Position numbers and translations under genes: made by a program. A stretch of DNA of 39,779 bases from Bacteroidales bacterium (lineage in GTDB: Bacteria > Bacteroidota > Bacteroidia > Bacteroidales > JAADGE01). Positions 1 to 39,779 of this stretch are shown piece by piece. The notes beneath the pieces are model-generated. The model saw only the letters and a list, made by a program, of their open reading frames with translations, was not told where the DNA came from and did not search any database. Positions within the stretch are counted from its first letter, which is position 1; each line of letters starts with the position of its first letter. The DNA lies in the NCBI GenBank assembly GCA_024762915.1, contig JANTGL010000001.1, positions 1-39,779 of the forward strand, given 5' to 3'.

Positions 1-1251
1 ACTTGCGGATCCTGTTCGGGAATGTTTACGGCTAATTCCATGAATTCTTTAATCGAAGGCTTGGGTTTGGCTTTGCCCGGGAACGGAACGATTGTGGCAA
101 CACACAAAAACAGAGTAAATCTTTTTGAAAAATCGGCAGAATTGTTAGTCAAAATAACGGAAGACTATTATTACAATAACAATGAAAATGTTTTACCGAG
201 AAATATTGCAAACAAAGAAGCTTTCTTAAATGCAATGTCTTTGGATATTGCCATGGGCGGAAGTACTAATACCGTTTTACATCTTTTAGCGGCAGCTCAT
301 GAAGCAGGTGTTAATTTTAAAATGAAGGATGTCAATTCTTTATCTTCAAAAATTCCTAATTTGTGTAAAGTCGCTCCCAGTTCTCATTATCATATGGAAG
401 ATGTTAATAATGCCGGCGGCATTTTATCTGTTCTCGGAGAATTGGAAAAAGGCGGATTAATTAATACGAATGTAAAAAGAATTGATTTTTCGAATTTAGG
501 AGAAGCAATAAAATATAACGATATTACGAGAGAAACCGTGTCCGAAGAAGCCCTTTTAAATGCTAAAAGCAGTGCAAAAGGAGTTAGAAATTCCGAAATG
601 GGTTCGCAAAACACATTAGCCGAGTTTACGGATATCGACAGAAAAAACGGTTGTATAAGAAGTATTGAAAACGCATACAGTCAAGACGGCGGATTGGCAG
701 TTTTATTCGGTAATATTGCAAAAGACGGATGTATTGTTAAAACGGCAGGTGTTCATTCATCCATGTTAGATTTTAAAGGCAAGGCAAAAGTTTACGAATC
801 TCAAGAAGCTGCCGTAAACGGTATTTTAAACGGGAAAGTTCAGGCAGGAGATGTTGTTGTAATAAGGTATGAAGGACCGAAAGGAGGTCCCGGAATGCAA
901 GAAATGCTTTATCCGACTTCTTATTTAAAATCTGCCGGATTAGATAAAAAATGCGCTTTAATTACCGACGGTCGTTTTTCCGGCGGAACATCCGGATTGT
1001 CAATCGGTCATGTGTCGCCGGAAGCAGCATCGGGAGGAACTATTGCAATTATAGAAAACGGTGATGAAATTGAAATAAATATTCCGAACAGAAGTATCAA
1101 TTTAATGATTTCAATCGAAGAAATAGAAAAAAGGCTAAAGAAATCGGATTTTGAACCTGAAAACAGGAAAAGAGAAATTTCAAAATCTTTAAAATTGTAT
1201 GCTCATTTTGTTTCGTCTGCAGACAAGGGTGCAGTAAGATTAATTGATTAA
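1..1251 (+). CDS. ilvD: dihydroxy-acid dehydratase, C-terminal ~416 codons (5' end lies outside the window)
   Basis: Frame 1 is open from base 1 ([15 protein letters not shown]...), upstream of the ATG at 22 used by the ORF track. IlvD/Edd family signatures are present, e.g. [23 protein letters not shown]. It is followed directly by ilvB, ilvN and ilvC. Confidence 0.95.
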
Positions 1252-1274
1252 TATTATTAACCAAACAGAATATT

Positions 1275-3017
1275 ATGACAACAACAGTCAAAGAAAAGAA
1301 AGCTGTTAAGCTTGACAATATTACCGGATCAGAAGCGGTAATTCGTTCATTGATTAATGAGAATGTAGAAACTATTTTCGGGTATCCGGGCGGAGCAATT
1401 ATGCCGATTTATGATGCTTTATATGATTTTGATAAAGAATTGAAACATATTTTAACACGTCATGAACAAGGTGCAATACATGCTGCCGAAGCTTATGCAA
1501 AAGTTTCCGGTAAACCGGGAATTGTATTTGCAACATCCGGTCCGGGTGCAACAAATCTGATAACCGGATTGGCAAATGCCATGGTGGATTCTACACCTGT
1601 TATTTGTATAACAGGTCAAGTACATTCGCATTTGCTTGGTTTTGATGCATTTCAGGAAACGGATGTCGTGGGTATTTCCATGCCGGTTACCAAGTGGAAT
1701 TTTCAAGTTACGAAAGCATCAGAAATTCCGGAAGTTCTGGCAAAAGCATTTTATTTGGCAAAAAACGGTCGGCCGGGTCCTGTTCTTATCGATATTACGA
1801 AAGATGCACAGTTGGAAAATTTCGATTTTTTATATCAAAAAGTAAATAAAGTTCCTACTTTTTATCCGTATCCCAAAATAAATAATGATGCCTTGCTAAA
1901 AGCGGCAGAACTTATTAATTCTGCTAAAAAACCGATGGTTTTAGCCGGGCAGGGAATTAAAATTTCCGGTGCGGAAGAAGAGTTAAAAACATTTATTAAT
2001 AAAACAGGAATTCCCGTAGCATCAACTTTACTGGGATTGACTTCTTTTTCATCCGATCATCCGTTATATTTCGGGATGTTGGGAATGCACGGCAGCTATG
2101 CGCCGAACATTAAATCGAATGAAGCTGATTTGATTATTGCCGTCGGAATGCGATTTGATGACAGAGTTACCGGTGATACGAGCAGGTATATTAAAAATGC
2201 AAAAGTTATTCATATTGATATAGATGCTTCCGAAATTGATAAAAATATTAAAACGGATGCGGCAGTTATCGGTGATGCAAAAAAAGTACTCGAAAAATTA
2301 ATACCTGAAGTTAATCAAAAAAAACATGAACAATGGGTAAATGAATTTAATGAACTGAAAAAAGAGGAATATGATAAGGTCATAAAAATTGACATCCTCC
2401 CGAATACGGAAAAATTCAGACCGGCAGAAATTATCCACACCATTTCCGGCAAATGTAAAGAAAATGCAGTTGTTGTAACTGATGTAGGGCAACATCAAAT
2501 GATGGCTGCAAGATATTATTCTTTAAATACAAAAAATATATTCATCACTTCCGGCGGATTGGGTACGATGGGTTTCGGACTTCCCGCTTCCTTCGGAGCA
2601 AGTATGGCTGCACCCGATAAACAGGTTGTTCTGTTTGTAGGTGACGGAGGTCTCCAAATGACTATTCAAGAACTGGATACCATAAGAAGAAATAATTCGA
2701 ATATTAAAATTGTTTTGCTGAATAACAGTTATTTAGGAATGGTGAGACAGTGGCAGGAATTGTTTAATGAAAAAAGATATTCGTTTACGGATATGGATAA
2801 TCCTGATTTTATTAAAATTGCTGAAGCATATTCAATAAAATCAAGCAGAGTTACTAAAAGAGAAGAATTAGATTCGGCAATTGAACAAATGTTTGCGGAT
2901 AATAATCCCTTCTTTTTGGAAGTTGTTGTCGAAAGAGAAGATAATGTATTTCCGATGGTTCCCGGAGGTGCGGCAGTATCGGATATTATTTTAGCTAAAA
3001 ACGATTTAAAAAAATAA
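1275..3017 (+). CDS. ilvB: acetolactate synthase (acetohydroxy-acid synthase) large subunit
   Basis: 580 aa thiamine-diphosphate enzyme. It has an N-terminal GYPGGAIMPIYDAL motif and the TPP-binding GDGGLQMTIQEL...LLNNSYLGMV (GDG-X-NN) motif. It sits 24 nt after ilvD and 6 nt before the small subunit gene. Confidence 0.95.
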   Translation: MTTTVKEKKAVKLDNITGSEAVIRSLINENVETIFGYPGGAIMPIYDALYDFDKELKHILTRHEQGAIHAAEAYAKVSGKPGIVFATSGPGATNLITGLANAMVDSTPVICITGQVHSHLLGFDAFQETDVVGISMPVTKWNFQVTKASEIPEVLAKAFYLAKNGRPGPVLIDITKDAQLENFDFLYQKVNKVPTFYPYPKINNDALLKAAELINSAKKPMVLAGQGIKISGAEEELKTFINKTGIPVASTLLGLTSFSSDHPLYFGMLGMHGSYAPNIKSNEADLIIAVGMRFDDRVTGDTSRYIKNAKVIHIDIDASEIDKNIKTDAAVIGDAKKVLEKLIPEVNQKKHEQWVNEFNELKKEEYDKVIKIDILPNTEKFRPAEIIHTISGKCKENAVVVTDVGQHQMMAARYYSLNTKNIFITSGGLGTMGFGLPASFGASMAAPDKQVVLFVGDGGLQMTIQELDTIRRNNSNIKIVLLNNSYLGMVRQWQELFNEKRYSFTDMDNPDFIKIAEAYSIKSSRVTKREELDSAIEQMFADNNPFFLEVVVEREDNVFPMVPGGAAVSDIILAKNDLKK

Positions 3018-3023
3018 TTAATT

Positions 3024-3560
3024 ATGGAAAAGTTGTTTACATTATTAATCGTAACGGAAAATAACATCGGCTTATTAAACCATGTTACCGTTGTTTTTAC
3101 TCGCAGACATATGAATATCAGAAGTATTACGGCTTCCGAGTCTAAAATTAAAGATATTTATACCTATACAATTGTTATAAAAAATACACGCGAACTGACT
3201 GATATTGTTGCTAAGCAATTGGAAAAAATTATCGGTGTTTTTAAGGTATTTGTGTATGAAGAAGATGAAATTATTTATCAGGAACTGGCACTTTATAAAT
3301 TACCGATTTCAGCCATTAATGAAGGTGTCGGTATTGAAAAAATTGTCAGAGAACACAATGCTCGTATTCTGAGTATCGAAAAAGAATATATTTTAATTGA
3401 AAAAACCGGACACAAAAAAGAAACTCAAGCATTGTTAGAAACCTTGGAACCTTTCGGTATTTTACAATTTATCAGGTCGGGGAGGGTAGCAATGGCAAAA
3501 CCGATGAAACCTCTGGAAGAACATTTGGCGGAAAAAGAAAATGCTTACGAGTATATTTAA
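3024..3560 (+). CDS. ilvN: acetolactate synthase small (regulatory) subunit
   Basis: 178 aa with an N-terminal ACT-domain pattern (LLIVTENNIGLLNHVTVVFTRRHMNIRSI). It lies immediately downstream of ilvB. Confidence 0.9.
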   Translation: MEKLFTLLIVTENNIGLLNHVTVVFTRRHMNIRSITASESKIKDIYTYTIVIKNTRELTDIVAKQLEKIIGVFKVFVYEEDEIIYQELALYKLPISAINEGVGIEKIVREHNARILSIEKEYILIEKTGHKKETQALLETLEPFGILQFIRSGRVAMAKPMKPLEEHLAEKENAYEYI

Positions 3561-3695
3561 CAGTTTTCGGCAGGCAGTTCTTCAAATTGATTTTTACTTT
3601 GGAATGTAAACTGCCGACTGTTTTCTAAATAACAAAATGAATTTTATTTAAGAACATATTAAAAATACAGAACTAATTCACAAAAACGAAAAATA

Positions 3696-4742
3696 ATGGC
3701 AAAAATTAATTTTGGCGGAACCGAAGAAAACGTCGTAACAAGAGAAGAATTTCCTTTGGAAAAAGCAAAGGAAACGCTCAAAAATGAAATAATTGCAATT
3801 ATCGGATACGGTGTGCAAGGTCCCGGACAATCATTAAATTTAAAAGACAACGGTTTTAATGTTATTGTCGGACAAAGAAAAAATTCCGAAAGCTGGAATA
3901 AAGCAGTAGCTGAAGGTTGGGAAGAAGGTAAAAACCTGTTTGAAATTGAAGAAGCATGCAAAAGAGGGACAATCATTCAATATTTGTTATCGGATGCCGG
4001 GCAAATTGCAATGTGGGATACCGTAAAAAAACATTTGACTCCAGGGAAAGCATTATATTTTTCGCATGGTTTCGGTATTACTTATAAAGAAGAAACCAAT
4101 ATTATTCCTCCGAAAGATGTTGATGTTATTTTGGTAGCTCCGAAAGGGTCGGGAACCAGTTTGCGAAGAATGTTTCTTGAAGGAAGAGGTTTGAATTCGA
4201 GTTATGCAATTTTTCAAGATGCAACGGGAAAAGCTTTTGAACGTGTAGTTGCATTGGGAATTGGCGTCGGTTCGGGTTATTTGTTTGAAACAACTTTTCA
4301 AAAAGAAGTTTACAGCGACTTAACCGGAGAAAGAGGAACTTTAATGGGTGCTATTCAAGGCATATTTGAAGCACAATATACCGTATTAAGAGAAAACGGA
4401 CATTCGCCCAGCGAAGCGTTTAACGAAACCGTGGAAGAATTAACACAAAGTTTAATGCCTTTAGTAGCTGAAAAAGGTATGGATTGGATGTATGCCAATT
4501 GTTCTGCAACGGCACAACGCGGTGCTTTGGATTGGAAAGATAAATTCAGAGATGCAACATTGCCCGTTTTCAAAGATTTATATAAAAACGTTTCTTCCGG
4601 ACAAGAAGCTAAAAATGTTATTGCATCTACCGGAACAAGCGATTACAGAGAAAAATTAAATAAAGAATTAGCCGAACTTAATCGTTCTGAAATGTGGCAG
4701 GCCGGAAAAGCTGTAAGACAATTACGTCCTGAAAATCAGTAG
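3696..4742 (+). CDS. ilvC: ketol-acid reductoisomerase (class I)
   Basis: 348 aa with the Rossmann motif IAIIGYGVQGPGQSLNLKDNG and a conserved KARI C-terminal knotted domain (LTGERGTLMG, SATAQRGALDW). Confidence 0.95.
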   Translation: MAKINFGGTEENVVTREEFPLEKAKETLKNEIIAIIGYGVQGPGQSLNLKDNGFNVIVGQRKNSESWNKAVAEGWEEGKNLFEIEEACKRGTIIQYLLSDAGQIAMWDTVKKHLTPGKALYFSHGFGITYKEETNIIPPKDVDVILVAPKGSGTSLRRMFLEGRGLNSSYAIFQDATGKAFERVVALGIGVGSGYLFETTFQKEVYSDLTGERGTLMGAIQGIFEAQYTVLRENGHSPSEAFNETVEELTQSLMPLVAEKGMDWMYANCSATAQRGALDWKDKFRDATLPVFKDLYKNVSSGQEAKNVIASTGTSDYREKLNKELAELNRSEMWQAGKAVRQLRPENQ

Positions 4743-4761
4743 ATTATATTTTTCTTTAATA

Positions 4762-4807
4762 AAGTGTAATGCAAACATTAAATATGATTGTGTTACACTT
4801 TTTTTAC
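4762..4807 (+). terminator. candidate intrinsic terminator after ilvC
   Basis: AAGTGTAA (4762-4769) pairs with TTACACTT (4793-4800), followed by TTTTTT at 4801. The loop is long (23 nt), so confidence is moderate. Confidence 0.45.
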
Positions 4808-5055
4808 ATTAAATAATAAACCTTTCTTATTGTTTGATATGTATATGGTAGACTTTTTTGACAAGTTGTAAATATAGGTTTTAATTTAGAATTTTGCAAA
4901 TGAAGAACCGAAACACTTCGAATATAAATTATTCGGATAAGCGTTGCTGAGGAGCAACTCGTCAAGGACAGGTTTTTACGATGAAACTGATTACTGTTAG
5001 TTCTTTACTTTCCGGAATTTTATCAATATTAACGGATACTGAAGATTCTTCAATT

Positions 5056-5766
5056 TCAAGTATTCCCCAAGATGTTTGAATGAAACGATATTTCAGAATT
5101 TTTTAAATTCATGAGAATTGAAAATGCACGATCTATATCTTTGTTCTTTACGATAATAGTAAATTCGTTGGTCGTTGAAATTAATTCTTCAATATTAATT
5201 TTTCTTAATGACAGATTTTTAAGAATGTAAAAATAAAATCCGATAGTTTCAGTCCGTTTTTTAGGAAGACTAATGGTTATTGACGACAGATTTGTTTTTT
5301 GAAAAATTTGCTTTTCATCTTTAAAAATTTCTTTAATCAACTCAGCTAATGCATTGCTTACAACTATTGATGTTTCAAATATTCCTCTTGAAACAGAATA
5401 GTATGATTGATTTTGTCCGATATGCTTTATCATATCTTGTTGCCTTAATCCGATAGTTTCCGAATTCTCGAAAGTGAAATGCATTAAGCCTGATATAACA
5501 ATTAAGTCACCCAAATCGTTTACAAATTGTTTTAAGCCTGAATTCGGTAATTCAAAATAATTTGATTTTACTCTTTTTAAAGCAATAATTACCGCTCCGA
5601 TTTGGATCTCTTTTTTTAGTACTTGCTCTATTTTCGGTTTTATTTTTCGTGCTAAAGAAGAAATGTTAATAATATCTTCAAATAAAGCTTCTTCAAGAAA
5701 AGGGGTTTGTTGTATTAACTGTTTTGCGATTTCTCCTATTGATACCATCTGTATGTTTTTATACAA
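5056..5766 (-). CDS. hypothetical protein, possibly an ACT-like small-molecule-binding regulatory protein
   Basis: 236-aa ORF divergent from lysA. An alternative start, MVSIGE, is at 5748. I recognise no catalytic motif. The alternating beta-alpha-beta-like pattern loosely resembles aspartokinase-type ACT regulatory domains, but I cannot verify this without an HMM search. Confidence 0.35.
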   Translation of the reverse strand: MYKNIQMVSIGEIAKQLIQQTPFLEEALFEDIINISSLARKIKPKIEQVLKKEIQIGAVIIALKRVKSNYFELPNSGLKQFVNDLGDLIVISGLMHFTFENSETIGLRQQDMIKHIGQNQSYYSVSRGIFETSIVVSNALAELIKEIFKDEKQIFQKTNLSSITISLPKKRTETIGFYFYILKNLSLRKINIEELISTTNEFTIIVKNKDIDRAFSILMNLKNSEISFHSNILGNT

Positions 5767-5783
5767 TTTGTATTTATTTTGTA

Positions 5784-5816
5784 CAAATTTACAATATTTT
5801 TTTTTATAAATTCAAA
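5784..5816 (-). promoter_or_regulatory. candidate Bacteroidota sigma-A promoter for the 5056..5766 gene
   Basis: On the minus strand there is TTTG (5816-5813), a 21-nt spacer, then TAAATTTG (5791-5784). This matches the TTTG / TAnnTTTG consensus and lies about 18 nt upstream of the ATG at 5766. Confidence 0.4.
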
Positions 5817-5880
5817 TTATTATACTTTTATTTTACAATAAAAATAAAAAAAGTATTTATTTTAATTTTCAGAACAAATA

Positions 5881-7080
5881 ATGTTTAATAAAGAACTGGT
5901 CAAATTATTTTCTCAAATAGAAACTCCCTTTTATTATTATGATACGGAATTATTTGAGAAGAGTTTAAACAAGCTTAAATCTGCAGCTTCTAAATACAAC
6001 TATAAAGTGCATTATGCTTTGAAAGCAAATGCCAATGATAGAATTCTTGAAACAATTAAGAATTTTGGATTCGGAGCGGATTGTGTCAGCGGAAATGAAA
6101 TTGAAAAAGCAATTGAAATAGGTTTCCCTTCTGATAAAATTGTATTTGCCGGCGTCGGAAAAACCGATAAGGAAATTGAATTTGCAATTGAATCTTCAAT
6201 ATTCGGATTTAACTGTGAATCAATTGAAGAAATAGAAATAATTAATGAAATTGCAATAAAAAAGGAAAAAACGGTTCCGATTTTTTTAAGGTTAAATCCG
6301 GATATTGATGCCGTTACTCATAATTATCTTACTACCGGACTTAATGAAAATAAATTCGGAATTCCCTTAAGTTTTTTGGATGATGTACTGTTTCAAGTGC
6401 AAAAACTTTCAAATATTAAAATTATAGGTTTGCATTTTCATATCGGCTCTCAAATTACGAGTTTTGATCCGTTTATTAATTTATGCAAAAAAGTAAATAT
6501 TATACAAGAAGATTTATTTAATAAATACGGTATAATGTTGAAATATATAAATTTAGGAGGAGGATTAGGTATTAATTATACCAATCCTGATTCTGAATTA
6601 ATTTCGGATTTTGAGAAATTTTTCTTAATAATTAACAAACATCTGCATACACGCCCCGAACAAGAAATTCATTTTGAATTAGGTCGCTCCGTAGTAGGAC
6701 AAACAGGCAGTTTAATTTCAAGCGTATTATATGTTAAGAGAAGTGTTAATAAACAATTTGCAATTCTTGATGCAGGAATGACTGATCTTATCAGACCGGC
6801 ATTATACGGTGCTCATCATAAAATAGAAAATCTGTCAAAACAGGAAAATTTAACTAACTTGATTAAATATGATATCGTAGGTCCCGTGTGTGAATCTTCT
6901 GACAGTTTTGATATTGATATAAAACTTCCTAAAACCGAACGCGGTGATATTATTGCAATAAGAAGTGCCGGAGCTTACGGGGAAATAATGGTTTCTCAGT
7001 ATAATTTAAGAAATAAACCGAAAACAATTTATTCGGATACGATATCGCAACACTTAAATTTAGAATCAAATAATATATGA
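5881..7080 (+). CDS. lysA: diaminopimelate decarboxylase
   Basis: 399 aa fold-type III PLP decarboxylase. Motifs: YALKANAN (PLP lysine), HNYLTTGLNENKFGI, HFHIGSQI, GGGLGINY, VGPVCESSD, AGAYG. The CESSD and KFGI patterns are typical of LysA. Confidence 0.9.
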   Translation: MFNKELVKLFSQIETPFYYYDTELFEKSLNKLKSAASKYNYKVHYALKANANDRILETIKNFGFGADCVSGNEIEKAIEIGFPSDKIVFAGVGKTDKEIEFAIESSIFGFNCESIEEIEIINEIAIKKEKTVPIFLRLNPDIDAVTHNYLTTGLNENKFGIPLSFLDDVLFQVQKLSNIKIIGLHFHIGSQITSFDPFINLCKKVNIIQEDLFNKYGIMLKYINLGGGLGINYTNPDSELISDFEKFFLIINKHLHTRPEQEIHFELGRSVVGQTGSLISSVLYVKRSVNKQFAILDAGMTDLIRPALYGAHHKIENLSKQENLTNLIKYDIVGPVCESSDSFDIDIKLPKTERGDIIAIRSAGAYGEIMVSQYNLRNKPKTIYSDTISQHLNLESNNI

Positions 7081-7186
7081 TCGGGAATGAAATTCTGAAT
7101 ATGAAATTTGTGTATTAATAATATAAATTAAAAGAAATTTTGTTTTAAAAACAGTTATTAATATTTTTAGACAATAATCAAAAACT

Positions 7187-8398
7187 ATGAAAAATATTTC
7201 GATAATTTTTGCTTTATTAATGATTTTTGGTTCATGTACAATGAAAAACAATGAGAAACTGAAAGAAGAAATTAATGCAAATGTTGATTCTTTGAAAAGT
7301 ATTTATGCCCCTGATAAACGTATCGTTTTATGGGATGTAATAACAGATATTACTAATGATACTTTGCTTGTTACGGCAGAATTAGAAAATAAAACGGCTG
7401 CCGATCAATTGAAAGAAATTCTGACAAAAAAATTTCCCGATGTTTTATTAAAAATTAAACTGTTACCCGAAAAAGAACCGGAAAGAACCGTACATGCAAT
7501 AGTAAATAATTCAGTTGCCAGTATCAGAAGAAAAGCAAAACACAGTTCCGAGCTTGTAAATCAAGCATTTTTGGGTACGCCGGTTAAAGTTTATAAAAAA
7601 GAAAGAAATTGGTATTTAATACAAACTCCAAACAGATATATCGGTTGGATTAATGAAGATGACATCTTTTTTTTTAATAAAGAGCAACTTAGTAAGTTTA
7701 AACAAAAAAATAAAATTATATACATAAAGCAACAAGGCAGCAGTTATTCAAAACCTGATGAAAATTCACAAGTTATTTCAGATTTAGTTATAGGATGTAT
7801 CCTGTCGGTTACGGATACAGTTAATAATTTCTGTAAAGTACAATATCCTGACGGCAGAGAAGCATATGTGTTAAAAAAAGAAGTTGATAAAATGATGACC
7901 GTTTTTAATCGAATTCCCGAAGGTAAAAATTTGGTCAATACGGCTAAAAAGTTTTACGGAATTCCGTATCTTTGGGGAGGTTTTTCATCAAAAGCAATTG
8001 ATTGCAGCGGATTTACCTCAACGGTCTATTTTATAAACGGAGTTATTCTGCAACGTGACGCATCTCAGCAAATAAAATACGGAACCGAGGCAGCAAATAA
8101 ATTTGAATTTAAAAATCTTTTAGCCGGTGATTTGCTTTTCTTTACTGATAATAGTTACTTGGGAGATAAAGAAAAATCAAAAAAAATAACACATGTTGGT
8201 ATGTACATCGGAGATACCGAATTTATTCATGCCTCCGGTAAAGTGAAAATAAACAGTATGGATTCAACAAGAAATAATTTTAATCCGGAATATCGTGATA
8301 CTTTTAAAAAAGCAATAAGAATAATAGGAAATGTCGGAACAGAATCTATTGAAAAAATAACAGATAATAAATTCTATAAAACAATTATACCGAATTAA
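7187..8398 (+). CDS. NlpC/P60 (C40) cysteine peptidase with N-terminal SH3b-like domains, YkfC-like gamma-D-glutamyl-L-diamino acid endopeptidase; lipoprotein
   Basis: Signal peptide with lipobox (LLMIFGSC). The C-terminal C40 catalytic core has GIPYLWGG...DCSGF (Cys), HVGMYIG (His) and FIHAS. It is 4 nt upstream of the dipeptide epimerase, like ykfC-ykfB in Bacillus. Confidence 0.85.
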   Translation: MKNISIIFALLMIFGSCTMKNNEKLKEEINANVDSLKSIYAPDKRIVLWDVITDITNDTLLVTAELENKTAADQLKEILTKKFPDVLLKIKLLPEKEPERTVHAIVNNSVASIRRKAKHSSELVNQAFLGTPVKVYKKERNWYLIQTPNRYIGWINEDDIFFFNKEQLSKFKQKNKIIYIKQQGSSYSKPDENSQVISDLVIGCILSVTDTVNNFCKVQYPDGREAYVLKKEVDKMMTVFNRIPEGKNLVNTAKKFYGIPYLWGGFSSKAIDCSGFTSTVYFINGVILQRDASQQIKYGTEAANKFEFKNLLAGDLLFFTDNSYLGDKEKSKKITHVGMYIGDTEFIHASGKVKINSMDSTRNNFNPEYRDTFKKAIRIIGNVGTESIEKITDNKFYKTIIPN

Positions 8399-8402
8399 TA
8401 AA

Positions 8403-9527
8403 ATGTATTTAAACAGACGAAACTTTATTAAAACAATTTCAGCAGCTTCATTAGGAACATTGATCCCTAATATAGCAGTTGCATCATTTATGAAACCTAT
8501 TAAATCAAAAAAATTGAAACTATCATTCAGAACATACGATTTACAGTTGAAACATACTTTTACGGTTGCCGAATATTCAAGAGATACAACACCGGTTGTT
8601 TTAACAGAATTAGAATATGACGGAATTATCGGTTACGGTGAAGCATCAATGCCGCCTTATTTGGGAGAATCTCATAAAAGTGTTACAAGTTTCCTTTCAA
8701 AAGTAAATCTGGCACAATTTAATGACCCTTTCAGAATCGATGATATCCTTACATATGTTGATTCCGTTGATAAAAAAAATCGTGCGGCAAAAGCATCAAT
8801 CGATATTGCATTACACGATTTAATGGGGAAAATTGTTAATCAACCCTTATATAAATTGTGGGGATTAAATCCTGAAGAAACACCCGTAACATCTTTTACA
8901 ATCGGAATTGATAAACCGGATGTTGTAAGAATGAAAACGAAGGAAGCAAAAGGATTTAAAGTTTTAAAAGTAAAACTGGGACGCGGAAACGATAAAGAAA
9001 TGATTAATTCTGTAAGAGAAATTACGGATGTTCCTTTATATGTAGATGTTAATCAAGGTTGGCAAAACAAAGAAGAAGCTTTAGAGATGATCCATTGGCT
9101 TAAAGAGAAAGGTGTTATTTTTGTTGAACAACCGTTACCGAAAGAAAATATCGATGATATGGCGTGGTTGACACAAAACAGCCCTTTGCCTACAATGGCT
9201 GATGAAGCATTTCAAAGACTTTCGGATATTGTTGCATTTAAAGATGTTTATTCAGGGATTAATATCAAACTTATGAAAAGCACCGGTTTAAGAGAAGCTC
9301 ATAAAATGATTACTGTTGCAAGAGCTTTAGATATGAAAGTTATGATGGGTTGTATGACGGAAACTTCGTGTGCCGTTTCTGCTGCTGCTCAGTTATCGCC
9401 GTTGGTTGATTGGGCAGATCTTGACGGAAATCTGTTAATAAGTAATGATGTATATGAGGGGGTGAAAGTAATTAACGGAAAAATTACACTTAATAATTTA
9501 CCGGGTATAGGAATTCGAAAATTATAA
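8403..9527 (+). CDS. L-Ala-D/L-Glu (dipeptide) epimerase, enolase superfamily, with predicted Tat signal
   Basis: Muconate-lactonizing-enzyme subgroup motifs are present: LKVKLG (KxK), DVNQGW, VEQP, MADEAF (metal ligands), NIKLMK (second catalytic Lys) and DLDG. The N-terminus NRRNFIKTISAASLGTL...AVASF fits the twin-arginine consensus with an AxA cleavage site. Confidence 0.85.
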   Translation: MYLNRRNFIKTISAASLGTLIPNIAVASFMKPIKSKKLKLSFRTYDLQLKHTFTVAEYSRDTTPVVLTELEYDGIIGYGEASMPPYLGESHKSVTSFLSKVNLAQFNDPFRIDDILTYVDSVDKKNRAAKASIDIALHDLMGKIVNQPLYKLWGLNPEETPVTSFTIGIDKPDVVRMKTKEAKGFKVLKVKLGRGNDKEMINSVREITDVPLYVDVNQGWQNKEEALEMIHWLKEKGVIFVEQPLPKENIDDMAWLTQNSPLPTMADEAFQRLSDIVAFKDVYSGINIKLMKSTGLREAHKMITVARALDMKVMMGCMTETSCAVSAAAQLSPLVDWADLDGNLLISNDVYEGVKVINGKITLNNLPGIGIRKL

Positions 9528-9596
9528 ATAATTTCATCAAATCTGTTTGACAGAAACTGAATTCAAATTAATTTTTTTAATTAAAATATAATAATT

Positions 9597-12500
9597 ATGA
9601 AAAGATTAACCTTGTTAATTACCATTTTTTTGTTCGGGTATACGGGATTCGGACAAATAAATGTAAGCGGCTTAGTGACAAATTATGATGACGGAGAACC
9701 GATTCCGGGTGTTACGATAATTGTTAAAGGAACCAGTACGGGAACCGTAACCGGTTCGGACGGAAAATATTCCATAACAATTGAATCAGAAGAAAATAAA
9801 CTGGTATTCAGTTATGTAGGGATGGAAACGCAAGAGGTTGAAATTGCCGGAAAAAGTATAATTAATGTAGCTCTAAAAAGAAGTGCCGAAGGTTTGGACG
9901 AAGTAGTTGTAACAGCTTTAGGAATTAAGCGTGAAAAAAAAGCATTAGGCTATTCTGTTCAGGATGTCAGCGGTAAAGATATTTCTAAATCTAATCCTGA
10001 TAATGTTGTTTCTGCTTTATCCGGAAATATTGCAGGTGCTCAAATTATTACTTCATCCGGACAAGTGGGAGCTTCTTCAACGATTTCAATCAGAGGAAAT
10101 AAAACATTTACAGGTTCGACACAACCTCTTTTTGTTGTTGACGGAACACCGATAATGAACGGAATATCATCAGCTCGTTCTAGTACCACTTCTACGGATT
10201 TCGGGAATGCAGCCATGGATATCAATCCTGCCAATATTGAAAGTATTTCAGTATTGAAAGGTGCCAGTGCAACGGCTTTATACGGAAGCAGGGCTGCAAA
10301 CGGTGTCATTCTGATTACAACAAAAAAAGGTGCCGGAACAAAACAAAACGGTCTCGGAATTGATTATTCTGCTTCTGTTTCGACAAGCGAAGTTTATATT
10401 CTTCCGAATTATCAAAATGAATACGGACAAGGAATGAATTCAGATGAATATAATTGGCAAAAAAATTATTCTGATTTAAGCTATCAGGAATTTGTTGATG
10501 ACAGAGGATTTAAATGGGGTACAGACGGCTCCGGAAGACTAATGGATGCTGATGAAAGTTGGGGCGCAAGACTTGATGCCGGTTTAAATGTTCCTCAAAT
10601 GGATTCACCTTTGGATGCAGACGGAAATGTAAGCCCGACACCTTGGATTTCTCATCCGAATAATATTAAAGACTTTTATGAAAGAGGACTAACATTTACA
10701 AATAATATTGCATTGTCCGGCGCTAAAGAGAATTCAAGTTTCAGATTAACATTCGGAAATTCAAATCAAAAAGGAACTTCACCTAATACAGATCAGAATA
10801 AAACCAATATTGGTGTGAATTCTGAATTCAAGCTGTCAGATAAACTTACGGTTAACATAAATGCGACATATACTAAACTTGTAAATAATAATTTACCGCA
10901 ACAAGAGAATTCAATGAGAAATCCTTTATTAGAATTTAATTCATGGTTTGGACGTCAAGTTGATATGAACTACTTGAAAGAACATTACGATGATATTGTT
11001 TTATACGGAAGGTCTCAGAAAGAAAAAGCATTTAATTGGATGATGGCATACGGTTCTCAACATCCGAATCCATATTGGAATGCATACAAAAATACAATGT
11101 CAAGAGAAAGAAACAGAGTATTTGGAAATACTTCAATTACGTATAATTTATTTGACGGAGTTGACATTATAGGAAGAATCGGAACAGATTTCTTTAACGA
11201 ACATCGTAAATATATCTATCATAAATATTCTCGTGATTGGACTCCGATGTATGATAATGCTAAAAACGGTAATTTTTGGGAACAATACCGATTCGAAAGC
11301 GAAACAAATGCAGATTTATTTTTACAAATTAACAAGCATCTGTCGGATGATTTAACATTATTTTCAACCTTAGGAGGAAATTACAGAAATGCTTATGATC
11401 AATTTGCTACAACATACGGAACAAATTTAATTGTCCCTGACTTTTTTTCAACTTCAAATTTTGAAGGAGAGCCCGTTGTAAGTTTTACAAAATATCAGAC
11501 TGTAACAAACAGTGTTTTCGGTTCTGCTAATCTCGGATTTAAAGATTATGTATTCCTTGATCTTACTTTAAGAGGTGACTGGAGTTCAACCTTGCCGGCT
11601 GAAAATCGTAATTATTGGTATCCTTCCGTGAATGTCGGGTTTATAATAAACGAAGCATTTAACTTGACCTCAAAAACTTTCACATACGGGAAAATACGTG
11701 CCGGATATGCTGTTGTCGGTAATGCAACTTCCCCGTATCAATTGAAACCGGTTTTTTATTCGGTCGGAACAACGTTTAATGATATAAATTTATTTAGTGC
11801 ACAATCAACACTTCCTACGGCAAATTTAAAACCTGAAAAAACAAAAAGTTTGGAATTCGGCGGAGAATTTAAATTTTTTCAAAACAGACTCGGAATAGAC
11901 ATTACTTATTATAATGCCGTAACAAAAGACCAACTCATTCAAGTTGATGTTCCCACCTCTTCAGGATACAGTTCTTGGATGAAAAATGCCGGAAGCATCC
12001 GAAATAAAGGTTTTGAAATACAATTATACGGTACCGTCCTTAAAACAAAAAATCTGTCTTGGGATGTAACTCTTAATTGGTCAACCAATAAAAACACTGT
12101 AATTGAATTAGCAGATAATTTAAAACAACTGCAAATTTCGTATTATTACAGTAAGAGCCAAGCAAGTTTAATGGCTTTCCCCGGGGAAGAATGGGGAACA
12201 ATATACGGCACAACATTTAAAAAAGATTCTGTTTCAGGAAACGTTCTGATTGATCAAAACGGAAAACCGATTACGACGGAAGATCCGCAAATTCTTGGTT
12301 ATGTTAATCCGGATTGGATAGGCGGAATTAGAAATTCAGTTACATATAAGAGATTTTCATTATCCGCATTAATCGATTTCAGAATGGGAGGTGATATTTT
12401 CAGTATGACTAAAGCTGTCGGTCAAAAAACAGGAATATTGGATGTCACAATAAAAGACGGAATTCGTGAAAACGGAATGGTTGTTGACGGCGTTTACGAA

Positions 12501-12887
12501 GACGGTGCTATGGTGGATTTAAACGGAGACGGCACAACCGAAGATGCAAGCGGACAAGCTAATCAAACAATTATTTCGGCTCAATCATATTGGGGAAGTT
12601 CTCGTTCATGGGGAGAACTTGCAATTATTGACGGAAGTTTTATAAAATTCAGAGAACTTTCATTAGCATATAACATTCCGAAAAAAATTGTTAATAAAAT
12701 AAAAATTCAAAATGCAAATATCTCACTTTTCGGCAGAAACTTAGCTTTACTTTATACGGATAAAAGTAATGACGCACATATTGACCCCGAAGTTTCATCA
12801 GGGGGTACAATAAGCGGTATAGGTATAGAAACATATCAGCTGCCTTCTGCAAGGACATTAGGATTTCAAATAAATATTAAATTTTAA
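9597..12887 (+). CDS. SusC/RagA family TonB-linked outer membrane protein
   Basis: 1096 aa. It has a signal peptide, a carboxypeptidase-regulatory-like domain (VSGLVTNYDDGEPIPGVTIIVKGT), the plug signature DEVVVTALGIKREKKALGYSV and a C-terminal terminal Phe (INIKF). There is no N-terminal STN/anti-sigma extension. A SusD-like gene follows. Confidence 0.95.
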   Translation: MKRLTLLITIFLFGYTGFGQINVSGLVTNYDDGEPIPGVTIIVKGTSTGTVTGSDGKYSITIESEENKLVFSYVGMETQEVEIAGKSIINVALKRSAEGLDEVVVTALGIKREKKALGYSVQDVSGKDISKSNPDNVVSALSGNIAGAQIITSSGQVGASSTISIRGNKTFTGSTQPLFVVDGTPIMNGISSARSSTTSTDFGNAAMDINPANIESISVLKGASATALYGSRAANGVILITTKKGAGTKQNGLGIDYSASVSTSEVYILPNYQNEYGQGMNSDEYNWQKNYSDLSYQEFVDDRGFKWGTDGSGRLMDADESWGARLDAGLNVPQMDSPLDADGNVSPTPWISHPNNIKDFYERGLTFTNNIALSGAKENSSFRLTFGNSNQKGTSPNTDQNKTNIGVNSEFKLSDKLTVNINATYTKLVNNNLPQQENSMRNPLLEFNSWFGRQVDMNYLKEHYDDIVLYGRSQKEKAFNWMMAYGSQHPNPYWNAYKNTMSRERNRVFGNTSITYNLFDGVDIIGRIGTDFFNEHRKYIYHKYSRDWTPMYDNAKNGNFWEQYRFESETNADLFLQINKHLSDDLTLFSTLGGNYRNAYDQFATTYGTNLIVPDFFSTSNFEGEPVVSFTKYQTVTNSVFGSANLGFKDYVFLDLTLRGDWSSTLPAENRNYWYPSVNVGFIINEAFNLTSKTFTYGKIRAGYAVVGNATSPYQLKPVFYSVGTTFNDINLFSAQSTLPTANLKPEKTKSLEFGGEFKFFQNRLGIDITYYNAVTKDQLIQVDVPTSSGYSSWMKNAGSIRNKGFEIQLYGTVLKTKNLSWDVTLNWSTNKNTVIELADNLKQLQISYYYSKSQASLMAFPGEEWGTIYGTTFKKDSVSGNVLIDQNGKPITTEDPQILGYVNPDWIGGIRNSVTYKRFSLSALIDFRMGGDIFSMTKAVGQKTGILDVTIKDGIRENGMVVDGVYEDGAMVDLNGDGTTEDASGQANQTIISAQSYWGSSRSWGELAIIDGSFIKFRELSLAYNIPKKIVNKIKIQNANISLFGRNLALLYTDKSNDAHIDPEVSSGGTISGIGIETYQLPSARTLGFQINIKF

Positions 12888-13026
12888 AATATTATCATAT
12901 GAAACACCCATTCTAAACTATTAACACCCAAGGGAATGACTAATGCAGTTTCATAAATAAACTTATTAATTAAAGCTCACATGCGGGTGTTCCTATGTGA
13001 CCTTTAAAATCAATAAAAATAGACAC

Positions 13027-14454
13027 ATGAAAAACAAGATATATTTAATTTTGACGGGATTTGTTTTTATTTTCATTTCATCTTGTACAAAAGATTTTGA
13101 TGCCATAAATACAAATCCGAATAACCCGGAATTAGCCCCTGTTGAAAATGTTTTTGCCTATACAATTAAAAGTGTTTCCTCTTGTTTCGGTACAACAGAA
13201 ATGGAAACTGCCGCAGGATATGTCGGCCATGTTACAAAAGGAAAATATACTGATATTACAACATATACTTCACCTCCGAGCAGCGGTGTATGGAATGTCA
13301 TATACAGAACGACTGCTTCAAATGCTAATTTTGTAATAAGTGAAGCTAAGAAAACAGAAAATTTTAATTTACTGGGTGCAACAATGGTTCTGAAAGTTTA
13401 TGTTATGCAATTGGCGACGGATATTTACGGTAAAGTTCCGTATTCGGAAGCCGGACTCGGAAATGACGGTATTATATATCCTGCTTATGACACAGAACAA
13501 GATATATATTATGATATGCTTGCAAAATTAGATACAGCAAATGATTTACTTATAAACGATCCTCAAAACGGAAATATTGAGGACGGAGATTTATTATATG
13601 AAGGAAATATTACAAAATGGAAAAGATTTTGTAATTCATTACATTTAAGACTGGCTATTCGTATCTCGAATATTGATGAAAATAAAGCAAGCAGTGAAAT
13701 ATCAAAAATATTTAATGATCCTGATAAATATCCGATATTCCAAAGCAATGCGGATAATGCTTTTCTTGCTTATCCCGGAGAAGATTGGGTAGAACCATGG
13801 ACGGCACGTCACAGCGCAATCGGAGTTGATTGGATGGCAAAACCTATTATTGATTCTTTATTAAATTATTCGGATCCCCGTATTGCATTTTATGCAGATA
13901 CTTTAACTGACGGAACATACGTCGGTCTTACGGTTGGTGAAGAAGCAACAACAACAAATTACTCAAAAGTAAATGACTTATTTGTCAATAATCCAACAGG
14001 TTCTGTTTTTTTTCTGAAATATGCTGAAGTTGAATTTATTATTGCTGAAGCAGCTAAAAGAGGATTTATTACTGCTGACGCACAAACTGCCTATGAAACT
14101 GCAATTGATGCTTCTTGTAAAGAATACGGAATCAGTGACGGAGATATTTCAACATATTTGGCAGGAAGTAAAGTCGCTTGGGATGATGATATAAATAAAA
14201 TTTATATTCAAAAATGGATTTCATTATTCAGACAAAGTTGGGAAGCATGGGCAGAAATGCGAAGAACTGATATTCCGACTTTTCCGCCTGCTGCTAACTC
14301 TAATTACAGCGGACATAATCGCCCGCCGTTCAGATTTCCGTATCCTGATTCAGAAATTATGTTAAATTCAGATAATATTCCGCAAGACGTAAACGAAGAT
14401 GATAATTATTGGGGTTATCAAATATGGTGGGATACAAGAACAAATGTTCAATAA
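13027..14454 (+). CDS. SusD/RagB family nutrient-binding outer membrane lipoprotein
   Basis: The ATG at 13027 gives MKNKIYLILTGFVFIFISSC (signal plus lipobox Cys). The track start at 12997 is a GTG upstream of this. SusD-like helical/TPR-like composition, positioned after SusC. Confidence 0.9.
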   Translation: MKNKIYLILTGFVFIFISSCTKDFDAINTNPNNPELAPVENVFAYTIKSVSSCFGTTEMETAAGYVGHVTKGKYTDITTYTSPPSSGVWNVIYRTTASNANFVISEAKKTENFNLLGATMVLKVYVMQLATDIYGKVPYSEAGLGNDGIIYPAYDTEQDIYYDMLAKLDTANDLLINDPQNGNIEDGDLLYEGNITKWKRFCNSLHLRLAIRISNIDENKASSEISKIFNDPDKYPIFQSNADNAFLAYPGEDWVEPWTARHSAIGVDWMAKPIIDSLLNYSDPRIAFYADTLTDGTYVGLTVGEEATTTNYSKVNDLFVNNPTGSVFFLKYAEVEFIIAEAAKRGFITADAQTAYETAIDASCKEYGISDGDISTYLAGSKVAWDDDINKIYIQKWISLFRQSWEAWAEMRRTDIPTFPPAANSNYSGHNRPPFRFPYPDSEIMLNSDNIPQDVNEDDNYWGYQIWWDTRTNVQ

Positions 14455-14464
14455 TTTAACTGTT

Positions 14465-14526
14465 AATATTAAACTTTATAACTAATTCTGTTAATTAAAT
14501 TAGTTATAAAGTTTAATGTTTTTTTA
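14465..14526 (+). terminator. strong intrinsic terminator after the SusC/SusD genes
   Basis: A perfect 19-bp stem: ATTAAACTTTATAACTAAT (14468-14486) pairs with ATTAGTTATAAAGTTTAAT (14499-14517). The loop is 12 nt and a T7 run follows at 14519-14525. Confidence 0.8.
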
Positions 14527-14641
14527 ATAAATTCTTCCTGCCGGAAATTTTATTAAAACATTCACAAAGTTTACAAGCAGAGTCGAATTTGACAAATTTC
14601 CGTTTTAATATACGATATTTTCTTATCCGAGAATTTGATAA

Positions 14642-15700
14642 ATGATGATTGACAGAAAAAAATTCATAAAACAAATAGGATTGTTATCAGGATTTACGCT
14701 TTTTTCAAGTATAAATCTTTTTGCTTTTAATTCCTCTCAAACTTCAAGCATCAGCTCAAAAAAGAGAATCCCGAAAAAACTTAAAAAAGGAGCCGTAATT
14801 GGTTTAATAACGCCATCAGGTGTAATTACAAAAGAGCAACTTGAAGAAACCGTAAAAGAAGTTGAATCTCTCGGATACAAAGCATATTATAAACCGAGTG
14901 TTTTATCGGAATTCGGTTATTTGGCAGGTACGGATGAAGAACGTTCCGATGAATTAATTCATATGTTTGAAAACCCTGATGTCGATGCAATTTTATGTGT
15001 ACGAGGCGGATATGGTGCAATTCGAATTCTTGATTTAATCGATTTCAATATTATTAAAGAAAACCCTAAAATATTTATCGGCTATAGCGATATAACTGCC
15101 TTAATTACTGCTTTTTACTTAAAAACAGGATTGGTTTCTTTTCACGGTCCCGTAGGCATTTCAACGTTTAATGAATTTTCGTTAAAATCACTTTTCGATA
15201 TTATTTCAAAAACCAAAAACACTCATTTGTATTCTTATAAGCGTGAACCTGAAACGGATAATAATTCTGAATTTGATTTTTATACAATAAATAAAGGAAA
15301 AGCTTCCGGAGAATTAATAGGAGGTAATATGAGTGTCCTTGTTTCGATGATAGGCGGAAAATTCGAACCTAAATTTAAAGGAAAAATTGTCTATCTTGAA
15401 GAAATTGATGAGAAAACATATAAAATTGATAAAATGATCACTCAGCTTATTCATTCAACTGATTTAAAAGAAGCATCGGGTATTATTTTTGGTATTTTGA
15501 GCGGTTGCGACAATAACGAGAAACCAACTTTTCTTTTAAAAGAATTATTAATACAAATTATGACTCCCGTAAAAATTCCGGTTGTATACGGATTTCCTTT
15601 CGGTCACGTAAAAAATAAAATGACGCTTCCTACAGGAATAAAAGCTGAACTGAATGCAGACACAAAAACATTAAAACTCATTGAAAAAACCGTTAATTAA
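14642..15700 (+). CDS. ldcA: LD-carboxypeptidase (peptidase S66, LdcA-like muramoyltetrapeptide carboxypeptidase) with N-terminal export signal
   Basis: S66 motifs are GYSDITAL (nucleophile Ser), a conserved Glu region and GFPFGH (His). The N-terminus is MMIDRKKFIKQIGLLSGFTLFSSINLFAF, a signal that is Tat-like but has RK in place of RR. Confidence 0.85.
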   Translation: MMIDRKKFIKQIGLLSGFTLFSSINLFAFNSSQTSSISSKKRIPKKLKKGAVIGLITPSGVITKEQLEETVKEVESLGYKAYYKPSVLSEFGYLAGTDEERSDELIHMFENPDVDAILCVRGGYGAIRILDLIDFNIIKENPKIFIGYSDITALITAFYLKTGLVSFHGPVGISTFNEFSLKSLFDIISKTKNTHLYSYKREPETDNNSEFDFYTINKGKASGELIGGNMSVLVSMIGGKFEPKFKGKIVYLEEIDEKTYKIDKMITQLIHSTDLKEASGIIFGILSGCDNNEKPTFLLKELLIQIMTPVKIPVVYGFPFGHVKNKMTLPTGIKAELNADTKTLKLIEKTVN

Positions 15701-15714
15701 TTTAATTCGGAAAA

Positions 15715-17199
15715 ATGTATAAAACAATTCTTCTTATTATTTATTTTTGCTTTACCGTATCAACTGAATATGCACAAATAAGAAAATTAGAAAAAAGAAA
15801 ACATTCGGTAAATAAAACATTAAAACAAATAATTTCATATCCGGATTTTAAAAATGCCGACTTTGGTTTTATTGCAAAAGATATCAAAACAGGAGAGATT
15901 CTTGCATCTTATCATTCTGACAAATCATTTATGCCGGCATCAACACAAAAACTTTTTACGACGGCAACAGCCCTTGAAGTTTTAGATTCAAATTTCAAAT
16001 TTACGACATCACTTCAATATTCCGGCAGCATTGATACTGTTTCAGGGATATTATACGGAAATATTCTTATAAAAGGGGGCGGAGACCCGACACTCGGTTC
16101 AAAATATTTTGATTCGACAAAAGACAAACAATTTCTTAATGATTGGTTAAATGCAATAAAAAAACTCGGTATAGATTCTGTTGCGGGTGCTGTTGTTGCC
16201 GACGCATCGGTTTTTGATTATAATATAGTTCCGACAACTTGGTCTTGGAATAATATGGGGAATTATTATGGTGCCGGAGCTAACGGCCTTACGGTATTCG
16301 ATAATTATTATACCGTTTTTTTTAAAACTTCGAGTAAAATAGGAGAAATAACTGAACCGGTTCAAGTAATTCCTGATATTCCGAATTTAGTATTTGATAA
16401 TACTTCAATATCCGATTCAATAACTTATGACAATTCATATATTTTCGGAGCACCGTTTTCAAATCAACGGTATGTCAGAGGAGAACTTCCTGCAGGAAAA
16501 GCTAATTTCGGAGTGAAAGGTTCAATGCCTGACCCGGCTTATACAACGGCATATATTTTTGAAAAATATTTACAAAAGAACGGTATCGGAATAAAAAATA
16601 AAGCAACAACAATTCGCTTGTCTCAACAAAAATTTCCTGACAGAACTTTAATAACAAAAACCCGGTCTCCGAAACTGTCAGAAATTATAAAACAGACTAA
16701 TACACACAGTATCAATCTGTTTGCAGAACATTTATTAAAAGAAATCGGATTGAAATTATCCGGAAATACAATAACTGAAAAAGCTGTTGATGAAATTATT
16801 AAATTTTGGAAAGAAAAAAATGTTGATACTCAGGGGATGTTTCTTTATGACGGAAGCGGACTGTCAAGGCATGACAGTTTTACACCGTCTCAAATGGTTC
16901 AAATTTTAACATACATGAAAAACAACAGCAGAAATTTTTCGGATTTTTACAATTCATTACCGATTGCAGGAGAAACCGGAACAATGAAAAATATGTTTAA
17001 AAAGAGTATTGCAAAAGGGAAATTAAGAGCAAAAAGCGGAACGGTTGACAGAGTAAAAGCTTATGCCGGATATGTTACGTCTGTTTCGGGGCGTGAAATT
17101 GTTTTCTCAATGGTTGTAAACGATTTCAGTTGTTCATCCGGTGACGCAAAAAAGCAACTTGAAAAATTAATGAATGCTTTAGCAGAATTTGATAAATAA
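15715..17199 (+). CDS. dacB: D-alanyl-D-alanine carboxypeptidase/endopeptidase (PBP4, peptidase S13)
   Basis: 494 aa with a signal peptide. Motifs: SxxK (PASTQKLFT), SxN (HSINLFAE) and K[ST]G (AKSGTV). It starts 14 nt after ldcA. Confidence 0.9.
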   Translation: MYKTILLIIYFCFTVSTEYAQIRKLEKRKHSVNKTLKQIISYPDFKNADFGFIAKDIKTGEILASYHSDKSFMPASTQKLFTTATALEVLDSNFKFTTSLQYSGSIDTVSGILYGNILIKGGGDPTLGSKYFDSTKDKQFLNDWLNAIKKLGIDSVAGAVVADASVFDYNIVPTTWSWNNMGNYYGAGANGLTVFDNYYTVFFKTSSKIGEITEPVQVIPDIPNLVFDNTSISDSITYDNSYIFGAPFSNQRYVRGELPAGKANFGVKGSMPDPAYTTAYIFEKYLQKNGIGIKNKATTIRLSQQKFPDRTLITKTRSPKLSEIIKQTNTHSINLFAEHLLKEIGLKLSGNTITEKAVDEIIKFWKEKNVDTQGMFLYDGSGLSRHDSFTPSQMVQILTYMKNNSRNFSDFYNSLPIAGETGTMKNMFKKSIAKGKLRAKSGTVDRVKAYAGYVTSVSGREIVFSMVVNDFSCSSGDAKKQLEKLMNALAEFDK

Positions 17200-17225
17200 G
17201 AATGATTTATAAATAAAAAACAACT

Positions 17226-18704
17226 ATGACTGACTACGGATGGCTCTCGGTTTTACCGCCTGTTTTGGCAATTTTTTTAGCATTAAAAACCAAACAAGTT
17301 TATATCGCATTAATATTCGGAATCGGATTGGGATGGCTGATTATTAATGACTGGAATGTTATTGACGGAACCGTGTCAACCATCGAAGCTTTTGTTAATG
17401 TTTTTAAATCCGAAGGAAATACACGAACTATAATGTTCAGTGCATTAGTAGGTTCTTTGCTTATTTTTATTCAAAAATCGGGAGGTGTTGAAGGATTTAT
17501 GAAACGAATTACAAAGATTCTGCAAAAGTATGAAGCTAAACAAAGCGGCAGAAGTCGTGTTGTGGTTCAAATTTTTGCTTTACTGACAGGAATCTCTCTT
17601 TTTGTTGAAACCAGCATCAGTTCTTTAACGGTAGGAACACTTTACCGTCCGATTTTTGATAAATTGAAAATACCTCGTGAAAAATTGGCCTATATCGCCG
17701 ATTCTATTTCTGCACCTTCAGCTGTTTTAATTCCGTTTAACGCTTGGGGAGCTTTTATTATGGGCTTGTTATTAACTCAAGGCATTGACGAACCTTTTAC
17801 AACGCTTATGAAGGCAATAGGATACAATTTTTATCCCATTTTGACCTTGCTGATGGTATTTGTAATTATTGTAAGTAAAAAAGATTTCGGACCTATGCGT
17901 AAGGCAGAAATCAGAACTAAAGAAACCGGAAAAGTGCATGCCGATAATGCTCGACCGATGGTTTCGGACAGTATCACTTCAAGCAAAACAAAGGAAAATA
18001 TTAAACCGAAAGCTTTTAATATGGTTATTCCATTATTTACAATGGTCGGAATGATGCCTGCCATGTTGGCTTTTACCGGTTGGGAAAAAGTAGAAACTTT
18101 TACTTCTTTAGGAAATCATTTAAGACAAGCAATCGGGCAGGGTTCCGGTTCTGCAGCTGTTTTATATTCTGTTATAACGGCTTTATTTATTGCAATGATT
18201 CTTTACCGAAGTCAAAAAATTATGAAATCGCGAGAACTGATTGAAACAGCTCTGAAAGGTGTCAGCGGATTAATGCCTTTAGCTTTGTTAATGATGCTGG
18301 CGTTTGCCATAAGTGCCGTATGCAATGAATTAGGAACAGGTATTTATATTGCTAACCTCTCAAAAGATTGGCTCTCACCCGGATTATTACCTGCCGTAGT
18401 TTTTATGATTAGTGCTTTTATTGCTTTTTCGACAGGAACATCATGGGGAACATTTGCCATAATGATGTCAATAGCAATTCCGATGGCAGAAGTTCAAGAT
18501 GCCAATATTTATTTGGTAGTTGCCGCAACACTCGGCGGCGGTGTATTCGGTGATCATTGTTCACCGATTTCGGATACCACGATAATATCTTCAATGGCCT
18601 CGGCATCGGATCATATTGATCATGTAAAAACGCAATTACCTTATGCCTTATTTATCGGTATAATTACGGTATTATTATATTTAGTCCTTGGCTTGTTATT
18701 TTAA
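17226..18704 (+). CDS. NhaC-family (Na+/H+ antiporter-type) polytopic membrane transporter
   Basis: 492 aa with about 11-12 hydrophobic segments. The overall pattern is typical of the NhaC C-terminal family (e.g. GTSWGTFAIMM, GGVFGDHCSPISDTTI). It starts 26 nt after dacB. The substrate cannot be deduced from the sequence. Confidence 0.75.
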   Translation: MTDYGWLSVLPPVLAIFLALKTKQVYIALIFGIGLGWLIINDWNVIDGTVSTIEAFVNVFKSEGNTRTIMFSALVGSLLIFIQKSGGVEGFMKRITKILQKYEAKQSGRSRVVVQIFALLTGISLFVETSISSLTVGTLYRPIFDKLKIPREKLAYIADSISAPSAVLIPFNAWGAFIMGLLLTQGIDEPFTTLMKAIGYNFYPILTLLMVFVIIVSKKDFGPMRKAEIRTKETGKVHADNARPMVSDSITSSKTKENIKPKAFNMVIPLFTMVGMMPAMLAFTGWEKVETFTSLGNHLRQAIGQGSGSAAVLYSVITALFIAMILYRSQKIMKSRELIETALKGVSGLMPLALLMMLAFAISAVCNELGTGIYIANLSKDWLSPGLLPAVVFMISAFIAFSTGTSWGTFAIMMSIAIPMAEVQDANIYLVVAATLGGGVFGDHCSPISDTTIISSMASASDHIDHVKTQLPYALFIGIITVLLYLVLGLLF

Positions 18705-18848
18705 AATATGAAATAATTTGGATATTTCGTATTATCATATTAAGCTTAGCTTATTTTATTTTTGAATTTCCTGAAACGTCCGAATTAAGAATTATACAAA
18801 TGCAGATAAGATGTATAAATATATTTCCGGGTTTTTTATGAAACTATT

Positions 18849-19808
18849 TTACATTCCTACACCCATTACCAATATATCATCAACTTGTTCTTCGTCTCCC
18901 TGCCAATCAATGAGAGTGTTCCTTAGGATATCACCTTGTTCTTTCATCGGTTTATTCTGAACGGATAGCAGGACTTCTTTCAAATGATTATATTTAAATT
19001 TTTTATTTCTCGGGCCTCCGAATTGGTCTGCATATCCGTCGGAAAAAATATATATTGAATCCCCTTTTTCAAGTTGCACCGTATGATTGGTATAAATATC
19101 AACAACCCCGTCAGTATTAACGCCTATCGGTAATTTGTCGGCTTTTATTTCAAATAATTCCCCTTTTTTTACATAATACAAGGGATTATACGCGCCTGCA
19201 TACATGACCTCTCGTTTTTTAAAATCAACGGTACAAACAGCTAAGTCCATACTGTCTTTTACGCCGCTTTCATCATGTGTTTGTCTTAATACATCATTGA
19301 CATATTCATCAAGAAATGATAATAATTCACCCGGATTATTAATCGTTTCATTTTGAATACCTTGAATCAATCCGTTAAATCCGATAACCGACATTAATGC
19401 CCCGGGTACCCCGTGTCCCGTACAATCTACTGCAGCAAATAATACTTTATCTTTAAATTCGGAAACAAAATAGAAATCACCGCTTACGACATCTTTAGGC
19501 ATATATAAAATAAAATGTTCGGGAAGAAGGTCGTTTACCAAATAATCCGGAGGAGAAATCGCTGTTTGAATTCTGTATGCATAGCGTATGCTGTCGAGTA
19601 AATCTTTCTTTTTTTCTTCAAGTTCTCTGTTTGTGAAATTTAACTCGTGTGTATGAAATTGTTTGAATAAATTTAATGCTTCTTTAAAATTTGAGTTTTC
19701 TTCATAAAATTCTGCTAAATGTTTTAAATTCAGAAGAATAATCTTTTCATTGTTTTCTTCTTGAGCTGATAATAATGCTTTTTTTAATTCTTGTTCTTTC
19801 TGTTCCAT
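18849..19808 (-). CDS. PP2C-family serine phosphatase (SpoIIE/RsbU-like), soluble
   Basis: 319 aa. A short N-terminal TPR-like/coiled-coil segment is followed by the PP2C core SGDFYF...AAVDCTGHGVPGALMS...DGYADQFG...DDILVMGV. It is closely similar to the C-terminus of the 26832..30134 protein. Confidence 0.85.
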   Translation of the reverse strand: MEQKEQELKKALLSAQEENNEKIILLNLKHLAEFYEENSNFKEALNLFKQFHTHELNFTNRELEEKKKDLLDSIRYAYRIQTAISPPDYLVNDLLPEHFILYMPKDVVSGDFYFVSEFKDKVLFAAVDCTGHGVPGALMSVIGFNGLIQGIQNETINNPGELLSFLDEYVNDVLRQTHDESGVKDSMDLAVCTVDFKKREVMYAGAYNPLYYVKKGELFEIKADKLPIGVNTDGVVDIYTNHTVQLEKGDSIYIFSDGYADQFGGPRNKKFKYNHLKEVLLSVQNKPMKEQGDILRNTLIDWQGDEEQVDDILVMGVGM

Positions 19809-19901
19809 GGGAAGAATAATTTAAAGTCGTAAGTTACAAAAAAAGCAGAGAATCTTTTATAAAAAATGTAAATATTTAAGCTTGGTTTTTTGAATTAGGT
19901 T

Positions 19902-19938
19902 AAAAAAAACCTGCAACTATAAAATTACAGGTTTTTTT
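19902..19938 (-). terminator. intrinsic (bidirectional-type) terminator after kbl
   Basis: AAAAAAACCTG (19902-19913) pairs with CAGGTTTTTTT (19928-19938) across a 14-nt loop. On the minus strand this is a stem followed by a T-run 20 nt after the kbl stop. Confidence 0.7.
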
Positions 19939-19957
19939 AAACTTTCGGTTAAGTTTT

Positions 19958-21184
19958 TTATTCTCCGTACATTTCAATTATTTCTTCTTTACTTTTTCCG
20001 AGAATGTTAAATTCTTTTCCGATTTTAATAAAAGCATTAATCGCTTTATCCAAATGTTCTTTTTCGTGAGCGGCAGAAAGTTGAATTCTTATTCTGGCTT
20101 GACCTTTTGCTACAACCGGATAATAAAATCCGATAACATAAATTCCTTCATTGAGAAGTTTTGATGCAAAATCTTGAGATAATTTAGCATTGAAAAGCAT
20201 TAAAGCAACAATGGCAGAATCCGAAGGTTTAATAACAAAACCGGCTTTTTCCATTTTTTCTCTGAAATATTTTGAATTGCCGATAACCTTATCCCTGAGT
20301 TCTGTTGATTCGCTAAGAACATTAAAAACTTCCAGTGCTGCACCTACAATGACCGGAGACAATGAATTAGAAAATAAATAAGGACGCGAACGTTGACGAA
20401 GCATATCAATAATTTCTTTTTTGCCGGTAGTGAAACCGCCCATGGCTCCTCCGAGTGCTTTTCCGAGTGTGCTTGTGATAATGTCAACACGATTCATTAC
20501 ATTATTATATTCATGCGTGCCTCTTCCTGTTTTTCCTATAAATCCGGATGCATGGCTGTCATCTACCATCACCATTGCATCATATTTTTCGGCTAAATCA
20601 CAAATTTGATCTAATTTGGCTATATCGCCGTCCATTGAAAAAACACCGTCGGTTACAATAATCCTGAAACGTTGCGCTTGAGCTACTTTAAGTTGAGTTT
20701 CAAGATCTTCCATATTGCTGTGATTGTATCGATATCTGGCTGCTTTGCAGAGTCTTACGCCGTCAATAATGGAAGCATGATTCAACTCGTCCGAAATTAT
20801 GGCATCGTCTTGGGTAAAAAGCGGCTCAAATACACCACCGTTTGCATCAAAAGCAGCAGCGTATAAAATGGTATCTTCCGTACCGAAAAATTCAGCAATT
20901 TTATGTTCTAATTCTTTATGAATATCCTGAGTTCCGCAGATAAAACGAACCGAAGACATGCCGTAACCGTGTGTATCCAAAGCTTTTTTTGCCGCATTAA
21001 TTACTTTTGGGTGTGAAGAAAGTCCGAGATAATTGTTGGCACAAAAATTAATAACAGTTTCTCCGGTTGTAAGAGAAATTTCAGCACCTTGAGGTGTTGT
21101 GATAATGCGTTCGTCTTTGTATAAACCGGCATCTTTAATCGATTGCAATTCAGCAGTTAAATAATCTTTTATTTTACTGTACAT
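19958..21184 (-). CDS. kbl: glycine C-acetyltransferase (2-amino-3-ketobutyrate CoA ligase)
   Basis: 408 aa alpha-oxoamine synthase. Kbl-type motifs: [48 protein letters not shown] (PLP Lys), [12 protein letters not shown] and [11 protein letters not shown]. Confidence 0.92.
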
Positions 21185-21272
21185 GATATTTAGTTTTTTA
21201 AAGGTTGATTTTCAAAATTAAGCAAAACTACATAAATTATTTTCATTAGAATTAAAAATCCTCTTTACAGGA

Positions 21273-21303
21273 GTTGTTTAATAACATTTATACTTTATAT
21301 TTG
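21273..21303 (+). promoter_or_regulatory. candidate promoter for the hemerythrin-like gene
   Basis: gTTG (21273-21276), a 19-nt spacer, then TATATTTG (21296-21303), an exact TAnnTTTG -7 motif about 45 nt upstream of the ATG at 21349. Confidence 0.4.
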
Positions 21304-21348
21304 CAAAAAAATGTTACAAAACATTGATGTAAAACAAAAAATATCATT

Positions 21349-21780
21349 ATGTTAATAGATTGGGAAAAGAAATTTGAAACAGGTATAAATCGTATTGATG
21401 AACAACATAAACAGCTTGTTGCTATTATCAATAAACTGCATGAAAACATTATAATCCAAAAAGACGGTTCATCAGTAAATGGTTTATTAATGGATTTGAA
21501 AATATATACGATAGATCATTTTACAACCGAGGAAAAAATGTTGAAAAAATATAAATATCCCGGTGAAGATGACCACATTAAAATTCATCAAAAATTTATT
21601 AATAAAATATCCGAAAATTTATATGATGTAAATTCTGCACCTTTAGCTCAAGGGTATCAATTAATTGAATTTTTAAAAGCTTGGTTGATGAATCATATTT
21701 TGATTCATGACATGGAATATGTTACACATTTTAAGAAACATCATACATTTTTAGCTGATATTCAAACAGATATTTTGTAA
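21349..21780 (+). CDS. hemerythrin-like metal-binding protein (bacteriohemerythrin)
   Basis: 143 aa. It has the W..KF.TGI..ID.QHK.L pattern at the N-terminus and His/Glu/Asp iron ligand positions (DHFTTEE, HIKIHQKF, NHILIHD). Confidence 0.85.
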   Translation: MLIDWEKKFETGINRIDEQHKQLVAIINKLHENIIIQKDGSSVNGLLMDLKIYTIDHFTTEEKMLKKYKYPGEDDHIKIHQKFINKISENLYDVNSAPLAQGYQLIEFLKAWLMNHILIHDMEYVTHFKKHHTFLADIQTDIL

Positions 21781-21870
21781 TTCTTCGTATTTAATAAAAA
21801 TTATTAAAAAATAACAATGATAATTAAAAGATAATGTAATTTTACACTCTGAATTTTCGTTTAGGATAAA

Positions 21871-22491
21871 ATGCGCAGTTTTTTTTTAATATTATTTGTT
21901 TTCTCAGGTAGCTTTCTTTTTTCTCAAAAGAAATTAAATGCGATTGATTTTCTTGAGAAAATGAAAAAAGAAGGCGGCGGAATTTTAGAAGTAAAAATTT
22001 CCCCTGAGGGAGATACGACTTTTAATGTATATATTAGTCCGGTTGTTATTTTTCCTCCTCGTACTTTCCGAAACAAAAGAGAACGAAAAAGATATTATCG
22101 GATGGTAAGAAACGTTAAAAAAGTATATCCTTATTCCTTAATTATTAATCGTATTTTTATTGAATCGGAGTTTGTGTTAAGGCATATGGATAATAACAGA
22201 GAACGAAAAAGATATATTAATGAGAAAGAAAAAGAATTAAAAAAAGAATTTGAAGGAGATATCAGAAATATGACTTATTCTCAGGGACGAATTTTAATCA
22301 AATTAGTTGATCGACAAACCAGCCATACGACTTATGAATTGGTGAAACATTTTAAAGGCAGTGTTTCAGCTTTCTTTTGGCAAGGAATAGCACGCATTTT
22401 TCAAACGAATTTAAAATATGAATACGATCCTGACGGAACTGATAAATGGATAGAAGAAATAGTGGCAAGAATAGAAAACGGACAACTTTGA
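21871..22491 (+). CDS. DUF4294-like secreted protein of unknown function
   Basis: 206 aa with a signal peptide. Conserved-looking blocks (RERKRYYRMVRNVKKVYPY, QGRILIKLVDRQTSHTTYELVK, FFWQGIARIF) match my recollection of the Bacteroidota DUF4294 family. This is not verifiable here. Confidence 0.55.
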   Translation: MRSFFLILFVFSGSFLFSQKKLNAIDFLEKMKKEGGGILEVKISPEGDTTFNVYISPVVIFPPRTFRNKRERKRYYRMVRNVKKVYPYSLIINRIFIESEFVLRHMDNNRERKRYINEKEKELKKEFEGDIRNMTYSQGRILIKLVDRQTSHTTYELVKHFKGSVSAFFWQGIARIFQTNLKYEYDPDGTDKWIEEIVARIENGQL

Positions 22492-22509
22492 TGCTGTCCG
22501 TTTTTGTTT
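22475..22509 (+). terminator. intrinsic terminator overlapping the stop codon of the DUF4294-like gene
   Basis: AAAACGGACA (22475-22484) pairs with TGTCCGTTTT (22495-22504). The 10-nt loop contains the TGA stop, and TTTTTGTTT follows. The flanking A-run and T-run allow bidirectional use for the convergent 22528..23127 gene. Confidence 0.7.
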
Positions 22510-22527
22510 GATAATATTCAGACCTTA

Positions 22528-23127
22528 TTAAAATCCTTTATTTTTAAGTAAGAATTTTGCCAATTCTTTACCTGCTTTTGCATAAGCTTCTTTAATACGC
22601 TCACCGGTATCCCAACCGGCTCCTGAATTTCCGGGTGATTTTTTAATGTCAATTTTTGCTAAAACAGTATTCGGATCGGAAGTTTTAACAAATAAAGCTT
22701 CGCAATTAATGGTTGCCGGGGCTGATGAAATGCCGATGTAATAACCGGGTTCGGTAAAATAGGTATGCAAAATCATGGTATATTCCGCATCTGAGCTGTT
22801 TTGTTCAGCAACGGCATCTTTTTTCTCAATGTATTTATTAAAAAGCATTTCAAATTTAGGTTCAAACCGTTTTTCTCTGTCTTCCGTCCACATCGTTGCC
22901 CATTTATCTCCGCGACCGGCTTCTTTATTATTGTATTCTTCGGTTTTTTTGGCAAGATAATCTGCTTCGAAATATTTTCCTACGGTCATATCATCGTAGG
23001 TGTATTCCAGATTCAAATTTTTTACCCCTTTTAAAAAATTCAGATTTCCTTCAAGCAATTTGATTCTTTGTGCTTGTACATTTCCGGTTAAGAAAATTAC
23101 CAATACTGCTAATAATACTTTTTTCAT
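22528..23127 (-). CDS. hypothetical secreted protein
   Basis: 199 aa with a cleavable signal peptide (LTGNVQAQ). I recognise no motif. It lies 25 nt downstream of the TlpA-like gene on the same strand. Confidence 0.6.
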   Translation of the reverse strand: MKKVLLAVLVIFLTGNVQAQRIKLLEGNLNFLKGVKNLNLEYTYDDMTVGKYFEADYLAKKTEEYNNKEAGRGDKWATMWTEDREKRFEPKFEMLFNKYIEKKDAVAEQNSSDAEYTMILHTYFTEPGYYIGISSAPATINCEALFVKTSDPNTVLAKIDIKKSPGNSGAGWDTGERIKEAYAKAGKELAKFLLKNKGF

Positions 23128-23152
23128 GGCTTTGTTTTTAGTGAATAATTAT

Positions 23153-23764
23153 TTATTTGTTTATTAATTCGTTAATAAGTTTTTGAGTTTTCTGCCCGCT
23201 CCAATTCGTAGCGCCTGTTTCTCGAACCATAATTTCTCCTTTTTTTGAAATAATAAAGGTAACAGGAATTGCATTTGATTGAAAAACAGTCGGAGATTTT
23301 GTTTGAGAAGTAAAAATAGGAAAAGAATAATTTCTTTTATTGATAAAACCTTTTGCTTTTTGCATCGGTTCATTTGTTACCAATAAAAATTGAATATCCG
23401 GATTATCTTTATACTTATTATATAATTTTTGAATTTCAGGCATTTCACCCACACAAGGCGGACACCAAGTACCCCAAAAGTTTAAGAAAATAACTTTCCC
23501 TTTATAATCTGCAAAATTAACCGATGCATTTTCGGGATTTTCAAGTTGCCAATTATAACTTGTTTCAGACAGTTTTACAATGTCTTTTGCAGATTTAACG
23601 GAAGGTGTTACAATATATGCTCTGATTCGATTGACAAAGCCGCCGACTCCCATTCTTCCCGAAGGTGTTAACATCACAAGAATGAAGATAATAAATATGA
23701 CGTCCGTAATTTTTGACCACAACGATTTTTTCTTATATTTTTCAATATAATTTTTAATGTTCAT
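23153..23764 (-). CDS. TlpA/ResA-like thiol-disulfide oxidoreductase (thioredoxin fold), membrane anchored
   Basis: 203 aa with an N-terminal TM helix (ITDVIFIIFILVMLT) and a thioredoxin-fold active site, FWGTWCPPCVGEMPE. Confidence 0.85.
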   Translation of the reverse strand: MNIKNYIEKYKKKSLWSKITDVIFIIFILVMLTPSGRMGVGGFVNRIRAYIVTPSVKSAKDIVKLSETSYNWQLENPENASVNFADYKGKVIFLNFWGTWCPPCVGEMPEIQKLYNKYKDNPDIQFLLVTNEPMQKAKGFINKRNYSFPIFTSQTKSPTVFQSNAIPVTFIISKKGEIMVRETGATNWSGQKTQKLINELINK

Positions 23765-23880
23765 TTTTTAAAAATTTTGCCAAAGATAAAGTTTGTTTTT
23801 CAGTTTTCGTATTTGTTTTTATAAAAATATTAACTTTCTTTATATGAAATTATTATTCAGAAATATTAATTAAATATCAG

Positions 23881-24291
23881 GACATCGAAATTTATCAAAA
23901 TCATATTGTTTTATTTGACGGTATTTGCAATTTCTGTTCGGGGATTGTAAAATACATTATAAAACATGACAAAAAAAGTATATTTAAATTTGCATCATTG
24001 CAATCAAAAATCGGAGAGAACTATTTGAATCATTTTGATTTAACTGATTCCTCCCCGGATACTTTTGTATATATCCGCAATAATGCGGCTTATATAAGAT
24101 CTTCTGCGGCTTTATATGTATTGAAAGATTTGGGCGGCTTCTTTAAATTATTTTTTGTTTGCATTATTTTTCCGAAATTCTTTCGTGATGTTCTTTATAA
24201 TTTAATTGCAAAATACAGGTATCGGCTGTGGGGCAAAAAAGATGTTTGTATGATACCTGATGAATCTGTGTCTGCCGGGTTTGGGGAATAA
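23881..24291 (+). CDS. DCC-family (DUF393) thiol-disulfide oxidoreductase; start codon unresolved
   Basis: The reading frame is open from 23848. Family-defining sequence HIVLFDGICNFCSGIVKYIIKHDKKSIFKFASLQS begins at about 23902, upstream of the TTG (23998) used by the ORF track. There is no ATG, GTG or TTG in frame between the stop at 23845-23847 and 23998. The start given here is approximate. Confidence 0.6.
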   Translation, partial: DIEIYQNHIVLFDGICNFCSGIVKYIIKHDKKSIFKFASLQSKIGENYLNHFDLTDSSPDTFVYIRNNAAYIRSSAALYVLKDLGGFFKLFFVCIIFPKFFRDVLYNLIAKYRYRLWGKKDVCMIPDESVSAGFGE

Positions 24292-24294
24292 AAA

Positions 24295-24322
24295 AGTCTG
24301 CAATATTTTTTGCAGACTTTTT
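24295..24322 (+). terminator. intrinsic terminator after the DCC-family gene
   Basis: AGTCTGCAA (24295-24303) pairs with TTGCAGACT (24310-24318) across a 6-nt loop, followed by TTTT. It starts 4 nt after the stop codon. Confidence 0.8.
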
Positions 24323-24457
24323 ACGTTTGATTATGAGAAATTAATTGTTATAAATATGACTTGAATATCGAGAAAAGGTTTAATGTTTAAAGGCATATAT
24401 TTAAAAACAAAATATTTTTTTTGTAGCTTTACAGATAATTTCAAAAAAATTAATCTT

Positions 24458-25348
24458 ATGAAAAAATTTTCAAAACTCAGTATTTTGCTGTTTCTAATTT
24501 TGTTTGTTGCATCGGCATGTAAAAAAGAATCTTTTAAAAGTATAAAAGATGTTAAGTTAAGAGTTGATTTTACAACGCCTGCAAATGCTTCAAAAATTGA
24601 TATGACTAAACAAACACCGCAGAACTATTATGTTGCTTTAAAAAGTGTTACGCTAGTAGGGGATGAAGGGACTTCAGATATAGAAGTTTTTAATGAAAGT
24701 GATTTAGCTTCATCTTTTGTTTTTGACTTTACGGATACCGAAACTGTTCATTCTTTATTACAAGGTGCAACCGTTCCGGACGGTAATTATTCTTCGGTTA
24801 AAGTTGAAATTTATTATTTGCAAATGAAACTTGATATTTCGGCAAGCACCGGAATTCAAAAAAGAAATATTCGTATTTATTTATCTGACGATGCCGAAAC
24901 GGAAGGCGGATTACACCAAGCCGGAGATATGACACAAGTATCTGATGCCGGAACAGAAGAAGGATGGATGCTGGGAAATGGACAAGATCCGGATATGACA
25001 CCGGTTTCACCTCGCTCAGCTGCATATACATTTGATGAGGGTGACGACGGTTTAGGAGACGGTAATACTTGGTTTGATTTTGCCGGGAAACCCGGAAATA
25101 ATTTCGGTCCCTTCGGTGATACCGATTTTATGAATAATGCACCGCATCCGATTTATTCTGCCGTTGTTAATTTTGATTTAACAGATAAGGGAGGAGAAAA
25201 TATTATTCTTGATTTTAATGTGAATAATTGTTGGCAATTTGAAGACAGAGATTCTAACGGTGCATTTGGTGCAGGAGATCTTTCGGAAGATCCTTACCCG
25301 ACTAAGTGGAATATGGCACTGCCGATTATGAGTGTCACGTTGGAATAA
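24458..25348 (+). CDS. hypothetical lipoprotein
   Basis: The ATG at 24458 gives MKKFSKLSILLFLILFVASAC (signal plus lipobox). The track start at 24383 adds a non-signal-like extension. The C-terminal half is rich in Asp and Gly. No family is recognised. Confidence 0.65.
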   Translation: MKKFSKLSILLFLILFVASACKKESFKSIKDVKLRVDFTTPANASKIDMTKQTPQNYYVALKSVTLVGDEGTSDIEVFNESDLASSFVFDFTDTETVHSLLQGATVPDGNYSSVKVEIYYLQMKLDISASTGIQKRNIRIYLSDDAETEGGLHQAGDMTQVSDAGTEEGWMLGNGQDPDMTPVSPRSAAYTFDEGDDGLGDGNTWFDFAGKPGNNFGPFGDTDFMNNAPHPIYSAVVNFDLTDKGGENIILDFNVNNCWQFEDRDSNGAFGAGDLSEDPYPTKWNMALPIMSVTLE

Positions 25349-25390
25349 ATTAAAAGAATAAAATTCGACTAACGGAAAGGAGAGGTTTTA

Positions 25391-25891
25391 TTACTTCTCT
25401 TTTCTGTTTCTAATATAATCATAAAAAGTAAACTTTAAACCGTTCTTATCATCCTTAAAAGTCTTAGAAATATTATCAACTTCCCATATCAAGTAATCTA
25501 TTTCCGGAAAAAAAGTATCACCTTCAAAAGATTGATGAATTCTTGTAAGATACATCTTGTCTGCGATCGGTAAAAATAATTTATATATTTCGGCACCTCC
25601 GCAAATAAATATTTCATCTTCGTTTTTACATTCTTTTAGGGCATCTTCGATTGAATTTACTGTTATTGCACCCTCAAAAATCAATTTTTTTTGAGAACTT
25701 AAAATAATGTTTTTCCTTTTGGGTAAAGGTTTGAAAGGGAGGGATTCATAGGTTTTTCTGCCCATAATAACGGGATGCCCGGACGTTAATTTTTTAAAAC
25801 GTTTTAAATCTTCGGAAAGGTGCCAAATTAATTCATTGTTTTTACCGATAACATTATTTTCGGCTATAGCTGCTATTATTGATATTCTCAT
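25391..25891 (-). CDS. folA: dihydrofolate reductase
   Basis: 166 aa. Motifs: ISIIAAIAENNVIGKNNELIW, PVIMGRKTYESL and FICGGAEIY. It starts 2 nt after thyA. Confidence 0.93.
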   Translation of the reverse strand: MRISIIAAIAENNVIGKNNELIWHLSEDLKRFKKLTSGHPVIMGRKTYESLPFKPLPKRKNIILSSQKKLIFEGAITVNSIEDALKECKNEDEIFICGGAEIYKLFLPIADKMYLTRIHQSFEGDTFFPEIDYLIWEVDNISKTFKDDKNGLKFTFYDYIRNRKEK

Positions 25892-25893
25892 AT

Positions 25894-26688
25894 TTAAACT
25901 GAAATTGCACCTTTTATATGAGGATGCGGGTTGTAATTTTCTAATGTGAAATCTTCGTATTTAAAATCAAGAACATTCTTAACTTCCGGGTTTAAAATCA
26001 GTGTCGGAAGTTTTCGGGGTTCTCTGTTTAGTTGCATTTTAACTTGTTCAATATGATTTAAGTAGATATGCGCATCTCCGAGAGTGTGAACAAAATCACC
26101 AAGTTCATATCCGGTTTCTTGAGCAACCATCATAACCAGCAATGCGTATGAAGCAATATTAAACGGTACACCGAGAAAAATATCGGCACTTCTTTGATAG
26201 AGTTGACACGATAATTTATTGTCGGCAACATAAAATTGAAATAAAATATGGCAAGGAGGCAGATTCATTTTATCTAAATCGCCTACGTTCCAAGCACTTA
26301 CAATATGTCTTCTGGAGTTCGGGTTTTCTTTAAGTTGTTTGATAACATTTGAAAGCTGATCAATATGTCCGCTGTTTTCGGTTGTCCACGAACGCCATTG
26401 GTAACCGTAAATTCTTCCGAGTTCACCGTCCGGATCTGCCCATTCGTTCCATATTCTCACACCGTTTTCCTGTAGATATTTCGTATTGGTTGAACCTTTT
26501 ATAAACCAAAGTAATTCGTGAATAATTGATTTTAGATGTATTTTTTTTGTTGTAACGAGCGGAAAACCCTTTTGTAAATTAAATCGCATTTGGTGTCCGA
26601 AAACACTGACGGTTCCGGTTCCGGTTCGATCTTCTTTTTTAACACCTTCATCAAGAACTCTGTTTAAAAGGTTTAAATATTGCTGCAT
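25894..26688 (-). CDS. thyA: thymidylate synthase (ThyA type)
   Basis: 264 aa. Motifs: [19 protein letters not shown], the catalytic LPPCH motif, DLGPVYG-like RIYGYQWR and DAHIYLNH. Confidence 0.97.
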
Positions 26689-26807
26689 AGATAAAAATTT
26701 AATTTACAAAAATATCAAATTTATCTTTGTAATCCGAAATACCGGAAGGATATTATTAACAAATTTCTTATATATTCGATTACTTTTTTTCAAAGGGAAT
26801 TTTTCAG

Positions 26808-26815
26808 TATATTTG
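26808..26815 (+). promoter_or_regulatory. candidate -7 promoter element upstream of the sensor phosphatase gene
   Basis: TATATTTG is an exact TAnnTTTG match, 17 nt upstream of the ATG at 26832. The -33 region is only T-rich with no clean TTTG. Confidence 0.3.
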
Positions 26816-26831
26816 TTTTCTGTTTATTATT

Positions 26832-29800
26832 ATGATTATGAGATTGAAATACACTATTTTATTACGTTATTCTCTTTCCCTTTTGATTTTTATCTTTTCC
26901 GGCTTATCAATTTATGCACAAAAAGGCAGTCCGTTTATTACCAATTATAAATTAAAAAATAAATATAAACTTCATAATTGGTTTATTATACAAGATAAAG
27001 ATGAAATGATGTTTTTTGCCAATCAAAAAGGCGTTTTGAGTTTTGACGGTTCAGATTGGGATCTTATTGCAACACCTACAATGCCTTTAACAATGTATTC
27101 CGACACCACTGATCATAAAATTTATGCCGGATGTGTCAATGATGTCGGTTATATTGAAAGAGATACAACCGGAAGCTACGTGTATGTTTCAATTAAAAAA
27201 GCATCCGAGAATATCGGAAAAGTAATTGAAATCTCTTCATCAGAAAACAAACTTATTGTATTGTCAGAAAATTTTATAACATTTTTTAATACAGATGATT
27301 ATGAAGTTATAAAGCGAATTCCCAATCGAAAAGAAAAAGGGTTTTTAAAAAATATTATTTCTGTTTCAGATGAATTATTTCTGGTTACGGATAATAATAT
27401 TTTCTATAAATTAAAAGATGATTCGCTTAATCGTTTTAAGGTAAAGAATAAAAAAAACATCGGGAAAATATTATTTGATTTTCCGATAAGTAAAACAAGA
27501 TCGATAATCGGAACGGATGCAAATAAATTGTATTTTTTCGGCGGAAAATCCGTCTGGAGATTTAATATTCAAGATCAAAAATATTTGGATGAAAGTATTT
27601 TAACCGATGCTGTGTTATTGTCTGACAGAAAAATTGTATTGTCTACATTAATCGGAGGAATTTTAATTATTGATTCTAAAACAAGAAAAACAATAAAAAG
27701 TATTAATTATTCATCAGGATTACCCGATAATGAAATTTTTGCAATCGGAAAGGATGATAATAACGGCTTGTGGTTGTCTCACGGATTGGGAATAAGTCGT
27801 ATAGATTTTTCGATTCCCGTTAAATTTTATCATACTTATCCGGGTATTGAAGGGCGATTGTTGTCGGTAATCAATAATAATAATACCATTTATGTCGGAA
27901 CAAATAAGAATTTGTATTTTTTGGAAGAACTGGATGCTTACAAACGTGCCCAACTTATTGAAGCAAAGATTTATACTGTTTCAAAAACATTAAAAAACAA
28001 GAAAGAATTAAAAGCAAAAGAAGATGCAAAGAAGAAAGGATTATTTTCAGGACTTCACAAAAAAATAAAAGAATTTGTTTCACCTGATAATACAATCAGT
28101 TTAACCGAGAGCAAAAGAAACGCTTTAATTCGGAAACGAAAATTATTAGGATTGCAATCTGTCAGTCATTCTTATAATAAGATTGAAGGATTAGAAGACC
28201 GATGTAAACTTTTAGTTCCGTACGGAGATAAGCTGTTGGCAGGAGGGAATAACGGTCTGTATGAAGTTGCTGATAATAAGGCGGAACGGATAATTGAAGA
28301 TCAATACGTTAATAATATTATTCAAGCAAAAAATAATCCCGACTTGTTTTATGTTTGTACAAATAACGGATTATTTTTATTGGAATTTACTGAAGATGAC
28401 CGTATTATTACTCAAGTTGAAGATTTGAAAAAGAAGCATGTAAGTTCCGTATCGGAAAATGACACGGCTGTTTGGATAGGGACTGACGAAAATGTGTATT
28501 TGATTGATTTAAGAACAAATACAATAGCAAGTTATGAAATAGATAATAAGTATGCCGAAGCTTCAACTTTACAAGAATTCAATAATAATCTTTATGTTTT
28601 ATTACCGTCAGAAATTTTTTATTATGATGCGAAGCAAGATCGTTTTGTTGTTTTGTTGTCCGGAAATTTTTCCTATATTAAAAAACAAAAAGATGTTTTA
28701 TGGCTTAATAATAATGAAAAATGGTATTCGGCTATACAACCGAAAGATTATGATCGAGCGAATAATATATATTTGAATCTGTTTAATGATATTGAATATA
28801 TTTATGTCGATAAATTAAATGATACATGGGTAATTGATGATGATAACAATTTGTATAAAATTAACAATCTGAATATTACTCTTTATAATCCGGAACAAAA
28901 TGTGTTAATTAAAAATATAACAAATCAGAACGACAAGAAGTTTTCTTTAAATAACTTAACTTTAGCTTCGGATGAAAATTATCTGCGTATCCGGTTTTCT
29001 GCACCGTTTTTCCTAAAACAAGATGCAACGGAATATCAATATTTTTTAGAGGGTTTAATGAAAACTCGGTCCGTTTGGGGAAATTCTCCGGAAATTTCTT
29101 TTCCTTATGTCCCGCACGGCAATTATACATTACATGTAAAAGCTAAAAATATTCTCGGAAATATAAGTGAGGAAAAAAAGATTTCTTTTTCCGTTAAAGC
29201 ACCGTTTTGGGAGAAAGATTGGTTTTTAATCAGTTCTGCTTTGACGTTTTTCTTGTTAATAATTTTAATTGTTAAATTAAGAGAAAGAAAGCTTCAAAAG
29301 AATCAAAAAATATTGGAGCGAAAAATTCAAGAAAGAACAAAAACAATTGAAGAACAAAAAAATCAATTGGCACAAAAGAATAAAAGTATTAAAGAAAGTA
29401 TCGTATATGCCGGACGAATACAAAAAGCCGTTATGCCTTCGGACGAATTGATGGGGCAATTATTTAATGATTATTTTGTTTATTTTAAACCGAGAGATAT
29501 TGTAAGCGGAGACTTTTATTGGTTGAAAAAAATTGGCGATTATACGGTTTATGCCGCGGCTGATTGTACCGGACACGGTGTTCCCGGTGCGCTGTTGAGT
29601 ATGTTGGGGATTTCGTTTCTAAATGAAATCGTATCAAAAGCACGTTTCGATACACCTGATGAAATTCTTAACCGATTAAGGAAAAAAATTAAAAAATCCT
29701 TAAACCAATCAGGCAGTAATTTTGAATCAAAAGACGGAATGGATATTGCGCTTTGTATAATTGATCATGATTCTTTACAGCTTCAATTTGCCGGTGCTTA

Positions 29801-30134
29801 TAACCCGGTATATATTGTGCGGAAAGGAGAATTAACAGAAATAAAAGCAACACGAAATCCGATTGGTGCATTTATTAAAGAAAAACCGTTTGAATCAAAT
29901 GATTTTAATCTGGAAAGAGGTGATATATTATATACATTTTCTGACGGGTATTCAGATCAATTCGGAATGGATGAAAATCAAAAGTTTAATAAACGAAACT
30001 TTAAAAAACTTTTGGCAAAAATTTATGATAAACCGATGTCGGAACAAAAACAAATTCTTGATGATGTTTTTAAGAAATGGAAGGGAAATGTCGAACAAAC
30101 GGATGATATCATTATTCTTGGCGTCAGAATCTGA
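26832..30134 (+). CDS. membrane sensor phosphatase: periplasmic two-component-regulator-type beta-propeller plus Y_Y_Y domain, one TM helix, coiled coil, and a C-terminal PP2C/SpoIIE phosphatase
   Basis: 1100 aa. It has an N-terminal signal/anchor and repeated propeller-blade-like segments (..GLPDNEIFAIGKDDNNGLWLSHGLGISRID..). A Y_Y_Y-like domain follows (EYQYFLEGL...WGNSPEISFPYVPHGNYTLHVKAKN). The TM helix is FLISSALTFFLLIILIV, followed by a coiled coil. The PP2C core is SGDFYW...AADCTGHGVPGALLS...DGYSDQFG...DDIIILGV. Confidence 0.85.
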   Translation: MIMRLKYTILLRYSLSLLIFIFSGLSIYAQKGSPFITNYKLKNKYKLHNWFIIQDKDEMMFFANQKGVLSFDGSDWDLIATPTMPLTMYSDTTDHKIYAGCVNDVGYIERDTTGSYVYVSIKKASENIGKVIEISSSENKLIVLSENFITFFNTDDYEVIKRIPNRKEKGFLKNIISVSDELFLVTDNNIFYKLKDDSLNRFKVKNKKNIGKILFDFPISKTRSIIGTDANKLYFFGGKSVWRFNIQDQKYLDESILTDAVLLSDRKIVLSTLIGGILIIDSKTRKTIKSINYSSGLPDNEIFAIGKDDNNGLWLSHGLGISRIDFSIPVKFYHTYPGIEGRLLSVINNNNTIYVGTNKNLYFLEELDAYKRAQLIEAKIYTVSKTLKNKKELKAKEDAKKKGLFSGLHKKIKEFVSPDNTISLTESKRNALIRKRKLLGLQSVSHSYNKIEGLEDRCKLLVPYGDKLLAGGNNGLYEVADNKAERIIEDQYVNNIIQAKNNPDLFYVCTNNGLFLLEFTEDDRIITQVEDLKKKHVSSVSENDTAVWIGTDENVYLIDLRTNTIASYEIDNKYAEASTLQEFNNNLYVLLPSEIFYYDAKQDRFVVLLSGNFSYIKKQKDVLWLNNNEKWYSAIQPKDYDRANNIYLNLFNDIEYIYVDKLNDTWVIDDDNNLYKINNLNITLYNPEQNVLIKNITNQNDKKFSLNNLTLASDENYLRIRFSAPFFLKQDATEYQYFLEGLMKTRSVWGNSPEISFPYVPHGNYTLHVKAKNILGNISEEKKISFSVKAPFWEKDWFLISSALTFFLLIILIVKLRERKLQKNQKILERKIQERTKTIEEQKNQLAQKNKSIKESIVYAGRIQKAVMPSDELMGQLFNDYFVYFKPRDIVSGDFYWLKKIGDYTVYAAADCTGHGVPGALLSMLGISFLNEIVSKARFDTPDEILNRLRKKIKKSLNQSGSNFESKDGMDIALCIIDHDSLQLQFAGAYNPVYIVRKGELTEIKATRNPIGAFIKEKPFESNDFNLERGDILYTFSDGYSDQFGMDENQKFNKRNFKKLLAKIYDKPMSEQKQILDDVFKKWKGNVEQTDDIIILGVRI

Positions 30135-30137
30135 TTT

Positions 30138-31583
30138 TTAATATTTAACAATTCTTAAAGTATCCAAATTTAACCGAATCTTCAACCATTCTTCCAAGGT
30201 CTTTGATTTTTTTCGGATATAGCTGTTGTAAGTTCCGTTTTTCCATTTAACCATAAATGTAGGAATCGTATCGTAGTTTCCCGAAGAATTTAATTCAATG
30301 CTTTTTGCAAATGCAAATTTGTTAATTCGAGGATATTGAACGGCAAATTCTTTTTGTAAACTTTTCAAAGGCAATGTGTCATGTTTAATGTGTATTAATT
30401 GATTCTCCAGAAAATCAATTTTTGCATTTTTACTTGTAATAATGTTTTCCTGATTTTTATAAATTTCTTCTAATATGCCTATCCGCAATTTTTCGGGTAA
30501 TTCTTTCTGCATATTATCGATTTTATTTACTAAAGTATCAAGGTTATTTTTTTCCTGATGAAAATTTAAAACCGTTGAATCTGTAACCCGTATTGCAGAA
30601 CCTGTTTTTGATAAACCGTAGGCAGGTAATTTGTCTTTTAAGTCATTAATTTCTGTGTTCGGAATACAGTAATGAGTTAAATAAATATCGATGTTTGAAA
30701 GTGTATCGGAATAGTTGGTTTGTGTATAGATAATATCAGATTTGTGTGATTTTAAATTTTCTTTAATGAAAATTTCGGCTCGATGATTAAATTGTGATTC
30801 TTTAATAACGTTCCAGAAAATTTGTGCACTCGGCAGAATAATAAGTATGATAAAAATAAAAATGTAAACACGAATTTTTTTCTCTCGTTTGGGACTTACA
30901 TAGTTCATTTTCGGAAATCGGAGATATTTTACGGCAATGAAAGTCGTAAGACTTATAAATACGGAATTAATAAAGAAAAGATATAATGCTCCCGTCAGAA
31001 AATTTAACTGCCAAGTTGCCAAACCGTAACCTGCCGTACAAAGCGGAGGCATTAAGGCAGTTGCAATGGCAACACCCGGAATGACGTTTGATTTTTCATC
31101 CCCCGACACGGCAATAATCCCTGCCATACCTCCGAATATACCGATAAAAACATCCAATAAAGTCGGTTGTGTTCGTGCTAATAATTCCGAAGATGCTTCT
31201 TTTAAAGGGCTGATTAAAAAATAGATTGTAGATGCTAATACGCTGACAATCACTGATATAAAAAAGAATTTCAAAGATTTTTTTAATGTTACCCAATCAT
31301 TCGTTCCGACGGAAAGTCCCAGGCCGAGTATCGGACCCATCAGCGGAGAAATAAGCATGGCACCTATAACAACAGCTGTGGAATTAATATTTAAACCGAG
31401 AGAAGCAATAAATATGGAAGCAATCAAAATCCAAATACCTCTGCCTTTAAATTCAATATCCTTTTGAATAAATTCAATGGTTTTTAATCTGTCTGTTCCT
31501 TCGCGAATACTGAAAATATCTTTAAAAAATTTGAACAGATTTAAGATGAAATTTTCATTTTTATTTTGAGAATCAGTATCCAT
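30138..31583 (-). CDS. DUF389-family integral membrane protein with C-terminal soluble extension
   Basis: 481 aa. The DUF389-type hydrophobic core has IGAMLISPLMGPILGLGL and ALMPPLCTAGYGLA, with about 6-7 TM segments. A C-terminal non-membrane region of about 230 aa follows. Confidence 0.75.
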   Translation of the reverse strand: MDTDSQNKNENFILNLFKFFKDIFSIREGTDRLKTIEFIQKDIEFKGRGIWILIASIFIASLGLNINSTAVVIGAMLISPLMGPILGLGLSVGTNDWVTLKKSLKFFFISVIVSVLASTIYFLISPLKEASSELLARTQPTLLDVFIGIFGGMAGIIAVSGDEKSNVIPGVAIATALMPPLCTAGYGLATWQLNFLTGALYLFFINSVFISLTTFIAVKYLRFPKMNYVSPKREKKIRVYIFIFIILIILPSAQIFWNVIKESQFNHRAEIFIKENLKSHKSDIIYTQTNYSDTLSNIDIYLTHYCIPNTEINDLKDKLPAYGLSKTGSAIRVTDSTVLNFHQEKNNLDTLVNKIDNMQKELPEKLRIGILEEIYKNQENIITSKNAKIDFLENQLIHIKHDTLPLKSLQKEFAVQYPRINKFAFAKSIELNSSGNYDTIPTFMVKWKNGTYNSYIRKKSKTLEEWLKIRLNLDTLRIVKY

Positions 31584-31615
31584 AAATAATCAGTATTTTT
31601 CAGAATATCAATATA

Positions 31616-33073
31616 TTAATTTGCTCTGCCGTAGATCTCGCTTATATTTCTTAAAAACGATTTATGAGTTTCAGTTATATCTTCGGATTTAAAACGCCAA
31701 AGCCAATTATTTTCAAGAGTTCCTGGTGTATTCATTCGGTATCTCGAATCTAATTGCAATAAATCCTGTAAAGGTGTGATTGCCGTGTTTGCAACCGAAG
31801 ACCATGCAAGTTTTATTAGTTCATGAGTAAAATTTTCATCTTCAAATTTAAAATATTTTTCGGAAAATTGCCGTTCATGTTCCGAATAATGCTGAAACAT
31901 TCCCATAGACGTATCATTATCATGCGTTCCGGTATATACCACCGAATTTATTTTATGATTATGAGGTAAAAACGGATTCTCAGCATCTGAATTAAAAGCA
32001 AATTGTAAAATATTCATTCCCGGTAAATTGTATTTATCGCGAAGAGCTTCAACATCTTTTGTAACAAAACCTAAATCTTCGGCAATAATATTCGGATTGT
32101 TTTTAAAAATCAGTTCAAAAAAATCAGTTTCAGGTCCGGATAACCATTCTCCGTTTTCAGCCGTTTCATTTCCGAAAGGAACAGCCCAAAATTCTGATAA
32201 ACCTCTGAAGTGATCAATACGTACAATGTCAAACATTCTGAAATTCATGTTAATACGTTCTCTCCACCAAAGATAATTGTTGTTTTTTTGTTGAAGCCAA
32301 TCATAAACCGGATTTCCCCAAAGTTGTCCCGTAGGACTGAAATAATCCGGAGGAACACCGGCCACTTTTACCGGTGCAAGATTTTCATTTAACATAAAAT
32401 TTTCTGAATGCATCCAAACATCAGCACTGTCGGGTGCAACATACAGCGGGATATCACCGATAATTTTAATGCCTTTTTCATTGGCATATTTTTTTAATCG
32501 GTACCATTGTTCGAAGAAAAAATATTGAATGACTTCATACACTTCAATTTCTTGCTTTAATAGGTCTTTATATTTTTTCAGTGTATCCGGGTTTTTGAAT
32601 TTTATACCGTCTTCAAAAAACCAATACGGTTTTTCGTCATGTAATGCTTTTAAACTGATGAAAAATGCATAATCGAATAACCAATATTGATTTTCTTTTT
32701 TAAACTGCTCAAATTCGGATTTGTCACCTGCAGAATGTAAAAAATCGGCAGCTAATTTTTTCAGCAGACTTATTTTTGTTTCTTTCAAGTAGTCAAAATC
32801 AATGTTTGAAATCGGATGTTCTTTTTGTTTTAAGCATTTAACCGGTAATGCGTGTAAGTCAATCATTAAAGGATTTCCGGCAAAAGCTGAAAAAGACGAA
32901 TAAGGCGAATTTCCGAATCCTGTATGCCCAAGCGGTAAAATTTGCCAATAACTTTGTTTCGTTTCGTGCAAAAAATCCGTAAAACGGTATGCTTCTTCTC
33001 CCAATGTTCCGATACCGTATTTTCCGGGTAAGGAAGTTATATGTAATAAAATGCCGCTTTTACGTTTTTCCAT
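31616..33073 (-). CDS. malQ: 4-alpha-glucanotransferase (amylomaltase, GH77)
   Basis: 485 aa. Motifs: RKSGILLHITSLPGKYGIG, WGNPVYDW, VRIDHFRG (catalytic Asp region), IIAEDLG (Glu) and YTGTHDNDT. Confidence 0.93.
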   Translation of the reverse strand: MEKRKSGILLHITSLPGKYGIGTLGEEAYRFTDFLHETKQSYWQILPLGHTGFGNSPYSSFSAFAGNPLMIDLHALPVKCLKQKEHPISNIDFDYLKETKISLLKKLAADFLHSAGDKSEFEQFKKENQYWLFDYAFFISLKALHDEKPYWFFEDGIKFKNPDTLKKYKDLLKQEIEVYEVIQYFFFEQWYRLKKYANEKGIKIIGDIPLYVAPDSADVWMHSENFMLNENLAPVKVAGVPPDYFSPTGQLWGNPVYDWLQQKNNNYLWWRERINMNFRMFDIVRIDHFRGLSEFWAVPFGNETAENGEWLSGPETDFFELIFKNNPNIIAEDLGFVTKDVEALRDKYNLPGMNILQFAFNSDAENPFLPHNHKINSVVYTGTHDNDTSMGMFQHYSEHERQFSEKYFKFEDENFTHELIKLAWSSVANTAITPLQDLLQLDSRYRMNTPGTLENNWLWRFKSEDITETHKSFLRNISEIYGRAN

Positions 33074-33075
33074 CT

Positions 33076-34086
33076 TTATTTTCTTCCTGATAAATTTTTC
33101 GGAATTCGTCCCATTTTTACAGTTTCAGATCGAAGTCTTCGCCCGACAATTTTTTCAACGGTATTTCCGATTTCTAATATTTTATCGATATCAATTCCTG
33201 TTTCAATACCCATTTCATCCAGCATAACAAGTAAATCTTCCGTTGAAACCAAACCAACCGCATTCGGATCTTTGTAATAATATTTGCCGGTTCCGGAAAC
33301 GGGAACACCGTCAACAAAATTAGCAGGTTGTCCGCCGATGCCTCCGATTGTGGATTCAAAACGTGTAATTCCGGCTTGTAAAGCTGCCAAAACATTCGCT
33401 AAACCCCAACCTCTTGTTGTATGAAAATGCGCAAGATGCAACGATGTATCAGGAAGCGCATCCAAAAGCATCGAATAATATTTATAAACTCTGTCGGGTG
33501 ATGCGGAACCGTCATGATCGGCATGTTCAATATCATCGGCACCGATATCCAACCATCTTTTTGTAAACGTAACGGCATCTTTCATTTCTGTCGGTCCTTC
33601 AATCGGACATCCCCAAATGGTACTTACGGTTCCGTTAACTTTGATACCGGCATCATGTGCTTTTTTAATGTATGCTTCACTCATTTTCCAATAGTCAGCA
33701 TGTGATAAACCGGAATTCTTGTATTGATGTGATTCACTGGTAGAAACCATCAGCAAAATTCTGTCGGGACCCCAACCTTCTTTTTTGGCTTGAATGGCAC
33801 GTTCGATGGCACGTTCTCTGATTGTAACGGCTGTTATTTCTACATCATCAAGTTTATCTTTTAATTTCTTACTGTTCCGGATGCTTTTCATTAAATTATC
33901 GGCATCTTTGAATTGCGGCATACCTTTGGGATTTCCGAAGTTCGTGACTTCAATTTTTTTAAATCCTGCAAGAATAAGTTGCTCGGATAACCAAAGTTTT
34001 GCTTCCGTATCAATAAACTTTTCTTCATGTTGAAATCCGTCTCTGACGGTAATATCTCCTAATTCTACTTTTTTGGGATATTGCAT
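33076..34086 (-). CDS. HMGL-like (DRE-TIM metallolyase / pyruvate carboxyltransferase family) protein, HMG-CoA-lyase-related
   Basis: The ATG at 34086 gives MQYPKKVELGDITVRDGFQHEE, with the DRE-TIM RDG.Q motif. The track start at 34131 is a TTG. Also present are FHTTRGWGLANVLAALQAG (metal His region), GGIGGQP and STEDLLVMLDEMGI. It diverges from canonical HMG-CoA lyase in the LGDTIG region (ADHDGSAS). Confidence 0.7.
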   Translation of the reverse strand: MQYPKKVELGDITVRDGFQHEEKFIDTEAKLWLSEQLILAGFKKIEVTNFGNPKGMPQFKDADNLMKSIRNSKKLKDKLDDVEITAVTIRERAIERAIQAKKEGWGPDRILLMVSTSESHQYKNSGLSHADYWKMSEAYIKKAHDAGIKVNGTVSTIWGCPIEGPTEMKDAVTFTKRWLDIGADDIEHADHDGSASPDRVYKYYSMLLDALPDTSLHLAHFHTTRGWGLANVLAALQAGITRFESTIGGIGGQPANFVDGVPVSGTGKYYYKDPNAVGLVSTEDLLVMLDEMGIETGIDIDKILEIGNTVEKIVGRRLRSETVKMGRIPKNLSGRK

Positions 34087-34102
34087 GGTATTATTATATT
34101 TG
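34072..34102 (+). promoter_or_regulatory. candidate promoter for the CheR-like/CheB-like/GAF/nadC operon
   Basis: TTTG (34072-34075), a 19-nt spacer, then TATATTTG (34095-34102). This is a full match to the Bacteroidota TTTG / TAnnTTTG consensus, about 67 nt upstream of the ATG at 34169. Confidence 0.4.
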
Positions 34103-34168
34103 TTATTAATTTTACGGTATTGAATTAACAAAGATAGTATTTTTTTGTAATCAGAATGTGTCTCTTTT

Positions 34169-34987
34169 ATGCTTGATTTAAAACTTTCTGTATCAGAAGT
34201 TAATCAAATTTATGCAGAATTAAATTCGGTATCCGGCTTTGATTTCGGTAATTATGCTTTTTCATTTAAAATGAGGAAAATAATTTTATTGATGCATAGT
34301 CTGAAAATTTTAACGGTTGAGGATTTGATTTTTCGTTTACAAAATTCACAACACATTGTTTCGGAATTTGTTAAATCGATGTTTGTTTCTTACTCAGAAA
34401 TGTTTCGAGATGCCGAAATATGGAATTATTTGCAAGAAAAGATTCTTTCAAAATTACTTTTAAAGAAAGAGGTGAAAATCCATATTCCGTATTGTGTAAC
34501 AGGTGAAGAATTATATTCGTTAATGCTTTTATTAGGATTGTATCAATCAACTCATGTATCGATTTTAGTTTCACATCCGCTTTCCGAAAATGAAGAAATA
34601 ATTAAAAATCGTATTTTTACACAGAAGGATTTAAAAGCATGTCAAAAAAATATAGAATTTCTTGATTTTATTAAGAATACAGAAGATATTTTTGTCGGAC
34701 ATACGAATCAGATGAGAATTAATCATTTTTTTCGCGGAGAATTAAATTTTGAACATTGTGATATTTTAAGCCAACAACATATTGCAGAATTTGATTTGGT
34801 TTTATTTCGTAACAGATTAATATACTACAATGAAGATTTACAAACCGAGGTTCTGAGAAAAATAAGCGGAAGCTTGAATAAAGGCGGATTACTTATAATC
34901 GGCGAAAAAGAAACATTAGGACAAATGTCCGGAAAATATAAAAAACTGAAGTCAAATTTATCCGTATATAAAAAGAAAATTTTTTAA
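34169..34987 (+). CDS. CheR-like SAM-dependent protein-glutamate methyltransferase homolog (divergent)
   Basis: 272 aa that aligns by eye with the whole length of CheR. The N-terminal helical domain is present, and SEMFRD corresponds to T.FFRE. VKIHIPYCVTGEELYSLMLLL corresponds to RVWSAAASTGEEPYS, FDLVLFRNRLIYYN to FDAIFCRNVMIYF, and GGLLIIGEKE to GLLFAGHSE. Confidence 0.7.
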   Translation: MLDLKLSVSEVNQIYAELNSVSGFDFGNYAFSFKMRKIILLMHSLKILTVEDLIFRLQNSQHIVSEFVKSMFVSYSEMFRDAEIWNYLQEKILSKLLLKKEVKIHIPYCVTGEELYSLMLLLGLYQSTHVSILVSHPLSENEEIIKNRIFTQKDLKACQKNIEFLDFIKNTEDIFVGHTNQMRINHFFRGELNFEHCDILSQQHIAEFDLVLFRNRLIYYNEDLQTEVLRKISGSLNKGGLLIIGEKETLGQMSGKYKKLKSNLSVYKKKIF

Positions 34988-35556
34988 TGCGACAAAAATA
35001 TATCATCATAGGCGGTTCTGCCGGCAGTTTTAAAATTGTTACGGAAATTTTGGAAGCCATTCCGAAACACTTTCCGTTTGCCGTTATATTAATTTTACAT
35101 CGTTTAAAACATATTAAAGAGGGTTTTACCGATGCCTTAAAAATTAAATCTTTATTACCTGTTTCAGAACCCTTTGATAAAGAAAAAATATTTCCCGGCA
35201 AAGTGTATATTGCTCCTGCAAATTATCATTTATATATTGAGCCGAATAATACATTTGCACTTTCTGCCGAGGAGGTCGTTAATCATTCCAGACCGTCAAT
35301 TGATGTAACACTCAGTTCCGCAGCATTTTCTTTAAAAGAAAAAATGACGGGAATTGTATTGTCGGGAGCTAATAACGACGGAGCTGCCGGATTGAGAGAT
35401 GTGATGAATTACGGCGGTACGGCGATTGTTCAAGATCCTGAAGATGCAGCTGTTCCGACCATGCCTGAAGCAGCATTAAAGATTTCGGGAACGAAAAATA
35501 TTTTATCTTCGCAGGAAATTATTGAATATATTAAAAATCTAAATTTTGAATTGTAA
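34987..35556 (+). CDS. CheB-like protein-glutamate methylesterase catalytic domain, no receiver domain
   Basis: 189 aa. Motifs: IIIGGSAGSFKIV (Ser nucleophile), ILILHRL (His), IYIAPANYHL, HSRPSIDV, VLSGANNDGAAG (Asp) and VPTMPEAAL. The start overlaps the CheR-like stop (TAATG at 34985-34989). Confidence 0.85.
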   Translation: MRQKYIIIGGSAGSFKIVTEILEAIPKHFPFAVILILHRLKHIKEGFTDALKIKSLLPVSEPFDKEKIFPGKVYIAPANYHLYIEPNNTFALSAEEVVNHSRPSIDVTLSSAAFSLKEKMTGIVLSGANNDGAAGLRDVMNYGGTAIVQDPEDAAVPTMPEAALKISGTKNILSSQEIIEYIKNLNFEL

Positions 35557-36290
35557 TGTCTAAAAATCTTGTCCGAAAAATAATTGCGACTGTTTTTTTT
35601 ATTTTATCTCTGTTTTTAATTTGGCAGTTATTTACCGTGAATCCTGAGTATCAGAATAATACTGAAATGACCATCAGGTTCGGAGCATTGTTTTTATCAA
35701 ATTTATTTTTATTTGTTTTAACATATACGTTTCAAACAGAAAAAATAATTGAAAAAGAAAAAGGAATCGTTCTGCAAAAAGAAAAACACTTTGATGATAT
35801 TGAAGAAGAAAAAACAGGTGATACAGAATTGAAAATTAACAGGATTATTTCAAACGTAAAAAATGTTTCATCCGACAAAAATTTCTTTGAAGAGTTGTTG
35901 AAAATTTTTTCTAAGGAATTTTATATTGTTCAGGGGCTGATTTATGTTAAGGGAAAAGATAAATTTAAAATGACTGCAAGCTATGCGATATACGGAAATA
36001 AAAAGATTAATGAATTTTCGGAAGGACAAGGAATTCCCGGGCAGGTTGCAAAGGATATGAAAATAAAGATAATCACGGATATACCCGAAGATTATATTAA
36101 TGTGGTTTCCGGACTGGGTGCTTGTTCTCCTCAAAATCTTCTTTTTATTCCGATTGTATCAGGGAATGAAACAATTGCTTTGATAGAAGCTACGGCATTT
36201 GATAAGTTCCCGGAGAATCTGGAATTATATTATAACGAATTAAATTCTGCGCTGGTAAAAAAAATAAAAAATCTAAAAAATGACGAATAA
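35556..36290 (+). CDS. membrane-anchored GAF-domain protein (2 TM helices, E/K-rich linker, GAF) with no output domain
   Basis: 244 aa. The TM helices are IIATVFFILSLFLIWQLF and FGALFLSNLFLFVLTYTF. The charged linker is EKIIEKEKGIVLQKEKHFDDIEEEKTGDTELK. The C-terminal ~140 aa has a GAF-like pattern (...GQGIPGQVAKDMK...LLFIPIVSGNETIALIEA). The start overlaps the CheB-like stop (TAATG at 35554-35558). Confidence 0.65.
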   Translation: MSKNLVRKIIATVFFILSLFLIWQLFTVNPEYQNNTEMTIRFGALFLSNLFLFVLTYTFQTEKIIEKEKGIVLQKEKHFDDIEEEKTGDTELKINRIISNVKNVSSDKNFFEELLKIFSKEFYIVQGLIYVKGKDKFKMTASYAIYGNKKINEFSEGQGIPGQVAKDMKIKIITDIPEDYINVVSGLGACSPQNLLFIPIVSGNETIALIEATAFDKFPENLELYYNELNSALVKKIKNLKNDE

Positions 36291-37122
36291 ATTGATTGAT
36301 CAATTAATTGATTTGGCAATTGCTGAAGATATCGGTGACGGAGACCATTCTTCACTGTCCTGTATTCCGGAAAACGAAACCGGAACGGTTCAACTACTGG
36401 TTAAAGAAGAAGGCATTTTAGCCGGTGTTGAAATTACAAAAGAAGTTATCAGAAAAATTGATCCGGAATTAAAAATTGAGGTGTTCCTGCAAGACGGAAC
36501 AAAAATAAACCCCGGGGATATTGCTTTTAAAATTTCGGGAAAAGTAATTTCTATTTTGCAAGCCGAACGTTTATTGCTTAATTTTATGCAACGAATGAGC
36601 GGTATTGCTACGCAAACGGCAAAATATGCTGAATTAATAAAAGATTTCCCGACTAAAGTTTTAGATACCAGAAAAACAACTCCCGGACTGCGACATATTG
36701 AAAAACTTGCCGTCGCAATTGGTGGCGGAACCAATCACAGAATGGGATTGTATGATATGGTGATGCTGAAAGATAATCATATTGATTTTGCCGGGGGTAT
36801 TGAAAAAGCAATCAATAAAGTTGTTGATTATTTAAAAACTCAAAATAAAGATATTAAAATTGAAGTTGAAGTACGTGATTTTGATGAATTAAACGAAGTG
36901 TTGAGAGTAGGGAAGGTGCATCGAATTATGCTGGATAATTTTTCTGTTGAGGACACTAAAATTGCCGTTGATATGATTGCGGGAGAATACGAAGTTGAAT
37001 CTTCCGGCGGAATAACCTTTGATACTTTAAGAAGCTATGCCGAATGCGGTGTTGATTTTATCTCGGTCGGTGCATTAACGCATCAGATTAAGAGTTTGGA
37101 TTTGAGCTTGAAAGCGATTTAG
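36280..37122 (+). CDS. nadC: nicotinate-nucleotide diphosphorylase (carboxylating), quinolinate phosphoribosyltransferase
   Basis: 280 aa. Motifs: AIAEDIGDGDH, AERLLLNFMQRMSGIAT, LDTRKTTPGLR, GGGTNHRMGLYD..MLKDNH and MLDNF. The ATG at 36280 lies 11 nt inside the preceding GAF ORF. Confidence 0.93.
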   Translation: MTNKLIDQLIDLAIAEDIGDGDHSSLSCIPENETGTVQLLVKEEGILAGVEITKEVIRKIDPELKIEVFLQDGTKINPGDIAFKISGKVISILQAERLLLNFMQRMSGIATQTAKYAELIKDFPTKVLDTRKTTPGLRHIEKLAVAIGGGTNHRMGLYDMVMLKDNHIDFAGGIEKAINKVVDYLKTQNKDIKIEVEVRDFDELNEVLRVGKVHRIMLDNFSVEDTKIAVDMIAGEYEVESSGGITFDTLRSYAECGVDFISVGALTHQIKSLDLSLKAI

Positions 37123-37125
37123 CAG

Positions 37126-37254
37126 TTAGGAGTCAGGGATTAGAAATTAGGTGTTAGTGGTTAGGAATTAGAAGAAAGAAGATTTATTTTTATAAAATAA
37201 TACGTTTTTTACTGTTTATATACTATTTCCTCGTTCCTAATTCCTTAGTTCTGA
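37126..37254. repeat. inverted arrays of TTAGGAA-like heptad repeats flanking an A/T-rich spacer (possible long terminator hairpin or protein-binding array)
   Basis: Seven to eight tandem heptads lie at 37126-37181: ttaggag tcaggga ttagaaa ttaggtg ttagtgg ttaggaa ttagaag aaagaag. Three to four lie in inverse orientation at 37227-37254: ttcctcg ttcctaa ttcctta gttctga. TTCCTAA is the exact reverse complement of TTAGGAA. Confidence 0.7.
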
Positions 37255-37297
37255 TAACTCTCAACTTTATAAACTTTATACTATAAACTAAATTAAA

Positions 37298-38686
37298 ATG
37301 AATTACGACATAATAATCATAGGAAGCGGGCCCGGCGGATATGTTGCGGCAATCAGAGCATCGCAACTGGGAATGAATGTAGCTGTTGTCGAACGGGCGG
37401 AAATAGGCGGTATTTGCCTTAATTGGGGCTGTATTCCTACAAAATCATTATTGAAAAGCGCACAAGTTTACGATTATATCAAACATTCCGAAAATTACGG
37501 TATAAATGTTGACGGATATAAAGCCGATTTTTCGAAAATCATAGAAAGAAGTCGCGGTATTGCCGAGCAGATGAGCAAAGGCGTACAATATCTTTTTAAG
37601 AAAAATAAAATAACGGTTTTGCAAGGTTTCGGAAAACTTGCCGGAAAAAATACGGTTGAAGTTAAAGATGCAGAAGGAAATATTGAAAAATACACTGCCG
37701 ATCATATTATTTTGGCAACCGGTTCTCGTTCCAAAGAATTACCGAATTTAAAACAAGACGGTAAAAAAATAATCGGTTATCGTGAAGCATTAACTTTGGA
37801 AAAGCAACCCGAAAGTATGATTGTTGTCGGTTCGGGAGCCATCGGAACGGAATTGGCATTTTTTTATAATTCAATCGGCACGCAAGTAACATTGGTTGAG
37901 TTTCTGCCGAATGTGTTACCGATTGAAGATGAGGATGTTTCAAAACAAATCGGGCGTTCCTTAAAAAAAGCAAAAATAAAAGTCATGGTGTCTTCATCGG
38001 TTGAAAAAGTTGATGTTGAAAATGATAAATGTATCGTTATAATTAACTCAAAAGGGAAAGAAGTTAAAGTTGAAACGGAAATTGTTTTATCGGCAGTCGG
38101 CGTTGTTTCGAATTTGGAAAATGTCGGTATTGAAGAAGCCGGTATCGAGCTTGAAAAAGGCAAAATTAAAGTTGATGATTTTTATCGAACCGATGTTGAA
38201 GGAGTTTATGCTATCGGTGATATTGTTCACGGGCAGGCATTGGCACATGTGGCATCGGCAGAAGGTATTTGCTGTGTAGAGAAAATTGCCGGTTTAAATC
38301 CCGAACCGATTGATTACGGCAAAGTTCCGGCTGCGGTTTATACGACACCCGAAGTTGCCTCGGTCGGTTTAACCGAAAAAGCTGCAGCAGAGAACGGTTA
38401 CGAAGTAAAAACAGGAAAATTTCCTTTTACGGCATCCGGAAAAGCAACGGCTGCCGGTAATCGCGACGGATTTATAAAATTAATTTTTGACGCAAAAACC
38501 GATAAATTAATCGGAGCACATTTTGTCGGATTAAACGTCAGCGAAATGATTGCCGAAGCCGTAGTATCATTAAAACTCGGAGCACAAGGACACGATTTAA
38601 TAAAATCAATCCATCCGCATCCGACAATGTCGGAAGCAATTATGGAAGCGGCTGCAGCGGCTTATGATGAGGTTATTCATATTTAA
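37298..38686 (+). CDS. lpdA: dihydrolipoyl dehydrogenase (E3 component)
   Basis: 462 aa. It has an FAD-binding GSGPGGY motif, the redox-active disulfide GGICLNWGCIPTK, the NAD-binding GSGAIGTE motif and the C-terminal interface motif HPHPTMSEA. Confidence 0.95.
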   Translation: MNYDIIIIGSGPGGYVAAIRASQLGMNVAVVERAEIGGICLNWGCIPTKSLLKSAQVYDYIKHSENYGINVDGYKADFSKIIERSRGIAEQMSKGVQYLFKKNKITVLQGFGKLAGKNTVEVKDAEGNIEKYTADHIILATGSRSKELPNLKQDGKKIIGYREALTLEKQPESMIVVGSGAIGTELAFFYNSIGTQVTLVEFLPNVLPIEDEDVSKQIGRSLKKAKIKVMVSSSVEKVDVENDKCIVIINSKGKEVKVETEIVLSAVGVVSNLENVGIEEAGIELEKGKIKVDDFYRTDVEGVYAIGDIVHGQALAHVASAEGICCVEKIAGLNPEPIDYGKVPAAVYTTPEVASVGLTEKAAAENGYEVKTGKFPFTASGKATAAGNRDGFIKLIFDAKTDKLIGAHFVGLNVSEMIAEAVVSLKLGAQGHDLIKSIHPHPTMSEAIMEAAAAAYDEVIHI

Positions 38687-38697
38687 CAGTAAAGTTA

Positions 38698-39126
38698 TTA
38701 AAGCACTTTTTCCATTTCAAAGTGAGGAATTCCGATTTCAAAAAATTCCTCACTTGTAATTTTATAATTTAGTTTTTGATAAAAAGGAACAGCCGTTTTT
38801 CGAGCGTGCAGAATAAATTTTTTATACTGTTTAGTTCGGGCAAATTCTTCCGAAAACAGGACAAGTTTGCTGCCGTATCCTTTTCCTTGCAGGTTTTCGT
38901 CAACGGCAACTTGCCGCATTTTCAGAACGGTATCGGATAAGGGTTTTAAATGCAAAACCGCTTTTATTTCATTTTGCTCAAACAGTCCGAGAATATATTC
39001 CTCTTTGTCTTGGGTTAAAAATTCGTCGATAAAAACCATTCCGAGCGGTTTACGAAGAATTTTATCGCGCAAAATTAAAGATTGCTCGTATTCGGGTGAT
39101 TGATATTTTATTTGTTTTAGTTGCAA
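38698..39126 (-). CDS. GNAT-family N-acetyltransferase
   Basis: 142 aa with acetyl-CoA binding motif A, QVAVDENLQGKGYGSKLV. The substrate is unknown. Confidence 0.8.
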   Translation of the reverse strand: MQLKQIKYQSPEYEQSLILRDKILRKPLGMVFIDEFLTQDKEEYILGLFEQNEIKAVLHLKPLSDTVLKMRQVAVDENLQGKGYGSKLVLFSEEFARTKQYKKFILHARKTAVPFYQKLNYKITSEEFFEIGIPHFEMEKVL

Positions 39127-39207
39127 TATAAAAAATCGATTTAACTATATGTAATGTTGATTTTTACATGATTAATTTTCGTATGTCATTGATATATAAG
39201 GGGTTCC

Positions 39208-39779
39208 CTACTTATACTTACTATAATTTACTTTCCTGCCGTTAAGAGCTTGAACGGGTCTGTAATTGTTATCCAAAATATTTGAAAATTTATCAATTTG
39301 TTCCTTAGATGCTTCTACAGGATTTTTAAATATAAACCAGCTTACAATTTCCGAACAAGGCGGTGTTGTTAATGAACCGCTATAATAATAGAAAGACTTG
39401 TTTTCAGGAAATAATTTTAATAAATCAATCATTTCGTTTGCTTTATATTCACCTTTTTGTGTCGGAAATTTATCTAAATATTTTTTAAATAAATCATTCT
39501 CTTTTCCTTCTTTAAACATAACAGCCAGAACGGCAAAATCAGTATCAGAATACTTATGTACAAAGTGTACTTCTAAAGGAAAATGTTTACCGTCAATAGT
39601 GTGTTCACTTAATGCATGGTAATGGAACTGTATAAGTTTGTAATCTTTACCGTTTAAATTCACCGTGTTTTCTCCGTCAACATTAAATTGTAAAGTATGA
39701 GAATTGTTAATAATGTTTACTTTAGACTTGCCGTAGTTGAACTTCGGGGCTTTCACATCATCTGATTTAACAAGGGTTT
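39208..39779 (-). CDS. alpha-class carbonic anhydrase (N-terminus outside the window)
   Basis: Motifs: QFHYHALSEHTIDGKHFPLEVHFVH (three zinc His), YYYSGSLTTPPCSE and NYRPVQALNGR. The frame stays open past the GTG at 39756 to the window edge (..TLVKSDDVKAPKF..), so the gene is 5'-truncated here. Confidence 0.9.
   Translation of the reverse strand, partial: TLVKSDDVKAPKFNYGKSKVNIINNSHTLQFNVDGENTVNLNGKDYKLIQFHYHALSEHTIDGKHFPLEVHFVHKYSDTDFAVLAVMFKEGKENDLFKKYLDKFPTQKGEYKANEMIDLLKLFPENKSFYYYSGSLTTPPCSEIVSWFIFKNPVEASKEQIDKFSNILDNNYRPVQALNGRKVNYSKYK

Follow-up and report, generated by a model that had tools for sequence, protein, structure and literature searches.

Catabolism of murein peptides is known from the ykfABCD genes of Bacillus subtilis and from LdcA, MpaA and YcjG of Escherichia coli, where it is cytoplasmic and follows uptake by an ABC oligopeptide permease. 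The locus considered here, at positions 5881-18704 of the analysed stretch of DNA (39,779 nucleotides in all; hereafter the window), shares with these systems the series LD-carboxypeptidase, gamma-D-Glu-DAP cleavage and L-Ala-D/L-Glu epimerisation. However, its steps through the dipeptide are predicted to be periplasmic, and uptake would depend on a TonB-dependent SusC/SusD system and a secondary permease. A periplasmic recycling route was proposed for Bacteroides thetaiotaomicron, involving AmiA (BT1087), BtYkfC (BT1314), the epimerase BT1313 and the permease BT1086 (Xu et al. 2015, PMC4600125). The published model deals with the products of the cell's own turnover and names no outer-membrane importer (PMC4600125). 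The YkfC type is the same in the two systems (E ~1e-56), as is the epimerase family (66% identity); the two enzymes are exported and encoded by an adjacent gene pair. On the other hand, in the window the pair is clustered with genes for an S66 peptidase, PBP4, an NhaC-family permease and LysA, susC and susD are inserted between the epimerase gene and ldcA, and an AmiA-type amidase is absent.

SusCD-type transport of peptides has precedents. The cargo of the TonB-dependent RagAB system of Porphyromonas gingivalis is peptide, not glycan. However, these are protein peptides generated by proteases, D-amino-acid peptidases are not clustered with the system, RagA matches the SusC of the window less well (165 bits), and RagB is of the SusD_RagB class. 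Among solved SusC structures the nearest is BT2264 of B. thetaiotaomicron (5fq6_B, at 410 bits and E 2e-121, with 194 bits for the runner-up), and BT2263/64 were crystallised as a complex with bound peptide. Thus the statement of the sequence-only reading that peptide specificity of SusC/SusD is poorly explored overlooked both RagAB and this complex. BT2263 is likewise of the SusD-like_2 class; however, it is not an orthologue of the SusD in the window, because the match is only 119 bits (147 bits for 5j5u, also from PDB), whereas orthologues within the family are at least 44% identical. The substrate of PUL27 (BT2262-BT2264) is undefined, and the ykfC/epimerase pair BT1313/BT1314 is not assigned to this PUL in the paper on it.

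In the Urechidicola symbiont of Idas mussels, a murein-related 'PUL' was described that has two susCD pairs, and most genes of that locus act, according to the authors, in murein metabolism (bioRxiv 10.1101/2023.02.09.527947). The likeness lies in a single contig with the susCD pairs, dacA, an L-Ala-D/L-Glu epimerase gene, nhaC and a bioF-like gene. The Urechidicola locus also contains GH3/18/171/10, ampG, ampD, murQ and nagB, and is therefore aimed at the sugar part, with cytoplasmic processing. In contrast, the locus in the window has no CAZyme or amidase, and its peptide enzymes are all predicted to be exported. Periplasmic YkfC-epimerase recycling has thus been proposed already, and peptide-type SusCD systems and a murein-related susCD 'PUL' are known. 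New are the export signals on all four enzymes, the recurring core order, the other SusC/SusD lineages in the same slot and the likeness to BT2264.

The locus consists of eight co-oriented ORFs on the + strand, in the order and at the coordinates read earlier from the sequence, and of the families named in that reading PF00877, PF13378/PF02746, PF02016, PF03553 and TIGR04056 were matched. The first gene is lysA, encoding diaminopimelate decarboxylase (5881..7080; TIGR01048, 398 bits, cut-off 298); it is bordered by an ilv biosynthesis operon. It is followed by genes for a YkfC-type gamma-D-Glu-diamino-acid endopeptidase, an SH3b-SH3b-NlpC/P60 lipoprotein (7187..8398; PF00877, PF08239, PF18348), a BT1313-type L-Ala-D/L-Glu dipeptide epimerase of the enolase superfamily (8403..9527; PF13378, PF02746), a SusC/RagA-family TonB-dependent outer-membrane transporter (9597..12887; TIGR04056, 650 bits, cut-off 368, with the TIGR04057 signature and a Plug domain) and a SusD-like lid lipoprotein of the SusD-like_2 class (13027..14454; PF12771, 312 bits). 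The mechanical ORF of the latter starts earlier, at GTG 12997; the true start is ATG 13027, and the resulting 475-aa product exactly matches a database protein. The SusD lipobox, ..SSC-TKDF, is conserved. Downstream are genes for an S66 peptidase, presumably an LdcA-like LD-carboxypeptidase (14642..15700; PF02016, PF17676), a PBP4-type (S13) DD-carboxypeptidase/DD-endopeptidase (15715..17199; TIGR00666, 252 bits, cut-off 108) and an NhaC-superfamily inner-membrane permease (17226..18704; PF03553). As the sequence-only reading had it, the window contains no MurNAc-L-Ala amidase. Its claim that there is no glycoside hydrolase does not hold, since a GH77 gene, unrelated to peptidoglycan, was found at 31616-33073 on the - strand. 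The alleged lack of regulators needs a correction as well: two PP2C/SpoIIE-type signalling proteins are encoded at 18849-19808 and 26832-30134; however, neither is conserved with the locus.

The enzyme set appears to be specific for peptidoglycan peptides, as had been proposed. The YkfC protein is similar to BoYkfC (3npf, E 5e-57) and BtYkfC (3pvq, 8e-56) and keeps the catalytic Cys/His/His as well as the equivalents of Tyr80 and Asp221, the determinants of stem-peptide-only specificity (PMC4600125). The tetrapeptide is the preferred substrate of BoYkfC and BtYkfC, by more than 10-fold, and the Bacteroides YkfC enzymes show no activity when the peptide is linked to MurNAc (PMC4600125). The epimerase is 66% identical over the full length to BT1313 (PDB 3iji, E 1e-156), cited by Xu et al. 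as a characterised YkfB-like L-Ala-D/L-Glu epimerase (PMC4600125). The Ser/Glu/His motifs of the S66 enzyme align with those of the muramoyltetrapeptide carboxypeptidase 6uuk. However, its scores against MccF-type proteins are almost equal to those against LdcA, which counts against a role in stem-peptide utilisation. The S66 enzyme, the epimerase and the permease all score under the NCBIfam equivalog cut-offs, and thus their exact specificities are presumptive. Of the complete linear route suggested by the sequence-only reading, the fit of the enzymes to peptidoglycan peptides stands, whereas linearity is not required: given the tetrapeptide preference, YkfC may precede the LD-carboxypeptidase.

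All four peptide-processing enzymes carry export signals. YkfC has a lipoprotein signal with the lipobox Cys present in 12/12 SusCD-linked orthologues; the epimerase has an N-terminal twin-arginine (Tat) signal, NRRNFIK, whose RR motif is seen in 10/11 sister loci and in about 38 of 41 metagenome relatives; the S66 enzyme has a Tat-like signal, DRKKFIK, and most of its orthologues have RR/RK Tat-like motifs; PBP4 has a Sec signal. No signal peptide is seen in LysA, which places it in the cytoplasm. Conservation of these signals in orthologues and their absence from LysA would place the degradative part of the pathway in the periplasm, where SusC delivers its cargo. Peptide breakdown could then not be told apart from recycling of the cell's own turnover products.

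Taken together, these observations make it moderately probable that the locus serves the utilisation of peptidoglycan stem peptides, with a SusC/SusD outer-membrane importer at its centre; we infer the substrate of this importer from gene context. SusD, a surface lipoprotein lid, and SusC, a TonB-dependent barrel, would import peptidoglycan peptides from other cells or from the cell itself, namely free tri-, tetra- and pentapeptides and perhaps cross-linked peptide dimers. In the periplasm, PBP4 would trim the terminal D-Ala and/or cut D-Ala-mDAP cross-links, the Tat-exported S66 enzyme would remove D-Ala from tetrapeptides, the YkfC lipoprotein would cleave the gamma-D-Glu-mDAP bond in peptides with free N-terminal L-Ala, and the Tat-exported epimerase would convert L-Ala-D-Glu to L-Ala-L-Glu. 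The permease would carry the product or products, likely mDAP and/or the dipeptide, across the inner membrane, and cytoplasmic LysA would convert mDAP to L-lysine. We infer likewise the order of the enzyme steps, the cargo of the permease and the regulation. With such a pathway these bacteria would import and digest wall debris, using a type of importer best known for sugars. Stem-peptide monomers, being under 600 Da, might do without a TonB-dependent importer, and this counts against the stem-peptide reading.

The strong terminator noted earlier after susD was borne out. At 14465..14525 (+ strand) there is a hairpin whose 23-bp AT-rich stem (14465-14520) precedes a U-run. Its dG of -21.3 kcal/mol (z -6.4) is equalled by 0/200 shuffles. 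A consensus terminator scan missed it, because the stem contains no G-C pairs. Strong hairpins occur at the same place in 11/14 sister loci, with differing sequences. The hairpin divides ykfC-epimerase-susC-susD from ldcA-pbp4-nhaC. The gaps of 4 nt between ykfC and the epimerase gene and 69 nt between the latter and susC, with a hairpin only after susD, suggest that these four genes are co-transcribed.

The same gene order, ykfC-epimerase-susC-susD-ldcA, was seen in 10 further distinct loci (L006, L009, L012, L013, L015, L016, L018, L024/L026, L029, L030), and an extra copy in L051 is cut by the contig end. The carriers are Marinilabiliales-type, Bacteroidales, Flavobacteriaceae and 'Chlorobiota' MAGs; recurrence in unrelated contigs of several orders puts the arrangement beyond chance. 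The S66 gene is directly 3' of susD in 12/16 loci with SusD at least 57% identical and with sequence downstream of susD. None of these enzymes was seen in 11 control loci with distant SusD matches (at most 30% identity). In a neighbour-joining SusD tree, computed without support values, the linked loci form the deepest branches and the outgroup, and unlinked groups are nested among them, which suggests that the linkage of SusC/SusD with the enzymes is ancestral. In other loci the slot after ykfC-epimerase holds SusC/SusD pairs of at least three further lineages, among them SusD-like_2 proteins in L080/L106 and L100 and, in L116/L121/L123, a SusD of the RagB type with M14 and S66 peptidases after it. 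Co-conservation is thus seen within this SusC/SusD clade across orders. However, it is not universal: among 41 metagenome loci of at least 10 kb holding a BT1313-type epimerase gene, susC adjoins it in 7 and not in 34; L053-L055 contain ykfC-epimerase-ldcA without SusC/SusD; and SusD orthologues with 50-67% identity stand apart from the enzymes in Prolixibacter sp. NT017, Saprospiraceae and a Prolixibacteraceae clade. Since most ykfC-epimerase pairs thus occur without SusC/SusD, the enzymes can work without this importer, as in the recycling model of B. thetaiotaomicron.

Indeed, the enzymes may only recycle the cell's own wall turnover in the periplasm, with the permease retrieving the products and SusC/SusD importing something else. 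This is rather unlikely, even though the BT1314-BT1313 route was proposed without SusC/SusD (PMC4600125) and the 34 loci, the SusCD-less clusters L054 and L049 (Lutibacter sp. A64) and the lone SusD orthologues all agree with it: it leaves unexplained the position of susC-susD between the epimerase gene and ldcA in several orders, the repeated filling of this slot by other lineages and the probable co-transcription. Recycling and stem-peptide import are compatible, because the same enzymes would process both pools. No MurNAc-L-Ala amidase was found in the window or in sister loci with this SusC/SusD clade, and thus the source of free peptides is unaccounted for, which counts against the stem-peptide reading. 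If an amidase and sugar enzymes encoded elsewhere completed a muropeptide pathway, SusC/SusD would import GlcNAc-MurNAc-peptides or anhydro-muropeptides, and the substrate class would be glycopeptide, not free peptide. The gene content of the Urechidicola contig is in line with this, as are an exported Amidase_2 in the Lutibacter A64 cluster, with GH20 nearby, and the secreted ConA-like/Laminin_G_3 proteins of sister loci, a fold common in carbohydrate binding. Still, we consider it unlikely, as neither the locus nor the 10 kb around same-clade sister loci contains an amidase, lytic transglycosylase, glycoside hydrolase or MurNAc/GlcNAc catabolic gene, and the Bacteroides YkfC enzymes do not act on MurNAc-linked peptides.

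The T9SS-secreted ConA-like/Laminin_G_3 proteins and M1 peptidases of sister loci may hint that the substrate bears glycan or is a more general peptide. The M1 aminopeptidase-like enzymes (L001/L011, L012, L015, L016, L029, L030), together with RagAB and the BT2263/64-peptide complex as SusCD-type systems handling ordinary peptides, would suit a general importer of protein-derived oligopeptides, the wall enzymes being mere neighbours sharing the periplasmic pool. However, the locus in the window has no general peptidase, all conserved enzyme partners target D-amino-acid bonds specific to peptidoglycan peptides, and co-localisation of lysA makes sense only with DAP release; this explanation is very unlikely. 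Chance juxtaposition of housekeeping dacB, ldcA and lysA with an unrelated SusC/SusD pair, to which the adjacent ilv operon and the housekeeping functions of PBP4 and LysA in many bacteria might be taken to point, is disfavoured by the synteny data and seems extremely improbable, given the order kept across distant lineages, the repeated recruitment of SusCD to the same slot and the distant-SusD controls without linkage.

Outside the core, lysA, pbp4 and nhaC occur nearby in sister loci with varying positions and orientations. No more than about 5 kb from the SusC/SusD core, lysA was found in L006, L009, L011, L018, L024/L026 and L051; PBP4 genes were found near it in L006, L011, L013, L015, L016 and L024/L026, and PBP4 adjoins nhaC in Lutibacter sp. 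A64. The permease is among the best-conserved partners (68-91% identity) and is also encoded inside the SusCD-less peptidoglycan-peptide clusters mentioned above. It scores 53 bits against the NhaC equivalog (cut-off 370) and is not a bona fide NhaC; presumably it imports periplasmic products, meso-DAP and/or the dipeptide.

Divergently from lysA, at 5056..5766 on the - strand, there is a gene for a stand-alone aspartokinase-type regulatory protein with tandem ACT domains and no kinase domain. Its AF2 model has pLDDT 82.9, and the best 50 Foldseek matches listed are all aspartate kinases or their regulatory domains or subunits (probability 1.0), with a target-normalised TM-score of about 0.7 against stand-alone regulatory chains. 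It is possibly an accessory or regulatory partner of lysA and at most tentatively a member of the locus, and it adjoins lysA in L002/L026, L006, L024, L051 and L052, with 60-93% identity.

The best-supported reading of the eight co-oriented forward-strand genes at 5881-18704 is that of a line leading from peptide uptake to lysine. Peptidoglycan-derived peptides would enter through SusC and SusD, and four periplasmic enzymes (PBP4, an S66 enzyme, YkfC and an epimerase) would degrade them to D-Ala, mDAP and L-Ala-L-Glu. One or more of these products would be taken up by an NhaC-superfamily permease, and LysA would convert mDAP to lysine.

Profile searches of the window ORFs confirmed the gene order and the family assignments of the sequence-only reading: lysA, ykfC (NlpC/P60), the epimerase gene, susC, susD, ldcA (S66), pbp4 (S13) and nhaC. 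The intergenic gaps are 106 nt between lysA and ykfC, 4 nt between ykfC and the epimerase gene, 69 nt between the latter and susC, 14 nt between ldcA and pbp4, and 26 nt between pbp4 and nhaC. The strong terminator proposed after susD was also found by direct folding. The region 14465-14520 forms a hairpin with a 23-bp A-T-rich stem followed by a U-run (dG -21.3 kcal/mol, z -6.4), and none of the shuffled sequences folds equally well. A consensus terminator scan missed it because the scan needs G-C pairs and the stem is all A-T. Hairpins of differing sequence, mostly with a U-run, occur 3' of susD in 11 of 14 sister loci. The gene spacing and the hairpin suggest at least two transcription units, ykfC-epimerase-susC-susD and ldcA-pbp4-nhaC. 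The SusD start codon is the ATG at 13027, and the 475-aa product is identical to a database entry. No lysine riboswitch or other RNA leader was observed upstream of lysA or of the locus (Rfam, gathering threshold, whole window). Promoter assignment was abandoned, as sigma-70-like sites show no excess over shuffled sequences (83 in the window versus 72 +/- 10) and there is no enrichment of the Bacteroidetes -7 motif TAnnTTTG, which does not occur in the key forward-strand intergenic gaps.

LysA scores 398 bits against TIGR01048 (cut-off 298) and PBP4/DacB 252 bits against TIGR00666 (cut-off 108). The NlpC/P60 protein matches SH3_3 (in two stretches), SH3_16 and NLPC_P60 in Pfam, which corresponds to the SH3b1-SH3b2-NlpC/P60 architecture, and is similar to the biochemically characterised Bacteroides proteins BoYkfC (3npf, E 5e-57) and BtYkfC (3pvq/4r0k, E 8e-56). 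In alignment with these it keeps the catalytic Cys-His-His (DCSG, HVG, FIHA) and the equivalents of BoYkfC Tyr80 (PNRYIGW against PDDYTGW) and Asp221 (QRDASQQ against PRDASQQ). By architecture, triad and specificity residues, it is predicted to be a YkfC-type recycling endopeptidase. For BoYkfC and BtYkfC to cut gamma-D-Glu-A2pm, the substrate has to be a free tri-, tetra- or pentapeptide that starts with L-Ala; these enzymes favour the tetrapeptide more than 10-fold and have no activity on muropeptides or peptidoglycan (PMC4600125). Tyr80 and Asp221 are interface residues proposed by Xu et al. as key specificity determinants; Y80A lowered the tetrapeptide activity, and substrate preference was unchanged in Y80A and Y80A/D221N (PMC4600125). 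Since the Bacteroides enzymes favour the tetrapeptide, the cut to L-Ala-D-Glu and mDAP-D-Ala may precede the removal of D-Ala. All enzyme families of the linear stem-peptide route that had been proposed are present, but the order of its steps may differ. The N-terminal extension of YkfC (about 75 aa, ..YAPDKRV..) was considered as a SusCD-specific docking domain; this was ruled out because most family members have it, including those from loci without SusCD.

The epimerase contains both MR_MLE domains, N-terminal PF02746 and C-terminal PF13378. Its sequence has KxK (LKVKLG), metal ligands and DLD, which we take to play the same roles as in YkfB/YcjG. It falls below the NCBIfam equivalog cut-offs (NF011708, 153 versus 343 bits; NF041118, 126 versus 500 bits) and scores 206 bits against the model of the N-acetyl-D-Glu racemase DgcA, where the cut-off is 400. 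Therefore its specificity assignment rests on the relationship to BT1313 (3iji; 66% identity over the full mature length, 525 bits, E 1e-156), which PMC4600125 cites as a characterised B. thetaiotaomicron enzyme, a YkfB-like L-Ala-D/L-Glu epimerase. The S66 enzyme has both domains of its family (PF02016, PF17676) and keeps Ser-Glu-His (GYSD, EEIDE, PFGH) in alignment with the muramoyltetrapeptide carboxypeptidase 6uuk. Its score against 6uuk (141 bits) is close to that against MccF-like structures (about 127 bits), and it misses the equivalog cut-off of NF008424 (171 versus 378 bits). Its role as an LD-carboxypeptidase (LdcA) is therefore inferred from context.

The export signals are conserved and place the predicted degradative line, down to the dipeptide, in the periplasm. 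The epimerase starts with a twin-arginine signal (MYLNRRNFIKT...) and the S66 enzyme with a Tat-like one (MMIDRKKFIKQ...); YkfC has a lipoprotein signal (...FGSC), as does SusD, PBP4 has a Sec signal, and LysA has no export signal. The motif RRxF[LIV]K is present in 10 of 11 epimerase orthologues, RR or RK motifs in nearly all S66 orthologues, and the lipobox cysteine in all 12 YkfC orthologues. About 38 of 41 metagenomic relatives of the epimerase, including those from human-gut contigs, also have the RR motif. Breakdown to the dipeptide would occur in the compartment where the SusC barrel releases its cargo, and the conversion of DAP to lysine would be the only cytoplasmic step. This compartment assignment is new relative to the sequence-only reading.

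The transporter belongs to a class with a peptide precedent. SusC scores 650 bits against TIGR04056 (cut-off 368) and 66 bits against the TIGR04057 signature (cut-off 46) and contains the Plug domain PF07715; the SusD-like_2 protein scores 312 bits against PF12771. By far the closest solved SusC is BT2264 of Bacteroides (5fq6_B, 410 bits, E 2e-121), the next best scoring 194 bits and RagA 165 bits. SusD scores 119 bits against BT2263. BT2263/64 was solved in complex with a peptide (cited to Glenwright et al. 2017), and the locus of this pair, PUL27, is described as needed in vivo and without a defined substrate. The window pair is of the same broad class but not orthologous to BT2263/64. Full-length relatives of SusD extend down to about 41% identity. 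Its database cluster consists of proteins from uncultured Bacteroidales/Bacteroidetes MAGs, and the closest genomic locus, with 93% identical SusD, is from a Bacteroidales MAG.

The association of this pair with the enzymes was analysed in 43 genomic loci with SusD alignment and further loci obtained by exact-protein look-up, onto which the window proteins were mapped by tblastn. The order ykfC-epimerase-susC-susD-ldcA recurs in loci L006, L009, L012, L013, L015, L016, L018, L024, L026, L029 and L030. All eight genes and the upstream ACT-domain gene are in identical order in L006, a Draconibacterium MAG. L018 is a 'Chlorobiota' MAG, L024 and L026 are from Flavobacteriaceae/Lutibacter, and L029 and L030 keep the core order though their SusD is only 44-45% identical. 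Short contigs retain the susD-ldcA pair (L005, L010, L028, L034). In Maribellus sediminis, susC-susD-ldcA are followed on the opposite strand by a T9SS M1 peptidase gene, lysA and pbp4. In sister loci lysA, pbp4 and nhaC lie near the core at varying positions and in varying orientations, which speaks for selection that keeps these genes close together rather than for the mere inheritance of a single operon. None of the enzymes was found in 11 control loci taken from distant SusD matches (at most 30% identity).

The core order recurs across lineages, but the linkage is incomplete. The SusCD pair stands alone in a Prolixibacteraceae clade (SusD 50-53% identical), in Prolixibacter sp. NT017 (59%) and in Saprospiraceae (65-67%), and no ldcA was found 3' of susD on a short Sunxiuqinia contig (L014). 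In the SusD neighbour-joining tree, which has no support values, the deepest branches as well as the outgroup consist of linked loci, with the unlinked groups nested among them. The simplest reading is an ancestral linkage that was lost several times.

The reverse search, starting from the epimerase, covered 80 metagenome loci, of which the 41 of at least 10 kb were counted. The ykfC gene adjoins the epimerase gene in 38 of these, whereas susC lies directly 3' of it in only seven. Besides the close relative L051, these seven include at least three other lineages of SusC/SusD in the slot beside ykfC-epimerase. A distant SusD-like_2 protein is found there in L080/L106 (30-31% identity) and L100. 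In L116/L121/L123 (about 8700-20600), ykfC and the gene of a signal-less 351-aa epimerase are followed by SusC and a RagB-type SusD (PF07980/PF14322), and then, on the opposite strand, by an M14 peptidase, an S66 peptidase and an amidohydrolase; this is a separately assembled version of the locus. Of the comparative evidence, the repeated appearance of SusCD lineages in this slot is regarded as arguing most strongly for a functional connection.

On the other hand, three loci (L053-L055) contain ykfC-epimerase-ldcA without SusCD, one of which (L054) continues to pbp4 and nhaC. In Lutibacter sp. A64, an nhaC homologue and pbp4 share a SusCD-less cluster with genes for an M14 peptidase and an S66 enzyme, for an epimerase paralogue that lacks a signal, for a BioF-like enzyme and for an exported Amidase_2 protein. 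The peptide-catabolic module therefore also occurs by itself, and SusCD is an optional addition. A signal-less enolase-superfamily paralogue, 32-34% identical to the window epimerase, recurs beside a PLP enzyme of the BioF/Kbl family (340-372 aa). The pair is found next to SusCD loci and also in the Lutibacter cluster that lacks SusCD, where it adjoins the exported Amidase_2 gene (L001 17437-19692; L015, L029, L030; L049 15586-17621). It may serve the catabolism of wall peptides or D-Glu as a branch in the cytoplasm.

Other accessory genes were observed in the compared loci. A protein with a transglutaminase core (cysteine-protease fold, about 480-500 aa) often directly adjoins ykfC-epimerase, human-gut contigs included (15 of 41 metagenome loci; L071 7401-8837; L024 14283-15782); in Flavobacteriaceae its gene lies between pbp4 and nhaC, and it is absent from the window. 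Sister loci also encode three kinds of T9SS-secreted proteins: an M1-family peptidase of about 660 aa, a family with one to four ConA-like/Laminin_G_3 repeats, and a protein of about 350 aa that also occurs 3' of the unlinked Saprospiraceae susD. Their genes are at 12636-14615 and 3186-6575 in L001, 12614-14608 in L012, 11556-13553 and 14731-16719 in L029, 2286-3374 in L007 and 12660-13706 in L016. These proteins are candidate partners of the window SusCD clade for binding or processing at the surface. The window contains none of the M1 peptidase, transglutaminase-core, M14 peptidase, Amidase_2 and T9SS proteins of the sister loci.

The permease matches the PF03553 superfamily domain only and scores 53 bits against NhaC (TIGR00931, cut-off 370); by these scores it is a member of the NhaC superfamily and not a bona fide NhaC. 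It is highly conserved, with more than 8000 homologues. The recurrent presence of lysA nearby favours mDAP as its cargo; the Lutibacter cluster with its cytoplasmic epimerase paralogue would fit dipeptide import instead. In L050 (10001-13884), the gene of a 71%-identical homologue and that of a 455-aa Mur ligase are two genes apart. If the latter were Mpl, this would hint at tripeptide recycling. However, MurC outscores Mpl (236 versus 175 bits), both being below cut-off, and the assignment to Mpl was set aside.

Divergent from lysA, at 5056-5766 on the reverse strand, lies the gene for a conserved protein (about 230 aa) with a helical N-terminal part, tandem ACT domains and no kinase domain. 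Among the matches listed, its predicted structure resembles regulatory domains and beta subunits of aspartokinases (Foldseek probability 1.0), with a target-normalised TM-score of about 0.7 to stand-alone regulatory chains. Bacteroidota contain more than 700 homologues, some of them wrongly labelled 'aspartate kinase', and the protein may act in lysine metabolism as a partner that senses amino acids. Directly 5' of the lysA region are ilvD (cut by the window edge), ilvB, ilvN and ilvC (22-4742, forward strand), so lysA lies at the border of an amino-acid biosynthesis region.

The adjacent susC and susD (9597-14454) are as in a canonical PUL, whereas the enzymes of a PUL are missing: profile searches found no GH, PL or CE among the eight genes, and no carbohydrate-active enzymes were found beside susC/susD in the sister loci examined. 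The earlier statement that the window has no glycoside hydrolase holds for these genes but not for the window, as a GH77 4-alpha-glucanotransferase is encoded at 31616-33073 on the reverse strand. It lies about 13 kb from the locus, on the opposite strand, and was judged irrelevant to it. Another GH77 gene is found a few kb 5' of the Maribellus susC (L001 1118-2602); the proximity in both cases is probably a coincidence. The reported lack of a regulator was borne out for the dedicated PUL types, since 5056-18704 contains no HTCS, SusR or ECF sigma/anti-sigma pair with STN-bearing SusC; the N-terminus of SusC consists of signal, CarboxypepD_reg and Plug, without an STN domain. Nor did a search of the window yield a MurNAc-L-Ala amidase, again as first described.

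One possibility is that the SusCD substrates are glycan-bearing or broader peptides. The secreted ConA-like/Laminin_G_3 proteins and M1 peptidases of the sister loci and the transglutaminase-core protein of Flavobacteriaceae would fit such substrates. An amidase releasing peptides from MurNAc was found neither in the window nor in sister loci of its SusC/SusD clade. The enzymes would also meet peptides from the cell's own turnover, and thus scavenging and recycling are not exclusive. In its full form, the stem-peptide reading holds that the clade with a BT2264-like barrel and a SusD-like_2 lid is a dedicated stem-peptide importer, that the Tat-exported epimerase and S66 enzyme act in a fully periplasmic line, and that the permease is a meso-DAP or murein-dipeptide transporter linked to LysA. 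We advance this tentatively and consider its chances to be somewhat below even.

In sediments, sea water and the gut, peptidoglycan represents a large store of organic nitrogen with a high content of D-amino acids. To our knowledge, it is largely unclear how its peptide part passes the outer membrane of Gram-negative bacteria. The enzymes, the idea of a periplasmic YkfC/epimerase route and peptide-importing SusCD systems are already known. Full-text literature searches for a described SusC/SusD stem-peptide locus yielded only the murein-related PUL of Urechidicola, which is rich in glycoside hydrolases, whereas the window locus is CAZyme-free. These searches found neither a SusCD locus that is free of CAZymes and has only exported stem-peptide enzymes, lysA and an NhaC-superfamily permease as conserved partners, nor different SusCD lineages recurring in the ykfC-epimerase slot. 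If the clade does import stem peptides, no SusCD system before it would have had D-amino-acid-containing peptides as its defined cargo, and the SusCD/PUL paradigm, which covers glycans and ordinary peptides, would be widened to include wall peptides. The BT2264-like group, with a B. thetaiotaomicron member that is important in vivo, would gain a concrete candidate for its class of substrate. The abundant NhaC-superfamily permease would be assigned a role, as a previously unrecognised transporter of meso-DAP or murein dipeptides, and Tat export would have shifted a complete murein-peptide catabolic line to the periplasm. Given the several independent pairings of SusCD with ykfC-epimerase, the harvesting of wall debris would then be a recurrent lifestyle trait of environmental Bacteroidota.

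The region 3' of the locus was analysed as well. The aminotransferase at 19958-21184 is Kbl (TIGR01822, 688 bits), and it was rejected as a locus member, being just 27-32% identical to the BioF-like gene of sister loci. A SiaA-like PP2C phosphatase (18849-19808, reverse strand) is convergent with nhaC, and an 1100-aa protein with a Y_Y_Y domain and a C-terminal SpoIIE/PP2C phosphatase is encoded at 26832-30134 on the forward strand; neither gene is kept in the sister loci. The Y_Y_Y domain occurs in hybrid two-component sensors. Genes for a cheR-like methyltransferase, a cheB-like methylesterase and GAF-domain proteins follow in a row at 34169-36290 on the forward strand, constituting a chemotaxis-type methylation module in a Bacteroidales-like genome.

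Follow-up and report, generated by a model that had tools for sequence, protein, structure and literature searches.

A receiver-less CheB and its putative membrane GAF partner in a three-gene cassette of a Bacteroidales bacterium

To our knowledge, the only established substrates of CheR and CheB are MCP-type receptors inside CheA/CheW arrays. In a stretch of 39,779 nt from a Bacteroidales bacterium, the whole of which is called the window here, genes for a CheR-like and a CheB protein are followed by a gene for a small membrane protein with a GAF domain (memGAF) and by nadC (Table 1). The 33 ORFs in these 39.8 kb that reach 120 aa were all scanned with Pfam, which confirmed that domains of the MCPsignal, CheA, CheW and receiver families are missing from each of them. 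A sequence-only reading had proposed a stand-alone reversible glutamate-methylation switch, with memGAF as substrate or sensor and nadC as a possible metabolic readout. The gene structure on which it was built is correct: TAATG stop/start overlaps at 34985-34989 and 35554-35558 join the three ORFs, and the nadC ATG lies 11 nt inside the memGAF ORF, as can be read directly in the sequence. Pfam recovered PF01739 and PF01339, as well as GAF_2 at 24.4 bits, which is under the cut-off of 28.6 that is exceeded by the memGAF orthologues.

Table 1. Positions of the features of the window discussed in the text
Feature	Coordinates	Strand	Length	Remark
Small SpoIIE (PP2C) protein	18849-19808	-	319 aa	
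Y_Y_Y + SpoIIE (PP2C) sensor phosphatase	26832-30134	+	1100 aa	
Candidate promoter, Bacteroidetes type	34072-34102	+		in 82-nt spacer 5' of the CheR-like gene
CheR-like ORF	34169-34987	+	272 aa	
Receiver-less CheB methylesterase/deamidase domain protein	34987-35556	+	189 aa	
memGAF, GAF protein with two TM helices	35556-36290	+	244 aa	
nadC, quinolinate phosphoribosyltransferase	36280-37122	+	280 aa	TIGR00078, 304.9 bits (cut-off 198.4)
lpdA, dihydrolipoyl dehydrogenase-like	37298-38686	+		syntenic housekeeping neighbour in class C

The cassette is not confined to the window. In 76 loci retrieved with a GAF-only pattern, the CheB gene is located immediately upstream of the memGAF gene, and the neighbourhood survey bore out that the three genes are kept as a unit far beyond the window (76 triads). 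The GAF-protein family comprises about 500 clusters at 50% identity. At the CheB-memGAF junction, an overlap of 1 to 8 nt or a zero gap was found in about 35 of the 51 loci of class A and in six of the ten of class C, to which the window belongs; gaps of 5-14 nt are present in class B. Neighbour-joining trees of CheB and memGAF contain the same clades. The coupling extends across all classes, which argues against memGAF as an incidental neighbour, and the view that CheB has in memGAF a specific partner, coupled to it in translation, is supported. All three ORFs are intact and of conserved length in all of the approximately 20 class C loci or proteins examined, and the genes are under purifying selection, with dN/dS values of 0.21 for the CheR-like gene, 0.07 for CheB and 0.18 for memGAF. 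The triad forms a signalling unit conserved across Bacteroidota that probably serves purposes other than motility. Cultured carriers are Chryseolinea lacunae, Fulvivirga imtechensis AK7, F. kasyanovii and Mangrovivirga halotolerans. Some of the class C MAGs, several in number, bear the label Chlorobi or Ignavibacteriales, and the Ignavibacteria include flagellated members; an ordinary MCP/CheA/CheW pathway elsewhere in the genome is conceivable.

Inspection of the neighbourhoods revealed a diverse picture. In class A (51 loci), CheR, CheB and memGAF are followed by a GAF-PAS-SpoIIE protein, a DUF6272 protein matching SiaB, and a SiaC-like protein matching SiaC of PDB 6KKO (E ~5e-15). Neither SiaB (DUF6272) nor SiaC is encoded in the window, which has from this set two SpoIIE genes only. 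The gene for the larger product lies 4 kb upstream of the triad on the same strand with three minus-strand genes in between; L012 and L096 have it in the corresponding position, and it is absent in L092 and L094. With phmmer, the smaller product matched the GAF-PAS-PP2C protein of class A in its phosphatase domain (E = 6e-62). To regard these two proteins as outputs acting in trans would be speculative. Neither gene is specifically linked to the cassette. A SiaC-family gene is located 7.6 kb from the triad in another class C locus, L016, and SpoIIE genes occur in L092 as well as in the window; partner-switch parts are present but unlinked in this clade.

In class B, a sister clade from rumen Bacteroidales, the triad is found at a distance of 2-4 kb from MCPs that contain 4HB, HAMP and MCPsignal domains, and those of L008, L023 and L028 end in a pentapeptide of the NFERF/EFERF type. 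A search seeded with a class B MCP again landed beside the triad. MCPs are abundant in Bacteroidales MAGs, and pentapeptide-bearing MCPs have been reported as frequent in Bacteroidetes (PMC7390727). To say that Bacteroidota lack MCPs would consequently be too strong. In eight further class C loci, no MCP, CheA, CheW or CheY was detected within about 10 kb. Across about 90 related loci, phmmer searches with CheW and CheY seeds of limited reach gave no match to CheW and receiver-domain matches in hybrid-kinase loci only. The GAF subtype of memGAF is also found inside HAMP-GAF hybrid kinases of Nitrospirae, Clostridiaceae and Parvicellaceae, three of seven of which adjoin genes for CheR and a receiver-less CheB.

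The position of nadC directly after the triad is specific to class C (10 of 76 triads). In class B it is taken by ispD-tdk-yidD and in class A by the PP2C/SiaB/SiaC operon. The 11-nt overlap with memGAF is kept in eight of the ten class C loci, and nadC is therefore probably co-transcribed with the cassette. However, the whole block thyA-folA / DUF389-GH77-HMGL / triad-nadC-lpdA is syntenic across the clade, as expected of inherited gene order, which argues against a functional tie. A metabolic readout through nadC, whose neighbourhood to the cassette is confined to one clade, is not supported; nadC is a clade-specific neighbour outside the module, and gene order seems to have brought it there by accident. 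Concerning the ends of the putative transcription unit, the promoter candidate in front of the CheR-like gene is a weak sigma-70 match, with 9 of 12 positions, which is not above chance (18 matches at this stringency, 15.9 expected in shuffles). It does fit the Bacteroidetes promoter pattern (-33 TTTG, 19 nt, -7 TAnnTTTG), with TTTG at 34072-34075, a 19-nt spacer, and TATATTTG at 34095-34102. The pair is present at -97/-74 in L096 and L092, as in the window, and is not kept in the other class C loci. The structured repeat region 3' of nadC was found as described, with two 27-nt direct repeats and one inverted partner; no intrinsic terminator was detected in it.

Of the two enzymes, CheB is well preserved. 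The match to PF01339 (CheB_methylest, 159 bits) covers residues 6-182 of 189 and hence the entire protein, so that the N-terminal receiver domain is absent; NCBIfam models for full-length CheB gave 133 against a cut-off of 342. In comparisons with the structures 1A2O, 1CHD and 3SFT, residues S11, H38 and D131 align to S164, H190 and D286 of 1A2O. No exchange in this Ser-His-Asp triad occurs among 72 distinct orthologues, and judged by these residues CheB looks like an active methylesterase/deamidase.

The SAM-binding domain of the CheR-like protein was recognized by PF01739 with 77.6 bits, above the gathering score of 27 and about half of the values obtained for canonical CheRs in related loci (127-145 bits). 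PF03705 (CheR_N) gave no Pfam match at E <= 1, but B. subtilis CheR can be aligned through its N-domain with residues 20-75. With 46 bits, the cut-off of the NCBIfam CheR equivalog (435) was not reached. Close relatives are named 'hypothetical protein' by NCBI. Alignment to B. subtilis CheR (5FTW) showed IPYCVTGEELYS at motif I in place of the canonical SAACSTGEEPYT, and VSHP at the ATD position, by which the Asp is replaced. The conserved SAM-site residues, defined by the motif I pattern (A/G)C(S/A)(T/S)GEE(P/A)YS and the ATD Asp, are accordingly incomplete, while the GEE, FRD and FRNxLIYY motifs are retained. All 15 class C CheR homologues lack the Asp, and 45 single-copy CheRs contain it. 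In loci with two CheR genes, a canonical CheR is found beside the divergent one: the copy adjacent to CheB is devoid of the Asp in 18 of 18 cases, and the distal copy has it in 20 of 22. The window clade keeps the divergent copy only. The ATD Asp is the acidic residue that ends beta-2 and, as in class I methyltransferases and the Salmonella CheR structure, binds the ribose hydroxyls.

By its sequence, the CheR-like protein is a divergent CheR-family paralogue with a degenerate motif I and without the conserved SAM-site Asp, and its activity has presumably been lost. Since reversible methylation depends on CheR activity and no canonical CheR stands alongside, a complete switch in this clade is doubtful, and the stand-alone glutamate-methylation switch is weakened as an explanation. 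On the other hand, retention of GEE, FRD and RNxLIY together with purifying selection indicates that SAM may still be bound, in which case a complete switch could exist.

In memGAF, a helix at residues 3-27 represents TM1, and TM2 (about 42-60) runs on as one long helix to residue 102. The cytoplasmic GAF domain comprises residues 110-242. Its fold is supported by the scores of the orthologues, by the AlphaFold model (pLDDT 81), and by Foldseek, whose best matches are the GAF domains 4G3V, 3CI6, 3TRC and 3RFB (probability 1.0). The loop PExYIxVVSGLG (177-188) is invariant and predicted to be flexible, and memGAF carries a special GAF subtype with a PExYIxVSGxG loop. Pfam finds no output domain in memGAF, and every invariant residue is located within the GAF core. 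The Glu/Lys-rich linker is unlikely to be the substrate it was thought to be, because only its composition is conserved: it has no conserved Glu or Gln, no site alternating between E and Q among orthologues, and no methylation motif of the MCP type. The MCP consensus [ASTG][ASTG]xx[EQ][EQ]xx[ASTG][ASTG] is missing in memGAF of the window and present in one of 75 memGAFs overall. It was found in none of 39 GAF-PAS proteins, and 56 PP2C proteins contained three matches, which are not conserved. Three of seven neighbouring MCP sequences, from the class B loci L018, L019 and L028, have four motifs each.

We tentatively consider the cassette a receptor-modification module for non-chemotaxis signalling in which memGAF is the dedicated partner of CheB. 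With equal reserve, it might be taken as a pared-down form of a conserved Bacteroidota/FCB module, neither a chemotaxis operon nor a device for NAD metabolism. Through the stop/start overlap, memGAF and CheB would be made in equal amounts. In a presumed physical complex with CheB, memGAF would tether CheB and the CheR-like protein at the membrane, and its GAF domain may supply regulatory input, as the receiver domain does in chemotaxis CheB. The complex would then edit Glu/Gln side chains on a separate receptor containing HAMP, thereby resetting receptor output. In most relatives, the likely candidate for this putative substrate is the dCache/HAMP-GAF-PAS-PP2C phosphatase next to the triad, from a partner switch of the SiaA/SiaB/SiaC type; in rumen Bacteroidales, it is the adjacent MCP. 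In the window clade, the receptor and any canonical CheR would not be linked to the cassette, which would have settled upstream of nadC-lpdA, probably co-transcribed and with no functional tie. In hybrid-kinase loci, the presumed receptor itself contains the GAF subtype, so that a GAF protein acting as substrate fits at least as well as one that regulates CheB.

The latter point leads to the alternative, in essence that of the sequence-only reading, that the CheR-like protein and CheB act on memGAF itself, which as a non-MCP protein would accept methyl groups or be deamidated in a stand-alone switch and, once modified, would signal by contact with other membrane sensors. Strict co-occurrence and translational coupling with CheB are in line with it, as are hybrid kinases with the embedded GAF subtype that are flanked by CheR and CheB and would be natural substrates, the long Glu/Lys-rich cytoplasmic helix (35-102), and the invariant flexible loop of surface type beside an invariant E211/Q163 core. 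Yet the linker offers no conserved or alternating Glu/Gln, the MCP consensus is absent from all but one of 75 memGAFs, the CheR-like protein has no ribose-binding Asp, and memGAF has no output domain; we regard this alternative as rather unlikely. Somewhat less likely still, the enzymes could be ordinary adaptation enzymes of an MCP pathway encoded elsewhere, memGAF being an accessory or unrelated neighbour. Class B MCPs near the triad, three with four methylation sites and three with the pentapeptide, and the abundance of MCPs in Bacteroidales would agree with such a pathway, but not the lack of MCP, CheA, CheW and CheY in the window and around the eight class C loci, the results of the CheW and receiver searches within their limited reach, and the coupling of CheB to memGAF in all classes.

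Two further explanations have little in their favour. Regulation of NAD biosynthesis or redox metabolism, with nadC and lpdA as readout, is very improbable: co-transcription is implied by the memGAF-nadC overlap, but other genes occupy the position of nadC outside class C, and the complete block is inherited together. A cassette in decay that no longer has a function is hardly credible, despite the degenerate motifs of the CheR-like protein and the loss from this clade of both the canonical CheR and the adjacent receptor. Decay is disfavoured by the intact ORFs, the low dN/dS values, and the invariant catalytic and core residues.

Comparison with known systems places the cassette between several of them. 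The enzyme folds are homologous to those of CheR/CheB-MCP adaptation in chemotaxis of E. coli/Salmonella and B. subtilis (1AF7, 5FTW, 1A2O, 3SFT). The Ser-His-Asp triad of CheB is kept and the two-domain layout of the CheR-like protein appears to be, whereas the receiver domain of CheB, the conserved Asp and an intact motif I of CheR, and nearby MCP, CheA, CheW or CheY are not, and an obligatory membrane GAF partner is absent from chemotaxis systems. The hybrid-kinase clusters of Nitrospirae (L072), Clostridiaceae (L076) and Parvicellaceae (L079) combine a hybrid histidine kinase, CheR, receiver-less CheB and a response regulator. They share the GAF subtype (PExYIxIVSG), located directly after HAMP within a kinase whose sensor domain is CHASE3 or 4HB and which also has receiver domains. 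Their CheR is canonical; in the window, the GAF domain is free-standing and accompanied by two TM helices. In Bacteroidota, fusions of CheB and CheR with a PAS-histidine kinase are annotated. They likewise place CheB and CheR domains outside a CheA/CheW pathway in non-flagellated bacteria, but the window has separate genes and a separate GAF partner. SiaABCD of Pseudomonas aeruginosa consists of the PP2C SiaA, the kinase SiaB, the phosphoprotein SiaC (PMC8457831, bioRxiv 10.1101/674879, PDB 6KKO) and the cyclase SiaD. The 51 class A loci resemble it in having a sensor PP2C, a SiaB-like and a SiaC-family protein directly after the triad, but contain a TerB-ABC transporter instead of SiaD; the Pseudomonas system is without CheR, CheB and memGAF, and the window without SiaB and SiaC. 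Wsp, a chemosensory pathway with an alternative cellular function, includes the CheR-TPR protein WspC (PMC3447774). CheR/CheB-type modification tunes a non-motility output in Wsp-type pathways, as it would do here, but these keep MCP, CheW and CheA, none of which is in the window.

For the window itself the outcome is modest: the cassette is a trimmed family member, and its link to NAD synthesis is not meaningful. Throughout the large family, the receiver-less CheB always comes with one small membrane GAF protein; a degenerate CheR is often present as well, and a SiaABC-like phosphatase/kinase switch usually. It is conceivable, though doubtful at present, that pathways without CheA/CheW have gained adaptation in the style of chemotaxis (memory) by recruiting CheR/CheB-type modification through a dedicated GAF subtype, the main case being non-flagellated Bacteroidota with their PP2C/SiaB/SiaC Ser/Thr partner switch. 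Modification would then be directed at non-MCP proteins without a classical methylation motif, and the window would represent the minimal form, with an active CheB, a pseudo-methyltransferase as adaptor and a GAF anchor. As cultured carriers exist, the question of non-MCP targets is directly testable. If the enzymes do act on such targets, reversible glutamate modification would extend further than is known, a way of adding adaptation to Ser/Thr partner-switch signalling would become apparent, and the 'chemotaxis' genes routinely annotated in non-motile Bacteroidota would have a function.

The CheR-like, CheB-like and GAF ORFs and nadC run in the same direction, and the first three were found coupled through shared TAATG motifs as the sequence-only reading had described, with the nadC ATG located 11 nt ahead of the GAF stop codon (see table). 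Pfam searches bore out the CheR and CheB assignments. The CheR-like ORF scored 77.6 bits against PF01739, and CheB_methylest matched the CheB-like protein with 159 bits across all 189 aa, which identifies it as a CheB without receiver domain. The GAF assignment was not reached by profile (GAF_2, 24.4 bits, under the cut-off of 28.6), but the AlphaFold model of the protein matched solved GAF domains in Foldseek searches. The identity of nadC is backed by NCBIfam, and the three proteins preceding it are named by NCBI 'hypothetical protein', 'chemotaxis protein CheB' and 'GAF domain-containing protein'. Scans of the window (GC content ~33%) for a sigma-70 promoter, which had been suggested in front of these genes, and for a terminator gave nothing beyond chance level, and no intrinsic terminator was detected in the nadC-lpdA spacer. 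Translation of the HMGL-like ORF probably begins downstream of the TTG listed as its start, judged from homologues of 336 aa, which fit an ATG at 34086; this start would leave a spacer of 82 nt ahead of the CheR-like gene.

Features in the window and in related loci (L-numbers) of other genomes
Feature	Sequence	Position	Strand	Remarks
SusC/SusD pair with flanking genes	window	7187-18704		flanks: NlpC/P60+SH3 peptidase, MR_MLE-type epimerase, LD-carboxypeptidase (S66), S13 D-Ala-D-Ala carboxypeptidase, Na+/H+ antiporter-family transporter
SusC/SusD pair	window	9597-14454
Short SpoIIE/PP2C	window	18849-19808		319 aa
Hemerythrin-domain protein	window	21349-21780	+
Y_Y_Y sensor SpoIIE/PP2C	window	26832-30134		1100 aa
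HMGL-like ORF	window	33076-34131	-	351 aa, TTG start as listed
CheR-like, CheB-like, GAF and nadC ORFs	window	34169-37122		four ORFs
TAATG, CheR-like/CheB-like	window	34985-34989
TAATG, CheB-like/GAF	window	35554-35558
nadC ATG	window	36280
nadC-lpdA spacer	window	37119-37254		two 27-nt direct repeats (37119-37145, 37147-37173; 78% identical), inverted partner (37236-37254)
Alpha (eukaryotic-type) carbonic anhydrase	window	39208-39756	-
Rumen Bacteroidales MCP adjoining triad	L008	2931-5096
Rumen Bacteroidales MCP adjoining triad	L023
Rumen Bacteroidales MCP adjoining triad	L028	13914-16055
Rumen Bacteroidales MCP adjoining triad	L098	10001-12109
SiaC-family gene, class A	L039	14919-15281
Conserved set 3' of SiaC, class A	L039	15395-19895		~1030-aa TerB + ABC-transporter fusion, ~300-aa and ~139-aa proteins
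Stand-alone SiaC-family gene, class C	L016	14143-14538	-
Stand-alone SiaC-family gene, class B	L028	23-409	-

From its gene content, the region around the SusC/SusD pair looks like a peptidoglycan/muropeptide utilisation locus.

To find related loci, one genome per species was scanned with a pattern derived from the GAF protein alone, yielding 80 loci, and further ones were added by homologue look-ups; ORFs were called by a simple in-house procedure and labelled with phmmer seeds, of which those for CheW and CheY have limited reach. As the GAF motif chose the loci, its own frequency is not meaningful, but its association with CheB is. Co-conservation of the three genes was evident from 76 triads in three architectures, besides a fourth, kinase-type context. 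Class A (51 loci) occurs in Cytophagales (for example Chryseolinea, Fulvivirga and Cyclobacteriaceae) and some Bacteroidales, with the order [GAF-PAS sensor], CheR (or CheR and CheR*, a divergent paralogue), CheB, memGAF (the membrane GAF protein), [dCache/HAMP-GAF-PAS-SpoIIE], DUF6272, SiaC, TerB-ABC. Class B (13 loci, rumen/gut Bacteroidales) is arranged CheR, CheR*, CheB, memGAF, ispD, tdk, yidD. In class C, comprising the window and its relatives (10 loci, memGAF identity down to 39%), thyA-folA and, on the minus strand, DUF389-GH77-HMGL are followed by CheR*, CheB, memGAF, nadC and lpdA. Between thyA and DUF389, the window as well as L012 and L096 contain the 1100-aa SpoIIE gene, which L092 and L094 lack at this place. 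At seven kinase-type loci (Nitrospirae, Clostridiaceae, Parvicellaceae and others) a memGAF-type GAF domain is part of hybrid kinases; in three of them, genes for CheR, a CheB without receiver domain and a response regulator come after the kinase. Trees of CheB and memGAF, neighbour-joining distance trees with midpoint rooting and thus indicative only, contain identical clades, with class C as sister to class B. Near-identical CheB proteins are labelled as Bacteroidetes/Bacteroidales MAGs and some relatives as Chlorobi or Ignavibacteriales; the contig of one relative encodes a Por_Secre_tail protein. With the GC content and the SusC/SusD pair, this assigns the window to the FCB group and most likely to Bacteroidota. 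The triad constitutes a genuine functional unit in which CheB has the GAF protein, already linked to it from the sequence, as its specific partner. Candidates for natural CheB-memGAF fusions were discarded, the long ORFs of L022 and L024 being out-of-frame artefacts of ORF calling and the long memGAF family members P0228, P0231 and P0258 bearing unrelated extensions.

The position of nadC is occupied in other clades by unrelated housekeeping genes or a Sia-like operon, and its link to the triad is a gene order inherited inside one clade. Co-transcription of triad and nadC is plausible, but the metabolic readout through nadC that had been considered found no support.

In class A, matches were obtained between the DUF6272 protein and SiaB and between the SiaC-like protein and SiaC (PDB 6KKO), a likeness to the SiaABC system of Pseudomonas. 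The SiaC-family proteins of Cytophagales (L039 and ~45 other class A loci) invariably end in PFEFKTY, of which the final five residues have the form xFxxY. This ending is similar to the pentapeptide by which MCPs bind CheR/CheB, and it may be a coincidence or a docking site. A set conserved 3' of SiaC in L039 and other class A loci, encoding a TerB-ABC fusion and two smaller proteins, comprises possible outputs of the Sia-like switch. Stand-alone SiaC-family genes in L016 and L028 have neither PP2C nor SiaB adjacent, and the triad is a few kb off.

In CheB, S11, H38 and D131 align with the catalytic S164, H190 and D286 of Salmonella CheB, and these residues are invariant among 72 distinct orthologues. 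The CheR-like protein of the window could be aligned to B. subtilis CheR (5FTW) across both domains, with differences at two sites: motif I reads IPYCVTGEELYS in place of SAACSTGEEPYT, and VSHP stands where the ATD motif would provide an Asp, the residue that contacts the ribose of SAM in class I methyltransferases. This Asp is absent in all 15 close CheR* homologues. At loci with two CheR genes, every CheB-adjacent copy lacks it (18 of 18) and 20 of 22 distal copies have kept it; single-copy CheRs of Cytophagales retain it throughout (45/45). By this distribution the loss is a subfamily trait and not a one-off, and CheR* is the sole CheR form at the loci of the window clade. Since GEE, FRD and RNxLIYY are retained and dN/dS is 0.21 (CheB, 0.07; memGAF, 0.18), indicating purifying selection, CheR* is a functional protein, but whether it acts as a methyltransferase is doubtful.

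For memGAF (244 aa), the AlphaFold model (pLDDT 81), uninformative on ligands and complexes, contains a helix 3-27 (TM1), a helix 35-102 holding TM2 and extending ~45 residues into the cytoplasm, and the GAF domain (110-242). Judged by its charge distribution, the protein probably has both termini in the cytoplasm. The family comprises ~500 clusters at 50% identity with E <= 1e-30, and nearly all of the 150 best members listed have 200-290 aa. Conservation, scored over 72 and later 229 members, placed all invariant residues in the GAF core (A144, G157, G162, Q163, Y180, S185, G186, G188, P199, E211); a flexible conformation is predicted for its signature loop PExYIxVVSGLG. Of the Glu/Lys-rich linker, on account of which memGAF had been proposed as substrate or sensor, only the composition is conserved (median ~38% charged), and the family alignment contains no conserved Glu/Gln in it. 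Just 1 of 75 memGAFs contains the MCP methylation consensus, which three of seven adjacent sister-clade MCP sequences carry four times each. Among 72 members, an E/Q site seemed to exist at residue 158, with Q in the window clade and E in most others, but it was dropped when it proved not conserved in 229.

Scanning all window ORFs of at least 120 aa revealed no MCPsignal, CheA, CheW or receiver domain, and an xZxxZ scan of all called ORFs detected no C-terminal pentapeptide in a window protein. The reported lack of chemotaxis partners extends to the ~10 kb surroundings of eight further class C loci. At least six class B loci have an MCP with HAMP and MCPsignal domains at a distance of 2-4 kb from the triad, and hence such enzymes can neighbour genuine MCPs. 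In L008, L023 and L028 the MCP has an Asn/Asp-rich linker followed by a terminal NFERF or EFERF, and four consensus methylation sites, QE/QQ pairs included, are present in each MCP of L018, L019 and L028. The 10 kb around the rumen Bacteroidales MCPs listed in the table showed neither CheA nor CheW. A search seeded with class B MCPs returned other Bacteroidales MCPs alone; MCPs are common in Bacteroidales MAGs, as also reported previously (PMC7390727).

Full-text searches aimed at Bacteroidetes and partner-switching contexts yielded no description of this cassette; that on SiaC/DUF6272 yielded the Pseudomonas SiaABC papers and no text on DUF6272. The enzymes of the cassette belong to known families, and chemosensory systems with alternative functions are already known.

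Gene structure, residue patterns and contexts were observed directly, and from them we infer interactions and substrates. The stand-alone methylation switch initially proposed is retained as far as the triad is a unit with a CheB-specific GAF partner. In the main rival explanation the GAF-bearing protein itself is the substrate; the hybrid-kinase loci favour it, but with no conserved acceptor site in that protein and a degenerate CheR* it appears rather unlikely. Tentatively preferred, as a whole somewhat short of probable, is a receptor-editing complex. Here memGAF would anchor the receiver-less CheB and CheR* at the membrane and supply their regulatory input, and the three proteins together would edit Glu/Gln on a separate HAMP-containing receptor. 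The two SpoIIE genes of the window, like the SiaC gene of L016, are near the cassette without specific linkage to it. In the window clade the edited receptor would be unlinked to the cassette; in class B its place would be taken by an MCP, and in most relatives by the PP2C sensor belonging to a SiaABC-like switch.
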